Below the pieces are notes generated by a model. That model was given only the letters and a program-made list of their open reading frames with translations, did not search any database and was not told the origin of the DNA. Positions 1-64,000 of a stretch of DNA of 64,000 nucleotides are shown piece after piece; the stretch's first letter is position 1; every line of letters starts with the position of its first letter. The translations under genes were made by a program, and so were the position numbers. This DNA comes from an uncultured Methanosarcinales archaeon. Its GTDB lineage: Archaea; Nanobdellota; Nanobdellia; Woesearchaeales; UBA11576. Location of the stretch: contig CAYOQS010000004.1 in the NCBI GenBank assembly GCA_964406185.1, positions 72,616-136,615 of the forward strand, in the 5' to 3' direction.

Positions 1-424
1 CGAGGGTGGCTTCACGTTCGTCGAGCTGCTGCTTAGGCGTGAGCTTTGTAAGCTTCGTGAGTTTCTTTAGCTTCCCGGATTTATTTTCTGCTTCTTTATT
101 TTGAGGCAGCTCCGTATCTGCCTGTGCTGCTTTCTTGGCTTTCGGCTTTTTCTGTTCGGTTGTGTAAGCTGGGGTCTCTTCCATGAGCTCCTTGAGTCGC
201 TGGTCTGTCTTGTCGATAGCTGGTGTATCATCTTTACCTTTCTTGCTGAACAGTCTTGAGAAGAATCCTTTTTTTCTGTCTTCTGTCGTTTGCGGCTTCT
301 CTTCGGGCGTCTCCGATACTGCTGCCTGTTCGGCCTTCTGTGGCTGTTGTGCTGGTTTTTCCGCAGGCTGACCTGTCTTGAGAAGCTTGTCCATCTCTTT
401 TGCCAGTTCGTCAAAGCTCATCAT
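1..424 (-). CDS. Hypothetical Lys/Glu/Pro-rich protein, N-terminal part (gene continues beyond the left window edge)
   Basis: The minus-strand frame opening with ATGATG at 424-419 has no stop down to position 2 (checked triplet by triplet). The product starts MMSFDELAKEMDKLLKTGQPAEKPAQQPQK. The track ORF 67..414 is a different, Arg-rich frame. No family recognised. Confidence 0.45.
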   Translation of the reverse strand, partial: MMSFDELAKEMDKLLKTGQPAEKPAQQPQKAEQAAVSETPEEKPQTTEDRKKGFFSRLFSKKGKDDTPAIDKTDQRLKELMEETPAYTTEQKKPKAKKAAQADTELPQNKEAENKSGKLKKLTKLTKLTPKQQLDEREATL

Positions 425-756
425 CAAACCCCCTTTTTTGTAAGCTGACTGTGGATTATGCGGCGTAGAATGTTTAGGATAGGCTCTTATAGCTTTATCT
501 GGATCCTATCCGCTTACTACCCCCAAATTGGCAATTCCAAAAATCAGAGGCTTTATAAAATTTTAGTACTACTTCAAGATGGAAAGGTTTTTAAGAGTAA
601 GTAGCAGAGCAAGGAACAGAAGGCTTTATCATATGTTCAGGAAGCTTTACGGTAATTATACGGTAATTTTATAAAGAAGCTGTCACCGCTGGAATCTGAG
701 TGCTGTAAGTCATTGTTGAACTCATGTTATCAGAGAAGCTATTGGAGGTATTTAAG

Positions 757-927
757 ATGGAAGAGGTCATTTGCTCATCCTGCAAGAGGAAGATCACGAA
801 CCTTGAAGGTACTACGAAGTTCAAGTGCCCTAAGTGCGGAAAGGCAGAGATAATACGTTGTGGGCACTGCAGGGAGATTGTCACGAAATACACGTGCCCC
901 GAGTGCGGTTTCGAGGGCCCGAACTGA
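757..927 (+). CDS. Small double Zn-ribbon protein (COG2888-like, translation-associated)
   Basis: Four CxxC pairs (CSSC, CPKC, CGHC, CPEC). The ATG at 757 is preceded by GGAGGT at 744-749; the track start at 724 is an alternative. Sits immediately upstream of aEF-1beta, a common archaeal arrangement. Confidence 0.7.
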   Translation: MEEVICSSCKRKITNLEGTTKFKCPKCGKAEIIRCGHCREIVTKYTCPECGFEGPN

Positions 928-945
928 TTTGAGGAAGGTGATCAT

Positions 946-1224
946 ATGGGAAAAGCTGTTGTTACTCTGACTGTAATGCCCGAATCTCCTGAGGTGGATC
1001 TTGAGAAGGTCAAGGAGAAGGTTGAGGCTATCGTCATGGAATTCGCCGGCGAGGGTGACAGGAAGTCAGACATAGAGCCTGTGGCTTTCGGCCTCAAGGC
1101 GCTGAAATACATCTTTGTCATGGAGGAGTCTCTGGGCTCTCCGGACGTGGCTGCTGAGAAGGTACAGGAGCTTGAAGGTGTGCAGAGCTGTGAAGTGACT
1201 GACGTGAGAAGGGCTATCGGATAA
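946..1224 (+). CDS. ef1b: Translation elongation factor aEF-1 beta
   Basis: 92 aa, with the typical aEF-1beta pattern: VVTLTVMPESPEVDLEKVKEKV, PVAFGLKAL and a DVRRAIG end. Confidence 0.9.
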   Translation: MGKAVVTLTVMPESPEVDLEKVKEKVEAIVMEFAGEGDRKSDIEPVAFGLKALKYIFVMEESLGSPDVAAEKVQELEGVQSCEVTDVRRAIG

Positions 1225-1237
1225 TCTCGTCGATAAC

Positions 1238-1255
1238 TTGTTTTTTGTTTTTATT
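1238..1255 (+). terminator. Oligo-T tract downstream of ef1b (archaeal-type termination signal)
   Basis: The sequence TTGTTTTTTGTTTTTATT starts 14 nt after the ef1b stop. Confidence 0.4.
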
Positions 1256-1350
1256 GTTGTATTGCTGCCCGATTTTTGTTCTTCGCTTGATTCTGGTTCT
1301 TCTTTGGCTCGGTCTTCTTGCTTGTCGAGGAATACTGGATAAATGCCTTT

Positions 1351-2565
1351 TCATATCAGGTACATCTCGAAGGCTCTCGGCCATCTTCTCTGGTCGGAAT
1401 ATCTTTCGACTGTCGTGCTGAGTCCCTCGCCGCTGAGGGACTGGCCCCTGCCGCTGAACCTGTTAAAGTCCCTGCAGCCCGCCATAATCCGGACGAGCGG
1501 CGAGTCTGATGCACCCGTGTCGCCGTAGAGCGTGACTGAGTACTCTCCTTTGGGCATCCTCGGGTTCAGGACGTGCGTGGGTTTTCCCATACGCGTCTCA
1601 TGCCTCTTTATCAGGTGCGCGTATATTGTTGTGAGGTGTATCGTGTCCGTCTCTACAGCCCCTTCTCCGAGATTTCTCCTGACCTGTTCGAAATTGTACA
1701 TGTAAGGGATTGTCTGCTCGAGGAACTTCGCAGATCTCCTCATGAAATCGCTGACGCCTTTTAGGGACTTGATAAGTATCTTGTGCTTGAGCTCCACTTT
1801 GGCTGTCAGGAGAGTGTTGTATCCCCTGTTGCCTGCGACAAGACTGATTTCGAAAGAAGGGTTTTCTAGGGGTTCTTCGTCTCCGTCAAGGACAGGCACT
1901 ATCCCTCCGTTAGCTTCTTCGTTTCCGTGTGCATTCTCATCTACCAGGTAGAGGGCATGGTTCTTCCCAAAGAGTTCTGTGGCTATCTGGCGTATCTCTG
2001 CGCCGTCGATAAACTCGAAATGGCCCGGGTCGTGGTTGTATGTCCTTCCTGACCAGAGGAACTGCTTGCGCTTCATCTCCTGCTCTGCTATGATATCCAG
2101 TATGTCTCTTGATTTCCTGCTGGAATTGGAAGTTACGAAGACACCCAGCGCCTGAAAATCCTCTTCACGCAATGTTATCGGGTCGTCAGGATCATCGTCA
2201 TTTATATACTGTTTGAGCCTGTCGTCGATTTCTGCAAGCTCTTGCGTGACCCTTGCGCCGATGCCCGTGGTTACAGCTTTCTCTATGTCTTTGAGCTCTT
2301 CATCATCGAATGACATGAAGCCCTCTAAACTTTCGTCAGGGGAGTTGTATCCTGTTGAGTGTCCTTCTTTTTTCTCTTCAGGTCCTTCAAGAGTATCCTC
2401 TATGAACATCTCGTCAGGATCTTCCTCGTCCATACTGGCAATTTCCCTGTAGAGTGCGTCCTGGTCTTCAGGCGAGAGTATTTCAGATAGGGCCACCTCT
2501 GCGTAATAGTTGCCCTTATCCTTATTGCCTTTGCCCGGCTCGGTCTTGTTCGCGGCGTTTGCCAT
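1351..2565 (-). CDS. Hypothetical protein with an acidic disordered N-terminal third; no family recognised
   Basis: Long ORF with protein-like composition. The ATG at 2565 (MANAANKTEPGKG) is preferred over the GTG at 2583. N-terminal ~150 aa is rich in D/E. Confidence 0.6.
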   Translation of the reverse strand: MANAANKTEPGKGNKDKGNYYAEVALSEILSPEDQDALYREIASMDEEDPDEMFIEDTLEGPEEKKEGHSTGYNSPDESLEGFMSFDDEELKDIEKAVTTGIGARVTQELAEIDDRLKQYINDDDPDDPITLREEDFQALGVFVTSNSSRKSRDILDIIAEQEMKRKQFLWSGRTYNHDPGHFEFIDGAEIRQIATELFGKNHALYLVDENAHGNEEANGGIVPVLDGDEEPLENPSFEISLVAGNRGYNTLLTAKVELKHKILIKSLKGVSDFMRRSAKFLEQTIPYMYNFEQVRRNLGEGAVETDTIHLTTIYAHLIKRHETRMGKPTHVLNPRMPKGEYSVTLYGDTGASDSPLVRIMAGCRDFNRFSGRGQSLSGEGLSTTVERYSDQRRWPRAFEMYLI

Positions 2566-2580
2566 ATGAATATCCCTCAA

Positions 2581-2640
2581 CACATATCAAAACATGTCAA
2601 GACATATCAAGACATCTTAAGACATATCAACACATCGTTT
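2581..2640. repeat. Six phased 10-bp units (consensus GACATATCAA; minus-strand reading TTGATATGTC)
   Basis: cacatatcaa aacatgtcaa gacatatcaa gacatcttaa gacatatcaa cacatcgttt. The array starts 16 nt upstream of the ATG of the 1351-2565 gene. Confidence 0.85.
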
Positions 2641-2812
2641 TCTGATTTTACAGAGCTGGTCTTACAGCACTTGCTTATGGCATTAATAGTGCTGGCACTG
2701 CCCACACAGTTGCCTGTGATCACGACTTTTCAGAATTTCCTCTGCTCCCCCTTGAGGTATACAGGATGCTGTATCACAAAGATTATTTAAAAAAGTTTTG
2801 TTATGACTATGA

Positions 2813-2847
2813 TGTCAGAAGAATACTGGCTGTCAGAAGAATACTGG
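2813..2847. repeat. Direct repeat, 2 x 17 bp (TGTCAGAAGAATACTGG) with 18-bp period
   Basis: Identical copies at 2813-2829 and 2831-2847, just downstream of the stop of the 2865-3809 gene. Confidence 0.85.
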
Positions 2848-2864
2848 TGTAAGTGTTTGAAGAT

Positions 2865-3809
2865 TCAGATCAGCAGGCCTTCTCCTGAAGGTGCATCCTC
2901 TTCAGGGTTTCCTTCTCCCACTACTGCTTTGTCTATCCCTCTTATCTGGAGGTAATGTTCTGCGCAGCCCGGTGTGTCTGACCTGTAGTGCCTGCCGTCA
3001 GGACCTTTGACCTGTGCAGGTATGCAGTTCACGTCCACTACGGGTCGTTGTGTGTTCCTATACCTTTCAAATACCACGTTGGTACCGTGCGCGTCTGCTC
3101 TTGCTATGTTGAAGCGGTACTTTTCATGGTCGAGGAATTCCGTCCTCAATGGGCCTTGTGGGACGTCCGGTGTCCTGAACCCTATTGTCGTCCTGCCTTC
3201 CTCGAACTCGAATGCGATGCGGTAATTCCCTTTGGTCCTGCTGTCGAGGCAGGGTGTCTTGAGATATGCGAGCCGTATTATGTCTGTGTACCTGAGGCCC
3301 TCATCTGCTTTGATATACTTTGCGAATTCCTGTATGAAAAGGGCGGTGCCTGCGAGTGTCTGTTTGAACGCATCTCCGAAGTCAAACTCGACCTTTCCGC
3401 GGGAATGGCCTGCTTGATTTAGCTTGACATCTATGGTGAGGTGGTTGTCTTCAGGTCCTATGTGTTCTGTGCACTGGTCGTTGACCTGGAGGGTGTATGA
3501 GCTGTATTGATAGCAGTGTCCTGCCAGCCTCTGGAGCATGCCTTTTAGTTTGGGTATGTTTATCTTCTGGTCAAGGCTCAGCCTTGCCACCTGCCTTTTC
3601 TCTTTTATGTGCGGCGGCAGGGGTTCTTTCTCATCAGCTCTCCTGTCAAGAGGTTTTATGTTGCCTATATTTCCTACATGGTCTGTCCTGCATTCTTTTG
3701 AGATGTATCTGCCGCTGGGTTTATTTCTCCTGTATGCACTGCTCACCAGGGATTCAAGCATTGCTGCTTGCGCTGTATCTCCAGAATTTGGGGGTCTTTT
3801 CAACACCAT
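2865..3809 (-). CDS. Hypothetical protein, no family recognised
   Basis: 314-aa ORF with normal composition. The overlapping plus-strand ORFs are Cys/Leu/Ser-rich and look spurious. Confidence 0.6.
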   Translation of the reverse strand: MVLKRPPNSGDTAQAAMLESLVSSAYRRNKPSGRYISKECRTDHVGNIGNIKPLDRRADEKEPLPPHIKEKRQVARLSLDQKINIPKLKGMLQRLAGHCYQYSSYTLQVNDQCTEHIGPEDNHLTIDVKLNQAGHSRGKVEFDFGDAFKQTLAGTALFIQEFAKYIKADEGLRYTDIIRLAYLKTPCLDSRTKGNYRIAFEFEEGRTTIGFRTPDVPQGPLRTEFLDHEKYRFNIARADAHGTNVVFERYRNTQRPVVDVNCIPAQVKGPDGRHYRSDTPGCAEHYLQIRGIDKAVVGEGNPEEDAPSGEGLLI

Positions 3810-3944
3810 GTTATCATTCTTCTTTCTGATCAGTCTTCTTTCTATATTGGTGTTGTTAAGCCTTGATGATATTTAAATGTAATTTAGATATCTTTTACAG
3901 AAAAAGTCCTGTTTAAAAAGAACATTTAAAAGTTGATTATAAGT

Positions 3945-3988
3945 CGGCAAGGTGCTGCCCCCCACCCCCGAAAGAGCAGCCCTTGCCG
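3945..3988. other. GC-rich hairpin with a C-rich loop, downstream of cdc6
   Basis: CGGCAAGG-t-GCTGC / GCAGC-CCTTGCCG arms (13 bp) enclose CCCCCACCCCCGAAAGA. It is followed at 3989-4005 by GTCTCCAGAAAGGAG, which contains a CTCC/GGAG dyad. Confidence 0.5.
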
Positions 3989-4109
3989 TGGTCTCCAGAA
4001 AGGAGCCTGAGGTTAGTTGATGGGTTAAACATTATCTGCAGTAGCTGATAATACAGGTCATATGGAGCATAACCATCCTGCACTCATATCTATCATACCA
4101 GCATATTTA

Positions 4110-5303
4110 TCATATCGAGTCTCTTATCACCTTTCTCAGTTTCTTGCGTGTAGCTGCGTCCATCTCAAGTTTTATTGTCCTGCTCTTCTTACGAAGGCTG
4201 CGCAGCCACGTTACCTCGCTTCTTATCAGTCCTATCTCTGAGAAGTTGACGAGGAAGGTCCTGATCCTCCTGACCGAAAGCGGCTGTACGTTCTGCTTCT
4301 CACACTCTTCCTTGTATGCCTTGTACACCCTGCCGCCGTCCATCTCTTTCTTCTTTGACTTGAGCATGGCGAGATAGAGAAGTTTCTGGTGCTTCGTCAG
4401 TGTTGAGACTATGTTGAATATGTTGTCCTTCTCGAGGTTCTTGTCTGCCTCGTCGACGAGGTCGAGGGTGACCTTGCTCTTGTTCTTTGCTATGGCTGTC
4501 TTTGCGCAGCTGTCTATGAGTTCGAGGGCTTTACGCGCATCTCCTCCTCTGGACGCCTCGATCTCTGCTATCTTCTGCACGACCGGGTCGGACACTATGC
4601 CTTTGTTGAATGCCTGCTTGACCCTGTCGTTGAGTATGTCTGTCAGCTCTTCTGCTGTGTATGGCGCGAATATCACCCTGACCCTTCCGAGCGTGCTCTG
4701 CGTCCTTGGCTTGAGGTAGTCCGCGACGCGCACGTCGTTGGATATGAGTATTGTGGAGACTTTTGATTTTGTCTTCTCGTTTATCCTGCTGAGCCTGTAG
4801 ATTATGTCGTCGCCTGACTCCTTGAGCGCGTAGTCGACCTCGTCGAGGACAGCTATTATGTTCGTGTCCAGCTCGTCCGCGACCTTCTTGAATTCTGCCA
4901 GCGCCTTCGCCCTTGTCCAGCCTACACGGGGATATGTCTTGCCAGGGTTTATCTGGCTGAGTATGTCGACGAGTATGGTCGTCTCGGTCCTGTTCTCTGA
5001 GCAGTTGACATAGGCTTTCTTCAGGTTGACCTTGCGTTTCTTAGCTTCGTCGGACAGCTCTTTCATGAGCTCGGTTATCACCGCGGTCTTTCCTGTGCCC
5101 GGGTTGCCGTAAACGAACACGCATGAGACTGCTGAGTTCATGAGTATAGGTGCGAGCTCCATGACGAGCTCGTTCTTCTGCTCTGTCCTGTGGAGAAGGC
5201 CTGTCGGCGGGACAAGTGCGTATAGGACGTCTCTGTTCCTGTATATCGGATTCTGCAGTACTGACGCAAATGTCACCGCTTTCTTAGCCATTATACTATC
5301 CAC
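4110..5303 (-). CDS. cdc6: Orc1/Cdc6 replication initiator (AAA+ with C-terminal winged helix)
   Basis: Walker A YGNPGTGKTA, Walker B VLDEVD, and an N-terminal LVGRE-like region. Length of 397 aa is typical. Confidence 0.93.
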   Translation of the reverse strand: MDSIMAKKAVTFASVLQNPIYRNRDVLYALVPPTGLLHRTEQKNELVMELAPILMNSAVSCVFVYGNPGTGKTAVITELMKELSDEAKKRKVNLKKAYVNCSENRTETTILVDILSQINPGKTYPRVGWTRAKALAEFKKVADELDTNIIAVLDEVDYALKESGDDIIYRLSRINEKTKSKVSTILISNDVRVADYLKPRTQSTLGRVRVIFAPYTAEELTDILNDRVKQAFNKGIVSDPVVQKIAEIEASRGGDARKALELIDSCAKTAIAKNKSKVTLDLVDEADKNLEKDNIFNIVSTLTKHQKLLYLAMLKSKKKEMDGGRVYKAYKEECEKQNVQPLSVRRIRTFLVNFSEIGLIRSEVTWLRSLRKKSRTIKLEMDAATRKKLRKVIRDSI

Positions 5304-5406
5304 CCCTTATTCCCCAGCGATGCTGAGAAAAAAACAAGTAAAGCAATAAAAAGACTATAACAACACTATTTGCTGATATGACACTTCTATTTAAATGTTC
5401 CTTTTT

Positions 5407-5505
5407 TTCCGTTGTTTCCGTTACAACACATTACAACATATTAGCCTGTGTCTCCAAAATCTCTGAAGTCTCCAAAGTCTCCAAAAGTTTCCTGAAGTCT
5501 CCGTC
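5407..5505. repeat. Cluster of short tandem duplications in the cdc6-trm1 spacer
   Basis: TTTCCGTT x2 (5407-5423), ACAACAYATT x2 (5424-5443), and GTCTCC(A)AA x4 (starting at 5451, 5469, 5478, 5498) including CTGAAGTCTCC x2. Confidence 0.8.
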
Positions 5506-5514
5506 CAGATGTTG

Positions 5515-5538
5515 GGTGGGAGGCAGGGGTTGCAGGGA
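5515..5538 (+). other. Canonical G-quadruplex-forming motif
   Basis: GGGtGGGaggcaGGGGttgcaGGG: four G runs of 3 or more with loops of 1, 5 and 5 nt. Confidence 0.6.
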
Positions 5539-5607
5539 GCGTTTGCATCGCTTCCGATTATTACCTGCCCCTTATTCTTATCGATTCTTGCAGAAACAAC
5601 TGTAAGT

Positions 5608-5617
5608 TTTAAATAAG
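5608..5617 (+). promoter_or_regulatory. TATA box for trm1 (a leaderless transcript is likely)
   Basis: TTTTAAATAA is centred about 25 nt upstream of the ATG at 5638. Confidence 0.45.
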
Positions 5618-5637
5618 GCGACGCACCAAAAAAAGCC

Positions 5638-6705
5638 ATGCTAAAGAACATAAATGAAGCAGGTATAAGTATCCTGGCGCCTGTTGAGGAGAAGATATCA
5701 TCCAAGCTCCCTGTATTCTATAATCCTGTGATGAAGCTGAACCGAGACATCAGCGTTCTGCTCCTGAAGGCCATAGAGAAAAAGGATATGCAGGTCTGCG
5801 ACCTGCTTGCAGGGACAGGTATCCGCTCGATCCGTTTCCTTGCGGAGCTTGAAAAAGAAAAGATAAGATCGATTATCATCAATGATTATAATGAAAAATC
5901 AGCTGAGCTGATCAAGAAGAACATCGAAGCGAACCGGAAACTGTTGGGCAAAGATGCTGAGATCAAAATCACAAATCAGGAAGCCTCGACCCTTCTGCTT
6001 CAGTCGACCGGTTTCGACTATATAGACATCGATCCTTTCGGCACACCTAACCCTTTCCTTGACGCTGCTGTGCGGCGCCTTGCCCGCGACGGAATCCTTG
6101 CGGTGACCGCGACGGACACGAGTTCGCTCGCAGGGACTTTTCCGAAGGTCTGCAGGAGGAAGTACTGGGCAGAGCCTGACCGCGGTCCGCTGAAGCATGA
6201 GCTTGGTTTGCGCATCCTCATCCGCAAGTGCCAGCTTGTCGGTGCTCAGTACGAGAAGGCCCTCCTTCCGATATTCTCTTACTCGAAAGACCACTACATG
6301 CGTGTCTTTTTCCGATGCGTCAAGGGCAAGGCAAAGGTTGACAAGGTCATAAAGCAGCACGGTATGTTCGGGGACGCTGGCCCGCTTTGGCAAGGTGTTC
6401 TCTGGGACGCCGATATTGCCGGGAGGATGTACCGGCTCGCTTCAGAGCTGGACTACGGTGTGGATGGCAGGTTCCTGCAGACGATACGTGATGAGAGCAG
6501 GCTTGACGTTGTGGGATTCCACGATATCCATGCCCTGTGCAAGAAGCATAGTATCCAGGTTCCCGAGTTCAAGCTGGTCTTTGATGAGGTCAGGAAGGCA
6601 GGTCATGATATCGCACGCACGCATTTCTCTGCTTTCGGTGTGCGGAGTGATATAGATGAGAGAAAGATGACAGATATATTGAATGTGACAGGCAAAAGCA
6701 CTTAG
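5638..6705 (+). CDS. trm1: tRNA (guanine(26)-N2)-dimethyltransferase Trm1
   Basis: PVFYNPVMKLNRD, LAGTGIRSIRF and DIDPFGTPNPFLDAA are characteristic Trm1 motifs. Confidence 0.9.
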   Translation: MLKNINEAGISILAPVEEKISSKLPVFYNPVMKLNRDISVLLLKAIEKKDMQVCDLLAGTGIRSIRFLAELEKEKIRSIIINDYNEKSAELIKKNIEANRKLLGKDAEIKITNQEASTLLLQSTGFDYIDIDPFGTPNPFLDAAVRRLARDGILAVTATDTSSLAGTFPKVCRRKYWAEPDRGPLKHELGLRILIRKCQLVGAQYEKALLPIFSYSKDHYMRVFFRCVKGKAKVDKVIKQHGMFGDAGPLWQGVLWDADIAGRMYRLASELDYGVDGRFLQTIRDESRLDVVGFHDIHALCKKHSIQVPEFKLVFDEVRKAGHDIARTHFSAFGVRSDIDERKMTDILNVTGKST

Positions 6706-6756
6706 CGTGAACATTAGGTGAGTATAATTCTATGGTGACTGATGTTATAGTGCCGT

Positions 6757-7377
6757 TCAGGTGCCTGGCGCGTTCGGTGTTGCTATGTTCATGAACTGTT
6801 CTTTTATGACTCTCTCTCCGGTGTCTGTGATGTCGAAGAATGTCCTGTTGCTCTTCTTTTTCCTCTCGATGAGGTTCAGCTCTTCGAGTTTCTTTGCGTA
6901 TTTTGATACTGTTCCGCTTCTTGATGATGGCTCTGTGTAGGGGTAGACTTCCTGGGTTAGTGTCTTGAGCGGGACGCGGCTGCCCGTCTCTGACTTTATC
7001 TTTGAGCAGAGCACGAGTATCCTCTGTTCCATCTGGGTGAGGTTGTACTCTACCTGGTATGCTTTGGGCTCCTCTTTCTTGCCGTGCATTATCGCGACGA
7101 TCTTGTCGAACTGCGTTATGAATTCCTTGCCTTTCTGTGTGATGCTTAGGTAGAGCTGTCCTGCTTCTGACTTCTCTGTGGTGATCAGTTCTGCCTTTTC
7201 GAGGTTTGGTATGGTGAACGGGGTCTCAGGCACTGCGAGCCTGTCTTTCATGTCGACATAGCTCATGGTATAACGCTTCTGCTGCGCCTCGTTGTCATAG
7301 AGTATCTTAAGTATGTTGATGCTCGCTCTGTCTTTGAGGAGTGTGTGAAGATGCATGATTGAACAGCCTTCACGCAT
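6757..7377 (-). CDS. Putative transcriptional regulator with two winged-helix (MarR/ArsR-like) domains
   Basis: Two wHTH-like segments: INILKILYDN...LSITQKGKEF and QRILVLCSK...NLIERKKKSNRTFFDITDTGERV. The start may be the ATG at 7356. Confidence 0.55.
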   Translation of the reverse strand: MREGCSIMHLHTLLKDRASINILKILYDNEAQQKRYTMSYVDMKDRLAVPETPFTIPNLEKAELITTEKSEAGQLYLSITQKGKEFITQFDKIVAIMHGKKEEPKAYQVEYNLTQMEQRILVLCSKIKSETGSRVPLKTLTQEVYPYTEPSSRSGTVSKYAKKLEELNLIERKKKSNRTFFDITDTGERVIKEQFMNIATPNAPGT

Positions 7378-7410
7378 GTTTAAAAAATTTTGTATTACTT
7401 TTTAAAGCGT

Positions 7411-7441
7411 GGGGCGGGAGGTCGGGGATCGGGATGGCGGG
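7411..7441 (+). other. G-quadruplex-forming motif with five G runs
   Basis: GGGGcGGGaggtcGGGGatcGGGatggcGGG, in the divergent spacer between the wHTH gene and infB. Confidence 0.6.
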
Positions 7442-7598
7442 ATTTGTAAACACAGGCGCGATGGAGCTTTTGACCCATCCCAAAAAAAAACCTTTAAAAA
7501 CCTCAGACCGGCAGGTTGGATGGTCTGGAATCCTGTTTGATCGTGTGCTTTAGAACAAGATTTAAAAACAGACATCTTTCTCCTTTATCCTGTTGAAG

Positions 7599-9398
7599 AT
7601 GGGAAGGAAAGATAGGCAGGCCTGCGGGCCTGATATAAGAAGCCCTGTCTGTTCTGTGATAGGGCATGTGGATCATGGGAAGTCCAGCATACTGGACAGT
7701 ATAAGAGGCAGCAGGATAATATCCAAGGAGGCAGGGGGCATAACTCAGGCCATCGGCGCGAGCATAATACCTCTTGATGTCATCCAGAAGAAGGCAGGGG
7801 ATCTGCTCAAGTCGCTAAATATGGACTTCACGATTCCAGGTCTTCTTTTCATAGACACTCCTGGCCACGCGGCGTTCACGAGCCTGAGGAAGAGGGGCGG
7901 CAACCTTGCGGACATCGCGATCCTGGTGGTGGATATAAATGACGGTTTCAAGCCGCAGACGGTTGAGTGTATCGAGATTTTGAAGAACTATAAGACTCCT
8001 TTTGTCATCGCGGCGAACAAGATCGACATGATCGCAGGCTGGAAGGAGAAGGATGGATCTCTTCTCAAGGGGGTCTCTGAGCAGGAAGCTGCTGTGAAGG
8101 CTGCCCTGGACAATGGCATTTACGAGATCGTGGGCAAGCTGCACGAGTTCGGATTCCCGAGCGAACGGTTCGACAGGGTTTCTGATTTCACTAAGGAGAT
8201 CGCGATCGTACCTGTCTCTGCAGTCACGGGTGAGGGCATTCCTGAGCTGCTCATGATAGTGACGGGTCTTGCGCAGAAGTTTCTAGAGAACTGCCTTAAG
8301 TGTGACGTGGCAGGCCCTGCAAAGGGGACTATCCTTGAGGTCAAGGAGGAGAAAGGTCTCGGCACGACGGTGGATGTGATAATATATGACGGTACCATCA
8401 GGGTGAATGACACTATAGTCATAGGAGGTGTTGACACGCCGCTGGTGACAAAAGTCCGTGCCCTGCTGCAGCCGATGCCGCTGGCCGAGATGCGGGACAA
8501 GAAGGCGAAGTTCCGCGGTGTGAAGCAGGCAGCTGCCGCTACCGGTGTGAAGATTTCAGCTCCTGATTTTGAGGGTGTTATCGCAGGCATGCCCATCCGT
8601 GTGGCGACTCAGGATACTCTCGAGCAGGTAAAGGAGGATGTGCAGAAGGAGATAGAAGAGGTTATCGTAGAGACGGACAGGGAAGGTATCATCGTCAAGG
8701 CTGACACTATCGGTTCTCTTGAGGCGATAGTCGGCATGCTGAAGGTGAAGGGCCATACTATCCGCAAGGCATTGGTAGGTGAGATATCCAAGAAGGATGT
8801 GATGGATGCTGAGTCCAGCATTGAGAGGAATCCTCTTAACGCGGCTATTCTCGCGTTCAATATCGGCCTGAGCGAGGAGGTCGCGCAGTTCGCGAAGGAA
8901 AAGCATGTGCGTATAATACGCAGCGAGATAATATATGAGCTGATAGACAGTTTCCAGAAGTGGATCGAGGAGGAGGAGAAGCGTCTTGAGGCGAAAGAGC
9001 TGGAGGGTCTTGTGAAGCCCTGTAAGATGAGGATAATGCCTAACTACGTTTTCAGGCAGTCTAATCCCGCGATCGTCGGCGTTGATGTTCTGGTCGGCAG
9101 CATCAGCGTCGGGACTCCGATAATGAAGGACGGCAGGGACATCTCGTCTGTGAAGTCGATCCAGCACGAGAAAGATTCGCTTTCTAAGGTCGGGGCAGGC
9201 AAGCAGGTTGCTGTCTCCCTTCCGAACGTAACTGTCGGGAGGCAGATAAGTGAGAATGATATGCTTTATTCGGGTATCCCTGAGCCTGACTTCCGCAAGC
9301 TGAAGACCCTGAAGAAGTACCTGAAGAATGATGAGGTCTCTGTCATGAAAGAGATCGCTGAGATGAAGAGGAAAAAGAACCCGTTGTGGGGTCTTTGA
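7599..9398 (+). CDS. infB: Translation initiation factor aIF5B (IF2 family GTPase)
   Basis: G1 motif GHVDHGKSS, G3 motif DTPGH, NKID. Length about 600 aa. The track start at 7593 is a TTG; the ATG is at 7599. Confidence 0.93.
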   Translation: MGRKDRQACGPDIRSPVCSVIGHVDHGKSSILDSIRGSRIISKEAGGITQAIGASIIPLDVIQKKAGDLLKSLNMDFTIPGLLFIDTPGHAAFTSLRKRGGNLADIAILVVDINDGFKPQTVECIEILKNYKTPFVIAANKIDMIAGWKEKDGSLLKGVSEQEAAVKAALDNGIYEIVGKLHEFGFPSERFDRVSDFTKEIAIVPVSAVTGEGIPELLMIVTGLAQKFLENCLKCDVAGPAKGTILEVKEEKGLGTTVDVIIYDGTIRVNDTIVIGGVDTPLVTKVRALLQPMPLAEMRDKKAKFRGVKQAAAATGVKISAPDFEGVIAGMPIRVATQDTLEQVKEDVQKEIEEVIVETDREGIIVKADTIGSLEAIVGMLKVKGHTIRKALVGEISKKDVMDAESSIERNPLNAAILAFNIGLSEEVAQFAKEKHVRIIRSEIIYELIDSFQKWIEEEEKRLEAKELEGLVKPCKMRIMPNYVFRQSNPAIVGVDVLVGSISVGTPIMKDGRDISSVKSIQHEKDSLSKVGAGKQVAVSLPNVTVGRQISENDMLYSGIPEPDFRKLKTLKKYLKNDEVSVMKEIAEMKRKKNPLWGL

Positions 9399-9439
9399 TA
9401 TGGTTCTTTGATATGGTCATTTGATATGGTCATTTGATC
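9394..9439. repeat. 13-bp tandem repeat TTTGATATGGTCA, about 3.5 copies
   Basis: tttgatatggttc tttgatatggtca tttgatatggtca tttgatc. The infB stop codon (9396-9398) lies inside copy 1. Confidence 0.9.
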
Positions 9440-9604
9440 GTTTCTGAAGCTCTATACAATCTTAATATACGATCTTAATACGCCTGTAAAGCATCTCCAG
9501 CATCAAAACCTTTTTATATGCGTCGGGTTTAACTGTTTTTAAGGGGGAGCCGTATTTTTGGAGTTGTTTAAAGTTTCACACATCAGTGTGGGGGTGTATA
9601 GACC

Positions 9605-10351
9605 GTGAAAGAAAGATATGTTTTGGTGGCCTGTCTGGCTGTTGTTCTTATGTTTGTATTCGGGTGTGCCTCTCCGCAGGCTGCGCCCGAGGAAAGGCCT
9701 TCGCCTGCTCCTGAACCTGAAGAGCCTGTGGTTTCAGAGCCTGCAGAAGCTGCTCCTGAACCCGAGCCTGAGCCTGAGCCCGAACCTCAGAGGCAGATGA
9801 CAAGCAAGATGCAGGAGCTCCTGCAGAAGCATGTCGGCAGGCTTGATAGCCTGAGGTACATGTACCAGGACCAGACGATCCATCCTGAGGAGTGGGAGAC
9901 CTGGGTGGAGGGAGACAAGATGCATGTGAAGCTCAGGGATATGGACAATGTCCGCGGTGATGTTTACGTGGATAACATATATCTTGACCTGTCATCTAAG
10001 ACCGCTGTCGGTTACTGTGAGAGGAAGGTCTACAGGTGCGCTGACCCTAACTCTCCTGTGGAGGTCAACTTCAGGAAGTATTACAGGAAGACGCCTTTCG
10101 AGTGGATAGATGAAGTGGATTACGCAGAAAAGGTTGCTGAAGAGCAGATGCAGCAGAGGACTGTCTGGAAGATCAGGTCTGTCGAGGATGGCAAGACTAC
10201 TGAGATGTGGGTGGATGAGTACTATGGCATCCCTCTTGAGATAGAGGTGACTGAAGGCGGAGCCACGAACAAGTACGTCTTTGAGGATATCGGGTTCAAT
10301 GCTGTGGATGATTCTGACCTTAAGCACAACCTGATAACCACAAGCTACTGA
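9605..10351 (+). CDS. Secreted lipoprotein with a Pro/Glu-repeat linker, function unknown
   Basis: GTG start. Signal peptide plus a lipobox-like VFGC (MKERYVLVACLAVVLMFVFGCASP), then an APEPEPEPEPEPQ linker and a globular domain of about 180 aa. Confidence 0.75.
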   Translation: MKERYVLVACLAVVLMFVFGCASPQAAPEERPSPAPEPEEPVVSEPAEAAPEPEPEPEPEPQRQMTSKMQELLQKHVGRLDSLRYMYQDQTIHPEEWETWVEGDKMHVKLRDMDNVRGDVYVDNIYLDLSSKTAVGYCERKVYRCADPNSPVEVNFRKYYRKTPFEWIDEVDYAEKVAEEQMQQRTVWKIRSVEDGKTTEMWVDEYYGIPLEIEVTEGGATNKYVFEDIGFNAVDDSDLKHNLITTSY

Positions 10352-10406
10352 TTTTTTGTTTTTTTCTTTTTCTTTTTTTTCTTGCCGCTCAGGTCATTTA
10401 TGGTGT

Positions 10407-10925
10407 ATGGATATGAAAAGAGAGATGAAAGGAAAGAAGGGCCCTGCAACACCCAAAAGTTCCCTGCGCATACTGAATACGAGGGAAAAGAAAGAGCTCA
10501 ACCAGAGGATATATGAGCAGTGGGGCTGCACGCTCGATAAGGATATGGTTTTCCTGATGAGCAACAAGGGAAGGCTTTACGTTTGTGACCGGGATGTCGG
10601 TATGTTGGATTTCTCCAGGCTCAGGGTGGACAGCATGGGGCTTTACGTCGCGACTGTGGATGAGAAAGGTGCCCGGCTGAGCATCGAAGGCAGCCAGCTT
10701 CTCGGCTCTCATGCAAGTAAGAATGTGATCGAGATAGATTATAATTGTGTGCGTGACTGGTTCAAGGGACATGACCTGGATGCAGGAAGTAAGGGTATAG
10801 GTTATGCTGAAGGTTTCGTGATTCTCAAGAGCGAAGAAGGTGATTTCCTGGGATGCGGGAAGGTGACTGATAAAGGCATCCTCAACTTTGTCCCTAAGGC
10901 GCGTAGGGTGGCTGAGGATTCTTGA
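10407..10925 (+). CDS. Putative Nip7-like pre-PUA/PUA RNA-binding protein
   Basis: The N-terminal LRILNTREKKELNQRIYEQWG and the C-terminal GFVILKSEEGDFLGCGKV...ILNFVPKARRV resemble archaeal Nip7 or PUA-type proteins. The family call is tentative. The start was moved to the internal ATG because the track N-terminus lies in a T-rich tract. Confidence 0.45.
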   Translation: MDMKREMKGKKGPATPKSSLRILNTREKKELNQRIYEQWGCTLDKDMVFLMSNKGRLYVCDRDVGMLDFSRLRVDSMGLYVATVDEKGARLSIEGSQLLGSHASKNVIEIDYNCVRDWFKGHDLDAGSKGIGYAEGFVILKSEEGDFLGCGKVTDKGILNFVPKARRVAEDS

Positions 10926-10928
10926 TTC

Positions 10929-12149
10929 TTACACGCCGAACATGTGGTGCCTCAGCACTGTCATCGCGAGGAACAGCTTGTGGTCTACCAGCTCTCTCCT
11001 TCCCTTTTCAGGCCCTCGTGCTGCTGTGCCGCTCTCTGCTGTCCGGTGCATGTCGTTTGACCTTATCTGCAGATCGACAGGCATCTTGACTCCTATGAGC
11101 TCTTGGGTGAACCTGTCTGTGGGCAGGCTTACAAGTGTTGCGTGGAGCGACCGGTAATCGTTCTCTTTTGGCTCTGCTATGTAGTCCGCGAATCTTGTTA
11201 TCGGGAACTTCTCCTTGAACCATTCCATTATCTGGTAGCAGGTGTCTGTGTCCGGCGTGATTATCCTCATGCCGAACTTGTCGTATATGCTTCTTCCGTT
11301 GTCCTCGATGAGCCGTTCCACCTGCTCTTTTCCTATCGTCTCTTCAAGCAGGGACATGTTCTCCATGACTGCCTGGATGTGCCTTGACTGTTTGACCCTC
11401 TTGGCTGACAGCCTTGCAGCGACTTTCTCTGCTTCGCTTGCAGGCTCTTTTGTCCTTATCCTTACAGATAGCACTTTGGGCAGTGCCCTGCTCTCGCTGG
11501 CTAGCTGTTCAAGGTACAACGGCGAGTATATGTATTCCCTTGCGCTTGCGTAGACTCCTTCCATCCTCTTTTCGAGGTTCTTGTTGGCGTAGGTTCCGCA
11601 TGTTTCGCAGTGTATCCTTTTCTTAGGTCTTTTGTTGCCCTTCCTGCGTCTGGGCAGCTTGAATGATGTTGTATCCGGGTTGATTATGTGCGCGTCTGTG
11701 AACCTGATGTGCTCTGTGTATGACTCGTCTTTGTTGTCGTATGCGAACATGCCTGATGCCTTGTACTCTCCGCAGAGCTTGCAGTAGAGCGCGACCTGCC
11801 TTGCGTACATTATCTTGGAAGGGGATTCGTCAGGCATGAAAGTGGCCTTTACGACTCGCTGGAGGAACCGGAGGTTTGCCCATCCGAATTCCATGCTCTG
11901 CCTGTACGCCCGTACGCATGCAGGGTTGGTCAGCTCCTGTATCTCAGAATGGGGCGGCAGGGTATTGTGCTTCCCGACGTAGATCAGCGCGTCTCTCAGC
12001 TTGTCATCTGAGAAGTCGTTGAGCAGGTAGTCTATCTCTCCTGTCTTTACATAGGAGGGGTTTGCTGCCAGCTCTTCATAGTACTTCTGTATTGTCGGAA
12101 GCAGTGCTAGTTGCTTGTTTATCCTCTGTGGCAATCCTACTATCTGCAT
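10929..12149 (-). CDS. RelA/SpoT-homologue (RSH) synthetase-like nucleotidyltransferase with a novel N-terminal Zn-ribbon region
   Basis: The C-terminal ~170 aa carries RSH synthetase motifs: VRIRTKEPASEAEKV, DKFGMRII, DYIAEPKENDYRSLHATLV and VDLQIRSNDMHRTAESG. The N-terminal ~230 aa contains CKLCGEY...CETCGTY and a basic RRRKGNKRPKKR patch. Confidence 0.75.
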   Translation of the reverse strand: MQIVGLPQRINKQLALLPTIQKYYEELAANPSYVKTGEIDYLLNDFSDDKLRDALIYVGKHNTLPPHSEIQELTNPACVRAYRQSMEFGWANLRFLQRVVKATFMPDESPSKIMYARQVALYCKLCGEYKASGMFAYDNKDESYTEHIRFTDAHIINPDTTSFKLPRRRKGNKRPKKRIHCETCGTYANKNLEKRMEGVYASAREYIYSPLYLEQLASESRALPKVLSVRIRTKEPASEAEKVAARLSAKRVKQSRHIQAVMENMSLLEETIGKEQVERLIEDNGRSIYDKFGMRIITPDTDTCYQIMEWFKEKFPITRFADYIAEPKENDYRSLHATLVSLPTDRFTQELIGVKMPVDLQIRSNDMHRTAESGTAARGPEKGRRELVDHKLFLAMTVLRHHMFGV

Positions 12150-12264
12150 ACTTGAACACCTTTATACCCCCTCTACTCCCCAGAATCAGGTGTTTCATAA
12201 AGAAAAAAGGATGTTTATATAGTTTTCGGGCACTTTTTTGGGTGCTTTTTCTTCAGTTCTGGTC

Positions 12265-12738
12265 CTATTCCGCATAGGTCGTGAAGTTCCAGGCGTCATC
12301 TCCTACATAGTGGAGGTTCAGGACTATCTTGCCTGCTTCCATCTCCTGTATCTCTTCTTTTGAGAACAGGCTCTGTCCTATCGCTACGGGCTTCAGGTTT
12401 TTCTCGTCAACTATCGCCACTATGTCACCTTCCTTTACTTCCGCATCGACTCCTGTTATTCCTGGCCGCATCATGTCCGCACCTTTGGCTGCGTAAGGCA
12501 CTGCACCCATGTCTATTATGATGTTCTTGAGGAAGTTGTTCTTGAGCACGAGCCTGAGGGCGGGTATGAGAAGGTCTTCCTTGTAGAAGAATACGAGGTT
12601 GCCGTCCTTGAGTATGTATGTATCTTCTGCGAGGGTCAGGAAGTCGTCTTTTGAGAAGTATTCTTCCAGTCCGTATTTCTCTTTCAGCTCTTTGTTGAGC
12701 CCTTTTATGTCTTTCTTGCTCAGTGTCACCTGTTTCAT
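12265..12738 (-). CDS. PUA-domain RNA-binding protein (MCT-1/Tma20-like)
   Basis: 157 aa. The C-terminal PUA pattern is GADMMRPGITGVD...GDIVAIVDEKNLKPVAIGQSL. Confidence 0.8.
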   Translation of the reverse strand: MKQVTLSKKDIKGLNKELKEKYGLEEYFSKDDFLTLAEDTYILKDGNLVFFYKEDLLIPALRLVLKNNFLKNIIIDMGAVPYAAKGADMMRPGITGVDAEVKEGDIVAIVDEKNLKPVAIGQSLFSKEEIQEMEAGKIVLNLHYVGDDAWNFTTYAE

Positions 12739-12774
12739 ATGTGATCATATCCTTTCAGATTTTTTTTGATTCCT

Positions 12775-13881
12775 TCAGATTTCTTGGAGTATTTCCGGCA
12801 GTCTTTTCATGTCCTCTATGGTGTAGTCTACATAGTCGAACTCTCTTTTTCCCTGGCTTTCTGCCCACGGGCCGTACCTGAACCAGACGGTCTTCATCCC
12901 CAGCTCTTTGGCGAGCACAAGGTCTGCCTGTGGCTTGTCCCCGACCATGACGCACTCTTCGGGTTTCACGTCCAGTTTTTTGAGTATGATGTCGTAGAAT
13001 CTCCTGTTAGGCTTGTTTATCCCGACTTCATCGCTCACCACTATCGTGTCTATGTATGGTCTGAGCCCGCTTTGGTCTATACGCTGCTTCTTAGGCAGCA
13101 TGTCTCCGTCCGAGTCGGTCATGACACCTATCCTGTATTCTTTCTTGAGTTCTATGAGCACTTCTTTGGCTCCGGGCATCGGCCTGGCTTTCTCGAGGAC
13201 GTTTTCCCAGTATATCATGGTGAGCTCGTCTATCTCTTTCTCGTCTGCCTCGATGCCGACCTCATCGAAATATTCCCTGAACCACCTGTGGCGGTCGTAC
13301 ATGCTTGGTTTTGAGCCTTTGCCTTTGTCGCTGTATCTGAGGTCTATATCCTCCAGGAGTTTTATAGTGGTAGGTCCATAAATGCCGTGGCGTTCAGACA
13401 TCAGCTGGGCTATCTTATGGTGTGCGTTTTCTATGCCTGGTTTCATGTCGCCCAGGGTGTTGTCGAAGTCAAACAGCACTGCCTTGACCTGCGGCTCTAT
13501 GGTGACTGTAACCTTCTGACCTGGCTCCCTGAGCTTCCTGACCAGCTGCCTGTTGATGTGCGCGGCGGCTTTTTCTGCCCTGAAACCGAATGTCCTGTCA
13601 GAGCTGAACTCTGACATCCTGAGCACCACCTCCCTGTCAGAGCTGAACTTCTTGTTGGCCTGGAATGGTATATCTTCTGACATTCCTCCTGCTTCGATAC
13701 GCATGTTCAGTCTCGTGTGGTTCTTGACAAGTCTTTTCAGTTCTTCAGGTGAGAAGTCCGCTGCCACTGCGACGATGCAGTCTCCGTCAGGGCTCAGTTC
13801 ATCGTCCTTGGTGAACTCGAGTGTCCTCTTGTGGCTTGCGAGTATGTTCCGGTGGCCTTTTGCTGTGAATGTGTATGCCAT
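12775..13881 (-). CDS. DUF371-domain / HAD-superfamily phosphatase fusion protein
   Basis: The N-terminus FTAKGHRNILASHKRTLEFTKDDELSPDGDCIVAVAAD matches the DUF371 pattern. The C-terminal half has HAD motif I (LFDFDNTL), motif II (GVMTDSD) and motif IV (MVGDKPQADL). Confidence 0.8.
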   Translation of the reverse strand: MAYTFTAKGHRNILASHKRTLEFTKDDELSPDGDCIVAVAADFSPEELKRLVKNHTRLNMRIEAGGMSEDIPFQANKKFSSDREVVLRMSEFSSDRTFGFRAEKAAAHINRQLVRKLREPGQKVTVTIEPQVKAVLFDFDNTLGDMKPGIENAHHKIAQLMSERHGIYGPTTIKLLEDIDLRYSDKGKGSKPSMYDRHRWFREYFDEVGIEADEKEIDELTMIYWENVLEKARPMPGAKEVLIELKKEYRIGVMTDSDGDMLPKKQRIDQSGLRPYIDTIVVSDEVGINKPNRRFYDIILKKLDVKPEECVMVGDKPQADLVLAKELGMKTVWFRYGPWAESQGKREFDYVDYTIEDMKRLPEILQEI

Positions 13882-14230
13882 GATTGAGGATAGAGGAGAA
13901 GCATATATAAAATTAATGTGAGAACATGAAGCTGCAACACATTTTTGTCATATGATGTTTCCATCGACATATGATTTTGAGAAAAAATTTCACAATGCTG
14001 CTATATGACTATTACCTGCCTGCCTGCTGGCCTGCTCTGTCTGGGAAACCATGTTTCAACACTTGATGCTGCCCATATCACGGCGAGTACTGCTATCATC
14101 TCTAAGAACATACCACCACCTTCATCTTTTCCTGCAGCCTTGATGATATCGATAGGTGCCTGCAGATATGGATATTATGTCTTGACATAACTTAAAAGTT
14201 GAGTTGTGTTTTTTTAGAAAACACAGAAAA

Positions 14231-14240
14231 ATTTATAAAG
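14231..14240 (+). promoter_or_regulatory. TATA box for the Lrp/AsnC gene
   Basis: ATTTATAAAG is centred about 30 nt upstream of the ATG at 14265. It is directly preceded by the hairpin TGTGTTTT-tttag-AAAACACA (14206-14226). Confidence 0.45.
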
Positions 14241-14264
14241 GCATAAGTGTTTAGTAAAAAGACT

Positions 14265-15338
14265 ATGGTGGGTGAATCCAAGGAGATATCTTCTGGGAAT
14301 GCTGAGGGGCCTGTGAAGGCTAAATCGCCTGTAGTGAAATCGCCTGTCAAGATAGACAACAAGGACAAGGAGATACTCAGGCTCCTGAACAAGGATGCAA
14401 GGCTGACTTCGAAATCCATCGGCTCTTCTACCAACATATCTAGGGAAGTGGCTGACTATCGCATCAAGAGGCTGATGAAGAACAGGCTGATATCGAGATA
14501 TATTACGATAGTTAGTGACAGGAAACTCGGTTACGAGGCATATGTCCTTCTCCTGAAGCTCCAGAACTATACTTGTGATGATGAGAAGAGGATAATCGGC
14601 TTCCTGGATGAGCATAGCAACACCAAGTGGGTGCTGAAGTGCAGCGGGGACTGGGATATCCAGACCACGCTCGTAGCCAAGAACAAGTTCCAGCTGGCCA
14701 ATGTTATAGATGAGATAGATAATTTCTGCGGCAAGAACCTGCGCCAGTACGATCTTGCCATCGTGATCAACCTTCTTGTCGCTGAGAACCTCAGCTTCAT
14801 GCTCTCCAAGCCCAGCCGGAAGTTTAATCCGAAGGAGCTGCCGCCGATAGAGAAGAATGAGTCTTTCGAGACTGCTGATATCGACGATAAGGACCGTAAG
14901 CTTCTTCGCGCCCTTGCCACCGACGCCAGAGCGCCGATAGTCAAGATCGCCCAGCAGATCGGCCTGTCTGCCGATGCCACCAATCTCCGTATGAAGAAGC
15001 TGAAGAAGAACGGCGTGATAAAGAAGTTCCAGACAGTGGTGGACCTTTCCACCCTGAACTACCTGCTCTATTCGGTTTTCCTTAAGATCAATAATTACAG
15101 CCCCCAGAGGGAGAGCCAGGTAAGGACTTTTTTCTATTCCCTTCCTAACATAACTTTCGCTGAGAGGATAATAGGAAACTGGGACGTGAGGATCCAGATA
15201 TCCTGCGCGACCCCTCAGGAGTTTGAGGAGATTCTCCAGCAGATCAGGGAGTTCCTTGGAGCCGACCTGAAGTACTACAATTTCGCGCTGATGCTCAAGG
15301 AGTCAAAGAGAGTGTCATATACCAAAGGGATGAAGTGA
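14265..15338 (+). CDS. Tandem (duplicated) Lrp/AsnC-family transcriptional regulator
   Basis: Two HTH_AsnC segments, DKEILRLLNKDARLTSKSIGSSTNISREVADYRIKRLMKN and DRKLLRALATDARAPIVKIAQQIGLSADATNLRMKKLKKNGVI, each followed by a RAM-like domain. The ATG at 14265 is preferred over the GTG at 14247. Confidence 0.8.
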   Translation: MVGESKEISSGNAEGPVKAKSPVVKSPVKIDNKDKEILRLLNKDARLTSKSIGSSTNISREVADYRIKRLMKNRLISRYITIVSDRKLGYEAYVLLLKLQNYTCDDEKRIIGFLDEHSNTKWVLKCSGDWDIQTTLVAKNKFQLANVIDEIDNFCGKNLRQYDLAIVINLLVAENLSFMLSKPSRKFNPKELPPIEKNESFETADIDDKDRKLLRALATDARAPIVKIAQQIGLSADATNLRMKKLKKNGVIKKFQTVVDLSTLNYLLYSVFLKINNYSPQRESQVRTFFYSLPNITFAERIIGNWDVRIQISCATPQEFEEILQQIREFLGADLKYYNFALMLKESKRVSYTKGMK

Positions 15339-15417
15339 AGCGTCCCGATAGGGCTGGGCCGCTGAGGCGGGAAATGCTTGATTGCGGCCCTGATGGTTCA
15401 AAAAAAAGAGGTGTAAA

Positions 15418-17232
15418 ATGTCTGATCATGAGAAGACTGTATTCGAAGCTTCTTGGGAGGTCTGTCACAAGGTGGGCGGTATCTATACCGTGGTGAAGTC
15501 CAAGGCGGCTCTTCTGGAAGAGGCTTATCCTAATTATTTCTTGATCGGCCCTTATTTTGAGGCCAATGCCGAGACTGATTTCGAGGAGGACACTCTTCCC
15601 CATGGTTTCCAGGAGGTTTTTGACGAGCTGAAAGAAGAAGGTATAGTCTGTCGTTTCGGGAGATGGCAGATCAAGGGCGAGCCCAGGACGGTACTGATAG
15701 ACTTTTCCGGTTTCAGGAGCAGGACTGACAGGATCAAGAAGGGCCTGTGGGAGGATTACAGCATAGACTCTCTTGGCGCGGGTGGTGAGTTTGATGAGGC
15801 GGTGGTCTGGGCAGCCGCTGCAGGAAGGTTCATAGAGCTTTTCGTGAAGAAGAAGCAGGAGCGCGGCGAGGCTGAGGGAGGGTTTGTCGCGCATTTTCAT
15901 GAGTGGCTCGCAGGTGCTGGCCTGCTCCACCTGAAGAAGAAGAAGGTCAAGGTCGGCACTGTCTTCACTACGCATGCTACCACTCTGGGCAGGACCCTCG
16001 CGGCCATGGGCAGGAACCTTTACCAGGAGATAGAGAGCATCAAGGCTGATGATGAAGCTAAGTCTTTGGGTGTCCAGGCGAAACACCTGACTGAGAAGGT
16101 CTGTGCAAAAGAGACTGATGTGTTCACCACGGTCTCCGAGATAACAGGGATAGAGGCTGAGCATCTGCTGGGGCGGAAGCCTGAGGTCCTTGTCCTGAAC
16201 GGTCTTGATATCGAGAAGATGCCTACGTACGAGGACGCAGCATATAAGCACAGGATCAACAGGGAGAAGGTGCATAATTTCCTGAGGTATTACTTCCTTC
16301 CATATTATTATTTTGACATCGAGGACACCCTGCTGCTTTTCATCGTGGGGAGGTATGAGTTCAAGAATAAGGGCATAGACCTTGTCATCGACGCTCTTGC
16401 AAAGCTGAACGATAAGCTGAAGGAGGAGGGTTCGAAGAGGACGGTGATATGCTTCTTCTGGATCCCGCGTGACGTGCACGGTGTTAGGAATGATATCTCC
16501 ATCAACAAGTCTGCGTACAGCACGCTGCATGGTTTTGTGGAGGATCACCTGCCGCACATCAAGGAGATGATCGTGACCAACATAATCAAGAGCGGTGTGG
16601 CAAAGCCTGATGTTGATTCGATAGGGTGCGATATCTTTGATGATGAGTTCAAGAGCAACATCAAGAGGCTTGAGGTAAACTTCGCGAAGAAAGGCAACCC
16701 TCCTATGTCGACCCATAACATACCTTATGAGAATGACGACCCGATAATACAGAATCTGTTGGGCAAGGGGCTTGACAACAAGGAGGACGACCCTGTAAAG
16801 GCCATATTCTATCCTATCTATCTCACAGGTGTGGACGGCCTCACGGACCTCTCATATTATGATGCGATGAACGCCTGCCATTTCGGGCTTTTCCCTTCGT
16901 ACTACGAACCGTGGGGTTATACTCCTTTGGAGTGCGCGTCGCTTGCAGTGCCCTCGCTGACCAGTGACCTCGGCGGTTTCGGCAGGTTCCTTGTGCAGAA
17001 GACGACAGGAACTTCAGGCATCTACGTGCTGAAGCGTTTCAAGAGGGACAGGGCTGAAGTGGTTGACGAGTTCGCTGATATCCTGTACAGGTTCTCCAAG
17101 TTCAACGCCAAGGAAAGGGTGCAGCAGAAGATACTGGCGAAGGAGATGGCTAATTATGCTGACTGGAAAGAGCTGATAAAGAATTATTTTGAGGCGCATG
17201 ACCTGGCCCTGAAGAAGGTGTCTGGAGGGTAA
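15418..17232 (+). CDS. Glycogen synthase, GT3 (eukaryote-type) family, copy 1
   Basis: SWEVCHKVGGIYTVVKSKA, HFHEWLAGAG, FTTHATTLGR, FTTVSEITGIEAEHLL, GRYEFKNKG and FPSYYEPWGYTPLE are near-identical to motifs I recall from yeast and animal glycogen synthase. Confidence 0.9.
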   Translation: MSDHEKTVFEASWEVCHKVGGIYTVVKSKAALLEEAYPNYFLIGPYFEANAETDFEEDTLPHGFQEVFDELKEEGIVCRFGRWQIKGEPRTVLIDFSGFRSRTDRIKKGLWEDYSIDSLGAGGEFDEAVVWAAAAGRFIELFVKKKQERGEAEGGFVAHFHEWLAGAGLLHLKKKKVKVGTVFTTHATTLGRTLAAMGRNLYQEIESIKADDEAKSLGVQAKHLTEKVCAKETDVFTTVSEITGIEAEHLLGRKPEVLVLNGLDIEKMPTYEDAAYKHRINREKVHNFLRYYFLPYYYFDIEDTLLLFIVGRYEFKNKGIDLVIDALAKLNDKLKEEGSKRTVICFFWIPRDVHGVRNDISINKSAYSTLHGFVEDHLPHIKEMIVTNIIKSGVAKPDVDSIGCDIFDDEFKSNIKRLEVNFAKKGNPPMSTHNIPYENDDPIIQNLLGKGLDNKEDDPVKAIFYPIYLTGVDGLTDLSYYDAMNACHFGLFPSYYEPWGYTPLECASLAVPSLTSDLGGFGRFLVQKTTGTSGIYVLKRFKRDRAEVVDEFADILYRFSKFNAKERVQQKILAKEMANYADWKELIKNYFEAHDLALKKVSGG

Positions 17233-17238
17233 GGTTGA

Positions 17239-18279
<1,041 letters not shown>

Positions 18280-18288
18280 ATCACGAAC

Positions 18289-19485
18289 ATGGTTGACCTG
18301 CCGACGCTGAGGAATACCTACATCGGTAAGAAGAAGGTTCTTGTCAGGACGGGTTTCGATGTCCCTCTTGATGATGAAGGGAGGATTCTTGATGACAGCA
18401 GGATAAGGATATCAGTCCCGACTGTCAGGTACCTTCTGGATCATGGCGCTGAGCAGGTCATTATAATGACCCATGTCGGGCGTCCTGGAGGAAAGAAAGA
18501 GGGCAGGCTTATGACTGACCGGCTTGCGGAGTGTTTTTCTGAGCTTCTGGGTGAGGATGTTACCAAGATTGAGGATCATGGCGAGAACGGCATTCCCGAT
18601 CCGAAAGTCGACAGGATAGTGATGCTGGAGAACCTGAGGTTTGACTCTAGGGAGAAGGATAAGGACCCTACGAAACGTGACGGGTTCGGGAAGCAGCTTG
18701 CAGGGCTTGCCGACATCTACGTGAATGATTCTTTCTCCACCTGTCACAGGGATCATGCTTCTATGACGAGCGTCCCTAAGTTCATACCCGGCTGTGTGGG
18801 TCTCAGCGTCGAGGAGGAGGTGTCCACGATCAGGGATGCGATGGACGGTCCTGACAGGCCTTTCGTCTCGATAATAGGGGGTGTGAAGGCTGACAAGCTG
18901 AACGCTGTCCGGAATATGCTGAAGAGGGTTGACATGCTGCTGTTGGCCGGCGCGCTGGCTTTCACCCTGCTCAAGCAGTTCGGTAAGGAGGTCGGTAAGA
19001 CCAAGGTTGATCTTGAGGGTCTTGATGGTTTTGAGGATGTGGTGCAGGAGCTGAAAGATAGCGATAAGATACTGCTTCCGATGGATTGTGTGATCGCTGA
19101 CCGTTTCGACAAGGATGCTGATTCAAGGATAGTGTCTGTGGATGATATCGATCCTGACTGGATGGCTCTGGATATAGGACCTAAGACAGTGCATGCTTTC
19201 AGGGAGGAGATAGGCAAGGCGCGGACAGTGGTGTGGAACGGACCTATCGGTGTTTTTGAGTTCGAGAGGTTCGCCAAGGGGACTGAGGAGGTCGCGCATG
19301 CTGTAGCGCATTGCGACGGGACGACTATTGTCGGCGGCGGTGATTCGGGCGCTGCTGTCGGGAAGCTGGGACTTAAGGATAGTATGACTCTTGTTTCTTC
19401 CGGCGGTGGTGCGAGCCTGCGGATGTTTGAGGGTAAGGAACTTGTCGCTTTAAAAGCGCTTGAAGGGCGGGGCGGTACTGAGTAG
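18289..19485 (+). CDS. pgk: Phosphoglycerate kinase
   Basis: LVRTGFDVPLD, HVGRPGG, NLRF, IIGGVKADK and GGGDS motifs. 398 aa. Confidence 0.93.
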   Translation: MVDLPTLRNTYIGKKKVLVRTGFDVPLDDEGRILDDSRIRISVPTVRYLLDHGAEQVIIMTHVGRPGGKKEGRLMTDRLAECFSELLGEDVTKIEDHGENGIPDPKVDRIVMLENLRFDSREKDKDPTKRDGFGKQLAGLADIYVNDSFSTCHRDHASMTSVPKFIPGCVGLSVEEEVSTIRDAMDGPDRPFVSIIGGVKADKLNAVRNMLKRVDMLLLAGALAFTLLKQFGKEVGKTKVDLEGLDGFEDVVQELKDSDKILLPMDCVIADRFDKDADSRIVSVDDIDPDWMALDIGPKTVHAFREEIGKARTVVWNGPIGVFEFERFAKGTEEVAHAVAHCDGTTIVGGGDSGAAVGKLGLKDSMTLVSSGGGASLRMFEGKELVALKALEGRGGTE

Positions 19486-19529
19486 AAAGCTATAAAAAGC
19501 GTGTTGCGCATAAGGTCTGCTGTGAGGAT

Positions 19530-20492
19530 ATGACTTCAAAAAAGGGGAAGAAAGGCAAGAAGAGATACGATGTGATTTCTGTCGGTTCTGCTACTATAGA
19601 TTGTTTTGTGAACCTGCCTGGTGGTTTCGGTAAGATTAGGCCGGGCAGCAAGATACTGATAGACAGCATAAGCCTTCTGACAGGGGGAGGGGGTACGAAT
19701 GTCGCTGTCGGGCTGAAGCGGCTTGGCATGAAGGTGGGCTACATCGGTGAGGTGGGTGATGACCATTCCGCCCACATAATCCGGAAGGAGCTTGAGGAGG
19801 AAGGTGTTGACTTCCTGGTGAAGCAGCACAGCAGGCATGAGACCGCATACTCTGTGATCCTTGAACCGAAGGGGAAGGACAGGGCGATCCTCGTATACAA
19901 GGGGGCGGCGAGCTATCTGCATCGGGAGGAGGTGCGTGACATCAACAAGTCTGCTGATTGGTTCTATTTCGCGAGCGTTATAGGCAGCTCTCTGAAGACG
20001 ATGTACTCTCTCGCGAACCATGCGAAGAAGAACAGGATAAAGGTCTTCTTCAACCCGAGCTCTTACATGATCGAAAAGCGCAAGAAGGAGATGGAGAAGT
20101 TGCTTTCTGTCGCGACCATACTTTCCGTGAACAAGGAGGAGGCGCAGAAGCTTGTGAAGAGCCGTTCTGACGATCCGAAGAGATTGCTTGAGAAGATGTT
20201 CAGCAGGGCTTCATGTATCTGCATCATCACTGACGGGAAGAGAGGTGCTTATGTCTATGACGGTGAGAATTTCATCCACAGGAAGGCGCGCAAGGTCAAG
20301 ACTGTCGATACCACCGGAGCTGGCGACTCTTTCAATGCAGGCTTCCTGGCAGGGTACCTTCAGAGGGAGGACTTCTCACGTAAGAAGCGTCTTGAGCGGG
20401 CGTTGAGGTCCGGGCTGTACAATGCAGAGTCTGTGATCAGGCATGTGGGTGCGAAGGAGGGACTGCTTACCCGGAGGAAGATGCCTGGGTGA
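19530..20492 (+). CDS. PfkB/ribokinase-family sugar (phosphate) kinase, candidate phosphofructokinase
   Basis: The N-terminal GSATIDCF...GGGGTNVA and the C-terminal DTTGAGDSFNAGFLAG are PfkB signatures. Substrate is inferred only from its position between pgk and fba. Confidence 0.8.
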   Translation: MTSKKGKKGKKRYDVISVGSATIDCFVNLPGGFGKIRPGSKILIDSISLLTGGGGTNVAVGLKRLGMKVGYIGEVGDDHSAHIIRKELEEEGVDFLVKQHSRHETAYSVILEPKGKDRAILVYKGAASYLHREEVRDINKSADWFYFASVIGSSLKTMYSLANHAKKNRIKVFFNPSSYMIEKRKKEMEKLLSVATILSVNKEEAQKLVKSRSDDPKRLLEKMFSRASCICIITDGKRGAYVYDGENFIHRKARKVKTVDTTGAGDSFNAGFLAGYLQREDFSRKKRLERALRSGLYNAESVIRHVGAKEGLLTRRKMPG

Positions 20493-20555
20493 ACGTCAAG
20501 GCAGTCCGTGAATAAAAAAGCGTGAAAAAAATAAGTGATGAGGTGTTCATTGAAG

Positions 20556-21476
20556 ATGCTGGTCTCAAACAAGAAACTTCAGTCAAATGCCCTGAAGGGC
20601 AGGTATGCTGTGGGAGCTTTCAACGTGTATGACATGGAGTCTGTGCAGTCTGTCGTGCAGGCTGCTGAGATTGAGAAGTCCCCTGCGATCATCGCTACGA
20701 CTGAGGGCGCTATCGAGTACGCTGGGCTCGGGTTCATCGCCAGGATCATAGAGTTGGCTACAAAGAAGTCCAAGGTGACGTATTCGATGCATCTCGATCA
20801 TGGGGAGAGCATGGACACTATCCGGAAGTGTATACGGATGGGATACACGTCGGTGATGATCGACGCGTCGCACAAGCCGTTCAAGGAGAACATCAGGACC
20901 ACTAAGCAGGTGGTCAGCTTCGCTCACAGGAAGGGTGTGTCTGTCGAGGCTGAGCTTGGAACTATCGGCGGGGTGGAGGATTCTGTCTCGACGAGGAAGA
21001 TACTGCTCACAGAACCTGAGGACGCAAAGGAGTTTGTGGAGAAGACTGGCTGCGACACGCTTGCCGTGGCCATCGGCACCAGCCATGGCGCTTACAAGTT
21101 CAAGGGAAAGTCTAAGCTGGATATTGATAGGCTGAAGGATATCAATAAGGTGGTGAAGGTGCCTCTGGTGCTTCACGGCGCTTCTGGCATCCCACAGTGG
21201 GTGGTGAAGAAGGCGACTCGTTTCGGTGCTGTGCTGGGCAACCCTCATGGTGTGGCGCCGGATGACATTAAAGCCGCTGTTAGGAACGGCATCACGAAGG
21301 TCAACATAGACTCTGACCTGCGCCTGACTTTTGACGCTACCGTCCGTGAGGTGCTGAAGAAGAAGCCTAAGGTGTTCGACCCGCGCAAGATACTCGGTCC
21401 GGCGAGGGAGGCCGTGACTGATATGGTGCGTTACAAGATGCAGCTGTTCGGCTCTTCCGGCAAGGCAAAGAGATAA
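20556..21476 (+). CDS. fba: Class II fructose-1,6-bisphosphate aldolase
   Basis: YAVGAFNV, HLDHG, GTSHGAYKF and VLHGASG. The start was moved to the ATG at 20556 (MLVSNKKL), which matches typical class II N-termini. Confidence 0.9.
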   Translation: MLVSNKKLQSNALKGRYAVGAFNVYDMESVQSVVQAAEIEKSPAIIATTEGAIEYAGLGFIARIIELATKKSKVTYSMHLDHGESMDTIRKCIRMGYTSVMIDASHKPFKENIRTTKQVVSFAHRKGVSVEAELGTIGGVEDSVSTRKILLTEPEDAKEFVEKTGCDTLAVAIGTSHGAYKFKGKSKLDIDRLKDINKVVKVPLVLHGASGIPQWVVKKATRFGAVLGNPHGVAPDDIKAAVRNGITKVNIDSDLRLTFDATVREVLKKKPKVFDPRKILGPAREAVTDMVRYKMQLFGSSGKAKR

Positions 21477-21534
21477 TTTATGGTATCGAGATAAGCCAAG
21501 ATTAAGAGGTGAAGCAGGACGCGGCTTAAAATCG

Positions 21535-22218
21535 ATGGTGGATGAAATGGCGATAGTGGTGATAAATTTCAAGACGTATGAGAAGGCGACCGGGGAGCGC
21601 GCTGTCACTCTTGCAAAGGCCTGTGAGAAGGTTGCGAAGGACACGAAGACTGAAGTGATTATAGCTGTGCAGAACGTGGATCTTTTCCATGTTTCAAGTG
21701 AGGTGTCCATCCCTGTTTTCGCTGAGCACATTGACCCTGTCAAGTACGGCTCCAACACTGGTAAGGATCTTGCAGAGGCGCTTGTCGATAACGGGGCGAG
21801 CGGCGTGCTTATCAACCATTCTGAGGACAAGGATGAGCTTGTGGATATCGAGGGGAGCATCGCACGTGCGAAGGATGTCGGTCTTCAGACCATCGTGTGC
21901 GCCCCGACTGCCAGGTCAAGTGAGGCGATGGCCGCTTTCGGCCCTGATTTTGTGGCTGTCGAGCCGCCTGAGCTCATCGGTGGTGATGTCTCTGTCTCGA
22001 AGGCAGAGCCTGAACTGATATCTGAGACCGTGAAGCGGGTGCATGAGGTTGACAGGCGCATACCTGTGCTCTGCGGTGCTGGCATAAAGGATGGTGAGGA
22101 CGTGAAGATAGCTATAGAGCTTGGCTGCGAAGGCATCCTGGTGGCGTCGGGCGTCACGAAGGCGGATGACCCTGAGAAAGCGCTGCGTGATCTCATAAGC
22201 GGCATCCCCGGCAGCTGA
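21535..22218 (+). CDS. tpiA: Triosephosphate isomerase (short archaeal type)
   Basis: VVINFKTYEKATG, LINHSE, AVEPPELIGG and CGAGI. 227 aa. Confidence 0.9.
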   Translation: MVDEMAIVVINFKTYEKATGERAVTLAKACEKVAKDTKTEVIIAVQNVDLFHVSSEVSIPVFAEHIDPVKYGSNTGKDLAEALVDNGASGVLINHSEDKDELVDIEGSIARAKDVGLQTIVCAPTARSSEAMAAFGPDFVAVEPPELIGGDVSVSKAEPELISETVKRVHEVDRRIPVLCGAGIKDGEDVKIAIELGCEGILVASGVTKADDPEKALRDLISGIPGS

Positions 22219-22253
22219 TTGGCCTGATCATTGTATTTTACAGGTGATTTTTT

Positions 22254-23462
22254 ATGTTGAACATCGATATTTCGCATATGAGGATAAGGAGATATTCTTC
22301 GCTCAAGTCCCGGCTGGCAAAGTTGCATAAGAGAGAGGTTCCGGTTTTCCAGAATTACAGGGAGGACATAGAGAGTATCAGGGAAGTGGTGAAGAGGTAC
22401 GGAAAGTACAGGAACCTGATAGTGATAGGGAATGGCGGCTCGAACACGTCCTTCAAGGCTTTTCATAGGGCGTTGGTTCCTCTCGATAACAAGAAGGGTT
22501 CGTTCATCCTGACGACTATGGAGCCTGACCTTCTTAATGAGCTGAAGAAGGTTTTTCCTAAGAGGAATACTCTGGTCATGCCTGTGAGCAAGTCGGGCAC
22601 GACTGTGGGTGTGATCGAGTCCATGCTCGCTTTCGATGGTTACAGGATGCTTCCGGTCACAAGCCAGGGGGAGGGTGCCCTTTCAGTTATCGCTGATAAG
22701 AACGGTTTTGACCTGATACCTCATCCTCCTGTGGGCGGGCGGTTCTCTGGCCTTACCGCTTCTGCTTTCGCGCCTTCTTTGTTCTTCGGTATCGATGTAG
22801 AGGCTATAGACAGGGGCGCGCGGAGCATGTATGGGAAGTGCGAGCCTTCTGTGCATATAGATCGGAACCCTGCACTGCAGCTTGCCGCTTCCCTTTTCCT
22901 GCTGGACAAAAAGGGTTATGATGAGATATTCTGCCCGATATATTCGCAGAGGATGGCAGGTTTCCAGAATCTCATAGTGCAGCTTATGCATGAGACCGTG
23001 GGGAAGAAGAGGAAGGGCCAGACGATTTTCTGCGCTGACGCTCCTGAGTCGCAGCACCATACGAACCAGCGTTTCTTCGGGGGGAAGAAGAACGTGTGCG
23101 GTGTGTTCGTGAGCGTCGAGAACCAGGAGGATTCTGACTCCAAGGTGAAGGTCCCGCCTGAGATCCGGCGGATCAAGGAGCGTGACGGGCGTATAGGTGA
23201 CATCAACGGCGTGCCTTACTGCAAGGCGCTGGAGTTCGAGTTCCGCGGAACTTATCAGGACGCGATAGATAAGAAGATTCCTGTTGCGCATATCGAGCTG
23301 GACAGGGTGACTCCCTTCAGCGTTGGTGAGTTCATCGCTTTCTGGCATTACGTGGCGGTGTACAGCGCGTGGCTCCGCGACCTTGACGCTTTCGACCAGC
23401 CTCAGGTAGAGTCTTCCAAGGAGATGAGTTTTGAGTTGAGGAAGAAGCACAAGAGCTTATGA
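22254..23462 (+). CDS. pgi: Glucose-6-phosphate isomerase (short ~400-aa PGI type)
   Basis: SIS-type motifs: LIVIGNGGSNTSFKAF, VSKSGTTVG, GGRFS. Size matches the ~400-aa archaeal PGIs. Confidence 0.8.
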   Translation: MLNIDISHMRIRRYSSLKSRLAKLHKREVPVFQNYREDIESIREVVKRYGKYRNLIVIGNGGSNTSFKAFHRALVPLDNKKGSFILTTMEPDLLNELKKVFPKRNTLVMPVSKSGTTVGVIESMLAFDGYRMLPVTSQGEGALSVIADKNGFDLIPHPPVGGRFSGLTASAFAPSLFFGIDVEAIDRGARSMYGKCEPSVHIDRNPALQLAASLFLLDKKGYDEIFCPIYSQRMAGFQNLIVQLMHETVGKKRKGQTIFCADAPESQHHTNQRFFGGKKNVCGVFVSVENQEDSDSKVKVPPEIRRIKERDGRIGDINGVPYCKALEFEFRGTYQDAIDKKIPVAHIELDRVTPFSVGEFIAFWHYVAVYSAWLRDLDAFDQPQVESSKEMSFELRKKHKSL

Positions 23463-23501
23463 TAGACCTGAAGCAGGCTTGGACATCGGCTTAGAAAGTG
23501 T

Positions 23502-24788
23502 TTATCTCTCCCAATTGACCCTGAGGAAGTGGGCTGAGCATGAGAAGCATGGGTCGTATGCCCTTATGAGTTTCTCTATCTCGAGGATGATTTTCTTTTC
23601 CGGAAGCTTGATGATGCTCGGCAGGTATTCGCGTATGTCTTCCTGCATGTTGAGCAGGTTCTGGCATGTGGGTGTTATGATGTTCGCTTTTGTTATGTCT
23701 CCTTTCTCGTTGATCTCGTAGTCGTGTATTAGTATTCCTCTTGGCGCCTCACCTATCCCCACGCCTCTGGACTTCCTGAATTTCAGTTCTTTGGGGTGTA
23801 TGGGCTCCTCTTCCTCAACCTTGAGTTTCCTGCATATCTCTATTGCCCTGTCTACGGTGTGGACGAGCTCTATCGCCTGGGCGAAGTTGTTCAGGAAGGG
23901 GTTGGTGAGAGGAAGCTTGTGTTTGGAGTCGTTGAGCAGCTTCTTCGCGTTCTTTGACAGGTATCTGTGGTTGTTGTTGAGCCTTGCCATGGAGCCGACC
24001 ATGTATCTCTTGTCTTTCTTGACCACGAAGTTGGCTGTGGAGTATGGCTCGTGGTATTCTTCAAGGTAGTCCTTGTATTCGTCTCTCCTGAAATCGTTGG
24101 ATTGTGACTTCAGGTCGCCGTAGAGCGTGGGCACTGTCTCTCCGTCGTGGAGTGAGAAGTATTCTGTCTCGCTCTCGAACTTTGGGTTCTTGAGCTTTGC
24201 GAATAGCCGTGCTGTGGCGATCGTGTCTGTTTGCGCGTCCTGCAGGTTCCTTCTCAGGTTGTCTATGTCTTCCTGTGATGGTATCCTGAGCATGCCCCCT
24301 ACCTGTGTCGAGACAGGGTGCATGTCTCTTCCCGCGACCTGGTGTATGAGTTCGTTGCCGAGCTTTGTGAGCTTGAGCGCCCTTGCGAGCTCTTTCTTGT
24401 ACTTGGAGGCCATGGCAAAGGCTGATTCGTATCCCATGTAGTCAGGCAGTGCAAGGAAGTAGAGGTGTGTCGCGTGGCTCCTTATCCTCTCGCCGAGTAT
24501 TGTCAGCTCTCTCAACATGTTTGTCTGTTCTGTGGGCTTTATCCCGAGTGCGGATTCGACTGCCTGTATAGATGTTATGTAGTGTATGCAGCTGCATATG
24601 CCGCATATCCTGGAGGTCATCTCAGGGGCTTCGTAGCATTTCCTTCCTTTTATGAGCCCTTCAAAGTATCTTGATCCTTCTATAGATCCAAGTTCGCATT
24701 TCTTTACCTCCCCACCTTCTATGGATAGGGTGAGGTTTGCGTGGCCTTCTATCTTTGTTATGTGTTCGAGCTTGATCGTCTTTGTCAT
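23502..24788 (-). CDS. hydA: [NiFe] hydrogenase large (alpha) subunit, group 3b-like operon
   Basis: The N-terminal RICGICSCIH and the C-terminal DPCFSCSAH are Ni-binding motifs, followed by an 8-aa tail (FLRVNWER) that would fit endopeptidase processing. Last gene of a beta-gamma-delta-alpha operon. Confidence 0.9.
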   Translation of the reverse strand: MTKTIKLEHITKIEGHANLTLSIEGGEVKKCELGSIEGSRYFEGLIKGRKCYEAPEMTSRICGICSCIHYITSIQAVESALGIKPTEQTNMLRELTILGERIRSHATHLYFLALPDYMGYESAFAMASKYKKELARALKLTKLGNELIHQVAGRDMHPVSTQVGGMLRIPSQEDIDNLRRNLQDAQTDTIATARLFAKLKNPKFESETEYFSLHDGETVPTLYGDLKSQSNDFRRDEYKDYLEEYHEPYSTANFVVKKDKRYMVGSMARLNNNHRYLSKNAKKLLNDSKHKLPLTNPFLNNFAQAIELVHTVDRAIEICRKLKVEEEEPIHPKELKFRKSRGVGIGEAPRGILIHDYEINEKGDITKANIITPTCQNLLNMQEDIREYLPSIIKLPEKKIILEIEKLIRAYDPCFSCSAHFLRVNWER

Positions 24789-26344
24789 TTTCTCGCTGTC
24801 TTTGTCATGTTTCTTCTGAGCCGTCCTTTGAGGCTTTTCAGGAATGATCCTGATTGTTTTTTGGGTGCTGTTTTATTTTTTGACCCTGCCTTCTTCTTGG
24901 GCCTGTTCTTTGCGTTCTTCTTTTGGGGCGAGTTCTTTTGGGGTCTTGATTTCTTCTTTGGAGCTGTTTTCTTTCTTGCCTTTTTTGTCTTCATCCCGCT
25001 CCTGGCTGCTGAACTCTTGTTGCGTTCATTTTTTGCCGAAGGACTTTTCTTTACCTTTCCTATTGATGGTTTCGTCGTCTTTTTATTTTTATTTTTTGCA
25101 GTTTTCTTCGGCGCTTTCTTCGGCTTTGGTCTTTTGGCGGCTTTTTTCTTTTTCGTCTTGGCCTTCTTCTTCACTTTCTTCTTGGCCTTCTTGACCTTCT
25201 TCTTAGCCTTCTTTGTGGCTTTCTTGGCCTTCTTCTTCACTTTCTTCCCGGCCTTGCTGACCTTCTTCTTGGGCTTCTTTGTCTGCTTCTTTTTATTTTT
25301 AGGTTTCTTCTTTGTCTTTTTCTTCGCCTTCGGTGTCTTCTTAGGCTTCTTCTTTGGTTTTTTCCTCTTTATCTTTCTGGGCTTGACTGTCTTAAGTATC
25401 GGCTTTTCCATCTGCATTCCGACGAATGTCCTCATCCTCTTGCGTATGTGGTCTTTGGTGTATCCTTTCTGCTCTAGAAGTTTTACCATCAGAGGTATGT
25501 TGGCGTCCGGTGTGGATCCTCTGCAGCCCCAGCACTCGAATCCGCCGTTGGTGCAGATTGCGTTGCAGCCCCCCCGGGTTATGGGTCCGAGGCACATCTT
25601 GTTGTCGTCAAGAAGGCACCTGTTCTCATTGAGCCTGCACTCGACGCATACTGGTCTGTCATAATCATAGGGATTCTTTCCGAGGAGAAGGTCTTTTATG
25701 AATGATGATATCTGCTGCTTGTCCGGAGGGCAGCCGGGCAGGTAATAATCGACCTTGACGTGTTCGTTTATCGGCGTTGCCGGCTGGTCTGCTATCTCCT
25801 TTATCTTCTCGTATACCTGTGATGAGTATTTGGATGTCTCTATGAAGTTCCTGTATGCTGGTACGCAGCCGGTGCACGCGCATGCGCCGAGAGCTACCAG
25901 TATCTTTGATTTGTCCCTGACTTCCTTGAGCACTTCAAGATCATCATTGCTCGCCACGAGGCCTTCGACAAAGGCTATGTCGAGCGTCCTGTCCTCTTTC
26001 CTGTCCTTGACAAACCTGAATGCTTTGATGTCTATGTGCTTAGCAAGATGGAGCAGTTCGTCCTCGTTGAACACAAAGCTAAGAAGGCAGCCGTTGCACC
26101 CTGTGAGGTCGTAGAATCCGACACCGGGTCTGTCGTTGCTGCCTTTCTGGCCTGGCCGGGTCTTTGCCTTCTTGGTTTTTACTTGTTTGGCAGGGCTCTT
26201 TTTGCGGCTCTTCCTCACATCCTTGCTGCTGTCCCTGCTGCTGTCCTTGATGCCATCCCTGCTGCCGCTCTTTTTTCCATTTTTGGCGCCTTTCTTTTTC
26301 GCAGCTTTTTTTCCGGTATTCTTGTTTGACTTCTTGTTTGCCAT
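24785..26344 (-). CDS. hydD: [NiFe] hydrogenase small (delta) subunit with ~70-aa N-terminal and ~200-aa C-terminal poly-lysine extensions
   Basis: The core (residues ~72-315) has TGCNGC, ALGACACTGCVP, GCPP and GGCNAICTNGGFECWGCRG Fe-S motifs. It is colinear with the 273-aa paralogue at 36170-36991. The stop overlaps the hydA start (ATGA at 24785-24788). Confidence 0.85.
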   Translation of the reverse strand: MANKKSNKNTGKKAAKKKGAKNGKKSGSRDGIKDSSRDSSKDVRKSRKKSPAKQVKTKKAKTRPGQKGSNDRPGVGFYDLTGCNGCLLSFVFNEDELLHLAKHIDIKAFRFVKDRKEDRTLDIAFVEGLVASNDDLEVLKEVRDKSKILVALGACACTGCVPAYRNFIETSKYSSQVYEKIKEIADQPATPINEHVKVDYYLPGCPPDKQQISSFIKDLLLGKNPYDYDRPVCVECRLNENRCLLDDNKMCLGPITRGGCNAICTNGGFECWGCRGSTPDANIPLMVKLLEQKGYTKDHIRKRMRTFVGMQMEKPILKTVKPRKIKRKKPKKKPKKTPKAKKKTKKKPKNKKKQTKKPKKKVSKAGKKVKKKAKKATKKAKKKVKKAKKKVKKKAKTKKKKAAKRPKPKKAPKKTAKNKNKKTTKPSIGKVKKSPSAKNERNKSSAARSGMKTKKARKKTAPKKKSRPQKNSPQKKNAKNRPKKKAGSKNKTAPKKQSGSFLKSLKGRLRRNMTKTARK

Positions 26345-26369
26345 GTTATTTTGACCTTGTTCAGCCTGC

Positions 26370-27209
26370 TCAGTCGTTCTTGTATTTGCTGATCTCGTCG
26401 TAGCGGAATACCGGCCCGTCGAGGCAGGTGTATTTTCCGTGTATCATGCAGTGGCCGCAGAGACCTAGGGCGCAGTGCATGAGGCGTTCCGTGCTTATGT
26501 ATATCTGATCTTCCTTGAAACCCTTGTTCTTGAGTATACCTATCGTGATCTTCATCATTATCGGCGGTCCGCAGATGAACACTATCTTGTTCTCCGGGTT
26601 GAGCTTCGCCTTCTCCACCAGGTTTGTGACGAAGCAGACGTCGCAGGATGTCTTGACGTGTTTTGGGTTCTTGTCGACGCTGACATTGACATCGTACTTC
26701 CTTTTCCATTGGCGGATATCTTCCTTGAAAAGGATGTCTTCAGGCGTGCGGAAGCCGAAGTACGCCTTGACCTCTGTGAAGCGGTCCTTGTTCTTGTCGA
26801 CATATGCGAGTATCCCTTTGAGCGGTGCGACTCCGCTGCCTCCTCCGATGAGTATCAGGCTCTTGCCTGCAAACTTGTCCATAGGGTATCCGTTGCCGTA
26901 AGGGCCTCTTATGTATAATGTGTCCCCTTTCCTGAGGTTTGCAAGATGGTTGGTGACGTTCCCTACCTCGCGTATGTTCAGGTCGAGATGGTCTTCAGAG
27001 AAAGAAGCGACCGATATCGGCGCTTCGCCTATGCCTGGTATGGATACCTGGAAGAACTGTCCTGGCTGGTAGCTGCCTTTGTGGTCTGTGCGGAGGAGGA
27101 AGCAGTCCGGGCTTTCCCTCTTGTACCCTGTGATCTTAACCTGCTTTGGGAGATATGGGTTGTGCGGCTTGGCTTCCGGCTCTTCGCGTCTTGTTTTTGT
27201 CCTTGGCAT
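26370..27209 (-). CDS. hydG: Hydrogenase gamma subunit (FAD/NAD(P)-binding, 2Fe-2S; PyrK/FNR-like)
   Basis: GQFFQVSIPG, IGGGSGVAPL and the C-terminal CALGLCGHCMIHGKYTCLDGPVF cluster. Confidence 0.85.
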   Translation of the reverse strand: MPRTKTRREEPEAKPHNPYLPKQVKITGYKRESPDCFLLRTDHKGSYQPGQFFQVSIPGIGEAPISVASFSEDHLDLNIREVGNVTNHLANLRKGDTLYIRGPYGNGYPMDKFAGKSLILIGGGSGVAPLKGILAYVDKNKDRFTEVKAYFGFRTPEDILFKEDIRQWKRKYDVNVSVDKNPKHVKTSCDVCFVTNLVEKAKLNPENKIVFICGPPIMMKITIGILKNKGFKEDQIYISTERLMHCALGLCGHCMIHGKYTCLDGPVFRYDEISKYKND

Positions 27210-27277
27210 TTTAGGTTTGTTATCCTTTCTTGTTTCTTATCCTTCCACAGTTATTACAGTCCATGGTTATTATCCTT

Positions 27278-28252
27278 TTATTCTTCTTCAGGCATGTCGT
27301 TGAGTATCTGGACCCAGTTTATCCTTGTCGGGCAGCCTCTTATGCATCTTCCGCATCCTGTGCAGAGGTTCATCCCGTGCCTTTCCTTGAAGTACTGGAT
27401 CTGGTGGTATATCCTGTGCTTGAACCTGTCCTCACGGGTCTCGCGGAAGATGTGGCCTCCCGCCACTTTCGTGAAGCATTGGAGCTGGCATGATGCCCAG
27501 TTCCTTCTTCTCTCGAAGGTATTAAGTTCAGCGTCTGCCTTGTCGTAAAGGTCGAAACAGTAGCAGCTGGGGCATAGCGTGACGCATGCTGCGCAGCTGA
27601 AGCATATGTCGACCCCTTTTTTCCAGTCAGGATGGTCGTAGTAAGGCGCTATATCCCTCTTGTTGAGCTGGAGATGTGTCTCTATCCTCCTGTCCTCTGG
27701 CCTGAGGAACTGGTCCGTGTCCCAGAAGTACTTTCTGTACCTCTCGACGAAGTTTCGCCCCCTCTCTGATCCTATCTCGACGAGGTACGCGTCTTCCTTG
27801 TCGTAGAGCATGAGGTCGTAGAAGTCTCCCAGGTCCATCGAGCTGCAGAAGCAGTAATCGTCGTAGGGTTCCTTGCAGTGCAGGCCTATCAGAACTGTCC
27901 TGTCCCGTTCTTCTTTGTAGTACGGGTCGTGTATCTCCTTCAGGAACATTATGTCCTGCCTTTTTATGCTGTTGAGGTCGCATCTCTTGAGCCCTATCAT
28001 CACTCTCTGTTTCTTTTCTGTATGCAGCTCCGGCTTGATGTGCTTCCCGTTCTCTGTCCTGAAAAGCAGCTGGCTTTTCTTGAAGAAGAACTTCTTTGCG
28101 GGAAAGTAGGCGTGGAGGTCAAGCTGTATAAGTGAAAGGTCCTTTATCTGCTCGAACCTGGACTCCTTTTCCTGGACCGGCGCGACTAGCTCGTTGTACC
28201 TCATTACATCTGTCAAGAAATCATTGAATGACGACTTGTTGATCTTCAGCAT
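27278..28252 (-). CDS. hydB: Hydrogenase beta subunit (4Fe-4S protein, AsrA-like)
   Basis: CFSCAACVTLCPSCYC and CTGCGRCIRGCP ferredoxin-type motifs. First gene of the hydBGDA-order operon. Confidence 0.85.
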   Translation of the reverse strand: MLKINKSSFNDFLTDVMRYNELVAPVQEKESRFEQIKDLSLIQLDLHAYFPAKKFFFKKSQLLFRTENGKHIKPELHTEKKQRVMIGLKRCDLNSIKRQDIMFLKEIHDPYYKEERDRTVLIGLHCKEPYDDYCFCSSMDLGDFYDLMLYDKEDAYLVEIGSERGRNFVERYRKYFWDTDQFLRPEDRRIETHLQLNKRDIAPYYDHPDWKKGVDICFSCAACVTLCPSCYCFDLYDKADAELNTFERRRNWASCQLQCFTKVAGGHIFRETREDRFKHRIYHQIQYFKERHGMNLCTGCGRCIRGCPTRINWVQILNDMPEEE

Positions 28253-28277
28253 TCATACCACTTCTGGTAAATGAGGC

Positions 28278-28601
28278 CTACTCGACCTCGACCTCTTTTA
28301 GCACGATGTCCTTCCCTTCTGTGATGCGGGGCACTTCGCCGCATTCCGGGCACGTATATACAGAGTGTCCGTGGCTGTGCTCCTGTATCGTTGGCTCACC
28401 TTGGTACCCGCATGAGCAGTCGGCTTTCGCCTTCTTCCGGGTCAGGGTCAGTTTCCAGTCCGGCACAAGGCTCTCTAGGGTCTTTTTTAGCTCTTCAAGG
28501 GGCACGTGCCCCAGGTCCCCCACTTCTACGGTGATACCCTTGACTTTTCCTTGTTTTTTTGCCGCTCCTATGATATCTTGGCTTATAAGGGTATCATGCA
28601 T
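28278..28601 (-). CDS. hypA: Hydrogenase nickel-insertion protein HypA
   Basis: MHD N-terminus (Ni site) and CSCG...CPECG Zn site. 107 aa, directly upstream of hydB. Confidence 0.75.
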   Translation of the reverse strand: MHDTLISQDIIGAAKKQGKVKGITVEVGDLGHVPLEELKKTLESLVPDWKLTLTRKKAKADCSCGYQGEPTIQEHSHGHSVYTCPECGEVPRITEGKDIVLKEVEVE

Positions 28602-28623
28602 CAGAAGACCAAAAATCCTTTTC

Positions 28624-28635
28624 TATTTAAATATT
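28624..28635 (-). promoter_or_regulatory. TATA box for the hypA-hydBGDA transcription unit
   Basis: Minus-strand ATATTTAAATAG is centred about 29 nt upstream of the hypA ATG (28601). Confidence 0.4.
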
Positions 28636-28693
28636 ACCGCAAAATCAGCTCATTCTGTAACCATCAAAAAGTTATGAAAACGCGACCAGAAAT

Positions 28694-28744
28694 GCGCATC
28701 AATCATTGCACCGATCATTGCGCCGATCATTGCATCAATCATCG
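28694..28744. repeat. 12-bp tandem repeat ATCATTGCNCCG, about 4 copies
   Basis: atcattgcaccg atcattgcgccg atcattgcatca atcatcg. It straddles the HMG-CoA reductase stop codon (28735-28737). Confidence 0.85.
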
Positions 28745-30030
28745 AAAGGTCGCTTATTATGCAGCGCGAGATGTCCTCTGTTTATACCATCCGTCACAAG
28801 AGTGTGTAGTGCGGCAAAGTTGTTCGCAAGACCTGTAGCCGCCACTATCTCCTGCAGCTCTTTGGCTGAAGGCCCGCCCAGTATGTCCAAGCCTATCCTG
28901 GCAAAAGGAAGGCCTGTAGCTCCACGTATCGTTCCCAGAGCCAGGGGTATCTCCATGTTACCTTCTAGATGATCTCCTGAACATTTCCATTCAGAAAGTG
29001 CTTGATACCTGCCGTTCCTTGAAGCGAAGGCATGTGCTCCTGCCTCAAGTGCTCGCCAGTCATTGCCTGTCGCGAGCGCGACTGCATCGATCCCGTTCAT
29101 TATCCCTTTGTTGTGCGTAGTAGCGCGTTCAACATCATCTATTCCTAGCTGACCCAGGTCAAGGAACACATCAAGGACCTGCTCTGCATCAGGACAATTA
29201 TGCTGAGGTCTTGCGAGCTCACGTATAGGGATCAGTATCTTGGACTTGACTATAGCCCTGTCAGCATAATTTGTGAGTATGCCTGTCACTACCTTTCCGG
29301 CTGTGATCTGCTCGACTTCATCCTTGACCGCCTCGCACATCTGGTTGACGACGTTCGCACCCTGTACGTCTCTGGTGTGGACGACCAGGTCGAGTATGAT
29401 CCTTCCATCTTCGCGTAGCTTTATCTTATGGTCATACATATACGTATGTTTGTGGTCTTCATTTGCGAGCGCGTACAATGAGGTGATATGCTCTGCCAGC
29501 GCAGAACTTGCCTTATCAGGATAGTCGATATCCTTGATGTATATCTGTCCTTTGAGTGAATTGCCGAGCGAGGTAGACTCCATCCCCCTATACCTGCCTT
29601 CAAGGAATCCTCTGCTCGCCGCCGCGACGATAGAAGGCTCTTCTGCCCGCATAGGTATGAGGTATTCTCTGCCGTTTATCTTTGCGTTTGTTGCTATACC
29701 CATCGGAGGGTCGCATCCTGCTATGCAGTTCTCGATGTATTTGTCTGCAGTCTCGCTCGGAAAATAGTTCATAGGGCTCTTCTTCAGTTTATCTGCCTGT
29801 TCTGAAGTAAGACCTGTCTCTTCTGCAACGCGGTAGATCATATAGTCGGTGAAGCTGTATCGAAGCAGTTCTGCATCCGAACCAGATAGGCCTGTCAGCG
29901 TCGCGACTGTCTCTATCCTCTCATCTATGCTCAGCTTGTGGAACCCGGGCAACCTGGACGTCCTGACTCCTTGCGGAACTTCATGACTTTCGTACGCTCT
30001 CATCACCTGGCGCAGAAGTAGATAGGTCAC
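28735..30030 (-). CDS. hmgA: HMG-CoA reductase (class II-like)
   Basis: ENCIAGCDPPMGIATNAKINGREYLIPMRAEEPSIVAAAS, DAVALATGNDWRA and GTIRGATG. The EEPS(I/V)VAA pattern is the class II form as I recall it. Confidence 0.88.
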   Translation of the reverse strand: MTYLLLRQVMRAYESHEVPQGVRTSRLPGFHKLSIDERIETVATLTGLSGSDAELLRYSFTDYMIYRVAEETGLTSEQADKLKKSPMNYFPSETADKYIENCIAGCDPPMGIATNAKINGREYLIPMRAEEPSIVAAASRGFLEGRYRGMESTSLGNSLKGQIYIKDIDYPDKASSALAEHITSLYALANEDHKHTYMYDHKIKLREDGRIILDLVVHTRDVQGANVVNQMCEAVKDEVEQITAGKVVTGILTNYADRAIVKSKILIPIRELARPQHNCPDAEQVLDVFLDLGQLGIDDVERATTHNKGIMNGIDAVALATGNDWRALEAGAHAFASRNGRYQALSEWKCSGDHLEGNMEIPLALGTIRGATGLPFARIGLDILGGPSAKELQEIVAATGLANNFAALHTLVTDGINRGHLALHNKRPFDD

Positions 30031-30096
30031 TTAAATAAGTTGCTGATCGGTCAGGATAGTTAGGGCAGATATGATAATTTAAAAAAGAAGGAGATT

Positions 30097-32508
30097 CTAC
30101 TTTATCCCTAACTGTTTCTCTTTCTCTGCGATAGCCAGGGTCGTCTTCACGACTGTATCAGGGTTCAGGCTCATGCTGTGGATTCCCGCTTCAACAAGGA
30201 ACTCAGCGAAGTCCTCGTAATCAGAAGGTGCCTGCCCGCATATGCCAATATATTTCCCCTTTGAGTTCGCGACGTCGATGACCTGCTTTATGAGCTTCTT
30301 CACCGCTTCGTTCCTCTCGTCGTATATCTCTGCTACCAGTTCGCTGTCCCTGTCGAGACCGAGTGTGAGCTGTGTCAGGTCGTTAGAACCGATGGAAAAC
30401 CCGTCAAAGATGTCCAGGAACTCCTCTGCCAACAGTACATTGGATGGTATCTCGCACATGCCGATGACTTTCAGGCCGTTCTCGCCCTGCTTCAGTCCGC
30501 TCTTGTCCATCTCTGCTATGACCTTCTTCGCCTCGTCTATCGTCCTGCAGAATGGTATCATTACCTGTAGGTTTGTGAGCCCCATCTCGTTCCTGACTTT
30601 CAGCACGGCCCTGCACTCGAGCGCAAAGGCTTCCCTGAACTTCTCTGCGTAGTATCTTGACGCTCCTCTCCAGCCTATCATCGGGTTGTCCTCTTCGGGC
30701 TCGAATTGCCTGCCTCCTACGAGGTTGGCGTACTCGTTGCTCTTGAAGTCGCTGAACCTGAGGATCACGTCTTTCGGGTAGAATGCCGCGGCTATCCTTG
30801 CGATGCCCTGTGCGAGTTTGTCTACGTAGAACTCGACCTTGTCGTCATAGCTTGCGGTCAGCTGTTCTATCTCCTTCTTTGTCTTCTCGTCCTTGAGCTT
30901 GTCGAAGTGCATCAGGGCGAGCGGGTGTATCTTTATGAATGAGTTTATTATGAATTCCTCTCTCGCGAGCCCCACCCCCTTGTTCGGGAGGAAGCTGAAG
31001 TTGAATGCCTCTTCAGGGTTACCCACGTTCATCATTATCTTTGTCTTGGTATCTGGCATGTCCTTCAGGTCGGTCTTCTGTACCTCGAACTCCTGCTCCC
31101 CGTCATAGATATACCCTTCGTCTCCCTGTGAGCAGTCCACGGTGATCTTCTGTCCTGATTTGATCACGCTGGTGGCTTTCTGCGTGCCTACGACGCAGGG
31201 TATGCCGAGCTCCCGGGATATGATTGCTGCGTGGCAGGTCCTCCCTCCCCTGTTAGTCACGATCGCTGAGGCTATCTTCATGATCGGTTCCCAGTCAGGG
31301 TCGGTCATGTCTGTGACGAGTACCTGTCCTTTCTTGAACTCGTGTATGTTCTGCACGTCCTTTATGACATTGGCTTCGCCGGCTCCTATCTTCTCTCCGA
31401 CGCTCCGTCCTGTCACCAGTACTTCTCCTTTGCTCTTGAGGTGGTAGTCTTCTATGGTGTTGATGTCCCTCTGGCTCATGACCGTCTCAGGTCTTGCCTG
31501 GACTATGAACAGCTCTCCGCTATTTCCATCTTTTGCCCATTCCATGTCCATTGGCTTGAAGTGGCCTGCCTTTTCTGAGTAGTGGTCTTCTATTATGCAT
31601 GCCCAGTTCGCGAGTGTCAGCGCTTCATCGTCTGTTATTGAGAACTTGTTCCTGTCGTCCTGGCTCACCTGGACGTTTTTCGTGGGTTTTATGCCGCTGT
31701 CTGTGTAGATCATCTTGACGGCTTTGTCGCCGACTTCCTTGAATATTATTGATCTGAAGCCTTTCTTGAGAGTGGGTTTGTGGACGTAGTACTCATCAGG
31801 ATTCACAGCTCCCTGGACCACGTTCTCTCCGAGTCCGTAGGCGGATGTTATGAAGACGACGTCCTTGAACCCTGATTCTGTGTCTATTGAGAACATGACT
31901 CCTGCTGATGCCCTGTCGCTCCTGACCATCTTCTGCACTCCTATGGAGAGCGCTACGTCGAAGTGGTCGAAGCCTTTGTCCACACGGTAGCTGATAGCCC
32001 TGTTGGTGAAGAGTGATGCGAAGCATTTCCTGCATGCGTCCATGAGCATCTCGGGGCCTCTGATGTTGAGGAATGTCTCCTGCTGTCCTGCGAAGCTCGC
32101 GTCCGGGAGGTCTTCTGCTGTGGCGCTGCTCCTGACCGCCACATCGACGTTCTCTCCGTAGTGTTTGCAGAGGTTTTCGTACGCTTCTCTTATCTTGTCC
32201 CTGAGGTCTTGGGGAAATTCTGCGTTTAGGAAGAGGAGCCTTACTCTCTCGCCGCGTTCTGCGAGGTTTTTCATGTCGTGCGTGTCCAGGTCGCTCAGCG
32301 CATCCCTTATCTTTTCTTTTATCTCTGTCTTCTCAACGAGATAGTTGTATGCGTGCGCAGTGACTGCGAAGCCGTTGGGGATCTTTACACCTTTTGCTGT
32401 GAGGTTCTTGTACATCTCTCCCAGGCTTGCGTTCTTGCCTCCGACCTGCGGCACGTCTTCTATGCCCAGCTGGTCGAACCATAGAATCAATTCTTTAGAC
32501 TTGTCCAT
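30097..32508 (-). CDS. ppsA: Phosphoenolpyruvate synthase (pyruvate, water dikinase)
   Basis: VGGKNASLGEM, the phospho-His loop TNRGGRTCHAAIISRELGIPCVVG, and the C-terminal PEP-utilising domain GSNDLTQ. 803 aa. Confidence 0.93.
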   Translation of the reverse strand: MDKSKELILWFDQLGIEDVPQVGGKNASLGEMYKNLTAKGVKIPNGFAVTAHAYNYLVEKTEIKEKIRDALSDLDTHDMKNLAERGERVRLLFLNAEFPQDLRDKIREAYENLCKHYGENVDVAVRSSATAEDLPDASFAGQQETFLNIRGPEMLMDACRKCFASLFTNRAISYRVDKGFDHFDVALSIGVQKMVRSDRASAGVMFSIDTESGFKDVVFITSAYGLGENVVQGAVNPDEYYVHKPTLKKGFRSIIFKEVGDKAVKMIYTDSGIKPTKNVQVSQDDRNKFSITDDEALTLANWACIIEDHYSEKAGHFKPMDMEWAKDGNSGELFIVQARPETVMSQRDINTIEDYHLKSKGEVLVTGRSVGEKIGAGEANVIKDVQNIHEFKKGQVLVTDMTDPDWEPIMKIASAIVTNRGGRTCHAAIISRELGIPCVVGTQKATSVIKSGQKITVDCSQGDEGYIYDGEQEFEVQKTDLKDMPDTKTKIMMNVGNPEEAFNFSFLPNKGVGLAREEFIINSFIKIHPLALMHFDKLKDEKTKKEIEQLTASYDDKVEFYVDKLAQGIARIAAAFYPKDVILRFSDFKSNEYANLVGGRQFEPEEDNPMIGWRGASRYYAEKFREAFALECRAVLKVRNEMGLTNLQVMIPFCRTIDEAKKVIAEMDKSGLKQGENGLKVIGMCEIPSNVLLAEEFLDIFDGFSIGSNDLTQLTLGLDRDSELVAEIYDERNEAVKKLIKQVIDVANSKGKYIGICGQAPSDYEDFAEFLVEAGIHSMSLNPDTVVKTTLAIAEKEKQLGIK

Positions 32509-32689
32509 ACTTCTTCACCTTTTTTTCCCCGAATGATAATGATACTATATGATGACCCAACTCATCGTCATTTATAAATGTTGCCTTAACAACACTGTTG
32601 GAAGTCGCGTTGCAGCCCTGCCTTGCAGGAGATTTCCAACAGCGGCAGAGCCAAAAACTATTTATACTATCTCAGATTCAGTCCTGCGC

Positions 32690-33589
32690 ATGAAAAGAGG
32701 GTATATGTTCGTATTGCTGACCGCGCTGGTGAGCGGAATATCTATTTTTCTGAACAAGTTCGGTGTTGAAGGCATCAACCCGTACGTATTCACTTTCTCC
32801 AAGAACCTGCTTGTCGCAATACTGCTTATCGTGACAATACTTGCTTTCAGGGAATTCAAGACTCTAAAGCAGCTGAGCTCAAAGCAGTGGGGCAAGCTCG
32901 CCACCATAGGTCTGTTAGGAGGATCTGTCCCTTTCCTGTTGTTCTTCAAGGGACTGAGCATGGCTCCGAGCGCGACTGCAGGTCTTCTGCACAAATCAAT
33001 GTTCGTGTTCGTGGCGGTTGCAGCTGTATTCTTCCTGAAAGAAAAGATGAACAGGGTCTTCCTGGTTGCTGCAGCGCTTCTGTTTGCAGGCAATCTTTTC
33101 ATACTTGGCACTACTAATTTTGCATTCGGAATTCCTGAGCTCCTCATCATGCTTGCAGTCCTGTTCTGGTCTGCTGAGACGATAGTTTCCAAGCACGCAT
33201 TGGCAGAGCTCCCGTCCCGCATCGTCGCGTTCGGCAGGATGTTCTTCGGCGTCCTGTTCATAATGGTGTTTCTTACAGCAACCGGCAGCATCACGACCAT
33301 GGCAGCCCTGACCTTTCCGCAGGTCGGATGGATAGTGTTCACAGCAGTGCTCCTGCTTGGCTATGTCACCACCTGGTATGCAGGTCTAAAACTTGTTCCT
33401 GCGTCCCGTGCGGTATGTGTCCTGCTCCTAGGCAGCGCTATAACAACGCTCTTGTCATTCATCTATGCGGGTTCTGTCACGATCGCGGGCCTTGCTGGTG
33501 TAGCTCTTATCCTGTCTGGCGTACTGCTGACAATAGGATACTCATATCTCGCGTCTAAGTTCAGGTTCCTTTTGCCTGCTAAGAATTAG
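32690..33589 (+). CDS. EamA/DMT-superfamily transporter
   Basis: About ten hydrophobic helices in two EamA-like halves. The start was moved to the ATG at 32690, which lies about 27 nt downstream of the TATA-like CTATTTATACT (32658-32668). Confidence 0.8.
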   Translation: MKRGYMFVLLTALVSGISIFLNKFGVEGINPYVFTFSKNLLVAILLIVTILAFREFKTLKQLSSKQWGKLATIGLLGGSVPFLLFFKGLSMAPSATAGLLHKSMFVFVAVAAVFFLKEKMNRVFLVAAALLFAGNLFILGTTNFAFGIPELLIMLAVLFWSAETIVSKHALAELPSRIVAFGRMFFGVLFIMVFLTATGSITTMAALTFPQVGWIVFTAVLLLGYVTTWYAGLKLVPASRAVCVLLLGSAITTLLSFIYAGSVTIAGLAGVALILSGVLLTIGYSYLASKFRFLLPAKN

Positions 33590-33606
33590 GTTGTCACTTA
33601 AGATCA

Positions 33607-34059
33607 TCACTTATCTTCTACTTTCTCCACAGCATAACCGTAATGTATCATCGCTGTGTCGCCGACAGCAGCATCCTTGTAGAGCGCTGACACCACTCTG
33701 ACGTCTCCATCTCCAAGCTCTGCTATGAAGTATCCTTTCTTCTGCCTGACTAGTTTGCCTGGCTTGACAACACACAGTCTCTTTATTGTCGGAGGAAGAT
33801 CAGCACTGAGATGCTCTTCATGCCTGTTCCAGAAATACTCACGTATAGTATCAACATTCCAGACATCTTCTGACACTTTCCTGATACCTTCAAACGCATG
33901 GTCGAATATCCTTTCAAGATACTTGCGGTCGACAGGTGTATCAGTCTCTACTGCTTTCTGCAAGTTCTCAAATTCTTCTTCTGTGATAGTCTTGCGCAAG
34001 TCCACTAACACTCTTGCGCAGGGAAATGAGTATCTTAAGAAATAGACTTCAGGCAACAT
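33607..34059 (-). CDS. Unknown N-terminal domain fused to a HypC/HupF-like OB-fold domain
   Basis: The C-terminal 55 aa, LCVVKPGKLVRQKKGYFIAELGDGDVRVVSALYKDAAVGDTAMIHYGYAVEKV, aligns to the HypC pattern C-x-x-x-PGK-V...VGD-x-x-x-H-x-G-x-A, but the Cys is internal. The start at ATG 34059 overlaps the hypC 3' end by 11 nt. Confidence 0.6.
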   Translation of the reverse strand: MLPEVYFLRYSFPCARVLVDLRKTITEEEFENLQKAVETDTPVDRKYLERIFDHAFEGIRKVSEDVWNVDTIREYFWNRHEEHLSADLPPTIKRLCVVKPGKLVRQKKGYFIAELGDGDVRVVSALYKDAAVGDTAMIHYGYAVEKVEDK

Positions 34060-34267
34060 TTTGTACAGCCTCTTCCCACGCTTCAAGGCTCTTCTTTGCC
34101 TCTTCCTCTGGTATCTTCGCGACGATGATCTTTGCAGACATGAAGACATAGTCTCCTACTTTGTAGTCTCCCTCGATTATACCTGCCTCTCGGGTATCAC
34201 AGGGATACTCAATAGTAGCTTTGTCACCTTCTATCTTCACTATCTTCCCGGGCATCGCAAGACACAT
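34049..34267 (-). CDS. hypC: Hydrogenase assembly chaperone HypC
   Basis: Canonical MCLAMPGKIV N-terminus and VGDYVFM. 72 aa. Confidence 0.85.
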   Translation of the reverse strand: MCLAMPGKIVKIEGDKATIEYPCDTREAGIIEGDYKVGDYVFMSAKIIVAKIPEEEAKKSLEAWEEAVQNVA

Positions 34268-34482
34268 ATTATCACCAACGAAGGCAGCACCACCGCTCTT
34301 TGCGTGTCCTCAAATCAAGACAGCTGGGTGGGCTGCACTTAATATTCAAACATCACATATTGCGCAAGCGCAGCAAGCATGGTCAGACCAAGATTCAGTT
34401 AGCAGCCTACTTGACCACTAGCAGCGTGGTGCTGCCGGGTCTGCCCGAAAAGGATATAAACTCTGCTCTCTATAAAAATCTT

Positions 34483-34863
34483 ATGCTATACATCCTTGCT
34501 TTCGGGAATCCGTATTTAAACGAGGATAACCTCGCTCTGCATATAGCTGATTCTATCATAGAGGACAGGATAAAAGGTGTCGAGGTGGTCAAGTGCATCT
34601 CTCCCGAGGAGGTACTGGACTACACCGACAGGGATTTCGTCATCATCGACGTGGTGAAGGATCTTGAAGAGGTGACTGTCATAGACAGCATCGACCGTCT
34701 CAAGGCAGAGGGGATGGTTTCCCTTCATGACTTCGACCTCGGCTTCTTCCTGAAGCTGATGAAGGAGACAGGTCAGATAGATAAGGTGAAGATTATAGGT
34801 ATCCCGATGAAAGGTGACATCAAAGGGATCAAGAAGAAAGTTCTAGAACTTCTGCGGGTGTAG
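34483..34863 (+). CDS. Hydrogenase maturation endopeptidase (HycI/HybD family)
   Basis: ILAFGNPYLNEDNLALHIAD (GNxxxxDD metal site) and SLHDFDLG (His ligand). The start was moved to the ATG at 34483, about 26 nt downstream of GATATAAA (34453-34460). Confidence 0.75.
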   Translation: MLYILAFGNPYLNEDNLALHIADSIIEDRIKGVEVVKCISPEEVLDYTDRDFVIIDVVKDLEEVTVIDSIDRLKAEGMVSLHDFDLGFFLKLMKETGQIDKVKIIGIPMKGDIKGIKKKVLELLRV

Positions 34864-34905
34864 CCGGCACTACTAAGCTGGCGTGGTGCAGGCTAGAACT
34901 AAGAA

Positions 34906-36186
34906 CTAGTCTGCTTCCATTTCAAGCTCCAGGAAGTGCGTAGAGCATGAGATGCAGGGATCGTACGCCCTTATGAGCTTCTCTATCTCTAGCTTTATGT
35001 CGTCAGGGCTCTTGTGCAGCTGTGAGGGGATGAACGCTTTTATGGCCTCTTCTATTCCCTGCAGGTTCTGGGTTGTGGGTGTCGTTATGTCTGCGTATGT
35101 GCAGTATCCTTTGTCGTCGAACCTGTAGTGGTGGAAGAGTATGCCTCTGGGAGCTTCGCATGCTGCTATTCCTTCACACACGCATGGGCTTACGGTGAAT
35201 TCGGCCGGGTTTTCAGGTCCTATGTCCAGATTGGACAGGATGATGATGCACCTGTTTATGCCTTCGAGTATCTCGAGTGCCTGGGCAGGTATGTTCATGA
35301 ACGGGTTGTCCTTGTTCTCGCATATCTTCCTTGCATACTGTTTTGACTCGTTTGTGAGCATCTCGAAGTTGTTGCACACTCTTGCCAGTGCGCCGACGAA
35401 GTAGCTCTTGCCTTCCTGCGTGGCGAACTCCGCTGTGCTGCCTTCCCTGAAGTGCTGCTTGAAATGTTCCTTGTAGTCTTTTGTCGGGAAGCAGGTGCCT
35501 CCTTCGCATTTGACTATCGTGTCTGAGTAGAAGTATGTTCCGCCGGTCAGGGCGAAGTGGGGTGTGGTCCTCTTGAATTCGGGGTATTTCAGGTCGAGAA
35601 AGAGTTTGACAGTCTCTACCGCGTCCTGCTTGCACTTCTTGAGCTCGTCGAGAAGTGAGTCTATCTTCTCTTTCTCGGGCGCTCTTGAGAAGCCCCCTAT
35701 GACGCAGGATATGGGGTGCACGTCCCTGCCGGATATGTTGAACACGATGTGGTTGCCGAGTCTCTTGAGCCGAAGCGCCCTGTCTATAAGTGTCTTGTTC
35801 TTCTTTGCGACGCCTATAGCGCTGTCCAGGCCTAGGTAGTCAGGCAGTGTGAGGAAGTAGAGGTGCAGTGCGTGGCTCTGGATTATGCCCCCTATGTTGA
35901 GCACTTCCCTGAGCTGTTTTGTCTGCTCTGTAAGCTTGACATCGAAGGCTTTCTCGACTGCCTTTATCGCTGTTATGGTGTGGACAACTGAACAGACCCC
36001 GCAGATCCTTGATGCTATGTGGCTCAGGTCGTTGAACTTCCTTTCCTTGAGTATGCCTTCAAAGTATCTTGCGCCTTCGAGCACCTTGAGCTCTGCTTTC
36101 TCGACCTTGCCACCGGATATCCTGAGGTGGAGCTTTGCGTGGCCCTCTATCTTGGCGATGTGTTCCATCTCAAGCTTCTTTGTCAT
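34906..36186 (-). CDS. [NiFe] hydrogenase large subunit, second paralogue
   Basis: RICGVCSVVH and DPCISCSTH followed by FLELEMEAD. Colinear with the protein at 23502-24788. Confidence 0.9.
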   Translation of the reverse strand: MTKKLEMEHIAKIEGHAKLHLRISGGKVEKAELKVLEGARYFEGILKERKFNDLSHIASRICGVCSVVHTITAIKAVEKAFDVKLTEQTKQLREVLNIGGIIQSHALHLYFLTLPDYLGLDSAIGVAKKNKTLIDRALRLKRLGNHIVFNISGRDVHPISCVIGGFSRAPEKEKIDSLLDELKKCKQDAVETVKLFLDLKYPEFKRTTPHFALTGGTYFYSDTIVKCEGGTCFPTKDYKEHFKQHFREGSTAEFATQEGKSYFVGALARVCNNFEMLTNESKQYARKICENKDNPFMNIPAQALEILEGINRCIIILSNLDIGPENPAEFTVSPCVCEGIAACEAPRGILFHHYRFDDKGYCTYADITTPTTQNLQGIEEAIKAFIPSQLHKSPDDIKLEIEKLIRAYDPCISCSTHFLELEMEAD

Positions 36187-36991
36187 GTTCGATCACTTTT
36201 CCTTCTATCGCGTCTGATTTTTGTCTTTCGTGTATCTTCTGCTCTCCGAACTTTCCCAGCTTGCTGATCACGTCTTTTTCATCTACGCCCCAGCTCCTGA
36301 ACAGCTTTGCTTCCGCTGCGAAGTTGGCGGTGTCCAACGGCCCCCTGCACATTATGCATGGTATGCCCTGCCTTATGCATATCGCGTTGCAGCCTCCGTG
36401 TGTCAATGCTCCGAGGCAGACGGTCTTCTCAGCCAGGTAGCAGTCCTTCCCCCTCCTTGGGCACTGGTTGCATACTGGCCCTTTGAACTCCTCTGTCTTT
36501 TTTCCGTCGAGGTAGTCGTTGATGAACTGCATGAACTCTGTCTTGAGTATCGGGCAGCCGTACATGTAGTAGTCGACCTTGATGAAGCTGTCGATGGGCT
36601 GCGCCTCTATGGAGTCTTCAAGCATCTGCTGGTTGTATACGTACTTGCCGAGCTTGTCGTTCTCTATGAAGTTTCGCATCGCAGGTATGCCTCCGTGGCA
36701 GGCGCACGCGCCTATCGCGACAAGCATCTTGCTCTTCTTGCGTATCTTCCTGAGGATCTCTTCCTCTTTCTTTGTGGTTATGGCTCCTTCGACGAATGCT
36801 ATGTCGAACTCAGCGTCCTTGTTCTTCTGCTTGATCAGGTGGAAGTATTGTATGTCTAGCTTTTCCATGAGCTGCGGCAGCTCATCAAGGAACAGCACCG
36901 TGAATTCGCAGCCTTCACAGCAGGTGAAAGAGAAGAATCCTGTTACAGGCCTCGCAGGCTTTTTTTGGGGGTTTGATGTTTTGTCTGTCAT
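36170..36991 (-). CDS. [NiFe] hydrogenase small subunit, second paralogue (no Lys-rich extensions)
   Basis: CCEGCEF, AIGACACHGGIP, GCP and GGCNAICIRQGIPCIMCRG. 273 aa. Its 3' end overlaps the large-subunit start by 17 nt. Confidence 0.85.
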   Translation of the reverse strand: MTDKTSNPQKKPARPVTGFFSFTCCEGCEFTVLFLDELPQLMEKLDIQYFHLIKQKNKDAEFDIAFVEGAITTKKEEEILRKIRKKSKMLVAIGACACHGGIPAMRNFIENDKLGKYVYNQQMLEDSIEAQPIDSFIKVDYYMYGCPILKTEFMQFINDYLDGKKTEEFKGPVCNQCPRRGKDCYLAEKTVCLGALTHGGCNAICIRQGIPCIMCRGPLDTANFAAEAKLFRSWGVDEKDVISKLGKFGEQKIHERQKSDAIEGKVIEHDKEA

Positions 36992-37277
36992 CGGAAATCT
37001 TTGGACATCTTTTTTTCAAAGTTTTTTTTAAATCATTCCGTTTTGTTGTTTATAACATTTTTCTTTTTTGCACCTTTTCTTTTTTCAGGGAAACATGAAA
37101 AAATAAGCTTCAGGCAGGGTCTTCTTTTTGGTTACCAATTTCCAAAAAAATGTTAGAACTACTAAAAGGTGAAAACGAACTTTTATTAAGGGCAAACTAC
37201 GCAAGTGTTGCCAGTATTAGAAATACGTCCAGTGACAAGAAAAGAGGCTTGCTGATTTAGTCAGTAATGAAAACAGA

Positions 37278-38513
37278 ATGAAGGTGTTGATGTTCGGTTG
37301 GGAATTCCCGCCCTTCAAAAGTGGTGGTCTAGGGACAGCTTGTTATGATCTAACCAAAGGGCTCTCTAACCAGGGGATTGATGTCACTTTTGTCATGCCT
37401 TCTGCGCCTGACGGGGCGAATGCTGAGTTCGTGAAGCTTGTCGGGGCGAATAATTACGCGAAAAAGGTCAAAGTCCGCAGAATAAACTCTATTCTTCAGC
37501 CTTACCAGTCATTCACCTCTTATGCTGATGCTATAAGATACGCCCGCCTCAATTCCAGGTTAAAGGGCAGCAGCAAGGATATCTACGGAACTGATCTTTA
37601 CGAGGAAGTCTATCGTTACGCAGCCGCTGCCAGCGAGATCGCTGAGGATGCCGAGTATGATGTCATACATGTCCATGACTGGATGACCTACCAGGCAGGT
37701 ATCAATGCGAAGAAGATTTCAGGTAAGCCCCTGGTCGCTCACATCCATGCGACCGAGTTTGACAGGACAGGCGGCAATCCTAACCAGATGATAAGCCATC
37801 TCGAGTTTTTAGGCCTCAACGCGGCAGATATAGTCATAGCCAACTCCAATTTCACCAAAAAGAATGTAATAAGACATTATAACATAGATCCTGACAAGAT
37901 TGAGGTGGTCCACTGGGGCATCGAGCCGGAGAATCCATACTATGGGATAGACCAGAGAAGCCCGTTTAGTGATGAGAAGGTCGTGCTGTTCCTGGGCAGG
38001 ATCACCATCCAGAAAGGCCCGGACTATTTTGTTGAGGCAGCTGCGCGGATCCTCAGGTACCTGCCTAACACCAAGTTCGTGGTTGCAGGTTCTGGTGACA
38101 TGTTCGAGCGGATGATCGACCGGGCAGACGACCTGGGTATCCTCAAGAATTTCATATTTACCGGTTTCCTGAAGGGTGCGGACGTACATAAGGCTTTCCA
38201 GATGGCTGACCTTTATGTCATGCCCTCTGTATCCGAACCTTTCGGACTTGTGGCGCTTGAATCGCTCAAGAACGGCACTCCTATCCTGATATCAAAGCAG
38301 TCAGGGGTGAGTGAGGTCGTGAATCACGCCCTGAAAGTTAATTTCTGGGATGTGGATGAGATAACGAACAAGATAGTGAACGTGCTGAAATATCCTGAGC
38401 TGCATGCTGAGCTCAAGGAGAACAGTTTTAGGGAGGTGCAGGGTTTCAACCTGGACGTGCCTGCGCAGAAGACAAGAGACATTTACGCCAAGGCGTTGGC
38501 GATCAGGAGGTAA
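37278..38513 (+). CDS. GT-B glycosyltransferase (GT4/GT5, archaeal glycogen/starch-synthase-like)
   Basis: The N-terminal MKVLMFGWEFPPFKSGGLGTA is a starch-synthase-like KxGGL motif. The C-terminal SEPFGLVALESL is an E-x7-E motif. Confidence 0.75.
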   Translation: MKVLMFGWEFPPFKSGGLGTACYDLTKGLSNQGIDVTFVMPSAPDGANAEFVKLVGANNYAKKVKVRRINSILQPYQSFTSYADAIRYARLNSRLKGSSKDIYGTDLYEEVYRYAAAASEIAEDAEYDVIHVHDWMTYQAGINAKKISGKPLVAHIHATEFDRTGGNPNQMISHLEFLGLNAADIVIANSNFTKKNVIRHYNIDPDKIEVVHWGIEPENPYYGIDQRSPFSDEKVVLFLGRITIQKGPDYFVEAAARILRYLPNTKFVVAGSGDMFERMIDRADDLGILKNFIFTGFLKGADVHKAFQMADLYVMPSVSEPFGLVALESLKNGTPILISKQSGVSEVVNHALKVNFWDVDEITNKIVNVLKYPELHAELKENSFREVQGFNLDVPAQKTRDIYAKALAIRR

Positions 38514-38522
38514 TGGGGGAAA

Positions 38523-39782
38523 ATGGTAAGCGTTTGTTTTTATTTCCAGGTGCATCAGCCGATGAGGATGAGGCGTTATCCTATCTTCGATATCGGTAAG
38601 AAGGAAGATTATTTCGATGATGAGAAGAATATAGAGGTGCTGCGCAAGGTCGCGCGCAAGTGCTATCTTCCCGCAAACGATGTCATGCTGGAGCTCCTTG
38701 AAAAGCATCCCGAGTTCAGGATATCATATTCTTTGTCAGGCGTATTCATAGAGCAGTGCGAGAGGTGGGCTCCTGAAGTCCTGGAAAGTTTCAGGAAGCT
38801 TGTGGCCACCGGACGTGTAGAGCTCCTTTCTGAGACATATCATCACTCTCTCGCGTATCTCTTCTCAAAGGAGGAGTTCAGGGAGCAGGTGCAGCTTCAC
38901 CAGCAGAAGATAAAGGAGGTATTTGGCGTGGAGCCGCGTGTTTTCAGGAACACTGAACTGATATACAACAACGAGATCGCTAATTTCGTCGAAGGTATGG
39001 GTTTCAAGGGCATACTCGCAGAGGGATGGGATCCGGTCCTTGGTTGGCGAAGCTCAAATTTCGTGTACAGGCCTAAGACCACCAAGAATATCAGGCTGCT
39101 GCTGAAGAACTACCGCCTGTCCGATGACATCGCGTTCCGTTTCTCCAACAAGGGATGGGAAGGCTGGCCTCTCACCGTGGAGAAGTTCTGCGATTGGGTG
39201 AACAGCTACAACGGAAGCGGGGAGTGCATCAACCTTTTCATGGACTACGAGACCTTCGGAGAGCACCAATGGGAGGATACAGGCATCTTTGAATTCATGC
39301 GCGCTCTTCCGGGTGAGCTGCTGAAACATCATGACAATGACTTCAAGACGCCGTCCGAGCTCATAGATACATTTGACGTAAAGGATGAGATAGACTGTCA
39401 TCACATGATATCCTGGGCTGATATCGAGCGCGACCTTTCCGCATGGCTAGGCAACAGGATACAGAGGGCTTCTGCGAGCAGGATATACTCTCTGGAGAAG
39501 GACATAAAGGCCGCCGGCGATGCGAGGCTGATAGATGACTGGAGGAGACTCCTGACCTCGGACCACCTCTACTACATGTGCACAAAATGGTTCAATGACG
39601 GCGACGTGCACAAGTACTTCAGCCCTTATGACTCTCCGTACGATTCTTTCATAAATTTCATGAACGTGACGAATGACCTTGTGTTGAGGATCAAGGCTGC
39701 GAATGGAGACAGAACATCAGCGGGTGAAGGCAACACCGATGAGGTGAATGGCGATGAAGGCGAAATGGGCAAGGCATTATAA
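38523..39782 (+). CDS. Glycoside hydrolase family 57 (alpha-amylase / glucan-processing enzyme)
   Basis: CFYFQVHQPMR N-terminus, and GRVELLSETYHHSL and MDYETFGEH, which are typical of GH57. Confidence 0.85.
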   Translation: MVSVCFYFQVHQPMRMRRYPIFDIGKKEDYFDDEKNIEVLRKVARKCYLPANDVMLELLEKHPEFRISYSLSGVFIEQCERWAPEVLESFRKLVATGRVELLSETYHHSLAYLFSKEEFREQVQLHQQKIKEVFGVEPRVFRNTELIYNNEIANFVEGMGFKGILAEGWDPVLGWRSSNFVYRPKTTKNIRLLLKNYRLSDDIAFRFSNKGWEGWPLTVEKFCDWVNSYNGSGECINLFMDYETFGEHQWEDTGIFEFMRALPGELLKHHDNDFKTPSELIDTFDVKDEIDCHHMISWADIERDLSAWLGNRIQRASASRIYSLEKDIKAAGDARLIDDWRRLLTSDHLYYMCTKWFNDGDVHKYFSPYDSPYDSFINFMNVTNDLVLRIKAANGDRTSAGEGNTDEVNGDEGEMGKAL

Positions 39783-39810
39783 GATACGGGCTTCGAATGC
39801 TACTCACATC

Positions 39811-40149
39811 ATGGAGAAAAAGAGGAGGCGGGATAAGATGGCGAGGTTGAAATCAAAATCAAAAGATGTCAAGAAGGAAGAAAGGAAGCAAGAGGGGATA
39901 ACTCCTGAGAAATATTTTGTTCTCAGCGACGGCAGGCCTATAAAGAGCGTGGAGGAGCTTGCCTTGATGCTGGACAGCATAAGCGATGAGGACTATTCAA
40001 GGCACGTCAATGATGAGAAGAACGATTTTGCGTGCTGGATAAAGGATGTTTTCGGCTTTTCCGAGCTTGCTGATTCGCTGATGTCTGTGAAGAGCAGGAA
40101 GGATAGCCAGATAGTCCTGCTCAAGCATGCTGTTGGGGGAAGAAGATGA
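39811..40149 (+). CDS. Small basic protein carrying a conserved ~70-aa domain of unknown function (paralogue 1)
   Basis: Basic N-terminus (MEKKRRRDKMARLKSKSKDVKKEERK), then YFVLSDGRPIKSVEELALMLDSISDEDYSRHVNDEKNDFACWIKDVFGFSELADSL. An alternative ATG at 39838 has GGAGG at 39824-39828. Confidence 0.6.
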   Translation: MEKKRRRDKMARLKSKSKDVKKEERKQEGITPEKYFVLSDGRPIKSVEELALMLDSISDEDYSRHVNDEKNDFACWIKDVFGFSELADSLMSVKSRKDSQIVLLKHAVGGRR

Positions 40150-40171
40150 TTTTTGTGAGAGGTGATTTTTG

Positions 40172-41203
40172 ATGGTCAGGGATTACGCGTTGGCTGACGC
40201 AGAGAAGATGATGGGTGATGTCCATCCGGACAGCGTGTTCAGCCTCCGGGACGGTTCTGAGATTAAGAGCCTGAAGGAGCTGTACTCACGGCTGCAGGGC
40301 ATGGACGATAGTGTGTTCAGCCATCATGTCAATGATGAGAGGAATGACTTCAGCAACTGGGTGCGTGACGTGCACAAGGATTACAGGCTGGCGAACAGCC
40401 TCGGGTCTTCCAGGAGCAGGGAGGATGCGCTGAAGGCTGTCGGTGACAGGCTTTATGAGCTGAAGAATGTAGTATATAAGCGGAAGAGCAGGGCTGTGAG
40501 CGAGACAGAGACTGCTGCCGAGAGGCTTGAGAAGATACTCACAGAAGCGGCCCAGGCAAAAGTCAAGGAACTGCGGAAGAAGAAGCAGGATTCCGGGTCG
40601 GACCCTTCTGTCGTTGACCTCGCGACAGGGCGCAGCGTCGTCATAAAGCAGGACAAGGGAGGTGACAGGAAGATAAGGAATGTCCCTTTCAGCCTAAAGG
40701 AACGGAGCGGCAAGGGCATCGAGATCGCCCGGCCAGGGAAAAGGTCAGGGATGAAGACGGACAAGAAGATAAGCATCATGCCGGAGAAGCGGAAGGCTGA
40801 AGCTATTGATGATAAGGTTTCAGGCCCGACTGCAGAGGATCTTCTGGATAATTCAGATGATGAGGTCAGGGGCTGCATAGCAGGAGAGGCTGATGAGCTG
40901 AAGAGGCTCGCCGAAAGTACCAGCACGCCAAGGCAGGTCGTGAAGGAGGTTTCTTCCATTTTCTCGGGCTCCAGCTTCAGGGTCTTCAGGGAGGACATGA
41001 AGAGGATGTTCCATTCGCCTCCTAAGGCGGGTGATATTGATGATGATGAGGACGACAGGGAAGAGGAAGAGAGTACAGGGGGATCAGTCAAAGAACCGAC
41101 TGCCGGGGATCATGTAAGATCCGGCGCGACAGTTATCGACGGGAAGACTGATGTCGACAAGAAAGAGATAGTGATATCTCATCTGAAGAGGGTGTTCAAA
41201 TGA
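40172..41203 (+). CDS. Protein with the same ~70-aa domain (paralogue 2) plus ~250 aa of charged low-complexity sequence
   Basis: VFSLRDGSEIKSLKELYSRLQGMDDSVFSHHVNDERNDFSNWVRDVHKDYRLANSL, then alternating basic and acidic tracts (RKKKQDSGSD, DIDDDEDDREEEE). The stop overlaps the minD-like start. Confidence 0.65.
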   Translation: MVRDYALADAEKMMGDVHPDSVFSLRDGSEIKSLKELYSRLQGMDDSVFSHHVNDERNDFSNWVRDVHKDYRLANSLGSSRSREDALKAVGDRLYELKNVVYKRKSRAVSETETAAERLEKILTEAAQAKVKELRKKKQDSGSDPSVVDLATGRSVVIKQDKGGDRKIRNVPFSLKERSGKGIEIARPGKRSGMKTDKKISIMPEKRKAEAIDDKVSGPTAEDLLDNSDDEVRGCIAGEADELKRLAESTSTPRQVVKEVSSIFSGSSFRVFREDMKRMFHSPPKAGDIDDDEDDREEEESTGGSVKEPTAGDHVRSGATVIDGKTDVDKKEIVISHLKRVFK

Positions 41204-41973
41204 GCGGCGGCAAAGTTATCGGTGTAATCTCCATAAAAGGAGGTGTAGGGAAGACTACGGTAGTATCTAACCTTGGGGCTGTGCTTGCGAAGAGCTTCGG
41301 CAAGAAGGTCCTTCTTGTAGACGGAAACATAAGCGCTCCGAATCTGGGTCTCCATCTTGGTGTGCTTGAGGCTGAGAAGACGCTGCATGACGTGCTTTAC
41401 GATCAGGTGTCCGCAAAGGATGTGATACTCAGGTCTGATTACGGGTTTGATGTTCTGCCCAGCGCATTGGCCCCGAAGAAGGGGCATAAGGGGAAGGTCA
41501 ATCCTTACAAGCTGCACAACAGGCTCGCACAGGTCAAGGGCGACTATGATTTTGTCATCGTGGACTCCTCGCCCAACCTTAATGAAGAGATGCTCTCGAC
41601 CATGATAGCAGCGGATGAGCTGCTTGTAGTCACGAGCCCTGACTATCCTACGCTGAGCTGCACCATGCACGCGATAAAGGTGGCGAAGGAGCGCAAGACA
41701 CCTATTTCGGGTCTTGTGCTGAACAAGGTGCGGGGCAAAGGATTCGAGCTTTCGGTACAGGATATCGAGAACGCTACAGGGGTGCCTGTGCTTTCGGTCA
41801 TAAGCGATGATGTGAAGGTTCTGCAGGCCCTGTCCGAGACAGCTCCTGCTTCGCTTAAGTCACCCAGGAAAGGGTTTGCTGTATCTTATGGTGAACTCGC
41901 GTCCAAGCTTACCGGTGAGGAGTTCAGGGATCCGAGACTTGCTTCAAAGCTGTTCGGAATGTTCAGGAAGTGA
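41200..41973 (+). CDS. MinD/ParA-family P-loop ATPase
   Basis: Deviant Walker A ISIKGGVGKTT, Walker B FVIVDSSP, and a C-terminal amphipathic RLASKLFGMFRK. 257 aa. Confidence 0.85.
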   Translation: MSGGKVIGVISIKGGVGKTTVVSNLGAVLAKSFGKKVLLVDGNISAPNLGLHLGVLEAEKTLHDVLYDQVSAKDVILRSDYGFDVLPSALAPKKGHKGKVNPYKLHNRLAQVKGDYDFVIVDSSPNLNEEMLSTMIAADELLVVTSPDYPTLSCTMHAIKVAKERKTPISGLVLNKVRGKGFELSVQDIENATGVPVLSVISDDVKVLQALSETAPASLKSPRKGFAVSYGELASKLTGEEFRDPRLASKLFGMFRK

Positions 41974-42034
41974 AAGCGAGAAATGAAGAGAAGCTGAAAT
42001 ATTTGTTTTTCCTTGTCTTGTTTGGGGGAATTTG

Positions 42035-43864
42035 ATGGTTGATGATAAAAGAGGTGAAGAGAAGGACATAGATTTCCTGTTAGAGGTATCCTGGGAGGTC
42101 TGCAACAAGGTCGGCGGTATCTACACAGTCATAAAGAGCAAGATCCCCCAGATGAAGAGGAAGTATGGTGACAACTACTGTCTTGTAGGTCCTTACTTCC
42201 ATAAGAAGGTCAAGGGTGAGTTCGAGGAGCGTCCGCTGCCTGCACAGTATAAGGCCGGCGCTGAGAGTCTGAAAGAGCTCGGAATCGTCCCGCATTATGG
42301 TGTGTGGCTCACTGACGGTAACCCTAAGACCCTACTTCTTGATTTCCAGCCTTTTTTTGAGAAGAAGGACAGCGTAAAGAGGGAACTTTGGGATCATTTC
42401 GGTATAGACTCCCTGCACAGCAGTTTCGAGTTCGAGGAGCCCATAGTATGGGCGTGGGCGGTAGGTGTCGCTCTTGAGAGTTTTGTGAACAAGGACCGGC
42501 CGGGCGAGAGGATAGCAGCCATATTCCATGAATGGCTTTCCGGAGCGGGCATCCTTTATCTCAAGTCGCGGGATTGCAGGATCGGCACGGTATTTGTGAC
42601 TCACGCGACGGTTCTGGGAAGGTGTCTCGCTAATGCAGGGGTGGACCTGTACCATGTCGAAGACGGCAGGAAATTGATGGAGAGGATGGACTTCGATCGC
42701 GAGTCCTATGAAAGGGGTGTCAGCTCAAAGTACCAGCTGGAAAAGGCGTGCGCGCATAATGCTGATGTCTTTGCGACAGTCTCTGAGATAACCGGTATCG
42801 AGGCGGAGCGTATCCTTGGGAAGAAGCCGGATATCCTGGTGCCGAACGGGCTGGACTTCGATGAGTTCCCCACTACTGATGAGAATTCGATAAGGCATAA
42901 GATATTCAGGGACAGGATTTTCCATTTCCTTCTTTATTATTTCTTTCCTTACTATCATATCGATCTTGACAACACGCTGATATATTTCATCGCGTGCAGG
43001 TATGAGCTCAGGGACAAGGGGATCGACATCTTTGTCAGGGCGTTGAGCAGGATGAACCGGGAGCTGAAAGAGAAAGGATCTGAAAGGAATATCGTCGCGT
43101 TCTTCTGGGTGCCGTCCAACGTGAGGGGGATAAAGCCTGAGATCGTCGAGAACAGGACTCTTTTCAAGGATGTGGAGGACAGCCTCAAGGACAATGCAGA
43201 GCATGTGATGTGGCATCTGCTGAGCACTTTCGTCGCCGATCGGCCGATAGTGAAGGAGACTATCTTCGACAAGGAGTTCCTTGCTGAGATCAAGAAGAAG
43301 GTGCTAAGGTTCAAGAGGGAGGAGACATCCCCTCCTGTATGCTCGCATGATCTTGCAGACCATGATGACGGCATCATACATCTGCTGAAGGAGAATGGCC
43401 TGAACAATGACCGCGAGGATGCGGTGAAGGTGATATTCTACCCGATATACCTGACAGGTGCTGACGGGCTGCTGGACATGACATACTATGAGGCGATGCA
43501 GGGTTCTCACTTGGGTGTCTTCCCGTCTTTTTACGAGCCTTGGGGTTACACTCCGCTGGAGGCTGGCGCTCTCGGTGTCGCATCTGTCACTTCTGACCTG
43601 TCTGGTTTCGGCAAGTACGTAAGCCACAAGAGAGGGGATGAGAAGGAAGGCATCTTCGTGCTGGAGAGGATGGGAAAGCAGGATGATGAGGTGGTGGAGA
43701 ATCTTTTCATGTTCATGATGGATTACGCTATGTTGCCTAAGAAGGACAGGATAAGGAATAAGTTCGCGGCGAACAAGCTTGCATCTCTTGCTGACTGGGA
43801 CCTGCTGGTAAGGAACTATGTGGATGCCGTGAGGCATGCCTGTGAAAGGGTCTCAAGATCGTGA
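42035..43864 (+). CDS. Glycogen synthase, GT3 (eukaryote-type) family, copy 2
   Basis: SWEVCNKVGGIYTVIKSK, FHEWLSGAG, VTHATVLGR, ATVSEITGIEAERILG, CRYELRDKG and FPSFYEPWGYTPLE. The ATG at 42035 is preferred over the TTG at 42032. Confidence 0.9.
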   Translation: MVDDKRGEEKDIDFLLEVSWEVCNKVGGIYTVIKSKIPQMKRKYGDNYCLVGPYFHKKVKGEFEERPLPAQYKAGAESLKELGIVPHYGVWLTDGNPKTLLLDFQPFFEKKDSVKRELWDHFGIDSLHSSFEFEEPIVWAWAVGVALESFVNKDRPGERIAAIFHEWLSGAGILYLKSRDCRIGTVFVTHATVLGRCLANAGVDLYHVEDGRKLMERMDFDRESYERGVSSKYQLEKACAHNADVFATVSEITGIEAERILGKKPDILVPNGLDFDEFPTTDENSIRHKIFRDRIFHFLLYYFFPYYHIDLDNTLIYFIACRYELRDKGIDIFVRALSRMNRELKEKGSERNIVAFFWVPSNVRGIKPEIVENRTLFKDVEDSLKDNAEHVMWHLLSTFVADRPIVKETIFDKEFLAEIKKKVLRFKREETSPPVCSHDLADHDDGIIHLLKENGLNNDREDAVKVIFYPIYLTGADGLLDMTYYEAMQGSHLGVFPSFYEPWGYTPLEAGALGVASVTSDLSGFGKYVSHKRGDEKEGIFVLERMGKQDDEVVENLFMFMMDYAMLPKKDRIRNKFAANKLASLADWDLLVRNYVDAVRHACERVSRS

Positions 43865-43886
43865 TTTTTTTTCGGGGTTTGATAAT

Positions 43887-44861
43887 ATGGAATTGAGGAA
43901 AGGGTATGTTGTGGACCGTTGGGTCATCATCGCAGAAGGCAGGGGCAAGAGACCGCACGAGTTCAAGACTGAGGATGACATCTATGCAGATGATAAGGGT
44001 TCCGAGCATTGCTTCTTCTGCCCGGGCAATGAGGAGATGACCCCGCAGGAGATAGGGCGCGTTGATGACGGCAAAGGAGGGTGGAAGCTCAGGTGGTTCG
44101 CTAACAAGTTCGCCGCTGTGGACAGGAAGGGCGACCCGACGATCAAGACAGCTGATGATTTCTTCACATACTCTGACGCTTACGGCAGCCATGAGGTTAT
44201 TGTCGAGACGCCTGACCATTCGAAGCAGCTTATAGACTTTGATGAAGATGAGATCGTGGATATCCTTAAGGTATATGCCCGGCGGATCGATGTGCTGAGT
44301 AATCAGCCGGACATCAAGTATGTCTCTGTGTTCAAGAACGAGGGGAAGAAGGCAGGCACTTCGATAGTGCATTCTCACAGCCAGGTCATCTCCCTGAATA
44401 TTGTCCCGCCGAGGGTGCAGCACAAGATCGACGCTGTGAAGAAGTTTCCTTCCTGCCCTTACTGTGATGTAATCGACATAGAGAAGAGGGGGTTGAGACG
44501 TGTCCATGAGGATGACACCACCCTGACCTTCACACCTTATGCCTCGCGCTTCAATTTTGAGGTATGGATATTTCCGAAGAGCCATTACAGGACGCTGATG
44601 GACTTCTCTGATGATGAGCTGTTCGACCTCGCCGCCGCGATCAAGAGGGTGATGAGGAAACTGAAGGAGCTGAACGCGAATTTCAATATGGTGCTGTACT
44701 ACGCCCCGAAGGGTGATGACCTGCACTTCCATATAGAGATACTCCCGCGTATTGCGACGCAGGCCGGCTTTGAGCTGGAGACAGGAGTTATAATAAATAC
44801 TGTCAGCCCTGAGGACGCTGCGAAGTTCTACAGGGGAGAGCATGAGAGGAAAGGTGAGTGA
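43887..44861 (+). CDS. galT: GalT-family (HIT superfamily branch III) hexose-1-phosphate nucleotidyltransferase / NDP-glucose phosphorylase-like
   Basis: CFFCPGNE Zn motif, NKFAA, and the active-site VHSHSQV (HxHxQ). The start was moved to the ATG at 43887. Confidence 0.8.
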   Translation: MELRKGYVVDRWVIIAEGRGKRPHEFKTEDDIYADDKGSEHCFFCPGNEEMTPQEIGRVDDGKGGWKLRWFANKFAAVDRKGDPTIKTADDFFTYSDAYGSHEVIVETPDHSKQLIDFDEDEIVDILKVYARRIDVLSNQPDIKYVSVFKNEGKKAGTSIVHSHSQVISLNIVPPRVQHKIDAVKKFPSCPYCDVIDIEKRGLRRVHEDDTTLTFTPYASRFNFEVWIFPKSHYRTLMDFSDDELFDLAAAIKRVMRKLKELNANFNMVLYYAPKGDDLHFHIEILPRIATQAGFELETGVIINTVSPEDAAKFYRGEHERKGE

Positions 44862-44865
44862 TAAT

Positions 44866-46221
44866 ATGGCGGTTGACACAGGTGTTTTCAAGGCATATGA
44901 CATCAGAGGTATCTATCCTGACGAGGTTGATGAGGAACTGGCCTATCTTGTGGGCAAGGCTTTCGCCACCGACCTTAACTGCAGGAAGGTTGTGGTCGGC
45001 AGGGATATGCGCAAGTCTTCTGACTCCCTTTTCGGGGCGCTCTGCAGGGGACTTAATGAGATGGGAGCTGATGTGCTTGACATCGGCATGTGCACAACGC
45101 CCATGCTTAACTTCTCGGTCGCGCACTATGGGCTGGACGGAGGTATCATGATATCTGCTTCGCATAATCCTGGGAAGTACAACGCTTTCAAGCTTATCGC
45201 TCCGCCGGCCCTGCAGATGGGCAAGGGATCGGGTATGGAGGAGATCAGGGAGCTTGTGCTGAGGGATGATTTCGACCCTCCGGAAAAAAAGGGCTCTGTC
45301 GTTCAGAAGGATGTTCTGGATGACTATCTCGGTCACATCAAAGGGTTCTGCGGGAATATCAGGGATGTGAAGATAGTGGCTGACTACGGTAACGGCATGG
45401 GTGCGGTATCTGCAGGGCCTCTTCTGGAGTCTCTTCCTGTCGAAGCGGTGCATCTATATCCTGAGCCTGATGGAAGTTTCCCGAACCATGAGGCGAACCC
45501 TCATGACATTTCCAACTTCAGTGACCTGCAGGGCAAGGTTAGGGAGGAGAACGCGGATATCGGTTTATTTTTCGACGGTGATGCTGACCGTTCCGCTGTG
45601 GTGGATGAGAAAGGCGATATAGTCTTCCCTGACATCGTGCTGGGTATAATAGCTGAGCACAGGCTGGATAAGTATGATGACAAGCGTGTCTATTACGACC
45701 TCCGCTTCACAAAGGCGATAAAGGAAGTTGTCGAGGAGAAGGGAGGGACGCCGGTGATGATGAAGGTAGGCAATCCTTTCTATAAGGAGAAGCTGATCAG
45801 GGAGGGCGGCGCTTTCGGCGGTGAGCTTTCCGGTCATCTTATGTTCAGCGAGAACCATAATATCGATGACGGGCTTTTCGCTGCGGTGATGCTGCTTGAT
45901 GTTGTCTGTAGCACAGGGAAGAAGGTGTCGGAGCTTGCATCTCCGATGAGGAAGTATTTCCAGACAGAGGAGATAAACACGAAGGTCAGGGATGCGGCTG
46001 CTGTGCTTGAGGAGGCGAAGCAGGCTTTCAGCGACGGTGAGAGCCTTGATATAGATGGTGTCTATGTCAGGTATCCTGACTGGTGGTTCAGCCTGCGGAA
46101 GTCAAATACAGAGCCGCTTGTCCGGCTGCGTATAGAAGCGGATTCTGAAGAGCTTCTGGCAGAAAAAAGGAAAACGCTTACGAGCATCATAGATAAGCAT
46201 GCTATAGAAGAAGATGTATGA
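44866..46221 (+). CDS. Phosphoglucomutase/phosphomannomutase
   Basis: FKAYDIRG, the phosphoserine loop ISASHNPGKYNAFK, the Mg loop FDGDADR, and GELSGH. Confidence 0.9.
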   Translation: MAVDTGVFKAYDIRGIYPDEVDEELAYLVGKAFATDLNCRKVVVGRDMRKSSDSLFGALCRGLNEMGADVLDIGMCTTPMLNFSVAHYGLDGGIMISASHNPGKYNAFKLIAPPALQMGKGSGMEEIRELVLRDDFDPPEKKGSVVQKDVLDDYLGHIKGFCGNIRDVKIVADYGNGMGAVSAGPLLESLPVEAVHLYPEPDGSFPNHEANPHDISNFSDLQGKVREENADIGLFFDGDADRSAVVDEKGDIVFPDIVLGIIAEHRLDKYDDKRVYYDLRFTKAIKEVVEEKGGTPVMMKVGNPFYKEKLIREGGAFGGELSGHLMFSENHNIDDGLFAAVMLLDVVCSTGKKVSELASPMRKYFQTEEINTKVRDAAAVLEEAKQAFSDGESLDIDGVYVRYPDWWFSLRKSNTEPLVRLRIEADSEELLAEKRKTLTSIIDKHAIEEDV

Positions 46222-48059
46222 TGAAGATAAGGCATAAGATACCGAAGCTGACTGTCGAGTCTGAGGACGGCGGCAATGACGATCCTGTCTGCATATTGTC
46301 AAACAGGAAAGGGGGTTTCTTATTCCTCTCTGAACCGGTCATCTCGAAGTACAATGGTTTCTTCGTGAATTATAATATGGAGATTTTTAAGGTCCTGCAG
46401 GACATCAGGCTTGCTGACAGCAGTTTCCATACGGTGGAAAATGGTCTCACTTACTACCGGAGGGTGCATGAAGGTAACTCTGAGAAGATTTTCTGCCCTG
46501 AAGGCATCAATGGGTTCTCTTATTCCCTGGCGAAGAAGGCGCGTGTGGTGCTGGATTTTGACTGCAAGCGAATAGATGATATGCGCTCTTTCGGGATGAA
46601 TTATGATGTTGATGTGGGCAAGGGGCGGATAATGGTTGACTTCACAAAGAGGACCGCGGGTACTGAGGATGATACTGATGGCGTAGAGGAGTTCGGCCTC
46701 TGTATAGCGATGAAAGCAGGAAGTTTTTTGCCTGAGAGGGATTATGAGTACATCAACAGCTGGAATGAGTCTTATTACAGCTATGACTACAGCAGAAAGG
46801 ACTTCCCTGCTCACCGTTATGTGTATCAGCCGTTCATCTTAACTGCTAAGAGCCTTCTGGTCGCTGTTGGGCGTGACAGGAAGGAGGCGCTTGCCGAGCT
46901 GGAAAAGATGAAGAAGGTTAAGGAGGACAGTTTCTCTTTCAGTAAGGTTGATGCGAAGAAGGACCGTGAGGTCGCTGCGGCTTTTGTGTGTGCGCAGAAC
47001 TCTCTTGAGAGGATGAAAGTGCATCATGATGGTGTTGACAGGCTTTACGCCGGCCTGCCCTGGTTCTTCCAGTTCTGGTCGAGGGATGAGAATATCAGCC
47101 TGGGTGGGCTCATTGCACAGGGCCAGTTCAAGGAGGTCAAGGGAATCCTTTTCAGCTATCTGGAGAATATCAGTGAGGACGGCAGGCTGCCTAATCATAT
47201 ACCCTCCCCCCATCTCGGCTCTTCTGATGGTGTTGGTTGGTTCTGGAAGAGAGTAGGTGACCTTATCCATGCTCTTGAAAGTGCAGGGAATAAGGAAAAG
47301 ATGCTCCCTAAAAAAGACATGGATCTCATCCGCAAGAAGCTGGAGATATCTGTAGAGCGCATCGAGAAGAACTACCGGAAAGAGGGCCTTATCTTCAGCG
47401 ACAGGAAGGAGACATGGATAGATACTGATTACAACGGTCAGGACGGACGCGAGGGATTTCCTGTCGAGATACAGGCCTTGCACCTTAACATGCTGAAGCT
47501 GCTTCACGAGCTGGGCGGTGAGAAGAAGTATGCTTCACGTGAGAAGCGGATGCGTAAGAAGGTTCTGGAGAGGTTCTGGAACGGCAGTATGCTCGCGGAC
47601 AGGGCTGACGATTACATGATAAGGCCGAACATATTCATCGCGTATTATGTATATCCTGACCTTCTTTCGCGTCGGGAGTGGCAGACAGCTTTCGAAAATG
47701 TTCTGGGCAGGCTTTGGCTTGACTGGGGAGGGCTGTCGACCATAGATAAGCAGCATTTCCTTTTCGTCAATGAGTATACCGGTAAGGACTGCCAGAGCTA
47801 TCATCGTGGGGATTCCTGGTTCTGGTTGAACAGCCTGGCCGCTCTGTGCATGTTCAGGAACAACCCTATAGAGTTCGAGGACAGGATAAGGAAGGTGTTG
47901 TCCGCGAGCGCGAAGGAGATCTTGTGGATGGGCGCTGTCGGGCACAATGCTGAGGTGTCTTCCGCTTCGCATCTCTCTTCTTACGGCTGTTTCGCGCAGG
48001 CATGGTCAGATGCACTTTTCATCGAACTGGTGTCAGAGGTGTATGGCGTTGGAAAGTGA
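46218..48059 (+). CDS. Glycogen debranching enzyme (amylo-alpha-1,6-glucosidase, GDE_C type)
   Basis: LYAGLPWFFQFWSRDENISLGGL, ETWIDT, YHRGDSWFWLN and QAWS are typical of archaeal/bacterial GDE-C proteins. The start overlaps the PGM stop (ATGA). Confidence 0.85.
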   Translation: MMKIRHKIPKLTVESEDGGNDDPVCILSNRKGGFLFLSEPVISKYNGFFVNYNMEIFKVLQDIRLADSSFHTVENGLTYYRRVHEGNSEKIFCPEGINGFSYSLAKKARVVLDFDCKRIDDMRSFGMNYDVDVGKGRIMVDFTKRTAGTEDDTDGVEEFGLCIAMKAGSFLPERDYEYINSWNESYYSYDYSRKDFPAHRYVYQPFILTAKSLLVAVGRDRKEALAELEKMKKVKEDSFSFSKVDAKKDREVAAAFVCAQNSLERMKVHHDGVDRLYAGLPWFFQFWSRDENISLGGLIAQGQFKEVKGILFSYLENISEDGRLPNHIPSPHLGSSDGVGWFWKRVGDLIHALESAGNKEKMLPKKDMDLIRKKLEISVERIEKNYRKEGLIFSDRKETWIDTDYNGQDGREGFPVEIQALHLNMLKLLHELGGEKKYASREKRMRKKVLERFWNGSMLADRADDYMIRPNIFIAYYVYPDLLSRREWQTAFENVLGRLWLDWGGLSTIDKQHFLFVNEYTGKDCQSYHRGDSWFWLNSLAALCMFRNNPIEFEDRIRKVLSASAKEILWMGAVGHNAEVSSASHLSSYGCFAQAWSDALFIELVSEVYGVGK

Positions 48060-49149
48060 ATTCATCAGTTTCTGTGAGTTCAGCAGGGATGATTTCGGTT
48101 CTTTTGTGCTCGGCGGTGATGTCAGCGCGACGAACACTACTCTTGCTGTCATCGGCGTTGATGGCAGGGAAGTCAAGCCGCTGTTCGCGCTGAGGTTCAG
48201 GAGCCAGGAACTGTCAGGCATCACAGAGGTGATCAACAGGACGCTTGAAGTGGCACACAAAAAGCATGGCATCACTTTATCGGAGGCTTGCATCTCTGCT
48301 GCAGGGCCTGTTGATGCTGAGAGGACTCATTGCGACCTAACGAATGTAGGGTGGGACATCGATGTGAAAGATGTCCTTGCAGGGACGATGCTTGATTCTC
48401 TTGCGCTTGTCAATGATTTTGAGGCGATAGGTTTCGGCCTGCCTTTCCTGGATCCTGGCAGCAATGATGATCTTGTCATTCTTTCACATCCAGGGAACAG
48501 GATGCCCGGAACCGTGCCTAAGGCTCCGAAAGGTATTGTCGGTGCGGGCACCGGGCTTGGCAAGGCGATCCTTTTCTATCATGATGACAAGGATGCTTAC
48601 GCACCCAGCCCTTCGGAGGGAGGTCATGCTGATGTCCCTGTCGTTGATTCCTATGAATATGAGCTGGTCCAGTTCGTGAAGGATCGTCGCGGGGGTGAGG
48701 CGCCTTGCGATTATGAGGATCTGCTCAGCGGCAGGGGGGTTGTGAACATATATGATTTTGTGCGTGAGATGGATGAGTTCGCTGAGAACGATGTGTCTGC
48801 TGAGATTGGATCTGCTGATGACAAGGCTGCCGCGATCTCAAGGCATGCCAAGGACGACCCTGTTTGCGGTAAGGCTTTCAGGCTTTTTGTGAGGTTCTAC
48901 GCGCGTGCTTTGCGGAACATGGCGTTGGATATCATGGCAAGGGGTGGCATGTATATCGCGGGCGGCATCGCTGCCAAGAATCTTGATATTTTCAGGGATG
49001 GTGGATTCATGAAGGAATTTGAGGTCAATCATTCTATGCATGATGTGCTGAAAGACATCCCTGTGTTCGTGATCACAAATTACGATGTCAGCCTTTTCGG
49101 CTGCGGCAATGTTGCGGCTAATTTCCCGGAGTTAGCGATAAAGAAATGA
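48043..49149 (+). CDS. glk: Glucokinase (bacterial Glk family)
   Basis: LGGDVSATNTTLAV, VNDFEAIGFG, GAGTGLGKA, GGHADVP and AGGIA. The start was moved to the ATG at 48043, which overlaps the debranching-enzyme 3' end. Confidence 0.85.
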   Translation: MALESEFISFCEFSRDDFGSFVLGGDVSATNTTLAVIGVDGREVKPLFALRFRSQELSGITEVINRTLEVAHKKHGITLSEACISAAGPVDAERTHCDLTNVGWDIDVKDVLAGTMLDSLALVNDFEAIGFGLPFLDPGSNDDLVILSHPGNRMPGTVPKAPKGIVGAGTGLGKAILFYHDDKDAYAPSPSEGGHADVPVVDSYEYELVQFVKDRRGGEAPCDYEDLLSGRGVVNIYDFVREMDEFAENDVSAEIGSADDKAAAISRHAKDDPVCGKAFRLFVRFYARALRNMALDIMARGGMYIAGGIAAKNLDIFRDGGFMKEFEVNHSMHDVLKDIPVFVITNYDVSLFGCGNVAANFPELAIKK

Positions 49150-49443
49150 TGCACTACTGACGCCGCCTGCGAAGTCATAGGAACATACATCAGAATGGCA
49201 CCTGCAGGGTTGAAAGATTCAAACGAGTATTCTGCTGAAGCGCGGTGTTGGTGGTGCAATAAAGCACTCTAAACCCTAAATTCACCACGCCCACACCCAT
49301 TTTAAGCAAAACCACTTCTTAAGCTTGCTTGCTATTCCCGCAAATTCTGGCCAATTTTCGTCACTAGATAGTGACTAATAACCGAAACCTTTATATAGTT
49401 GTTACTCTGTAGTAATTATTAGTCGGTTGGAGGTGGTTGAGAG

Positions 49444-49791
49444 ATGTCCTCACAAGATATAGATTATGATGCAGAGTTCGAGGAGATTGAGAGCAAAGCG
49501 CTCCGCGGAGTCTGGGACCATTCTGAGCAGGACAGGCTTTTTCATGCCTGCGGCATGGATGAGCTGAAGACAAATGGGCAAGGCACCAATTATCCCCACA
49601 CCAGGATGTCCCATCTTACTGCATTGTATTCTGCTATGATGACAGCGTGCGACACGAAAGAGCCTGAGATGGTAAGGGCGACAGTCAACATAGCTGAAAA
49701 GTATCTTGAGAGATATCCTTCATCAAGGAAGTTCTTCCTTCCGGCATTGCTTGAACAGATAGCCATAAAGGGGGTGGAAGATGATGAGTGA
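49444..49791 (+). CDS. Hypothetical acidic protein
   Basis: 115-aa ORF whose end overlaps the GH15 start by 11 nt. No family recognised. Confidence 0.5.
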   Translation: MSSQDIDYDAEFEEIESKALRGVWDHSEQDRLFHACGMDELKTNGQGTNYPHTRMSHLTALYSAMMTACDTKEPEMVRATVNIAEKYLERYPSSRKFFLPALLEQIAIKGVEDDE

Positions 49792-50797
49792 CAGCATCAT
49801 ACCTAGATCGATAAGCATACTTGAACAGCTGCAGCATCCCAAGGGTTTGTTCGTCGCTGCACTGGACAGGCGCACCCATTATTCAAGGCAGTCATGGATT
49901 CGCGACTGCATCTACGCAAGCCTCGGTTTTGAGGCGACACAGAAGACAGGGAATGTCGTGAAGGCATACCAGGCACTGCTTGATGTGCTGAAGAAGCACG
50001 AGTACAAGATCGACTGGGCTATCGTCGAGAAGCCCAGGCACCGCTGGCAGTATATCCACGCGAGGTTCGACCCCGAGACATATGATGAGTTCGATGAGGA
50101 TTGGGGCAACAAGCAGAACGACGCTGTCGGTGCATTGCTTTTCAAGATAGGGGACCTTGAGTCCAAAGGGATCAAGGTAATCCGTAACAAGGATGATGAA
50201 CGCATACTGCAGAAGCTGGTGTATTATCTCAATTCGATACAGTACTGGCAGGACGAGGACTCCGGAATGTGGGAAGAGAACGAGGAAGTCCATGCTTCCT
50301 CTGTCGGCGCGTGCGTCGCCGGTCTTAAGAAGATATCGAAACTTGTTGACGTTCCTCAGGTTCTCATAGAGAAAGGTGAGGAAACCTTGAACCGACTCTT
50401 GCCGAGGGAATCCGGCAGCAAAGACACAGACTTGGCTCTCTTGAGCCTTATCTACCCGTACGACGTGGTAAGTGAAGCTCAGAGAGAAGCGATACTCCTG
50501 AACGTGGAGGAGAAGCTGGTCAGGCACCGTGGAGTGATCCGCTATGCTGGTGACTGCTACTTTAACCGTGAAGGGGAAGCAGAGTGGACATTCGGGTTCC
50601 CCTGGCTTGCTATCATCTACAAGCGGCTGAACGATCCGCGGAAAGCTGCCCATTACATGCGCAGGACCCTGGATGTGGTCAACGAGAAAGGCGAACTTCC
50701 GGAGCTGTACTATGCGAACACCGACGAGCACAACGAGAACACACCCCTCGGATGGGGACAGAGTTTGATGGTCGTCGCGCTCACACAGGAGAACTGA
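49781..50797 (+). CDS. GH15-family (glucoamylase-like) catalytic-domain protein
   Basis: SWIRDCIYA, NKQNDAVGALL, YWQDEDSGMWEE and HASSVGACVAGL are GH15 (alpha/alpha)6-barrel motifs. At 338 aa it has the catalytic domain only. Confidence 0.8.
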   Translation: MMSDSIIPRSISILEQLQHPKGLFVAALDRRTHYSRQSWIRDCIYASLGFEATQKTGNVVKAYQALLDVLKKHEYKIDWAIVEKPRHRWQYIHARFDPETYDEFDEDWGNKQNDAVGALLFKIGDLESKGIKVIRNKDDERILQKLVYYLNSIQYWQDEDSGMWEENEEVHASSVGACVAGLKKISKLVDVPQVLIEKGEETLNRLLPRESGSKDTDLALLSLIYPYDVVSEAQREAILLNVEEKLVRHRGVIRYAGDCYFNREGEAEWTFGFPWLAIIYKRLNDPRKAAHYMRRTLDVVNEKGELPELYYANTDEHNENTPLGWGQSLMVVALTQEN

Positions 50798-50799
50798 AG

Positions 50800-51027
50800 A
50801 TGTCAGGATACACAAAAACAACCTACAGTCTCGCACCGGCAGATTCTGTCGAACATGTCTATTGCAGGGATGATGCTCCCCGCAGGCTGCCTCCGAAGGT
50901 GTGTGTGCCTGTTGGAAGGGTGCAGCTGAAGAAGGCGCTGGTCAGGCCAGGCCATTCACAGGAATTGCTCGACAAGGAGCAGGCAAGGCTGGACAGGCTG
51001 ATGGAGGATTATCTGAACGGAAGATGA
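50800..51027 (+). CDS. Small hypothetical protein (75 aa)
   Basis: The ATG lies 2 nt after the GH15 stop, with AGGAG at 50787-50791. Its stop overlaps the next ATG (ATGA). No family recognised. Confidence 0.45.
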   Translation: MSGYTKTTYSLAPADSVEHVYCRDDAPRRLPPKVCVPVGRVQLKKALVRPGHSQELLDKEQARLDRLMEDYLNGR

Positions 51028-51248
51028 CTCCAGATTACAGTTCAGATTCTGCAGATTACGACCCTCTCTGGGATGAGGATACCCAGCCGCGGATAGACAT
51101 AGAGAATGACCTTGCTATGCGCATGTCGTATAATGCTTACCGTCTGACAAAGGATATGAGGGTGGTCTACGCCATCCCACCTGAAGAGGAAGTATATCAT
51201 AAAAATCCGCCGGAAGTGCCCCACCCCACCCTAAAGGGCGGGGTTTGA
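51024..51248 (+). CDS. Small hypothetical acidic protein (74 aa)
   Basis: Translationally coupled to the previous ORF. No family recognised. Confidence 0.45.
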   Translation: MTPDYSSDSADYDPLWDEDTQPRIDIENDLAMRMSYNAYRLTKDMRVVYAIPPEEEVYHKNPPEVPHPTLKGGV

Positions 51249-51271
51249 CCGGGCACTTCCTTTTACAGGCG

Positions 51272-51417
51272 GATTTGTCAGAAACCTTCGGTTTATGATC
51301 ATGCTCAGAAATGCAAAGCATTTCTGACATTTAGGACCCTCAAAATGCGTAAGCATTTTGGGGTGCCAAAACGCATTGCGTTTTGAGCATGCCAAAAACT
51401 TCGCCAGAAGTTTTTGT
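51272..51417. other. Array of five near-perfect hairpins enclosed by an 8-bp closing inverted repeat (candidate structured ncRNA or palindromic operator array)
   Basis: AAACC-ttcg-GGTTT. TCAGAAATGC-aaa-GCATTTCTGA (51297-51319). CCCTCAAAATGC-gtaa-GCATTTTGGGG (51329-51355). CAAAACGC-att-GCGTTTTG (51359-51377). CAAAAACTTC-gcca-GAAGTTTTTG (51385-51408). Closing repeat GATCATGC (51289-51296) / GCATGATC (51410-51417). Confidence 0.5.
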
Positions 51418-51460
51418 GCATGATCTGTTGGTGAAGAGGATCAGGGAGTATCGTGGCTGA

Positions 51461-52372
51461 TCACTTGTTCTGCTCGAGGCTGAGCATGCCCATCGCAGCT
51501 CCTGTGGTGTACATGAGAAAGCGGTACATTATGTTGAAATAGTTCATGAGTATTATGATGTATTCCGGCTGGTCCTTGTACAATGCTGTCCTCTTGTCCT
51601 TGTACTGCTCGTATTCTTCGTGTATCTCCATGAGGCTCTTTAGAGAGTTCTTGTACAGCCCGTCGTATAGCAGGTCCAATGACTTCTGGAACGAGAGGAA
51701 GAATTCTAGATGCTTGCTGCTAATATCTATCGGTTTCGTGTCTTTTATGGATTGTGCAAGGTAGTATATCCTCCTGCCTATCCAGTGGAGCAGGTTTATC
51801 AGTGTCCAGTAGAAGCCGTTGAGTTCTGTGACTTTCTTTGATGTCGCTCTCATGAGGAAGTTGACGTACCTGACCATGCGTATGTTGTTCCTTTTGATCC
51901 TGTCGAAGTCTATCTTCTGTCTTTTCTGTATCGTGTCCAGGACGTAAGAGGTGTCGTCTTTTACTATGAAGAATACCTGCTTCATTATCTTGTCTTTTCG
52001 GTCTTCGAATGGCTCTGCCATGACCTCGAGCTTGAGGCTCTGCGCATCTGAAGACACTATCTCCAATCCGCCTATCAGCCTTATTATCCTGCTGACCGTG
52101 CGTTCGTTGACATCTCCCTTGAGGGTTATGGTGTCGTATCCTGCTCGGTAGTAGTCTGTGATGAGGTATTCGAGGAATCTCTTGTTCCTGAAATCCACCT
52201 CTGCCGATATCTCTTTCTTCTCAGGCTTTGCTATCGATTCGATGACCAGACCGTGGGGGGATTCTGTTATGTCCATCTCGTCTCCTGCCTTGAGGCCTCT
52301 TGAGTCTATCCATTTCTTAGGAAGGTAGATCGTGTAGCCTCCTCCGCCCTGTTTTATGAGCCTTCTTTTCAT
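51461..52372 (-). CDS. AbrB/SpoVT-type DNA-binding domain fused to a PhoU-like domain (archaeal PhoU-type regulator)
   Basis: The N-terminal MKRRLIKQGGGGYTIYLPKKWIDSRGLKAGDEMDI is a swapped-hairpin AbrB motif. The helical C-terminal ~200 aa is PhoU-like. The start at ATG 52372 lies about 27 nt from TATA 52393-52404. Confidence 0.7.
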   Translation of the reverse strand: MKRRLIKQGGGGYTIYLPKKWIDSRGLKAGDEMDITESPHGLVIESIAKPEKKEISAEVDFRNKRFLEYLITDYYRAGYDTITLKGDVNERTVSRIIRLIGGLEIVSSDAQSLKLEVMAEPFEDRKDKIMKQVFFIVKDDTSYVLDTIQKRQKIDFDRIKRNNIRMVRYVNFLMRATSKKVTELNGFYWTLINLLHWIGRRIYYLAQSIKDTKPIDISSKHLEFFLSFQKSLDLLYDGLYKNSLKSLMEIHEEYEQYKDKRTALYKDQPEYIIILMNYFNIMYRFLMYTTGAAMGMLSLEQNK

Positions 52373-52392
52373 ATTATTATATACTCTCACAG

Positions 52393-52458
52393 CTTATTTA
52401 TAAAGCTTATCATTTCTAATATCAATAATATCATTAATATCAAATACTTATTTATAAA
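52393..52458. promoter_or_regulatory. Divergent promoter region: two identical CTTATTTATAAA TATA elements flanking three AATATCA boxes at 9-bp spacing
   Basis: CTTATTTATAAA at 52393-52404 and 52447-52458. AATATCA at 52418, 52427 and 52436, with a fourth copy at 52496. Confidence 0.5.
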
Positions 52459-52531
52459 CCTTTTTTCTACTGAAAAGTAACAATTATCACCGAATAATAT
52501 CAAGTGAAAAGGTGTTGAGGGGTGTTACAAT

Positions 52532-52720
52532 ATGGATAAGATATACGATTTCGGGGAGAATCCTGATATGGAGATCAAGTACCAGGGCCATCCTGACGAC
52601 AGGAAGGAAGCGAACCCTAAAGATGTAGAGCAGTTTTTGGAAGGGATAAGGGAGCTGCAGAGCATCGCTTCAAATTATGCTGCAAGGGACGATATGCTCG
52701 ATGAGAGCAGGTTCCTGTGA
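52532..52720 (+). CDS. Small acidic hypothetical protein (62 aa)
   Basis: The ATG is preceded by GAGGGGTG (52516-52523). No family recognised. Confidence 0.4.
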   Translation: MDKIYDFGENPDMEIKYQGHPDDRKEANPKDVEQFLEGIRELQSIASNYAARDDMLDESRFL

Positions 52721-52742
52721 AACAGACCAAAGGTGATGAGAG

Positions 52743-52985
52743 ATGACAGGTCAGAATGTATGTGAGTGCTGCTTGACGAACAAGCGGAAGTCAAAGAATG
52801 CCAAGTATTGTGATGCGTGCTCTGAGCACATCTGCAATATAGTCTGGCAGCGTGTCCATCGTGTTGACGCGAGGTACAAGAAGGTGTTCCGCTCCCTGTA
52901 TTCGAAGCTGCAGCAGCTTTCTAATGAGGAGCAGTTCGTGCCGAACAACCTGCGGGAGATCGTGGATACTGAGGAGAAGCTGTGA
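52743..52985 (+). CDS. Small Cys-rich (Zn-ribbon-like) hypothetical protein (80 aa)
   Basis: CECC...CDAC...C pattern at the N-terminus and a helical basic C-terminus. Confidence 0.45.
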   Translation: MTGQNVCECCLTNKRKSKNAKYCDACSEHICNIVWQRVHRVDARYKKVFRSLYSKLQQLSNEEQFVPNNLREIVDTEEKL

Positions 52986-53123
52986 CTTCTTATTACTTTA
53001 TGGTATTGAGAAGTGCGTGGTTTACGAAACAATTAAATTATTTTTATCTGCTGGGGTTTTTTGTAAGAAAATGGGGTGTGGATAAAGATATAGCTGTTGA
53101 ACAGCGATATAAGGTGAGCTGAG

Positions 53124-56084
53124 ATGTCAGAAGAGATTAAACCTACCAAATCAAGAGATGATGAACCTACTATCCCTATAGATGATAAGGATATCGAGAT
53201 ATTGAGAGAGGAGTCTGCAGTGACTGAGGTTGTCGAAGGGCTGCTGCCTAACGAGATCAGGATGGACCTGGTGTCTATCCAGGATTACGTGTCTGCTGGT
53301 CTTGAGAAGTTCATGCGTAAGAATCACGAGACCATTTTCTCAGGTACGTGGTTCCAGAGGAATTTTTCCCTGAGTCCGGAACGTACTATAAGTGACTACG
53401 TTAAAGCTGAGATGCCTCACAAGTCCAGGGCTGATTTTTCTGTGGATGAGACTCTGCTCGCGGGCGAGGTCGCCAAAGAGGTCTACGCCACATTGATGAA
53501 GCCTCGTGACGCTGATGACCGGGCAGCTCTTGATGATCTCGCCACCGGTGTCGGCGGAAACCTGAGCAGCATCGTGGATGATAATGTAAGGCTTTACTTC
53601 GGGACCATGATCGGCGATCCTGCCAGAAGGACGAAGAGGTTCGACAAGCTTGTCGCAGAGCTCGGCAAGGGATCTGTCCAGAACAGGTCTGAAGCTGAAG
53701 AGCAGGATGCAGGTGACAGGCCAAAGGATTCTTTCGATGACAGGATGTCTTTGGCTGTGGCTCCGGCCCTGACTGGCGCGCTTTACAGCTTCATGGAGGC
53801 TTACAGGGAGAGTATCTTCGACGATCAGGGTAATGAGATCGTTACAGGTCCTGAACGGTTCATAGGTGATTACGTGAAGGAATCGTTGGATGTCATCAAA
53901 GGTTTCAGTTTCACTGGGAAAGAGACAGAACGGATCGTTGGAGTCGCTGGTGACATATACAAGCGGAGGCTTATGCCCCGGGATGATGATGACAAGGACG
54001 CATTGAAGGATCTTTCAGAAGGCGTCGGCGGCGACCTTTCCGCTACAGTGGAGATGAACGTATCACATTATCTCTGGAATGATAAGGGACGGGGTTTCGT
54101 GACTTCTGCGTATCGTTCATTGATCGACGAGATGGGCGGCCAGTCCCCTCCGACCAGGTGGAAGAGGTATGCTATGGCAGGACTTGGTGCTGTTGCCATA
54201 GGTATAGCGGGCGGTATTGTAGTTTCAAATGTGGACGGCTGCGAAGGCTGTGATGAGGAAGGCATCGGCACGACTTATGGTGATGTGGTGCCTTTCATAG
54301 AAGATGACGACGATAATGTTGATGCGGCACGTGCCAGCTTTTCATCTGATGCTGGTGCTGCTGAAGTTGACGCAGAGCCTGATGCTGACGGAGACTCTTC
54401 TGCTGCAGGTATGGAACCCTGGCAGTCTTCAGGTCCTTTGACTTATGATGACGGGCTGCTTCCCAAGCTGCCTGGTGGTGCGGTTCCTGACGGTCTGGTT
54501 GTGCAGTTTTATTACGACTCCGCAGGCTTCAGCGACCCGCTGCAGGTCGAAGCTCTGGAGGACAGGCTCATCGAGGTTCTTGAAGAGGCTGAGCAGAGGA
54601 ATGAAGAGGAAGGTGCGGAAGTGCCTGTGCATGGCGTCGTGATCAATGCAACATGCACTTCAAGTGCTGAAGGCCCTCTTGACAGGAGCCTGGAACAGGA
54701 GCCGACCGTGAATCCTGACCCTTACAACATAGAGCTGAGCGGTGAAAGAGGTGGAGTGGTTGTAGCTCGTGTGGCTGATCTGGCGGACCAGTTCGACTAT
54801 GGCGCTATGGAATCAGGCGCGTGGGGTGTCGGTGAGATCGATGCTTTCGGCGAGGGTACAGGCGGGCCGGATGATGACGGTTATGGTCCTGGAAGCGATA
54901 ATCCCAACAGGGCTTGCGTGGTCACGTTTGATGTCAGGGATGACTCTCCTGATGTGAAGAGTGCTGTTGCTGCTATCGACAGAGATGACATCGTCGTCTG
55001 CAGACCTGTTGTCGAGATCGATGGCGTTGTCGAGTGCGACGACGGCTCTGTGATGGACAATGACCTGATGGGTGAGGATTACAGCATGGCAGGCTCTGAA
55101 GATGAGGTTGCTGGTGGTGCAGTCATCGAGACAGAAAATATAGATATCCGCGCTGATGTGCCTGGTGAAAGGGATGATATCCTGGAGTTCAGCAGTCCTG
55201 AGACGCCATCCGGATCGGATGAAGCGGTAGATGCTCTTGAAGAGGGACGTGTTGGTGTGACTGGTGCTGCTGCTGAGCTTGACGGGGATGCCGGATTTGA
55301 TTTTAAAGATGCCGTGTCTAAGGTGCTGCAGGAACATCCTGTTAAAGTCAGGAGGACTGTCGGCACTGATTCTCTTTTTGGGCAGGTAAAGGCATTGCAG
55401 AGCAGGGTCTATTCAGCTTCGGAAGAACTGGAGGATTTTTACGATGCATACGCTGATAATGCGGGTGAGATGTCGCGGCTTCAGGAAGAGCTTGACGATT
55501 ATTCCCTGCCTCCAGGATCGAAGTCTTCTCCGCGGATGTCCTCACCGATGGACGGGTTCGGAAAGTCTGCTGAGAGGTTCGTCGGGGTATATGAGTCGCT
55601 TCGTGAGGAGTATGACTCTCTGGAGTCTGAAGTCAACAGCAGGGGCAGTGATGCTGCCAAGATGATGATGGATGATATCAGGTTCATCATAAGCTCTGAC
55701 AGGCAGCTCCTACAGGGATATGGTGCTGGCAGGGATGATGATTCTTCTGCTGTCACCGAAGGTGATGATCCTGTTCCGTTCAGCATGCTCACGACGCGAA
55801 AAGGCCATAATTACGCTGAAGTGCTCAGGCAGTACGCAAGCCCTGAGGGCGGGACTGTCGCGGGTCTGAGGAGTGACTGCGGTCTTGACGAGGTCCTGCG
55901 AGAGTATGAGAGCAGGCAGGGTGAGAACCTGAGCGGGTTGAGGTCTGCTGCGAAGTCTGCTGTGAGAGAAGATCTTGCCGGACTGGCGCGCGAGCTGAGG
56001 GGGCAGGGCAGGACATATGCTGAGATCGGCGAGAAGCTCGGCGTGCACCGCACTACCGCGAGCAGGTATGTCAACAGAGGTTAA
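53124..56084 (+). CDS. Large acidic protein (986 aa) with internal repeats, one central hydrophobic segment and a C-terminal helix-turn-helix
   Basis: Duplicated ~100-aa N-terminal module (see the finding at 53124-56084). Hydrophobic segment YAMAGLGAVAIGIAGGIVVSNV. About 600 aa of D/E/G/V-rich sequence. The C-terminal GRTYAEIGEKLGVHRTTASRYVNRG is a resolvase/sigma-R4-like HTH. Confidence 0.75.
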   Translation: MSEEIKPTKSRDDEPTIPIDDKDIEILREESAVTEVVEGLLPNEIRMDLVSIQDYVSAGLEKFMRKNHETIFSGTWFQRNFSLSPERTISDYVKAEMPHKSRADFSVDETLLAGEVAKEVYATLMKPRDADDRAALDDLATGVGGNLSSIVDDNVRLYFGTMIGDPARRTKRFDKLVAELGKGSVQNRSEAEEQDAGDRPKDSFDDRMSLAVAPALTGALYSFMEAYRESIFDDQGNEIVTGPERFIGDYVKESLDVIKGFSFTGKETERIVGVAGDIYKRRLMPRDDDDKDALKDLSEGVGGDLSATVEMNVSHYLWNDKGRGFVTSAYRSLIDEMGGQSPPTRWKRYAMAGLGAVAIGIAGGIVVSNVDGCEGCDEEGIGTTYGDVVPFIEDDDDNVDAARASFSSDAGAAEVDAEPDADGDSSAAGMEPWQSSGPLTYDDGLLPKLPGGAVPDGLVVQFYYDSAGFSDPLQVEALEDRLIEVLEEAEQRNEEEGAEVPVHGVVINATCTSSAEGPLDRSLEQEPTVNPDPYNIELSGERGGVVVARVADLADQFDYGAMESGAWGVGEIDAFGEGTGGPDDDGYGPGSDNPNRACVVTFDVRDDSPDVKSAVAAIDRDDIVVCRPVVEIDGVVECDDGSVMDNDLMGEDYSMAGSEDEVAGGAVIETENIDIRADVPGERDDILEFSSPETPSGSDEAVDALEEGRVGVTGAAAELDGDAGFDFKDAVSKVLQEHPVKVRRTVGTDSLFGQVKALQSRVYSASEELEDFYDAYADNAGEMSRLQEELDDYSLPPGSKSSPRMSSPMDGFGKSAERFVGVYESLREEYDSLESEVNSRGSDAAKMMMDDIRFIISSDRQLLQGYGAGRDDDSSAVTEGDDPVPFSMLTTRKGHNYAEVLRQYASPEGGTVAGLRSDCGLDEVLREYESRQGENLSGLRSAAKSAVREDLAGLARELRGQGRTYAEIGEKLGVHRTTASRYVNRG

Positions 56085-56130
56085 AAAAAATATTTTAATA
56101 TTTTTTTAGTGTTTTTTCTTTTCTTTTATC
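56085..56130. terminator. A/T-only palindrome and oligo-T tracts between convergent genes (bidirectional terminator candidate)
   Basis: AAAAAAATATTTTAATATTTTTTT followed by GTTTTTTCTTTTCTTTT. T runs are present on both strands. Confidence 0.4.
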
Positions 56131-58035
56131 TTACCTTATCCTTACAGCGTCGAGGTTTCTGGGCGCTATGGTCTCTACCCTGAACTGCCGGTGTATGGAC
56201 GAAGCAAGGTCGAGGCATCGTGAGTTCTCGCCGTGGTTTATGATGACCTTTTTTGGTCTGGGCTGGCATTTGCTCATGAAGTTCATGAGCTCCCTGCGAT
56301 CAGAATGTCCTGTGATCTCTATCTTGTGTACTTCCATCTTTATGTTCATGACGTCGGGCTTGCCTGACCTGTCTACGCTCATGACTATCTCTTTTTCTCC
56401 TTCGCGTATCCTTTTTCCCAGGGAGCCTTCCGGCTGGTAGCATGAGAACACGAGTGTGTTGTGCGGGTTGTCAGCAAGTGCTTTGAGGTACTCTACTGAC
56501 GGGCCTCCGACGAGCATTCCTGATGTCGCGACTATGAGGCAGCTTCCTGCTTCTTCTATGACTTGTTTTCTTTCTTTTGGGCTTCCCACGCGCTTGAATA
56601 TGGGCGAAAGGAATGGGTTGTTGTCTTTGTGGAATATCTGCTTGCGCACAGAGCTGTTAAGGAACTCGGGATAGGCGGTGTGGATGGCTGTTATGTCCCA
56701 GACCATGCCGTCGATGTAGACTGGTATGGGTTCAAGCTCTCCTTTTCGCACCATCTCTTCTATGAGCAGCATGACTTCCTGTGCCCTTCCTGATCCGAGT
56801 GTGGGCATGAGTATCTTGCCTTTGCGGGCCACCGTGTCCTTTACTATCTTTTTGAGCAGGTCGTCCTGCTCTCTTACCGGCGGTAATGTGTTGTCCCTTC
56901 CGCCGTATGTGGCTTCTATCATAAGTGTCTCTAGACGCGGGAAGCGTGTTTCTGCCGGCTCGAGAAGTCTTGTGCGTGCGTATTTCATGTCTGCTGAGTA
57001 GAGGAGGTTGTGCAGGCCGTTTCCTATGTGCAGGTGCACCATGGAGCTTCCGAGCATGTGTCCTGCGTTGTAGAGCGTTATCCTGACGTCGGGCGTGACG
57101 TCTGTGACCTCATCGTAGTCGAGGGAGACGGTGTGTTTGACCATCTCTTTGACCTCTTCTGATGTGTAGATAGGGTCTTTGCCTTCGCTCCTCATTATCT
57201 TGACCATGTCGAGCTGAAGCAATGACATGATGTCCCTGGTCGGGAGTGTGCAGTAGACAGGTCCCCTGTATCCCATCTTGAACAGCCACGGGACGAGTCC
57301 TGAGTGGTCGAGGTGCGCGTGTGTTATTATTACCGCGTCGAGCTCATCTATCTTGAACTCAGGCACTTCGAGATAGGGGTAAGCTTCAGCATCTGATGCT
57401 ATGTTTATCCCGCAGTCGAGCAGCACTCTTGACTCTGGTGTCTGGAGGAACACTGCTGACCTTCCTACCTGCCGCGCGCCGCCGAGGTACGTGACCCTTA
57501 TCCATTCCTCTTTCTTGCCTCTTATCCAGCCGTCGTATATCCTGTGGCCTGTCTTGTCGAGGAATTTCCTGCGGTAGTCTGAATTTTCGTATAGGACTCC
57601 GCGTATGCTCTCTATGAGCTGTGACCTTATCGCGGGCGATCTCTTGATGAGAGGTACCCACAGTGTCTTCTCTCTTATGGACTTGAGGAGCTCGCCCTGC
57701 TTGCCTATGACCAGGCCGGGCTTGTCTGCGTGTATTATGACCATGGATCTCTGCGCGTCGAAGACTATGTCGCTGAGGCCTGCTTCTTCTGGTATCATGG
57801 AGGATATGGTCTCTTTGGCCTTCTCCATCTCCATGCATATCGCCGGGTCGGGCCTGAGCTCTATGCGTTTCTTTATCTGGTCGACTATCTTCTTTATCGC
57901 TCCTCTGTTGTCGAGGAAGAATTCCTTGTCTTTGGTATAGAGGACTATGTTGGCGCCTTCAAATCCGGCGTCGCTCACCTTCCCTTCAGGAAGCTGTTTC
58001 AGTATCTCTTTAAGTATTGCGCTCAAATTGTTCAC
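56131..58035 (-). CDS. fttA: aCPSF1 / FttA: KH-domain beta-CASP metallo-beta-lactamase ribonuclease
   Basis: N-terminal KH domains, HAHLDHSG (HxHxDH), and the beta-CASP region with the ...INHGE end. 634 aa. Confidence 0.92.
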   Translation of the reverse strand: MNNLSAILKEILKQLPEGKVSDAGFEGANIVLYTKDKEFFLDNRGAIKKIVDQIKKRIELRPDPAICMEMEKAKETISSMIPEEAGLSDIVFDAQRSMVIIHADKPGLVIGKQGELLKSIREKTLWVPLIKRSPAIRSQLIESIRGVLYENSDYRRKFLDKTGHRIYDGWIRGKKEEWIRVTYLGGARQVGRSAVFLQTPESRVLLDCGINIASDAEAYPYLEVPEFKIDELDAVIITHAHLDHSGLVPWLFKMGYRGPVYCTLPTRDIMSLLQLDMVKIMRSEGKDPIYTSEEVKEMVKHTVSLDYDEVTDVTPDVRITLYNAGHMLGSSMVHLHIGNGLHNLLYSADMKYARTRLLEPAETRFPRLETLMIEATYGGRDNTLPPVREQDDLLKKIVKDTVARKGKILMPTLGSGRAQEVMLLIEEMVRKGELEPIPVYIDGMVWDITAIHTAYPEFLNSSVRKQIFHKDNNPFLSPIFKRVGSPKERKQVIEEAGSCLIVATSGMLVGGPSVEYLKALADNPHNTLVFSCYQPEGSLGKRIREGEKEIVMSVDRSGKPDVMNIKMEVHKIEITGHSDRRELMNFMSKCQPRPKKVIINHGENSRCLDLASSIHRQFRVETIAPRNLDAVRIR

Positions 58036-58109
58036 CTTCTGTTAGAATATTTCACCTTATCAGATATTGTATGTGAGTATCATAAAAGATTTAGTTTTAA
58101 AAAAAGAAT

Positions 58110-58763
58110 TTATCCCATTATTCCTGTGGGTACTTTTTTGGTCAGCTCTTTCTTGACCCCTTCCTTTGTTATGATCACCAGGTCAACTCCGTTGCCGGAT
58201 GCTGAGTCTCTCTGTAATGCGGCATTTACGGATTTCAGCGCCAGGTCCTTGCCTTCTTCTACGCTGGCAGATTCCTTGTACAATGTCTCAAGCACGCCGA
58301 AAGCGAAAACGCTTCCTGATCCTGATGCGAGGAAGTCTTCCGCTTCTGACATGGAACCGTCAGGGTATATGTCGTATAGGTGGAATCCTGTCTCGTCCGC
58401 TCCTGCGAATATGAAGTGTGATATTCCTGGTATCGTGCTGAGTTTCCTGATGTTTGAGTAGACCATTCCGGCGAGCAGGTTCGCTGCTTCCTTGACCGGC
58501 ACTTTCTTGCCTGTCCTTAGCCTCTTGAGGCGCAGCTCTGCCTTGATCAGCTTGAGCAGGAGCTGGACGTCTGATACTGTGCCTGCTGTGGTTATTGCCA
58601 TGTAACCTTCTATCTCGAAGATCTTGTCGACCCACTTGTTGGCTATGAGGTTGCCTGCTGTGGCTCTCTTGTCTGCTGCCAGCACTACGCAGTCCTTGCA
58701 TTTGAGGGCTACGGTGGTGGTGCCGGTTTTCATCCTATTATCATCGTCTGCCATGGATAACAC
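58110..58763 (-). CDS. psmB: Proteasome beta subunit
   Basis: Propeptide followed by the catalytic TTTVALKCKDCVVLAADKRAT. 217 aa. Confidence 0.92.
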   Translation of the reverse strand: MLSMADDDNRMKTGTTTVALKCKDCVVLAADKRATAGNLIANKWVDKIFEIEGYMAITTAGTVSDVQLLLKLIKAELRLKRLRTGKKVPVKEAANLLAGMVYSNIRKLSTIPGISHFIFAGADETGFHLYDIYPDGSMSEAEDFLASGSGSVFAFGVLETLYKESASVEEGKDLALKSVNAALQRDSASGNGVDLVIITKEGVKKELTKKVPTGIMG

Positions 58764-58922
58764 CTATAATCTGTAGAACTCCATTTTTATCATATTTGGA
58801 GAATTATATCCCACTAGACAAAACACTAATATTTAAACCTTTCGATTTAGCACCTTTTGATGACAAAAATCGGGCTGTTTTAGAGAGATGTCAAAAAAAT
58901 GTTAAAAAAATGGATGAAAAGA

Positions 58923-60017
58923 TTACTGCCTCTTCTTGAGTATTGTCGCGATCACTATGATGCCTGCTATTATGAGCACCAGGTTTGTCGCGAGCACGAG
59001 CACTATCCATTTGTTGTCGCTCCACCAGCTGTCCTGCGCATATGTGGTCCGAGGGGTGGCTACAGCTGCTGCTGTGGGCCTTACGTATGACTGTGTGGGC
59101 GGTGCTGATACCACTTCGACCTGCTCTTCCTTGGGCTCGGGCTCAGGTTCCGGCTCAGGCTCGGGTTCTGGTTCGGGTTCTGGTTCGGGTTCTGGCTGGT
59201 CTGCTGCGCAGGCGCCTACCTGCAGGTTGAGAGTGTCTTCAAGCGTCTCCCTGCCGTCCCTGTATAGCGCCCGTATCCTTACCGGATACGTGCCAGGGTT
59301 GGTGTCTTCAAGGTCTATCGTGCCTGTGAATTCGTATTCGTTCTCATCATCGTCTATATCCTCTACGAGTTCAAACTCGAGCCGTTTCGTGTATCCGAGC
59401 TCTGCTCCGTCTATTATGAGCTCGACATCCTCATCGTCCTCCCCTGTGTTGATAAGGTGGAGCAGCACGCGTGTAGTGTCCTGGCATGTGACCTGTGATG
59501 GGGTCAGCTCTTTCCTGAGGAATCTTATCTCGTGGTTCTCCTTGTCGACGTCAACGTCGAATTCTATCTGGTCTTCGTGGTCTGTGCTGTTGCCGTCCTC
59601 TCCTCTTACTGTAAGTATCAGCTTGTAGGTCTCGTCTGTCTCCAGCTTTAAGGGTATCTCGAACTCTATCTTGACTGTCTTGTCTCTGCCCGGCCTGAGG
59701 TCGAAATCATCAGACACTTCCTCGAAGTCATCTCCATCGTCGATCTCCTCGAGTATGGCTTCGACCTCTACATCTTCTATCTCTCCCCCTTCGATCTCAT
59801 CGTCGTAGTTGTTGGTGACCTCTACCTTGAGTGTGAGTGTGGAGTCGGGCAGGATGTCTATCGTGCCTCCATCTTCGTCTGCAGACTGCTTGTCATCATT
59901 GACTTCCACTTCTACGTCCGTTATCTCGAGCATGTCCGCTGTCGCTGATGCTGACAGAAGAACAAGGAACAGTGCTGCAAACATGATTGTTGTTGTCTTC
60001 CTCATCTTATGATCCAC
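58923..60017 (-). CDS. Highly acidic secreted protein with C-terminal transmembrane anchor (surface protein, unknown function)
   Basis: Signal peptide MRKTTTIMFAALFLVLLSASATA (probable start ATG 60005). Two beta-sandwich-like D/E-rich repeats. A (PE)11 linker. A C-terminal TM WIVLVLATNLVLIIAGIIVIATI followed by KKRQ. Confidence 0.7.
   Translation of the reverse strand: MDHKMRKTTTIMFAALFLVLLSASATADMLEITDVEVEVNDDKQSADEDGGTIDILPDSTLTLKVEVTNNYDDEIEGGEIEDVEVEAILEEIDDGDDFEEVSDDFDLRPGRDKTVKIEFEIPLKLETDETYKLILTVRGEDGNSTDHEDQIEFDVDVDKENHEIRFLRKELTPSQVTCQDTTRVLLHLINTGEDDEDVELIIDGAELGYTKRLEFELVEDIDDDENEYEFTGTIDLEDTNPGTYPVRIRALYRDGRETLEDTLNLQVGACAADQPEPEPEPEPEPEPEPEPEPEPKEEQVEVVSAPPTQSYVRPTAAAVATPRTTYAQDSWWSDNKWIVLVLATNLVLIIAGIIVIATILKKRQ
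59134..59196. repeat. Hexanucleotide microsatellite (GGYTCN)n encoding the (PE)n linker
   Basis: ggctcgggctcaggttccggctcaggctcgggttctggttcgggttctggttcgggttctggc. Confidence 0.85.
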
Positions 60018-60219
60018 CCCGTCTGTTGTAAGTATAATGGTGTGCTGTGTCTTTTTTTTCAGCTTATTGAGTAGAAGGAATCACTGTGAGCCCCCTACAG
60101 TTCACCGCTTTTTTTCGCCAGTAAGGGATGAAATCGCAGCCAAAATATAAATAAGTTGTGTAGTCATAACCAGGTTACGAAATGATGTGTTTTTAAGCTT
60201 TAAGAAAGAGCATATATCA

Positions 60220-61674
60220 TCAGTAGCTCTTCGCCACGTAGATGTTCATCTTCGCTTCTTTTCCGCAGCGTATGCATTTTGCTCCGGTCACGACGGGTAT
60301 GTCAAAAGGGCTGTTGAGTGTCTTGGCCCCGCCGGTCTCTTCTTTCATCCAGTCTTCGCACTCTTCGTCGTCGCAGTACGGCACAAGTGCCATCTTCTTG
60401 TTGTTGACAGCGTCCTTCAGCTCTTCCATGCTCTTCGGCCTGACAACTGCTCCCCTGAAGTTCTCTTCTGACTTCCTGTACAGCTCTGCGTGGAGGTCTG
60501 CGAGTATAGCTCTTGTCGTGTCGGTTATGTCTGTGGTCTTCACGAAGTCCTTCTTTCCTGTATCCCTTCTGACGAGCACTGCCTGGTCTGCTGCGAGGTC
60601 TTTGGGTCCGACCTCTATCCTGACCGGGACTCCTTTGAGCTCCCATTCGTTGAACTTCCATCCGGGTGTGTAGTTCTCCCTGTCATCGACCTTGACCCTG
60701 AACTCTTTGGAAAGCTCGGATGCTATCTGGTCGCATTTGGTGAGTATGTCCTTGTTGTCTCCCGTCCTTAGTATTGGTATGATGACTGCCTGTATCGGAG
60801 CTATGGGCGGCGGGAGTACCAGGCCCTTGTTGTCGCCGTGCATCATGATCATCACGCCGAGCATCCTTGTGGTTATCGCCCATGTGTTCTGCCATGCGTA
60901 CTGCTCCCTGTCATCAGGGTCCTTGAACTTGATGCCGTATGCTTTGGCAAAGTTCTGCCCGTCGTGGTGGAAGTCAGGCCCCTGTATCGCCTTGCCTATG
61001 GGCAGGAATGACTCTATAGAGCAGGTGTATACCGCTCCTGCGAACTTCTCTTTCTGTGACTTGTAGCCTGGACTGCCGTATATGGCCATGACTTCCTTGA
61101 GCACTTCAAGGTACATGTCGATTATCTGTTCCCTTTCCGCTTCTGCCTCTTCCTTTGTGGCAAAGACCGTGTGCCCTTCGTTCCAGAGGAACTCTCGCGT
61201 CCTGAGGAACGGCACTGCGTGCTTGAACTCCCACCTGACTACGTTGTTCCATTGGTTTATCCGCAATGGGAGGTCTCTCCATGACCTTATCCATTCCGCG
61301 TATGCCGGGTACATTATGGTCTCTGAGGTGGGCCTGACTGCCAGTCTCTCGTCGAGCTTTGTCTCGCCGGCGTGCGTGACCCATGCTACTTCAGGTGCAA
61401 AGCCTTGGACGTGCTCTGCCTCTCTTGAAAGGTGCTTCTCTGGTATGAACAACGGGAAGTATGCGTTCCTGACTCCTATCTTCTTGAGTCTCTTGTCGAC
61501 CTCTTTCTGGACAACTTCCCACATGAAGTATGAGTCTGGCTTGAATATTATGCATCCTGACACGTCTGTGTATGACATGAGGTCTGCTTTCTGTATGACT
61601 TCGGTGTACCACCTGGATACGTCCTCTTCCTTCTTGACCGTCATGCCTTTGCTGTCTTTCTCGTCTGGTGCCAT
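60220..61674 (-). CDS. proS: Prolyl-tRNA synthetase (archaeal/eukaryotic type)
   Basis: RWYTEVIQKADL, class II motifs (FRxE-like WEFKHAVPFLRTREFLWNEGHT), and a C-terminal Zn-binding domain ending in Y. 484 aa. Confidence 0.93.
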   Translation of the reverse strand: MAPDEKDSKGMTVKKEEDVSRWYTEVIQKADLMSYTDVSGCIIFKPDSYFMWEVVQKEVDKRLKKIGVRNAYFPLFIPEKHLSREAEHVQGFAPEVAWVTHAGETKLDERLAVRPTSETIMYPAYAEWIRSWRDLPLRINQWNNVVRWEFKHAVPFLRTREFLWNEGHTVFATKEEAEAEREQIIDMYLEVLKEVMAIYGSPGYKSQKEKFAGAVYTCSIESFLPIGKAIQGPDFHHDGQNFAKAYGIKFKDPDDREQYAWQNTWAITTRMLGVMIMMHGDNKGLVLPPPIAPIQAVIIPILRTGDNKDILTKCDQIASELSKEFRVKVDDRENYTPGWKFNEWELKGVPVRIEVGPKDLAADQAVLVRRDTGKKDFVKTTDITDTTRAILADLHAELYRKSEENFRGAVVRPKSMEELKDAVNNKKMALVPYCDDEECEDWMKEETGGAKTLNSPFDIPVVTGAKCIRCGKEAKMNIYVAKSY

Positions 61675-61710
61675 TTTAGTGCATCGTCTGATTTCGGAGT
61701 ATTTATATTT

Positions 61711-62736
61711 TTACTTCTTGGCCCCGCGTGCTACTTTCGCTGGCCATGTCTTGCGGGAGCCGCCCTTCCTGGCTCGACTGGCCGGCTTTGCCTGACCTGC
61801 CGATTTCCCTTTGCAGCCTGTCTTCCTTGCTCGGCCCGCGCTCATGCCTGCTTTGTTTGCCTTAGCAGACCTGACCGCCTTTGTTTTTTTCTTTGCCGGA
61901 GGCTCCTTTCTTATGATTGCCTTTGATGATTTTGCAGCCTTTGCATTCTTCCTGGCTGCTGGATCAGCTTTCTTCTTAGGTAAGCTCTTAGGTAGGCTCT
62001 TAGGTACGCTCTTAGGCACGCTCTTAGGCACGCTCTTTCGCAGGTAAAGCACCTTCCTCAAAAATCCCATCACCCCATATGCCTCCCTTTTGGTAAGCAT
62101 CGCCTTGCCTATAAGCTTCTTCCAGAGCTTCTGCTGCGTCTCTTTCTTATCTGGTGTCTCCCACTGCATGGAGTTGAATATCTCGTCGAACATCCTGAGT
62201 ATCTGGTCTTTCTCCTGCTTGCCTATGGGTGTTATGTGGCTTGTTATGTCTGCGGTCGCCAGCTTCTTGTGGAGTTCGTAGAGTATGACCGCGACTGAGT
62301 GTGATATGTTGAGCGTAGGGTACTTGCTTTGGGTTGGTACTGTGACTATGAAGTCGCATCTTGATATCTCTTCGTTGAACAGGCCGTGCGTCTCCCGGCC
62401 TATGACTATGCCTATCTTCTTTTTCGGGTCTATAGTCCTGAGCTTCGCTGCGAGCTCTTCCGGCTTCAGAGGGCTGCGGTTTATGTTGTAGTCTGTCCCC
62501 AGCCTTGCTGTGGTGGCGACCAGGTAATCGTAGTCGTCGACTATGAAGAAATCTACCACTTCAGCGTTCTCGAGCACTTCCTGGGCGTGCTTCGCCCTGT
62601 TCCTCGCTTCCGGTCCGAGGTAGTCGCAGTGAGGGTTTATTAGGACGAGATTGTCGAAGCCGAAGTTCTTCATGGCTCTTGCGACTGCTCCTATGTTGCC
62701 TGGCGTGACCGGTTCTAGAAGTATGACATATATCAT
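61711..62736 (-). CDS. SpoU/TrmH-family (TrmJ-like) RNA 2'-O-methyltransferase with a ~110-aa Lys/Ala/Pro-rich C-terminal tail
   Basis: LLEPVTPGNIGAVARAMKNFG, IVIGRETHGL and LNISHSVAVILYEL are SPOUT motifs. The tail is KSVPKSVPKSVPKSLPKSLPKKKADPAARKNAKAAKSSKA... Confidence 0.8.
   Translation of the reverse strand: MIYVILLEPVTPGNIGAVARAMKNFGFDNLVLINPHCDYLGPEARNRAKHAQEVLENAEVVDFFIVDDYDYLVATTARLGTDYNINRSPLKPEELAAKLRTIDPKKKIGIVIGRETHGLFNEEISRCDFIVTVPTQSKYPTLNISHSVAVILYELHKKLATADITSHITPIGKQEKDQILRMFDEIFNSMQWETPDKKETQQKLWKKLIGKAMLTKREAYGVMGFLRKVLYLRKSVPKSVPKSVPKSLPKSLPKKKADPAARKNAKAAKSSKAIIRKEPPAKKKTKAVRSAKANKAGMSAGRARKTGCKGKSAGQAKPASRARKGGSRKTWPAKVARGAKK
61973..62032. repeat. 12-bp tandem repeat (CTCTTAGGYANG) x5 encoding (KSVP/KSLP)5
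   Basis: ttcttaggtaag ctcttaggtagg ctcttaggtacg ctcttaggcacg ctcttaggcacg. Confidence 0.9.
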
Positions 62737-62740
62737 TGTA

Positions 62741-63922
62741 TCAGACTATGAGGCTGCCCAGCCATTTGATCGCCGGCCAGAATATGTTTATCGCCAAGAG
62801 CAATAGTGTCGCGACGCTTATCTTCCTCCACAGGGTGTTCCCTTTTTCCTTGCCTTTTATCTTCTCGAGCGTGACCTGGAGCATCCTTCCGCCGTCGACA
62901 GGCCCGAGCGGGAGGAGGTTGGCAAGGCCTATTCCCAGGCTGAGGAGTCCTGTTATTGCGAAGAGCTCTCCGAACCATGCTATTATGACATGCAGTATCT
63001 TGAACCATGACGCGTCGTTGGTCAGTTCTGTCGCTGCCCTGCTTGACGCCATCACTCCGAGATATCCCTGATTGGGATCCTGCGGGCTTTCCGCGACAGG
63101 GAACGAGTAGGACGTGCCGTTCGCGACTATGTCGACTGTCTCGTTGGGCCGTATGCGGGACAGCTGTTCTGTGAACTGCGGGTAGTCGTTTATGGGCGCG
63201 CCGTTGATCTCAGTTACTATCATGTTGCCTTTCATGCCTGCTTCTGCTGCGGGATAACCGTCTGTAACCCCGACTATCTCCGCGCCTATATTCTCTTCCA
63301 TCGCTCCTAGTCCTGGTGCGAATATGTATGTGAGGAAGAAAAGGCACACCAGCGCGAGCAGCACGTTTGACCACGGCCCTGCCGCGTAGACTGAATATTG
63401 TGTAGTGTCTTTCTGTTTCCTGAGGTTTTTCTCTTCGGGCTCTACAAACGCTCCCATGAGCGGGCCGAGGAAGAATATGCCTGATGACTTGACAGGTATG
63501 TTGTGGGCCCTTGCCACTACACCATGCGAGAACTCGTGCACGAGTATGACTATGAAAAGAGCTATCCAGCCTGTTATGAGAGGTATCATTATCGGGCTGC
63601 CGGGTATCTTGACACCTGGAACCACGACGCTGACTGCGGAAACTGCGGTCGGCACTGTGAGGAGTGTGACGAGGTTCTTTAGGAGGAAGTAGACGATCAC
63701 GAACAGCCCTATGTATCCTGCTCCTATGCCTATGTAGCCTATCAGCTTGACGAGTTCTGAGTGTTTTCTGCCTATCCTGTCCATGAGCTTCAGGCCGATC
63801 TTGGTCTTGTACATGGCTATGAACTTGTGGTGGATGTCGAACTTATTCCTGAATATTATTATGAGAAGTACGATTGCAGAATAGAACAGGATGACCCATT
63901 TGTAGTCTTCGAAAAAAGTCAT
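62741..63922 (-). CDS. M50-family site-2 protease with PDZ domain
   Basis: HEFSHGVVA (HExxH) within a TM helix, a PDZ-like GAEIVGVTDGYPAAEAGMKGNMIVTEINGAPI, and a C-terminal NLLPLGPVDGG motif. Confidence 0.88.
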   Translation of the reverse strand: MTFFEDYKWVILFYSAIVLLIIIFRNKFDIHHKFIAMYKTKIGLKLMDRIGRKHSELVKLIGYIGIGAGYIGLFVIVYFLLKNLVTLLTVPTAVSAVSVVVPGVKIPGSPIMIPLITGWIALFIVILVHEFSHGVVARAHNIPVKSSGIFFLGPLMGAFVEPEEKNLRKQKDTTQYSVYAAGPWSNVLLALVCLFFLTYIFAPGLGAMEENIGAEIVGVTDGYPAAEAGMKGNMIVTEINGAPINDYPQFTEQLSRIRPNETVDIVANGTSYSFPVAESPQDPNQGYLGVMASSRAATELTNDASWFKILHVIIAWFGELFAITGLLSLGIGLANLLPLGPVDGGRMLQVTLEKIKGKEKGNTLWRKISVATLLLLAINIFWPAIKWLGSLIV

Positions 63923-63931
63923 TTTGGTGTA

Positions 63932-64000
63932 TCACTTCTTTTTCATGAGCCGATGCGCCGCATCATTGGCGGCTTTGAAGGTTTTACTTCTTTCGTTTCG
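63932..64000 (-). CDS. Possible C-terminal end of an unidentified protein (gene starts beyond the right edge)
   Basis: The minus-strand frame ...RNERSKTFKAANDAAHRLMKKK* ends at TGA (63932-63934). Only 22 codons are visible, so the evidence is weak. Confidence 0.3.
   Translation of the reverse strand, partial: RNERSKTFKAANDAAHRLMKKK

Follow-up and report, generated by a model that had tools for sequence, protein, structure and literature searches.

A RelA/SpoT-homologue synthetase domain fused to a zinc-ribbon region in a Woesearchaeal genome

The type A locus

The window, by which we mean the whole 64,000-nucleotide stretch of a Woesearchaeal contig that was analysed, carries on its reverse strand a gene for a RelA/SpoT-homologue (RSH) synthetase, here called type A. 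The gene lies between two PUA-type genes, as follows.

12265..12738 (-), upstream neighbour, a 157-aa PUA protein (PF01472 at 3.5e-18) that adjoins type A in all loci examined
12150..12264 (-), upstream spacer of 115 nt, containing a pair of TATA-like boxes (ACTATATAAAC, GGTATAAAGG) and, ahead of the ATG, a run rich in purines
10929..12149 (-), type A Zn-ribbon RSH synthetase gene, 406 aa, stop codon included, from the ORF list and its translation
10356..10925 (+), convergent downstream neighbour, an RsmF-type PUA-like protein (~160 aa in orthologs; PF13636 at 1.3e-4, a match that is below the Pfam cut-off in this genome and is recognised at orthologous loci)

The initial annotation of this DNA had given this reading frame, a set of RSH motifs, the lack of an HD domain and an Asp in place of the catalytic Glu, all of which were verified at their positions. 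The two domain matches also bear out its claim of PUA-type proteins on both sides.

The surroundings of type A are those of core genes (aIF5B, Trm1, Cdc6 and glycolysis genes), and the slot always reads DUF371-HAD / PUA / X / PUA-like / aIF5B, with the PUA-like gene adjacent and convergent at every type A locus. Synteny with the PUA neighbours is conserved. Only 3 nt separate the type A stop codon from that of the PUA-like gene, leaving no space for a partner gene; a search for a partner or antitoxin beside type A found no adjacent small ORF at the loci examined. Nor is there any mobile element, prophage, defence island or defence gene near the type A loci, and the sole PADLOC match is a partial domain match to the candidate PDC-S33 (1.5e-8). 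On the upstream side, the 115-nt spacer is, judging from its sequence, probably the type A gene's own promoter.

An RSH synthetase core

Pfam recognises RelA_SpoT (PF04607) in the 406-aa protein at E=4.2e-18, with 66.1 bits against a cut-off of 27, and TIGR00691 of NCBIfam is matched by all nine type A members compared. In the PDB, the type A family profile matches Rel (5e-16), RelP (2e-14), RelA (8e-12) and RelQ (1e-6), in a range extending to 1e-5. An AF2 model of the protein, of moderate confidence (pLDDT 68), retrieved RSH synthetases throughout the top 50 Foldseek matches, with Rel, RelP and RelQ at E ~1e-6 and probability 1.00. HD, TGS and ACT domains are absent, the synthetase domain alone being detected by Pfam and NCBIfam. 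These searches confirm that the product is a genuine RSH synthetase-domain protein; the domain does not belong to another nucleotidyltransferase family, and the catalytic residues are not missing, although Asp stands at the position of the catalytic Glu. Its features are these.

11016..11486 (-), RSH synthetase (SYNTH) domain, residues ~222-378, from Pfam PF04607, PDB profiles and Foldseek
11424..11456 (-), ATP-phosphate motif R232-x-K234-x3-S238-x3-K242 (beta1 and helix); R232, K234 and K242 invariant
11292..11423 (-), helical insert peculiar to the family, residues 243-286, linking the ATP-binding helix to the Asp strand; low AF2 confidence
11265..11282 (-), D290-K-F-G-M-R295, with the metal-binding Asp and the second adenine-stacking Arg; D290, G293 and R295 invariant
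11142..11195 (-), R319-x-x-D322 and the G-loop P327-K-E-N330-D-Y332-R-S-L-H336, acceptor site; R319, D322, P327, K328, Y332 and H336 invariant
11058..11075 (-), D359-L-Q-I-R-S (359-364), catalytic acidic position with Asp for the usual Glu, from comparison of the family with other RSH domains
10932..11000 (-), C-terminal helix RRELVDHKLFLAMTVLRHHMFGV, residues 384-406, kept across the family; predicted helix 380-404 at low pLDDT

Pfam and phmmer alignments are limited to residues ~253-377 because the insert of about 44 residues splits off the ATP-binding strand and helix (229-242). Since the RSH fold begins close to residue 222, the N-terminal part specific to the family, which the initial annotation had correctly recognised as such, is about 210 aa long rather than 230. 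K242 and D290 stand 48 residues apart in type A, compared with 19 for K88 and D107 in RelP. An insert of 44 residues after the ATP-binding helix is an observation that speaks against an alarmone synthetase.

By sequence alignment, R232, K234 and K242 of type A correspond to R78, K80 and K88 of RelP, and D290 and R295 align with RelP D107 and R112 (PMC7983052). The acidic residue at 359 and Q361 are, like these five, invariant in the type A family, whose orthologs share 39-54% identity over their full length. Residues 319-336 (RFADYIAEPKENDYRSLH) are close to identical with the RelP segment 'DYIQHPKENGYRSLH', and Y332, N330 and A371 preserve the guanosine contacts Y308, N306 and A335 of RelSeq (PMC7983052). 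The RxKD motif has lost its Lys and reads RFAD in the 406-aa protein, so that the acceptor-phosphate patch may be smaller. Following the catalytic strand comes AExGxAA, a long-RSH signature; MHRTAESG occupies residues 367-374.

The best matches, in profile and Foldseek searches alike, are the SYNTH domains of long bifunctional Rel enzymes (S. aureus Rel 7OIW, B. subtilis Rel 6YXA/8ACU, RelSeq 1VJ7). They have in common with type A the motifs R-x-K...K, DxxGxR, PKxNGYxSxH, xQIRT and AExGxAA, as well as the R...D of the bifunctional-type RxKD. Unlike long Rel, type A has no HD, TGS, ZFD or ACT domain, and it has a catalytic Asp, the 44-residue insert, a new N-terminal module and a long separate branch in the tree; the AAHWxYK motif of long Rel has become AA(R/W)GxxK.

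Asp at the catalytic position

The catalytic position is occupied by Asp in nine of ten type A members and by Glu in P0012, the most divergent of them. Among the 158 other RSH domains of the comparison set, Glu was found in 153 and Asp in none. The exchange is real and clade-specific to type A. In RelP, the contact between this Glu and Mg2+ runs via two water molecules (PMC7983052), and because the contact is water-mediated an Asp is plausibly tolerated in type A. Its absence from all 158 other domains implies that the activity or metal use of type A may differ.

A family-specific N-terminal module

The part of the protein ahead of the synthetase domain is made up of a helical region and a Cys4 ribbon.

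11829..12149 (-), helical region, residues 1-107, family-specific; AF2 helices 8-104, mixed confidence
11523..11828 (-), beta-rich region of the Cys4 zinc ribbon, residues 108-209, closed by a conserved aromatic stretch, EGxYASAREYxY
11772..11783 (-), first Cys pair C123-x-x-C126 (CKLC), invariant in the family alignment
11616..11651 (-), basic loop RRRKGNKRPKKR, residues 167-178, within the zinc ribbon; basic in most members
11598..11609 (-), second Cys pair C181-x-x-C184 (CETC), invariant in three family alignments

The AF2 model places strands of the zinc ribbon at 113-123, 128-137, 161-164, 178-181, 192-195 and 203-208, with pLDDT ~70-90. The basic loop varies in sequence among type A members and is weak in P0004 and P0012. 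Net charge in the zinc-ribbon segment is +8; the whole proteins are unremarkable (pI 6.5-9.1).

A search with residues 1-215 returned family members only, with no fusion of the N-terminal module to other effectors. Comparison of predicted structures, as had been suggested at the outset, gave a concordant result: a separate AF2 model of the N-terminal region (pLDDT 65) had no significant fold match in the PDB by Foldseek, the best being to the zinc-ribbon 'fingers' of USP deubiquitinases at E=0.26, below significance. It is thereby confirmed that the N-terminal ~210 aa, helices and Cys4 ribbon together, have no detectable relative outside the type A family. The proposal that an RSH synthetase is fused here to an N-terminal Zn-ribbon without known relatives is one on which Pfam, Foldseek and the region search agree. 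Zinc-finger-like domains gate tRNA-modifying toxSAS enzymes (PMC11782079), an observation that sits uneasily with an alarmone role for type A.

Distribution, evolution and the long RSH

In a set of 1.84 billion representative proteins, type A accounts for about 7 clusters; it is present in 7 of the 12 species genomes of one Woesearchaeal genus. All seven carrier genomes also encode a long RSH, which in this genome (contig C7) has an intact HD hydrolase domain (HD_4 at 2e-46, with HD and ED motifs). Of the two companions that the initial annotation had thought worth seeking, a hydrolase is present in this long RSH, and no antitoxin-like ORF is adjacent to type A. Long RSHs in Woesearchaeota have already been reported (PMC8407392); we found them in roughly one in three genomes of the order and, within the family, in 16 of 18, and the generalisation that RSH genes are rare in archaea fails for this lineage. 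Beside the bacterial-type ppGpp enzyme, this tiny DPANN archaeon thus has a second, stand-alone RSH synthetase, with a zinc-binding front end seen nowhere else.

We placed type A in a tree of 168 SYNTH domains, in which length labels are unreliable because many of the 'short' metagenomic rows are probably fragments. Type A forms a separate clade (SH-aLRT 99) on a stem of 0.96 substitutions per site; phylogenetic placement thus yielded a well-defined clade and no supported sister. Type A does not fall in a described SAS subfamily: the tree gives it no supported sister, and it scores 20.7 bits for NCBIfam YjbM, where the cut-off is 320. An origin by duplication of the SYNTH domain of the long RSH in this genome was considered and is not favoured by the tree, in which type A lies outside the order's long-RSH sequences, with no supported sister.

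Type A evolves at its neighbours' rate (46-53% identity, compared with 50-63% for the neighbours), and conservation is even across all four segments of the protein, which fits a stable cellular function. The suggestion that the gene was horizontally acquired finds no support, given a slot conserved across the genus, the neighbour-like rate and the lack of a supported RSH sister group. Confinement of type A to part of one genus is, for its part, an observation against the alarmone reading.

Divergent forms in the same slot

Four congeners and two sister genera carry very divergent RSH-like proteins, types B and C, in the type A slot. Within the 12 congeners the slot holds type A in seven and type B in four, never both together, and the A/B distribution is not in step with the similarity of the flanking genes. 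Types B and C (P0160, P0161 and P0173; unannotated) resemble type A in slot, in length and in the collinear motifs R-x-K...K, D, CY, PK and ExQIKT. Unlike type A, they are unrecognised as RelA_SpoT by Pfam, they have PxxRxxxxGRxExYKxLQF in place of the G-loop signature, and they lack the Arg that follows the Asp strand; both acidic residues and the R-x-K...K motif are retained. Single type B sequences gave no significant match to type A or Pfam, and the link between A and B appears at profile level only, with an hhalign probability of 83.6% (E 8e-6); B against C reaches 99.3% (E 2e-20). Pfam misses types B and C, which suggests that counts of RSH-like enzymes in archaea are too low, and with A, B and C in one slot there is a natural series for the extent of RSH-fold divergence.

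Type B has two Cys pairs and is accompanied in all five cases by a tightly linked partner gene of ~175 aa; type C has no cysteines. PADLOC found no match for types B and C or for the type B partner. A 182-aa ORF beside the type A ortholog L005 is unrelated to the type B partner. A housekeeping enzyme would not usually sit in a slot that switches among very divergent forms, one of them accompanied by a partner gene, and as an observation this weighs against an alarmone synthetase.

What type A may do

The initial annotation had proposed either an alarmone synthetase or a nucleic-acid-directed pyrophosphokinase, and both stay the leading hypotheses, without the horizontal acquisition that went with the first. 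We favour, at a probability of about 0.5, the reading that type A is a Rel-like, monofunctional alarmone synthetase whose zinc ribbon forms a new module for regulation or targeting. From the evidence above we infer its catalytic activity, its acceptor and the role of its ribbon as follows. Type A would be a stand-alone, synthetase-only RSH pyrophosphokinase, SAS-like in architecture, with a catalytic core as in long Rel SYNTH. ATP would be sandwiched by R232 and R295 and its phosphates gripped by K234 and K242, while Mg2+ would be coordinated by D290 and, via water, by D359. A purine nucleotide stacked on Y332 would then receive the beta-gamma pyrophosphate on its 3'-OH and become an alarmone of the (p)ppGpp or (pp)pApp type, which would be degraded by the HD domain of the long RSH in this genome. 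The helical region and the Cys4 ribbon with its basic loop might serve as a regulatory or targeting module, through RNA or ribosome docking or by gating the ATP site in cis.

A more tentative reading, which we consider doubtful, is that type A is an RNA-directed pyrophosphokinase with CapRel-like logic, and that types A, B and C are alternative conflict cassettes in one variable slot. The ribbon and basic loop would bind RNA, or would gate the ATP site in cis until triggered by a virus or host protein. The +8 charge of the Cys4 ribbon with its basic loop is consistent with this, as are the RNA-binding or translation genes next door, the narrow and patchy distribution, the change of the catalytic Glu to Asp with loss of the RxKD Lys, and the mutually exclusive, extremely divergent forms that occupy one slot out of step with flanking-gene similarity, type B with its linked partner gene in five of five cases. 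In tRNA-modifying toxSAS enzymes, pseudo-zinc-fingers gate by blocking the ATP site, in cis in CapRel and in trans in ATfaRel2, and by analogy with CapRel SJ46 and FaRel2-ATfaRel2 an ATP-site gate is a plausible role for the type A ribbon (PMC11782079). CapRel SJ46 likewise carries an RSH synthetase-type and a zinc-finger-like domain on one polypeptide. Unlike it, however, type A has its ribbon at the N terminus, in reversed order, with a Cys4 ribbon rather than a pseudo-ZFD and no YxxY motif, and its slot belongs to the core chromosome rather than to a prophage or defence island; sequence and structure searches detected no similarity of type A to CapRel or its pZFD. The PDB matches of the family profile are housekeeping (p)ppGpp synthetases only, with no toxSAS (CapRel, FaRel2, Tas1) at E<=10. 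The same three are missing from the Foldseek top 50, and CapRel (7ZTB) appears only with the N-terminal model, at E=1.6. The conserved guanosine contacts of Rel argue in the same direction, as do a rate of evolution no faster than that of the neighbours, the lack of an antitoxin-like ORF, mobile element or defence genes nearby, the partial PADLOC match and the unremarkable overall charge.

In a broader version of this idea, which we regard as unlikely, the slot between the PUA genes would be, in this Woesearchaeal family, a variable effector locus holding interchangeable RSH-fold pyrophosphokinases (A with a fused Cys4 gate, B with a ribbon and the ~175-aa partner, C with no cysteines) that modify RNA, either tRNA CCA ends or rRNA, and do not make free alarmones. 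If true, such an RNA-modifying slot would be an archaeal invention independent of CapRel, a zinc-domain-gated translation switch serving virus defence or the relationship between symbiont and host.

It is quite improbable that type A has an RSH fold with weakened or no catalysis and acts as a nucleotide- or alarmone-binding regulator or scaffold. Replacement of a near-universal catalytic Glu by a residue seen in none of the other RSH domains would suit such a protein, and so would the insert beside the ATP-binding helix, the loss, in the sister types B and C, of the G-loop signature and of the Arg after the Asp strand, and the fact that the genome already encodes a complete long RSH. However, Asp too carries a carboxylate, and Glu persists in the member that has diverged most; all other donor-, metal- and acceptor-site residues are invariant at 39-54% identity, which is hard to explain without catalysis, and the two acidic residues and R-x-K...K are present in types B and C as well.

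That the zinc ribbon is a duplicated eL42 (L44e), which would place the enzyme at the ribosomal E site or the tRNA CCA end, is scarcely credible and was rejected: although residues 115-192 weakly match L44e over almost the entire model (NCBIfam, E=0.015), with a like Cys-pair spacing (about 55 residues) and a basic stretch ahead of the second pair, the match occurs in just one of nine type A members, hhalign gives the segment a probability of 0.04% against 20 eL42 proteins from the same order, and eL42 is not among the Foldseek matches of the N-terminal model, none of which is significant.

On the alarmone synthetase reading, a long RSH together with a lineage-specific, synthetase-only RSH implies a two-enzyme alarmone system like the Rel and RelP/RelQ of Firmicutes, built independently in DPANN archaea. 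The small, soluble-looking type A protein could be expressed in E. coli, offering a way to ask whether archaeal RSHs make alarmones, and also a route to the effect of Asp at the Glu position and to that of a true zinc ribbon as compared with the pseudo-zinc-fingers that gate toxSAS. Like type A, RelP and RelQ (6EWZ, 6FGX, 5DEC) are synthetase-only enzymes with a single catalytic domain that occur alongside a long RSH with a hydrolase. They differ in being bacterial homotetramers of ~210-230 aa with C-terminal oligomerisation helices and no zinc ribbon, and type A has the long-RSH-type AExG motif rather than their SAS-type tail. The target-normalised Foldseek TM-scores of type A to RelP and RelQ are 0.4-0.47.

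Domain Composition and Active Site of the Type-A Protein

The gene under study defines type A, a family of zinc-ribbon proteins with an RSH synthetase domain, and is an intact open reading frame of 406 aa:

10929-12149, minus strand: type-A gene

The initial annotation had reported RSH synthetase motifs, two Cys pairs and a basic patch. All of the quoted motifs were found, and with their numbering checked they lie in the protein as follows:

C123/C126 and C181/C184: Cys pairs
R167-R178: basic loop
R232-x-K234-x3-S-x3-K242: synthetase motif
D290-KFG-x-R295: synthetase motif
R319-x-x-D322, then P327-K-E-N330-D-Y332-R-S-L-H336
D359-L-Q-I-R-S: xQIRT-strand motif
M367-H-R-T-A371-E-S-G

The Pfam profile RelA_SpoT scored the protein at 66 bits (cut-off 27; E=4.2e-18). 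HD, TGS and ACT domains were sought with Pfam and NCBIfam and none was detected, as the annotation had said of HD. In the PDB, phmmer and a family profile retrieved RSH synthetases only (S. aureus Rel, E 5e-16; B. subtilis Rel, 1e-15; RelSeq, 1.5e-14; RelP, 2e-14; RelA, 8e-12; RelQ, 1e-6); chains of the toxSAS toxins CapRel, FaRel2 and Tas1 did not appear in this search even at E<=10. An AF2 model computed from nine family members (pLDDT 68, pTM 0.62) likewise had nothing but RSH synthetases among its best 50 Foldseek matches. Among 1.84 billion representatives searched, the best matches outside the family were mostly long RSHs, the class of the bifunctional Rel enzymes, and the AExGxAA motif after the catalytic strand is of what we take to be the long-RSH type rather than the RelP/RelQ type. 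Type A belongs to the RSH superfamily, and its architecture places it in the small alarmone synthetase (SAS) class. In a synthetase-domain tree it forms a separate clade (support 99) on a long stem, without a supported sister, and none of the described SAS subfamilies tested fits it.

Residues were mapped through the phmmer alignment of type A with RelP, using the roles of RelP and RelSeq residues in ATP, metal and guanosine contacts summarised in PMC7983052. The alignment assigns:

R232, K234, K242 (RelP R78, K80, K88): ATP-phosphate binding
D290 (RelP D107): metal-binding Asp
R295 (RelP R112): second Arg stacking on adenine
Y332, N330, A371 (RelSeq Y308, N306, A335): guanosine contacts
D359 (RelP E174): second acidic residue of the Mg2+ site

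These residues are invariant or nearly so across type-A members that are only 39-54% identical. Between the beta1/ATP helix and the Asp strand lies an insert of 44 residues (243-286), which AF2 predicts as helical with low confidence; the K242-D290 spacing is 48 residues, versus 19 in RelP. Because of this insert, Pfam and phmmer alignments begin only at about residue 253.

The position of the catalytic Glu was compared across 168 synthetase domains, 158 of them non-family and ten type A. At the position two residues ahead of the xQIRT Gln, 153 of the 158 non-family domains have Glu and none has Asp, whereas nine of the ten type-A members have Asp; the most divergent member, P0012 (39% identity), keeps Glu. 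The position is thus acidic in every member, and the change to Asp is fixed and clade-specific. In RelP the Glu-Mg2+ contact runs via two water molecules (PMC7983052), and by analogy the shorter carboxylate of Asp359 is plausibly compatible with catalysis. Both the fixed Asp and the insert after the ATP helix are new.

A New N-Terminal Module

Upstream of the synthetase domain, AF2 predicts a helical region (residues 8-104) and a beta-rich Cys4 zinc ribbon with strands between 113 and 208 (pLDDT mostly 70-90). The four ribbon cysteines do not vary across the type-A alignment; most members have a basic loop ahead of the second Cys pair, but its sequence varies. The ribbon segment has a net charge of +8, and the pI of the whole protein is an unremarkable 6.5-9.1 across the family. 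When a search of 5.8 billion proteins was restricted to the N-terminal ~210 residues, only family members matched, no non-family match to this region stood among the best 150 of an exhaustive search of 1.84 billion representatives, and a separate AF2 model of it had no significant PDB fold match in Foldseek (best E 0.26). Within the reach of these searches, this combination of helices and a true Cys4 zinc ribbon is new.

A weak NCBIfam match of the ribbon to ribosomal protein L44e/eL42 was rejected: only one of nine members matched, hhalign gave a probability of 0.04% when the ribbon was compared with 20 eL42 sequences from this order, and eL42 was absent from the Foldseek matches of the N-terminal model.

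A Conserved Locus

PUA-type neighbours stand on both sides of the gene, as previously noted. The one upstream is a PUA protein (PF01472, 3.5e-18), beyond which lies a phosphatase fusion:

10356-10925, plus strand: convergent RsmF-type PUA-like protein, downstream neighbour
12775-13881, minus strand: DUF371-HAD phosphatase fusion, in the form found in this genus

The TTG start of the downstream gene gives 189 aa, versus 158-163 aa in orthologs, so translation probably begins at an internal ATG, about 20-30 codons further into the frame. The type-A gene has a 115-nt spacer with TATA-like boxes on its 5' side, and its stop codon lies 3 nt from that of the convergent gene, which leaves no space for a partner gene here.

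All type-A loci share the order DUF371-HAD, PUA, type A, convergent PUA-like, a ~250-aa protein and aIF5B; further out come Trm1 and Cdc6 at one end, and glycogen/glycolysis genes with an AsnC regulator at the other. We found no mobile or defence genes around them. Interspecies identity is 46-53% for type A, close to the values of its neighbours (50-58% for DUF371-HAD, 58-61% for the PUA-like protein and 55-63% for the 250-aa protein), and conservation is equal across all four segments of the type-A protein. Judged by these comparisons, type A behaves as an ordinary gene under purifying selection.

Distribution and a Predicted Function

Type A comprises about seven 50%-identity clusters among the 1.84 billion representatives; the next-best matches are generic RSHs, with a drop in score from 270 to 63 bits. 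Source records call its carriers Woesearchaeota or Nanoarchaeota. Across 151 genomes from 144 genera of the GTDB order, it occurs only in the window's genome; 53 further genomes encode a long RSH (~650 aa). Within the genus, seven of 12 species genomes carry type A, each together with a long RSH. Of the order's genomes about 35% encode a long RSH, as do 16 of the 18 in the family. This agrees with the figure of about 42% for Woesearchaeota (PMC8407392) and conflicts with the older view of archaea without long RSHs. For archaea, the 2011 survey had listed scattered small RSHs only (PMC3153485).

The initial annotation had proposed looking for a cognate hydrolase elsewhere in the genome; the genome (1.5 Mb, 19 contigs) does encode a protein with a hydrolase domain:

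Contig C7, L001 739-2724, plus strand: long RSH, 661 aa (HD_4 2e-46, RelA_SpoT, TGS, ACT)

Its HD/ED motifs are intact, indicating that a hydrolase is available. A Kae1-like gene adjoins it in divergent orientation.

We put at roughly 0.5 the probability that type A is a synthetase-only RSH with a Rel-like active site and an N-terminal regulatory or targeting module. Such an enzyme would use ATP to pyrophosphorylate a purine nucleotide, with the long RSH acting as degrading partner and the helical and zinc-ribbon module as the regulatory or targeting device. Several observations point this way: the presence of all donor, metal and guanosine-contact residues, the affinity exclusively to housekeeping synthetases, the steady purifying selection, and the core genomic location with a hydrolase in the genome. 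Heterologous expression is feasible as a test; narrow as its distribution is, the family is relevant to specialists in RSH enzymes and archaeal signalling.

Divergent Forms in the Same Slot

Four congeners without type A (G154, G155, G162 and G163) have, exactly in its position, a 375-417-aa ORF that we call type B. Its sequence shows two Cys pairs together with the motifs RVKSAGRYxxKL, SIxDxYA, CY, PxxR...YKxLQF and ExQIKT (proteins P0160 and P0161, alignment A4; a further locus is L037):

L036 2739-3989, minus strand: type B
L038 2794-3945, minus strand: type B

Pfam does not recognise type B, and single-sequence comparison with type A also fails. Profile-profile comparison aligned the two over 199 columns (83.6% probability, E=8e-6) in an alignment where every core motif and both Cys pairs line up, and the type-B profile alone picked up long-RSH synthetase cores in ~19 other genomes of the order (E down to 5e-8). 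These matches identify type B, at the level of sequence profiles, as an RSH-fold protein with type-A architecture. The G155 frame (L078, G155:C37:7338-8588) contains one in-frame TAG; the 416-aa ORF P0160 is itself intact, so the TAG falls in the upstream extension of the open frame. Types A and B never occur together: among 12 congeners, seven have A, four have B and one 74%-complete genome has neither.

Directly downstream of type B, and of a B-like form in a third genus (G166), lies a ~175-aa gene (5/5). Type-A genomes all lack it, as does G109, a genome of a sister genus, and it occurs nowhere else in the family:

L036 2192-2716, minus strand: ~175-aa gene (P0162)
L038 2256-2789, minus strand: ~175-aa gene

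The sole match of P0162 is a sub-threshold one to N-terminal asparagine amidohydrolase (PF14736, 1.4e-4), with none in PDB or PADLOC; it is a candidate type-B partner, as immunity protein, antitoxin or accessory enzyme. At one type-A locus (P0005, GCA_043819495.1) an additional ORF of 182 aa stands between the RSH and PUA-like genes (L005 7271-7819, minus strand); it has no Pfam match and is unrelated to this partner.

This partner gene and the cassette-like behaviour of the slot would suit an RNA-directed, CapRel-like enzyme, the main alternative for type A. So would the zinc ribbon and basic loop, given that pseudo-zinc-finger domains gate the ATP site of tRNA-modifying toxSAS enzymes (PMC11782079), as well as the loss of the RxKD lysine and the Asp substitution. 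Type A fails those defining features of toxSAS/CapRel systems that were tested, and we consider this alternative unlikely. That type A is a non-catalytic regulator is quite improbable, being disfavoured by the invariance of its catalytic residues.

The slot itself extends to G109:

L034 949-1449, plus strand: stand-alone DUF371, 166 aa
L034 2068-3171, plus strand: type C (P0173), 368 aa, without ribbon cysteines

Homology of type C to type B spans the whole protein (profile comparison, 99.3% probability, E=2e-20), and type C, like type A, comes after DUF371 and PUA. In both this genus and G109 a 145-157-aa PUA gene and then the RSH-like gene directly follow DUF371, so the order DUF371-PUA-RSH-like is kept across genera. 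That one archaeal genus has alternative, extremely divergent forms of the RSH fold at the same conserved position is new as well. The AsnC and PUA proteins of the window's genome are 74-79% and 71-75% identical to those of type-B species, versus 70% and 64-69% for other type-A species. These identities and the B-like forms of sister genera imply one of two histories: either more than one change of form took place in the slot, or A and B were both ancestral and were then sorted by loss.

Follow-up and report, generated by a model that had tools for sequence, protein, structure and literature searches.

A predicted group-3b [NiFe]-hydrogenase small subunit with a clade-wide polycationic tail and a conserved, possibly membrane-targeting terminus

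Hydrogenases of group 3b are regarded as cytosolic and freely soluble, an assumption on which the metabolism of Woesearchaeota has been reconstructed (PMC8421398). The locus described here, from a Woesearchaeota-type DPANN archaeon, raises the question of what a long lysine-rich tail may be doing on the small (delta) subunit of such an enzyme, and whether it could determine where the enzyme resides. It lies within a 64,000-nucleotide stretch of DNA that was analyzed as a whole (hereafter the window). An earlier note on this DNA knew of no such tails on hydrogenase subunits, and we likewise found no description of hydrogenases with such polycationic tails in the literature.

The hydrogenase operon is ordered HypA-beta-gamma-delta-alpha and has glycolysis and glycogen genes as neighbours (Table 1). 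The beta-gamma-delta-alpha order is matched in loci L001, L082 and L083, and the position of HypA is identical in the orthologous loci L001 and L083. The delta reading frame begins 25 nt past the gamma stop, its own stop overlaps the alpha start as ATGA, and the gamma product is in addition HydG/ShyC/AsrB-like according to NCBIfam. Matches of the delta protein to Pfam, NCBIfam and PDB are confined to residues ~73-311, namely Oxidored_q6 (PF01058; residues 83-218, E 1.6e-26), the NCBIfam families ShyD (E 4.5e-58) and HydD (E 1.3e-56) over residues 74-310, with VhuG and FrhG far behind, and the delta subunit of sulfhydrogenase I (9e15/9nez/9e1j; E ~3e-53, best 2.9e-53) over residues 73-311. By these matches the product is a predicted small subunit of a group-3b (sulfhydrogenase-type, putatively NAD(P)-linked) [NiFe]-hydrogenase. 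Its scores of 197 and 192 bits lie far under the HydD/ShyD equivalog cut-offs of NCBIfam (460 and 500), so that it is to be seen as a divergent member of the family and not as an equivalog of the Thermococcales enzymes. The core has invariant Cys, Gly and Pro columns in an alignment of 31 sequences (A1), in which the Fe-S cysteines C83, C86, C155, C160, C205, C233 and C236 are invariant or nearly so, as are C243, C251, C260, C264, C271 and C274.

Table 1 Features of the hydrogenase locus, with positions in the window
Feature	Positions	Strand	Basis or reading
HypA nickel metallochaperone, operon head	28278..28601	(-)	Pfam HypA E 3.3e-10
Beta subunit (4Fe-4S dicluster, AsrA/ShyB-like)	27278..28252	(-)	Pfam Fer4_22; NCBIfam ShyB E 4.3e-59
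Gamma subunit (FAD/NAD(P)-binding, Fe-S)	26370..27209	(-)	Pfam NAD_binding_1, DHODB_Fe-S_bind, FAD_binding_6
Delta (small) subunit gene, 519 aa including both extensions	24785..26344	(-)	ORF list, Pfam, NCBIfam, PDB
N-terminal Lys/Ser/Gly-rich extension, residues 1-71	26132..26344	(-)	Composition, orthologue comparison, AF2
Catalytic core with conserved Fe-S Cys, residues 72-315, net charge 0	25400..26131	(-)	Alignment, paralogue identity
Core-tail junction, EKPILKTVKPRKIKRKK	25358..25408	(-)	Alignment A1
C-terminal polycationic tail, residues 316-519	24788..25399	(-)	Composition, open frame, AF2, orthologues
Tandem duplication within Lys tract	25156..25282	(-)	Tandem Repeats Finder
Terminal basic-hydrophobic amphipathic motif GSFLKSLKGRLRRN, residues 499-512	24809..24850	(-)	Candidate membrane-targeting helix
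Seven extra residues (MTKTARK) past the terminal motif	24788..24808	(-)	Duplicated copy of alpha 5' end
Alpha (large) [NiFe] subunit	23502..24788	(-)	Pfam NiFeSe_Hases; NCBIfam HydA/ShyA E ~1e-91
Tail-less paralogous small subunit, 273 aa	36170..36991	(-)	Pfam, NCBIfam, alignment

The tail-less paralogue in the window served as an internal control. It is 41% identical to delta in an alignment that spans residues 72-307 only, and thus covers just the core, as the earlier note had described. The N-terminal extension is indeed rich in Lys, Ser and Gly (31%, 14% and 10%), carries a net charge of +22, is predicted by AF2 to be coil (pLDDT ~40) and holds a 24-nt x2 tandem repeat (26220-26272). Close orthologues have just 1-26 residues ahead of the conserved VGFYDL, and the ~70-aa extension is therefore peculiar to this genome. 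The C-terminal tail of 204 aa has a net charge of +103 and consists of 45% K, 10% A, 8% P, 7% T and 6% S, with D+E at about 1%; a recount again gave 56 Lys among the 90 residues at 321-410. It contains several (S/T)PxK-like units and is predicted to be mostly disordered (AF2 coil, pLDDT ~40 across most of its length). The duplication in the Lys tract was resolved as a 66-nt unit x1.9 at 90% match or a 33-nt unit x3.5, and comparable internal duplications occur in the tails of orthologues P0006 and P0013.

The C-terminal tail is real, looks translated and is conserved across the whole clade. Its Lys frame is free of internal stops, whereas the two remaining sense frames contain 8 and 9, and the interruption of those frames makes the continuous frame meaningful. 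Lys-rich C-tails of 81-207 aa are carried by every one of the 30 complete nearest orthologues, which come from NCBI, JGI, ENA and Logan assemblies, and by a single-cell genome (SAG locus L006), but by none of 88 more distant relatives. The expectation that a frameshift artefact is unlikely, originally based on the ATGA overlap and the continuous frame, is strengthened by these orthologues. Throughout the clade the tail measures about 80-280 aa with 35-60% Lys, is always in frame and has a net charge of roughly +40 to +125; that of the window protein is the longest in the close-orthologue set, exceeded only by the more distant P0121. The tailed proteins share 50-65% identity with the window protein over the whole length and 59-76% over the core. 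An NJ tree built from the core alone groups them in a single clade, with modest bootstrap for a single origin of the tail (12/30). Long poly-A tracts are avoided: the longest A-run is 6 among 92 Lys codons, which 2.1% of synonymous shuffles match. The tail interiors cannot be aligned between orthologues, whereas the junction (consensus ..RTFAGMxxEKPxLKxVKPxKxKK in A1) and the terminal motif are conserved, and the tail therefore appears to be maintained by selection and not drifting, its length changing through tandem duplication.

The terminal motif, a helix some 12 residues long, takes up the final ~13-16 residues of 31 among the 32 tailed proteins. At least three F/L/I/M/W residues are found within the last 16 residues in the same proportion (31/32), compared with 7.6% of interior 16-mers. 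These hydrophobic residues gather on a single side of the helix (resultant 0.596, against 0.391±0.035 in permutations, of which 0/500 reach it), although with related sequences the permutation test yields no strict probability. AF2 places a helix at residues 501-518, with a local rise in pLDDT, in an otherwise coil tail. The motif varies synonymously, i.e. it is conserved as protein and not as DNA, and its distance to the alpha start differs among orthologues, so that a ribosome-binding-site constraint does not account for it. An Eisenberg moment scan had its maximum at the terminus in 3 of 31 tails, as periodic K/V/A repeats score high too. Orthologues terminate right after ..KLKKK, lacking the MTKTARK of the window protein, where an 11-nt repeat ATGACAAAGAC occurs at 24798-24808 and 24778-24788, the copies being spaced 20 nt apart. 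The tail together with the ending S-F-x-x-M-L-K-G-K-L-K-K-K can serve as a sequence marker for one Woesearchaeota hydrogenase clade. The terminal amphipathic helix is a conserved element of the tail that was overlooked in the earlier note.

The polycationic trait is specific to this gene and not proteome-wide. In a scan of 142 ORFs from the window and eight related loci, delta alone reached at least 12 Lys per 30 residues; the SpoU/TrmJ tail and the PfkB N-terminus, from which a lineage-wide trait had previously been suggested, are far milder. Polybasic extensions do occur on other subunits of this enzyme in other lineages, at the gamma N-terminus in L012, L024 and L032, at the alpha N-terminus in L033 and at the delta N-terminus in L028, P0129 and P0134. 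None of these gamma-N, alpha-N and delta-N extensions has the hydrophobic terminal motif, so that their common denominator is charge and not the anchor helix. A wHTH-like protein in L033 bears the same kind of tail, and the tails of P0121 and P0131 have K/E/R-rich, helix-like first halves resembling spacers. Tailed and tail-less loci do not differ in the summed net charge of alpha, beta and gamma (+20 and +18, respectively), and the tail thus does not compensate for an acidic complex.

The reading towards which we lean, tentatively and with somewhat less than even confidence, is that a disordered polycationic leash and a terminal amphipathic anchor would together keep the "cytosolic" NAD(P)-linked enzyme attached to a negatively charged surface, most likely the inner face of the membrane. 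The terminal helix would insert its F/L/I/M face into the cytoplasmic leaflet, while the long poly-Lys segment would bind anionic lipid head groups electrostatically, a two-part logic as in the membrane-targeting sequences of MinD, FtsY and FtsA and in eukaryotic polybasic-plus-hydrophobic anchors. In these very small, fermentative cells, an enzyme that elsewhere occurs in soluble form may in this way become a peripheral membrane enzyme, and the module is larger still in this genome, with its long C-tail and the +22 N-terminal extension. The conserved terminal helix makes the tail look less like a plain nucleic-acid binder and more like an element that contacts a membrane or a specific partner. 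Against this, binding to a membrane would require no more than a membrane-targeting sequence of 12 residues, and ~100 positive charges per 200 residues far exceed those of known membrane anchors and would be expected to bind RNA, DNA or polyphosphate avidly. Moreover, the extensions on other subunits offer charge only, the moment scan does not single out the terminus, and seven residues follow the motif in the window protein.

The main rival reading, possible although doubtful, makes the tail a polyanion binder of the histone-H1/PhaF/AlgP type. It would attach the enzyme without specificity to polyphosphate or to nucleic acid such as the nucleoid or rRNA, so as to retain, partition or cluster it, perhaps within a condensate shared with neighbouring glycolytic enzymes, and the terminal motif would serve as a secondary site of protein contact. 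A polyanion tether, as proposed in the earlier note, is still the most sensible class of function, but the host-cell or envelope target that was part of that proposal is unlikely, because delta, as read from its sequence, lacks a Tat motif, a signal peptide and a transmembrane segment (its N-terminus has no RRxFLK-type motif leading into a hydrophobic region, and neither extension contains a hydrophobic stretch). The composition of the tail agrees with that of H1-type C-terminal domains, as had been observed before, (S/T)PxK-like units are present, its charge goes far beyond the needs of membrane binding, and bacterial Lys-repeat tails act on DNA or polyphosphate granules in Streptomyces TopA (PMC5714199), PhaF (PMC7590123) and AlgP (PMC9239181). 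The convergent gamma, alpha and delta N-terminal extensions, devoid of a hydrophobic motif, and the tailed wHTH-like protein of L033 point the same way. Polyanion binding nevertheless leaves unexplained why the hydrophobic C-terminus is the sole conserved part of the tail (31/32), finds no Pfam, H1 or Hc1 domain homology, is at odds with the other proteins of these genomes not being similarly decorated, and would place an NAD(P)H:H+ oxidoreductase on chromatin with no obvious benefit.

It is decidedly improbable that the tail is a non-adaptive low-complexity expansion, caused by replication slippage in AAG/AAA-rich DNA and harmless at a solvent-exposed terminus. In its favour, both extensions contain tandem repeats, tail length is highly variable with an unconserved interior, and the N-extension is unique to this genome; yet every complete member of the clade has kept the tail in frame despite 50-65% identity to the window protein, conservation of the terminal motif requires translation of the whole tail, poly-A tracts are avoided while the other sense frames hold stops, and this enzyme acquired comparable extensions in several independent events. 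We consider it highly improbable that the tail is an electrostatic antenna for polysulfide, NAD(P)H or acidic ferredoxin-like carriers, or a solubility or assembly module (an entropic bristle, or a control of alpha-beta-gamma-delta oligomerization). Sulfhydrogenase-type enzymes such as Pyrococcus SHI and SHII do take anionic substrates, the first halves of the P0121 and P0131 tails are spacer-like, and extensions sit on whichever subunit terminus is free, suggesting that the charge of the whole complex is what matters. Such a role is, however, entirely speculative and has no known hydrogenase precedent, fits poorly, as a defined geometry, with a hypervariable length of 81-280 aa, and does not account for the terminal amphipathic motif. 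The probability of an assembly, frameshift or gene-calling artefact is practically negligible: the exact window protein is absent from the public protein collection, and the duplicated alpha start (20-nt spacing) and unique N-extension are specific to the window, but over 30 independent assemblies as well as a single-cell genome repeat the architecture with its synteny conserved, just one frame of the tail is open and the operon spacing is compact.

A clade-wide charged appendage with an anchor-like terminus would imply a localised enzyme, which bears on the disposal of glycolytic reducing equivalents in very small cells, on the possible hand-over of H2 to partner organisms and on low-complexity expansions as a route to new enzyme locations. 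In a wider view, which we hold to be unlikely, ultra-small fermentative DPANN archaea may have evolved, more than once, a dedicated polycationic module that localises their NAD(P)-linked hydrogenase, on different subunits in different lineages and here with an added terminal membrane-targeting helix, so that H2 production would no longer be freely soluble but organised at the membrane, at a cell-contact site with an H2 consumer or on a nucleic-acid or polyphosphate scaffold. If true, a "cytosolic" hydrogenase would show a spatial organisation based on a new principle, which may also offer a way into H2 transfer between the species of DPANN symbioses. In practical terms, the tail and its terminus provide a portable polycation-plus-anchor tag of natural origin, and such extensions are concealed by annotation pipelines and by the trimming of alignments.

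Among known systems, delta resembles HydD of SHI and ShyD of SHII from Pyrococcus and Thermococcus in its core fold, Fe-S cysteines and beta-gamma-delta-alpha operon with HypA. In contrast, delta subunits that are typical or of solved structure are 240-285 aa long and continue for no more than about 35 residues from the RTF motif, whereas the +22 and +103 charged extensions double the length of the window protein. Group 1 [NiFe]-hydrogenase small subunits have a Tat signal and a hydrophobic transmembrane helix. In them, and by inference in delta, a C-terminal appendage sets the location of the enzyme, but delta has neither Tat motif nor transmembrane segment and the enzyme is cytoplasmic. An exported or transmembrane-anchored small subunit of the group 1 kind was ruled out, since the twin-arginine signal and the C-terminal hydrophobic helix are absent. 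In Woesearchaeota, the group-3b enzymes have already been portrayed as putative NADPH-linked hydrogenases that evolve H2 in the cytosol (PMC8421398).

The C-terminal domain of histone H1 and the H1-like Lys-repeat tails of bacterial proteins (Hc1, HupB, Streptomyces TopA, PhaF and AlgP) share with the delta tail a K/A/P/T/S composition, predicted disorder, evolution by tandem repeats and attachment to an unrelated functional domain. The likeness is compositional only, as the Pfam search gave no linker-histone or Hc1 homology (its sole match being Oxidored_q6 in the core), and the conserved hydrophobic terminus belongs to the delta tail and is absent from the H1-like proteins. Those proteins act on DNA or on nucleoid-positioned granules, whereas we know of no nucleic-acid role for a hydrogenase. 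The terminal motif is similar to the membrane-targeting sequence KGFLKRLFGG of E. coli MinD (PMC5471200) and to the basic lipid-binding segments of FtsY (PMC5094494), and Haloferax MinD4 provides an archaeal case of a long low-complexity extension with a terminal membrane-targeting sequence (bioRxiv 10.1101/2020.04.03.021790). In MinD, FtsY, FtsA and MinD4, as in delta, a short terminal helix with one hydrophobic face and Lys/Arg flanks is conserved independently of the preceding linker, a likeness of functional class that does not imply homology of the delta motif with those of MinD, FtsY and FtsA. Their motifs follow a neutral or acidic linker, whereas that of delta follows an extreme polycation and sits on a redox enzyme. 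The kind of enzyme is known, and the polycationic tail is a newly seen variation on it.

Pfam recognizes a single domain in the delta subunit, Oxidored_q6 (NuoB-type small subunit; residues 83-218), and the top NCBIfam models are those of sulfhydrogenase delta subunits, ShyD (E 4.5e-58) and HydD (E 1.3e-56), both over residues 74-310 and with scores far under the equivalog cut-offs. Compared with the Thermococcales sulfhydrogenases, the window delta is thus a member of the same family and not an equivalog. The closest solved structures, of sulfhydrogenase I delta (9e15, 9nez, 9e1j; 256-266 aa), cover residues 73-311 only. Judging from domain, operon and cysteine pattern, the enzyme is a group-3b [NiFe]-hydrogenase. 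The source names of homologues put the organism among the Woesearchaeota/Nanoarchaeota (DPANN). The operon is flanked, here and at orthologous loci, by genes for PGI, TIM, FBP aldolase, PfkB, PGK, GAPDH, glycogen synthase and PPDK, with glycogen synthase, GAPDH, PGK, PfkB, TIM and PGI on one side and PPDK and HMG-CoA reductase on the other. This glycolytic setting agrees with the literature, where group-3b hydrogenases of Woesearchaeota are viewed as cytosolic enzymes that oxidise NADPH and evolve H2 (PMC8421398). A second hydrogenase locus in the window has no beta or gamma gene upstream and no tail; close to it are a gene for a probable maturation protease and further small ORFs. The representative library also contains a 696-aa natural delta-alpha fusion (P0150).

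Features discussed in the text; positions refer to the window unless a related locus (L) or homologous protein (P) is named
Feature	Position	Strand	Remarks
HypA			operon head
Beta subunit			delta's operon; AsrA/ShyB-like Fe-S (Pfam, NCBIfam)
Gamma subunit			delta's operon; FAD/NAD(P)-binding
Delta subunit	24785-26344	-	519 aa
Delta terminal motif	residues 499-512		basic-hydrophobic
Alpha subunit	23502-24788	-	delta's operon; [NiFe]
Glycolysis/glycogen block around operon	15418-23462 and 28735-32508		conserved neighbourhood, also in L001 and L083
C-tail tandem repeats	25156-25282		66-nt unit x1.9 (90% match); 33-nt unit x3.5
11-nt repeat pair	24778-24808	-	copies 20 nt apart
Second hydrogenase locus	34906-36991	-	small and large subunits only
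Tail-less delta paralogue	36170-36991		273 aa
Probable maturation protease, other small ORFs	33607-34863
SpoU/TrmJ-type RNA methyltransferase	61711-62736	-	basic C-tail
Edge-cut ORF	1-427	-	N-terminal 141 aa
Polybasic gamma N-terminus	L012 2702-3640; L024 5053-5952; L032 5000-6007
Polybasic alpha N-terminus	L033 ~6745-8210		63 aa; ATGA overlap with delta stop
Polybasic delta N-terminus	L028 5770-6762; P0129/L082 6001-6945; P0134, (AKPK)n-like
Winged-helix-regulator-like protein	L033 10497-10889	-	130 aa
P0121 delta	L083 6001-7629		542 aa

Recounting the Lys-rich tract described in the earlier note gave an identical figure, 56 Lys among the 90 residues 321-410, and the N-terminus (residues 1-71) is Lys/Ser/Gly-rich as had been stated (Lys 31%, Ser 14%, Gly 10%). 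The whole C-tail (316-519) consists of Lys 45%, Ala 10%, Pro 8%, Thr 7% and Ser 6%, and the net charges of N-extension, core (72-315) and C-tail are +22, 0 and +103. The paralogue, proposed to match the core only, is 41% identical to delta in an alignment limited to residues 72-307. Since the tail DNA is A-rich and T-poor (A 52%, T only 6.5%), we tested whether composition alone keeps any frame open. Internal stops are absent from the Lys frame, against 8 and 9 in the remaining sense frames, so the openness of the Lys frame is not compositional and a frameshift artefact is unlikely, as had been argued; the ATGA overlap of the delta stop and the large-subunit start was also re-read in the DNA. 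Lys codon usage in the tail (AAA:AAG 31:61) is near that of the other genes (114:350). The longest A-run in the tail is 6, compared with an average of 8.8 in synonymous shuffles, only 2.1% of which match the observed value; such shortness is individually significant in only one of six orthologues and is weak evidence of selection on faithful translation.

Homologues were sought with the delta core only, and their lengths and sequences were then inspected, counting C-tails from the conserved RTF motif onward. The search separated tailed from tail-less proteins cleanly by relatedness to the window delta: among the ~30 nearest matches (59-76% core identity; 320-451 aa) every complete protein bears a Lys-rich C-tail of 81-207 residues, and in the 88 more distant ones (248-301 aa) no more than 37 residues follow the motif. 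NCBI, JGI, ENA and Logan assemblies supplied the tailed proteins, and a further one came from a single-cell amplified genome when species-representative genomes were scanned (L006; delta 468 aa, tail of 204 aa with 91 Lys). An exact-match query with the window delta itself found no copy on record in public assemblies. A neighbour-joining tree of core columns groups the 30 tailed proteins together in a single clade that contains no tail-less protein, with a bootstrap of only 12/30. Two deeper tailed members were found among 50%-identity representatives, P0121 (C-tail ~280 aa, synteny as in the tailed loci) and P0131 (C-tail ~210 aa); the first half of both tails is K/E/R/A/M-rich and has the appearance of a charged single helix or spacer. 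Within the close-orthologue set the window C-tail is the longest, and only the window delta has a 71-aa N-extension, the others having 1-26 residues ahead of VGFYDL. By this distribution, which bears on what the window C-tail shares with its orthologues, the C-tail is a conserved trait of the clade and no artefact, and an artefactual origin of the tail is scarcely credible.

The tail interiors are unalignable across orthologues, with composition kept. Tandem repeats occur in the window tail and N-extension (24-nt x2), plain peptide repeats are seen in the tails of P0006 and P0013, and the tails evidently evolve through tandem duplication. Conservation is seen in two elements: at the junction, with ..RTFAGMxxEKPxLKxVKPxKxKK, and at the extreme C-terminus, exemplified by SFVGMLKGKLKKK, SFLSMLKGRFKK, SLFKLRFKKK, GFFGMLNKLKKK and SFFKKITGLAKR in orthologues and by GSFLKSLKGRLRRN in the window delta; P0121 and P0131 also finish in a hydrophobic-basic motif (KKKSFFKKITGLAKR and MTILGRIAALGKRKKK, respectively). 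At least three F/L/I/M/W are present in the last 16 residues of 31 of the 32 tailed proteins, the sole exception, P0023, being truncated by a contig end, compared with 7.6% of 2,753 interior 16-mers (bulky hydrophobic density 0.26 in the terminal 16 residues vs 0.06 in the interior). The terminal hydrophobics share one face of an alpha-helix (mean resultant 0.596 vs 0.391±0.035 when permuted; reached in 0/500 permutations), a value that, for related sequences, is no strict probability. These bulky-residue counts and the permutation were used in place of an Eisenberg hydrophobic-moment scan of the tails, which did not single out the terminus. AlphaFold2, run with a 31-sequence alignment, gave a low mean pLDDT (52.6), with residues 1-68 and most of the tail predicted as low-confidence coil (pLDDT ~40) and helices at 374-398, within KKAKK repeats, and at 501-518, the terminal motif (local pLDDT up to ~59).

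The DNA of the motif varies synonymously and its distance to the alpha start changes from the ATGA overlap to 21 nt, so it is conserved as a peptide and not as a ribosome-binding site. Orthologous deltas terminate right after ..KLKKK, and the window protein continues past the motif with MTKTARK. The 11-nt ATGACAAAGAC is found twice there, the second copy being the large-subunit start (MTKTIK...) and the first, in frame in delta, giving these last residues; the end seems to have arisen when a short piece of the alpha 5' end was duplicated and the former delta stop was lost. At the window edge, a cut ORF contains a MinD/FtsY-like basic-hydrophobic KKGFFSRLFSKKGK in a low-complexity, E/K/P/Q-rich context; a search with this fragment found no homologues, and it therefore offers no in-genome reference for a membrane-targeting sequence.

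The earlier note suggested that Lys-rich tails are a lineage-wide trait. The ORFs do not support this: of 142 in the window and eight tailed-clade loci, delta alone reaches 12 or more Lys within a stretch of 30 residues. Given this uniqueness and a genome GC of ~50%, a proteome-wide Lys bias was rejected. Of the two further cases named, the SpoU/TrmJ-like enzyme does have a basic C-tail (~108 aa, (KSVP/KSLP)x5), far milder than that of delta, with at most 10 Lys per 30 residues, and plausibly an RNA-binding extension, and the PfkB N-terminus is slight, amounting only to MTSKKGKKGKKR. Group-3b loci of other lineages carry polybasic N-termini on gamma, alpha or delta (see table), and a bacterial cluster from candidate division WOR-3 (P0130; 17 near-identical members, several sources) has a basic delta C-tail of ~45 aa (…GKPRQKKVRKPVAAGKAKKKTASKSPKAKSGRKR). 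The hydrophobic terminal motif is absent from all the tabulated N-termini and from the WOR-3 tail. Only Lys-rich cases were retained from a longest-ORF survey of other loci; many other apparent N-extensions were gene-calling artefacts, in which an Arg-rich, out-of-frame reading ran into the gene upstream. A polycationic appendage on this hydrogenase thus appears, from the sequences compared, to have been gained convergently across DPANN lineages. At one of these loci, L033, the winged-helix-regulator-like protein has a C-tail with 20 Lys in 30 residues, so H1-like tails on DNA-binding proteins also occur in these archaea.

The extension genuinely exists and is maintained by selection; it is a polycation, predicted to lack order, whose amphipathic terminus is conserved, and we infer that it localises the hydrogenase to an anionic surface. 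Tentatively, we place first the inner face of the cytoplasmic membrane, which the terminal basic-hydrophobic helix and the polybasic segment would hold jointly. A polybasic segment with a hydrophobic element is the usual recipe for anionic-membrane binding, and the only sequence-specific element of the tail is this helix, of the MinD/FtsY class. Comparable elements are KGFLKRLFGG, with which MinD is targeted to the membrane (PMC5471200), and the FtsY segments that bind lipid (PMC5094494); an archaeal precedent is Haloferax MinD4, with a long low-complexity extension and a terminal membrane-targeting sequence (bioRxiv 10.1101/2020.04.03.021790). The envelope or host-cell surface, also proposed earlier, is an unlikely target, as delta has neither a Tat motif nor a signal peptide, and no transmembrane segment; Tat or signal-peptide export and a transmembrane anchor were accordingly rejected.

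The main rival to membrane binding is that the tail binds nucleic acid or polyphosphate in the manner of H1, possible though on the unlikely side. Support for it comes from the tail composition, from a charge well above any membrane anchor's need and from the motif-less extensions on other subunits, and it has bacterial precedents in the lysine repeats of TopA (PMC5714199), in PhaF (PMC7590123) and in AlgP of polyphosphate granules (PMC9239181); the conserved helix tips the balance towards the membrane. The two are not exclusive. Neutral low-complexity expansion, to which the repeats and unalignable interiors might be ascribed, is improbable beside a terminus kept as a peptide, and the chance that the tail is an electrostatic antenna or assembly module is slim. 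Neutralisation of an acidic complex is ruled out, because alpha+beta+gamma have the same net charge whether the locus has a tail (+20, n=8) or lacks one (+18, n=57); with the tail, the complex goes from mildly basic to strongly polycationic.

A full-text literature search for hydrogenase, small subunit and lysine-rich together returned no paper, and no relevant paper turned up on lysine-rich, polybasic, disordered or positively charged extensions of hydrogenases or DPANN enzymes, in line with the earlier remark that such tails are not known on hydrogenase subunits; the enzyme is therefore known and the tail variant new. That a "soluble" hydrogenase should bear a conserved, anchor-ended appendage with a charge of about +100 would surprise specialists in hydrogenases or DPANN archaea, and it leads to directly testable predictions of localisation. 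In its presumed mode of working the tail resembles both H1-type polycations and MinD-type anchors, but by Pfam it shares family homology with neither.

Follow-up and report, generated by a model that had tools for sequence, protein, structure and literature searches.

Within the window, by which we mean the whole 64,000-nucleotide stretch of archaeal DNA analysed here, a run of 12 genes on one strand combines enzymes of alpha-glucan metabolism with three co-directional genes, which encode two small paralogous proteins (paralogues 1 and 2) followed by a MinD-like ATPase (Table 1). This trio is inserted between a GH57 glycoside hydrolase and a GT3 glycogen synthase, exactly as the initial annotation of the region had described. 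The run begins with a glycosyltransferase of the GT4/GT5 type, which also matches the NCBIfam models glgA_Coryne and glgA, both under cutoff. The same gene opens a conserved block of GT, GH57, and OrfY-like genes and precedes the OrfY-like genes at the majority of related loci. The genes following the GT3 synthase occur in identical order in five related loci (L001, L003, L004, L009, and L089).

Table 1. Features of the glucan gene run, with positions numbered along the window.
Feature	Position	Strand	Basis or remark
Gene run, 12 genes	37278..50797	+	Glucan enzymes and the trio
GT4/GT5 glycogen-synthase-like glycosyltransferase	37278..38513	+	Pfam Glyco_transf_5, Glycos_transf_1, Glyco_transf_4
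GH57 glycoside hydrolase, alpha-glucan enzyme	38523..39782	+	Pfam Glyco_hydro_57, E=2.3e-83
Paralogue 1, 131 aa, basic N-terminal extension and one OrfY-like domain	39754..40149	+	Revised start (most likely)
Paralogue 1 N-terminal motif M-x-W-[AV]-[RK]-[HQ]-Y-K	39754..39783	+	Seen in each of the six GTDB loci with the ATPase
OrfY-like domain of paralogue 1, residues 47-128	39892..40137	+	Domain HMM match
Paralogue 2, 343 aa, N-terminal OrfY-like domain and 239-aa charged tail	40172..41203	+	Start ATG 40172
OrfY-like domain of paralogue 2, residues 14-104	40211..40483	+	Domain HMM, 143.9 bits
Tail motif 1, ETETAAERLEKILTEAAQAK	40502..40561	+	Conserved in tail alignment, 21 homologues
Tail motif 2, ELxxxAE..(V)SSIFSxxxFxxFxxDMKxxF	40895..41011	+	Conserved in tail alignment
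Tail motif 3, C-terminal KKEIVISHLKRVFK	41159..41200	+	Orthologues: (I/M)IxHLK(K/R)V(Y/F)
MinD-family ATPase, 257 aa	41200..41973	+	Pfam AAA_31, CbiA, ParA
Deviant Walker A SIKGGVGKTT, ATPase residues 11-20	41230..41259	+	Signature Lys13, P-loop Lys18
Switch-I motif VDGN, Asn43	41317..41328	+	Alignment with P. furiosus MinD VDGD
C-terminal amphipathic helix RLASKLFGMFRK, ATPase residues 246-257	41935..41970	+	Candidate membrane-targeting sequence
GT3 (eukaryote-type) glycogen synthase	42035..43864	+	Pfam Glycogen_syn, E=9e-151
Operon remainder: GalT-like nucleotidyltransferase, phosphoglucomutase, GDE_C, glucokinase, 115-aa ORF, GH15	43836..50797	+	Pfam, NCBIfam

The two small proteins have a domain of about 80 amino acids in common. 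An earlier hand alignment had counted 31 identities over 71 positions, and BLASTP reproduced this closely with an ungapped match of 32 identical residues out of 70 (46%, E=2e-18), which is far beyond chance. The domain had been left without a family; profile searches and predicted structures now identify it as one repeat of the OrfY/DUF5752 fold (PDB 4CSO). A profile of the domain matched 4CSO with E=4e-4, covering both OrfY repeats at the NDF..W motif. The AF2 model of paralogue 1, with pLDDT above 90 in the domain, had 4cso_B as its best Foldseek match (probability 0.95, 82 columns, r.m.s.d. 3.4 Å), and 4CSO was the best match of the two-domain AF2 model with a probability of 0.99. The concatenated domains of both paralogues were modelled by AF2 with a mean pLDDT of 91.6 and a pTM of 0.58; the individual domains were confident, and the concatenated model compared with 4CSO at a TM of about 0.25 and an r.m.s.d. 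of 16 Å, which did not confirm a packing of the two paralogues like that of the repeats in OrfY. The Pfam DUF5752 profile (PF19027) is a two-repeat model, of which each paralogue covers one repeat, paralogue 2 aligning to the other half than paralogue 1. Their scores of 20.2 bits (paralogue 1) and 15.6–19.3 bits (paralogue 2) are below the gathering cutoff of 23, and many close homologues carry precomputed PF19027 annotation. Tandem two-domain proteins occur naturally, among them P0174, which also has a C-terminal transmembrane (TM) helix. The OrfY/DUF5752 family is very large in DPANN archaea, with 4819 representative clusters, and the domain is also found fused to KaiC-like ATPases, HerA-like ATPases, and very large proteins.

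Translation of paralogue 1 most likely begins at 39754 (MKAKWARHYK...) rather than at 39811, where it had been placed before, because 6 nt ahead of it there is a Shine-Dalgarno-like GAGGTGA and all orthologues begin with the N-terminal motif listed in Table 1. Paralogue 1 would therefore overlap the 3' end of the GH57 gene by 29 nt. A 131-residue database protein (P0001) is identical to paralogue 1 with this start. The basic character previously ascribed to its N-terminus was confirmed, with 41% K+R in residues 1–46. The N-termini of its homologues are strongly basic and in places resemble histone tails, and the basic extension could bind nucleic acid. Basic N-termini are also present in species without the ATPase, and basicity is not tied to the ATPase, but the WxRHYK motif was absent from all ATPase-less first paralogues examined.

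Paralogue 2 is preceded by the Shine-Dalgarno-like sequence GAGAGGTGA. We collected 21 homologues, which come from Woesearchaeota or Nanoarchaeota wherever the source is named, and the closer ones are 32–42% identical. The 239-residue tail had been regarded as charged low-complexity sequence. The charge was borne out (20% K+R and 20% D+E), but low complexity alone does not describe a tail in which three motifs, ETAAERLEKIL, ELIxFAE..SSxFS..DMKKxF, and SHLKRVYK, are kept across the 21 homologues. The last motif, degenerate forms of which remain in the divergent L015 and L098 proteins, is a candidate ATPase-binding peptide. The tail HMM matched solely proteins encoded directly upstream of the ATPase, namely the window protein and those of 7 out of 9 non-redundant ATPase-linked loci having both paralogues; it matched neither the divergent L015 and L098 proteins nor any of 74 ATPase-less loci.

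The stop codon of paralogue 2 overlaps the start of the ATPase gene (ATGA at 41200–41203), which implies translational coupling. Every locus with both genes keeps this overlap, which the initial annotation had already noted; of the 10 non-redundant loci read, 8 overlap by 4 nt, L015 by 11 nt, and L098 by 14 nt. The ATPase scored 174 bits against the NCBIfam model minD_arch (TIGR01969; cutoff 201.75) and 107.5 bits against minD_bact (TIGR01968; cutoff 212.9), below the cutoff in both cases, and its closest PDB match is P. furiosus MinD (1G3Q, E=2e-33). Orthologues are 63–75% identical among themselves. The deviant Walker A and the amphipathic C-terminus reported earlier are both present. The former is invariant in orthologues and fits KGGxGK[ST] with the signature N-terminal lysine. 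The latter, RLASKLFGMFRK, has a hydrophobic moment of 0.72, a value reached by 4% of shuffles, and the helix is conserved with moments of 0.72–0.94 across the window protein and three orthologues. In Switch I, Asn43 occupies the slot of the second Asp of the DxD motif, the catalytic water-activating Asp of MinD; in E. coli MinD, whose sequence at this site we take to be IDFD, D40 aligns with Asn43. Every member examined of the DPANN subfamily has Asn at this position. Neither MinC nor MinE is encoded beside the ATPase in the window or in related loci, where the neighbours are OrfY-like genes upstream and GT3 downstream. A BY-kinase identity was also considered and rejected, as the ATPase has no C-terminal tyrosine cluster of the Wzc/EpsG type and the BY-kinase models matched far under their cutoffs (E=1e-7 to 1e-12).

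The arrangement belongs to a small woesearchaeal group within the DPANN archaea. A neighbourhood survey of the kind proposed in the initial annotation recovered the trio within glucan operons at 10 further non-redundant loci from other metagenome-assembled genomes and metagenomes, each with the order GT4/5, GH57, paralogue 1, paralogue 2, and ATPase, followed by GT3 and the operon remainder wherever the contig extends. The upstream flank differs in L003, L094 is a fragment beginning inside the ATPase gene, and in L098, an eleventh and divergent locus, one OrfY-like gene precedes the ATPase. We compared these with loci of 80 GTDB species, of which 74 have no ATPase and 6 do. The paralogue pair is an old and widespread accessory of GT4/5-GH57 in Woesearchaeota and is usually ATPase-free (74/80 species). 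Of the 80 loci, 59 have a GH57 gene no more than 300 nt from an OrfY-like gene, and in 7 others the distance is at most 4 kb; OrfY-like genes adjoin or lie near GT4/5-GH57 glucan genes in 66 of 76 assessable related species, mostly without the ATPase. This link is tighter than that to GT3. One paralogue carries a C-terminal TM helix in 36 of the 74 ATPase-less loci versus none of the six ATPase loci; the TM anchor and the ATPase are mutually exclusive, and a neighbour-joining tree of GH57 places the main ATPase clade within a set of TM-anchored clades. Since the ATPase loci essentially form one clade, such co-occurrence statistics represent one or two evolutionary events rather than many independent ones. 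Membrane anchoring is not universal, the TM helix being absent from 38 of the 74 loci, 7 of which encode one paralogue with a polybasic tail ending in WLKWL.

We propose that the trio might serve the alpha-glucan (glycogen) machinery as a membrane tether or assembly factor that is switched by ATP, a reading to which we give a probability of roughly 0.4. The presumed ancestral state, seen across Woesearchaeota and Nanoarchaeia, is at least two single-domain OrfY-like proteins encoded directly after the GT4/5 synthase and GH57, which probably cooperate as the two repeats do inside one OrfY chain, and one of which commonly has a disordered linker and a C-terminal TM tail anchor. In the lineage of the window, the soluble C-terminal module of paralogue 2 presumably took the place of the tail anchor, and a coupled MinD-family ATPase was added downstream. 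The ATP-bound ATPase dimer would sit on the membrane via its terminal amphipathic helix and hold paralogue 2 by its conserved tail module, and paralogue 1 may make a further contact with the ATPase through its WxRHYK N-terminus. The OrfY-like domains would then reach either the glucan or the enzymes that act on it, the two candidate cargoes to which the operon context points. Because the catalytic Asp is Asn, the ATPase probably resembles BcsQ of BcsRQ in working as a slow switch gated by its partner, rather than as an oscillator.

The initial annotation had suggested an ATPase-plus-adaptor pair that positions or partitions glycogen granules or the glucan enzymes. The adaptor relationship fits the clade-specific motifs of both small proteins, which are seen only with the ATPase. 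Positioning in the strict sense would mean dynamic, ATP-dependent patterning of the membrane or nucleoid by the ATPase, while OrfY-like adaptors stimulate it and link it to glycogen granules, to be spaced or shared between daughter cells as in McdAB. A ParA/MinD ATPase beside small, partly disordered, charged partners is indeed the usual layout of such systems, and the conserved translational coupling and the membrane-targeting-like helix agree with it; an archaeal MinD with such a helix, H. volcanii MinD4, positions cellular machinery. ParB, MinE, and McdB-type partners have basic ATPase-stimulating peptides, which the basic N-terminus of paralogue 1 recalls, but this basicity is present without the ATPase too. 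The subfamily-wide Asn in place of the catalytic Asp speaks against an ATPase that cycles fast and forms patterns. In ATPase-less relatives, the paralogue with the tail is frequently a tail-anchored membrane protein (36/74), therefore membrane tethering appears more plausible than gradient-driven positioning or partitioning: a static TM anchor in related species suggests attachment and not patterning. No ParA/MinD system for glycogen had been known to the initial annotation, and a literature search found none published; the location of glycogen in E. coli has been explained by phase separation (PMC12706056). We consider such positioning unlikely. An improbable alternative as well is that the OrfY-like domain has an enzymatic or ligand-binding role at the membrane, acting on glucan or a lipid-linked precursor, so that the block would make or modify a membrane-associated alpha-glucan instead of storage glycogen, with the ATPase as an assembly or regulatory subunit like BcsQ and Wzc-type P-loop proteins. 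The OrfY superfamily has been termed a possible enzyme (PMC5906684), both paralogues and the family at large keep polar residues (H, N, D-F, W, and D) with little or no variation, and the tail anchor would put the domain at the membrane. The tighter link to GT4/5-GH57 than to GT3 and the weaker ATPase matches to BcsQ and tyrosine-kinase-type P-loop families point in the same direction. Against it, no member of the OrfY family has a known ligand or catalytic activity, the operon holds a full storage-glycogen set (GT3, PGM, GDE, glucokinase, and GH15), neither an exporter nor a lipid-carrier enzyme was found within the operon, and the ATPase does not have the C-terminal tyrosine cluster.

We find it very unlikely that the OrfY-like proteins regulate transcription of the glucan operon, binding DNA by their basic tails with a ParA-like partner and being sequestered by membrane anchoring. 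PDB entry 4CSO was deposited as 'ORFY PROTEIN, TRANSCRIPTION FACTOR', and the histone-tail-like N-termini of paralogue 1 homologues and the polybasic tails in seven loci agree with such a role. However, profile searches found no HTH or other DNA-binding family, there is no centromere-like repeat array near the locus, the ATPase is of the MinD type with an amphipathic C-terminus and not of the nucleoid-binding ParA type, and the fusions to KaiC-like and HerA-like ATPases and very large proteins better fit a protein-interaction module. The ATPase might also be a housekeeping DPANN MinD-like protein, doing its usual job and encoded in the operon by chance. Its nearest relatives, 50–63% identical, do lie at unrelated loci beside an HTH protein, MoxR/VWA genes, or a P-type ATPase, and carry VDxN too. 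Yet the glycogen-linked ATPases form a clade of their own, contrary to the simple housekeeping orthologue foreseen earlier as a counter-case, and end at the amphipathic helix, whereas the relatives elsewhere extend about 20 residues further. The overlap with paralogue 2 in all loci, the motifs gained by both small proteins solely alongside the ATPase, and the loss of the TM anchor coinciding with the ATPase also make a chance association highly improbable.

The tethering model could be taken further, to a MinD-family ATPase that reversibly docks the glycogen machinery or granule to the membrane via OrfY-like adaptors, in replacement of a fixed TM anchor. We hold this extended version as rather doubtful. 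If true, it would be the first case in a prokaryote of a device dedicated to organising glycogen in space; as a corollary, the OrfY/DUF5752 family of DPANN archaea would serve P-loop ATPases generally as an adaptor module.

Known systems resemble parts of the trio. OrfY of Thermoproteus tenax, the gene of which presumably lies beside the trehalose synthase gene treT, has the same fold and the motif F.L.DG...L..L......F..HV....NDF..W..D...LA, but contains two repeats in one 216-residue chain instead of one repeat per gene, and the basic N-terminus of paralogue 1 and the long tail of paralogue 2 are extensions present here. The tail-anchored OrfY-like paralogues of other Woesearchaeota share the operon slot (GT4/5-GH57-par1-par2-GT3), the N-terminal domain, and the disordered linker with paralogue 2; they end in a TM helix without an ATPase, whereas in the window the SHLKRVYK module closes the protein and the ATPase is encoded next. 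ParA-type positioning systems, such as McdAB for carboxysomes and ParC/PpfA for chemoreceptor arrays, similarly pair an ATPase with a charged, partly disordered adaptor near the genes of the presumed cargo. However, the ATPases of those systems take the nucleoid as their matrix and turn over ATP when the adaptor stimulates them, in contrast to the predicted membrane helix and missing catalytic Asp in our case. MinD proteins (MinCDE, P. furiosus 1G3Q, and H. volcanii MinD4) are the best matches and have in common the deviant Walker A and the C-terminal amphipathic helix; the ATPase differs from them by its score below the minD_arch cutoff, Asn for Asp, the OrfY-like partner, and the glycogen operon setting. 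In H. volcanii MinD4, C-terminal membrane-targeting sequences are functional (bioRxiv 10.1101/2020.04.03.021790).

BcsR-BcsQ of enterobacterial cellulose secretion likewise places a MinD/SIMIBI ATPase in a polysaccharide operon with a small partner encoded directly upstream. BcsQ has Cys/Ser at the catalytic Asp position, remains ATP-bound, and shows undetectable hydrolysis with the substituted residue, and BcsR binds it at the MinE/Get1 interface, giving a stable ATP-bound dimer that serves assembly rather than patterning (PMC7840130). The substituted catalytic Asp is shared, being Asn here, but BcsQ lacks the cis P-loop lysine that is kept in our ATPase (K18), and Pfam CBP_BcsQ matches the ATPase with E=5e-9, much weaker than the MinD-type models. 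BcsR, of 7 kDa, is unrelated to OrfY, and the resemblance is one of design and not of partner homology. Bcs secretes cellulose from a membrane synthase, unlike the enzymes here, which look cytoplasmic. Our preferred reading of the trio, a switchable tether or assembly factor, would make it more like BcsRQ than like a positioning system that oscillates.

The gene module formed by two OrfY-like paralogues and a MinD-family ATPase within the glycogen operon is real, conserved, and unusual. The operon consists of twelve plus-strand genes, closely packed or overlapping, between positions 37278 and 50797, as annotated with Pfam and NCBIfam (see the table). The overlap ATGA (41200-41203) between the paralogue-2 stop and the ATPase start, the SIKGGVGKTT motif of the ATPase, and its C-terminal end, RLASKLFGMFRK, are as described in the initial annotation. 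BLASTP of paralogue 1 against paralogue 2 likewise recovered the domain noticed earlier in both small proteins, with 32/70 identical residues, ungapped, and E=2e-18. The paralogue-1 start, formerly placed at 39811, is most likely at 39754: the SD-like sequence GAGGTGA lies 6 nt before it, a database protein of 131 aa is identical, and every orthologue begins M-x-W-[AV]-[RK]-[HQ]-Y-K. The paralogue-2 tail had been regarded as low complexity, which is not purely the case since it includes three conserved motifs.

Coordinates of features in the 64-kb window and in related loci (L numbers; P numbers are database homologues)
Feature	Position	Strand
NiFe-hydrogenase and other upstream genes	24785-36991	-
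GT4/GT5 glycogen-synthase-like transferase	37278-38513	+
GH57 enzyme	38523-39782	+
Paralogue 1	39754-40149	+
Paralogue 2	40172-41203	+
P-loop ATPase	41200-41973	+
VD[GA]N motif of ATPase subfamily	41317-41328; also L091, L093, L095, L096	
GT3 glycogen synthase	42035-43864	+
GalT-like nucleotidyltransferase, next 3' of GT3		+
Phosphoglucomutase, next 3'		+
GDE_C debranching enzyme, next 3'		+
Glucokinase ORF as listed, next 3'	47947-49149	+
115-aa ORF, next 3'	49444-49791	+
GH15, next 3'		+
986-aa ORF	53124-56084	+
Polybasic-tail paralogues	L035:5641-6264; L051:5737-6345; L059:10614-11198; L061:4423-5169; L066:948-1607; L075:1682-2341; L076:10724-11425	
GH57, OrfY-like and ATPase genes of L098	L098:362-2626	
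OrfY-like fusions to KaiC-like or HerA/FtsK-like ATPases	P0159, P0170, P0154, P0187, P0192; L068:6272-10315	

The listed glucokinase ORF shares 113 nt with the GDE gene; because its Pfam match starts only at residue 55, translation probably begins further 3' than listed. The 115-aa ORF between glucokinase and GH15 overlaps the GH15 start and had no match in NCBIfam models, and an unannotated 210-aa gene takes its place in locus L004. The 986-aa ORF returned nothing from Pfam at E≤1e-5. Upstream of the operon are genes for NiFe-hydrogenase subunits, HypC-like proteins, pyruvate phosphate dikinase, an EamA transporter, and HMG-CoA reductase; among the upstream flanks compared in L001, L003, and L004, that of L003 instead contains a Mrp/Mbh-type membrane complex. 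The archaeal origin of the DNA is read from protein matches in the window (the FttA KH domain and HMG-CoA reductase) and from homologues labelled as Woesearchaeota. Neither tRNA nor Rfam families were detected in the 64-kb window, nor was a second MinD-like copy. A repeat search found no centromere-like repeats at 37000-42200; the sole meaningful repeat there reflects, at the DNA level, the HVNDE(K/R)NDF motif shared by the paralogues.

The domain common to both paralogues had initially not been placed in a characterised family, but profile searches and AF2/Foldseek place it with OrfY of Thermoproteus tenax (4CSO) and DUF5752. Both paralogues gave below-threshold Pfam matches to DUF5752 on different halves of the 208-position model, so that DUF5752 looks like a tandem duplication of the domain unit. 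A profile built from both paralogue families identified 4CSO in the PDB with E=4e-4, the NDF..W motif being the alignment point for both OrfY repeats. In the AF2 model of paralogue 1, the domain has a pLDDT above 90 and its best Foldseek match is 4cso_B (probability 0.95, 82 columns, r.m.s.d. 3.4 Å); for the arrangement of the two domains relative to each other, AF2 modelling of the concatenated N-domains of both paralogues, with natural tandem proteins as alignment rows, reached a pTM of only 0.58 and a TM-score of only about 0.25 against 4CSO. An exhaustive search found 4819 cluster representatives at E≤1e-3, with architectures including tandem two-domain proteins, fusions to KaiC-like ATPases, and 1300-1970-aa fusions to HerA/FtsK-like ATPases, also with CarboxypepD_reg repeats. 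These fusions suggest a wider tie between the OrfY-like domain and P-loop ATPases across DPANN archaea. In the 280-aa homologue P0174 the pair is naturally fused into one chain, with a basic N-terminus followed by two OrfY-like domains, then a linker and, at the C-terminus, a transmembrane helix. This fusion lends support to joint action of the separately encoded paralogues.

Where their source is named, homologues of either paralogue come from MAGs labelled Woesearchaeota, Nanoarchaeota, or unclassified archaeon, all of DPANN type. The three-gene arrangement is kept beside glucan genes in related loci, as the initial annotation would lead one to expect. Around three paralogue-2 homologues (32-40% identity), the gene order is GT4/5-GH57-par1-par2-ATPase-GT3-GalT-PGM-GDE-kinase(-GH15), with a different upstream flank in one case. 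Scanning one genome per GTDB species yielded more than 542 loci, and the best 80 were analysed by tblastn and HMMs. Among these 80, GH57 lies ≤300 nt from an OrfY-like gene in 59 and within 4 kb in 7 more, is absent in 10 despite ≥3 kb of upstream sequence, and lies outside judgement in 4. Where the OrfY-like genes are small, nearly all loci have two to four single-domain copies in tandem; the product of the first is extended at its basic N-terminus, and that of a later copy bears a C-terminal tail. GT3 occurs in 45/80 and the ATPase in only six (L009-L013 and L015). The comparative pattern indicates a functional association between the OrfY-like pair and the GT4/5-GH57 glucan genes. Among GTDB records with the Woesearchaeota-type operon, many bear the title 'uncultured Methanosarcinales archaeon' (L012, L020, L021, and others) and L014, with the same operon type, is called 'Candidatus Saccharibacteria bacterium'; to judge from their gene content and from protein similarity, such titles are probably placeholders or wrong labels.

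In loci without the ATPase, the C-terminus of the tailed paralogue is very often an obvious hydrophobic helix (e.g., ...FIYGFVLGLIFGMMMLGVIVNLRA), and the same comparative pattern suggests that membrane fixation of one of the two paralogues is common. Among the best 80 loci, a simple hydropathy test found this helix in 36/74 ATPase-less loci versus 0/6 ATPase loci. The paralogue-2 tail profile matched 7/9 non-redundant ATPase-linked loci with both paralogues (the divergent L015 excepted) and 0/74 ATPase-less loci. These co-occurrence counts are not independent because the ATPase loci trace back to one evolutionary event, or perhaps two. The tail profile matches only proteins encoded immediately 5' of the ATPase gene, the WxRHYK N-terminus of paralogue 1 is equally restricted, and a degenerate C-terminal ..ΦxxΦKKVΦ peptide is kept even in the divergent L015 and L098 proteins. 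In a GH57 neighbour-joining tree, calculated without support values, the main loci with the ATPase group together in a single clade that lies within a set of TM-anchored clades. The fixed anchor was apparently replaced in this lineage by the tail module together with a MinD-family ATPase bearing a membrane-targeting-type helix. L098 sits outside the main ATPase clade in the same tree, a position that hints at a second ATPase acquisition or a tree error. Its genes encode GH57, a single OrfY-like protein of 186 aa whose K-rich tail ends ..DMINKIKKVHENE, and the ATPase with a 14-nt overlap; given the tree position, this variant arrangement may reflect a second recruitment. Seven other ATPase-less loci have one paralogue with a polybasic tail ending in ...WLKWLKIVPEL, and the remaining ones have short pairs without tails. 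The polybasic protein is a third OrfY-like paralogue, extremely K/R-rich, with the end motif ...W(L)(K/N)WL(K/N/S)(I/L)(V/N/S)P(E/K)(L/M); its tail might serve as a further device for binding membranes or nucleic acids.

The best family for the ATPase is archaeal MinD, yet its score is below the curated cutoff (174 vs 201.75 bits); the closest solved relatives are MinD of P. furiosus and P. horikoshii (E about 1e-33). Its orthologues are 63-75% identical, a conservation far above that of paralogue 2, and a metagenome scan added further glycogen-linked copies (L089, L090, L094, L098). The scan also recovered relatives with 50-63% identity that occupy unrelated loci, where the neighbours are MoxR/VWA genes, a P-type ATPase, or an HTH protein, and the glycogen-linked ATPases are monophyletic in a neighbour-joining tree without support values. 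They terminate directly past an amphipathic helix with a hydrophobic moment of 0.72-0.94, and the non-glycogen relatives have about 20 extra C-terminal residues. Every examined member of this DPANN MinD-like subfamily has Asn at the catalytic-Asp position of MinD (VD[GA]N), compared with VDGD in P. furiosus MinD and IDFD in E. coli MinD; the Asp-to-Asn difference was seen independently in the P. furiosus MinD alignment. Asn43 is shared with relatives at unrelated loci and was ruled out as a hallmark of the glycogen-linked ATPases. The subfamily-wide Asn may imply slow or partner-dependent hydrolysis.

In the simplest mechanism, whatever partner the OrfY-like domains bind would be tethered peripherally to the membrane in an ATP-dependent manner. 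The initial annotation had envisaged an ATPase with two adaptors that position or partition glycogen granules or glucan enzymes, which we favour less because of the Asn substitution in the ATPase and the static nature of the ancestral anchor. Get3-like targeting of tail-anchored proteins was considered since the ATPase-less relatives are tail-anchored, and was ruled out because the TM helix has been lost in the ATPase lineage; the ArsA/Get3 match is limited to the P-loop (E=3.7e-4).

OrfY is reportedly described in the CASP10 highlights paper, and T. tenax orfY is presumably co-transcribed with treT. We found no literature on DUF5752 or on T. tenax OrfY, and orfY goes unmentioned in the T. tenax trehalose paper; the PDB header of 4CSO labels it 'transcription factor'. 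The structure being solved already, what is new is a reproducible genomic setting and a testable property, namely putative membrane attachment via one of three alternative C-terminal devices. From gene neighbourhoods and predicted tails, OrfY/DUF5752 would gain its first genomic and topological context, that of GT4/5–GH57 glucan genes. The cell biology of DPANN archaea, whose genomes are small, is little characterised, and a conserved accessory module of several genes within their main operon for carbon storage merits experimental attention. The apparent exchange of a TM anchor for a peripheral ATPase that bears an amphipathic helix might exemplify how a fixed attachment becomes regulated.

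Our literature search found no dedicated system localising glycogen or glycogen enzymes, and the one relevant paper among those listed attributes the location of E. coli glycogen to phase separation (PMC12706056). A conserved operon-encoded tether would open the question of glycogen organisation in archaea. The trio would be a new variant of the ATPase-plus-adaptor theme, placed in a glycogen operon, with a mechanism that we infer from sequence comparison. Among archaeal MinD proteins, H. volcanii MinD4 has a C-terminal targeting sequence documented as functional (bioRxiv 10.1101/2020.04.03.021790). The closest design analogue is BcsRQ, in which BcsQ, a MinD-family ATPase of a polysaccharide operon, also has its catalytic Asp substituted and forms an ATP-bound dimer, with a small upstream-encoded partner docking at the MinE/Get1 interface (PMC7840130).
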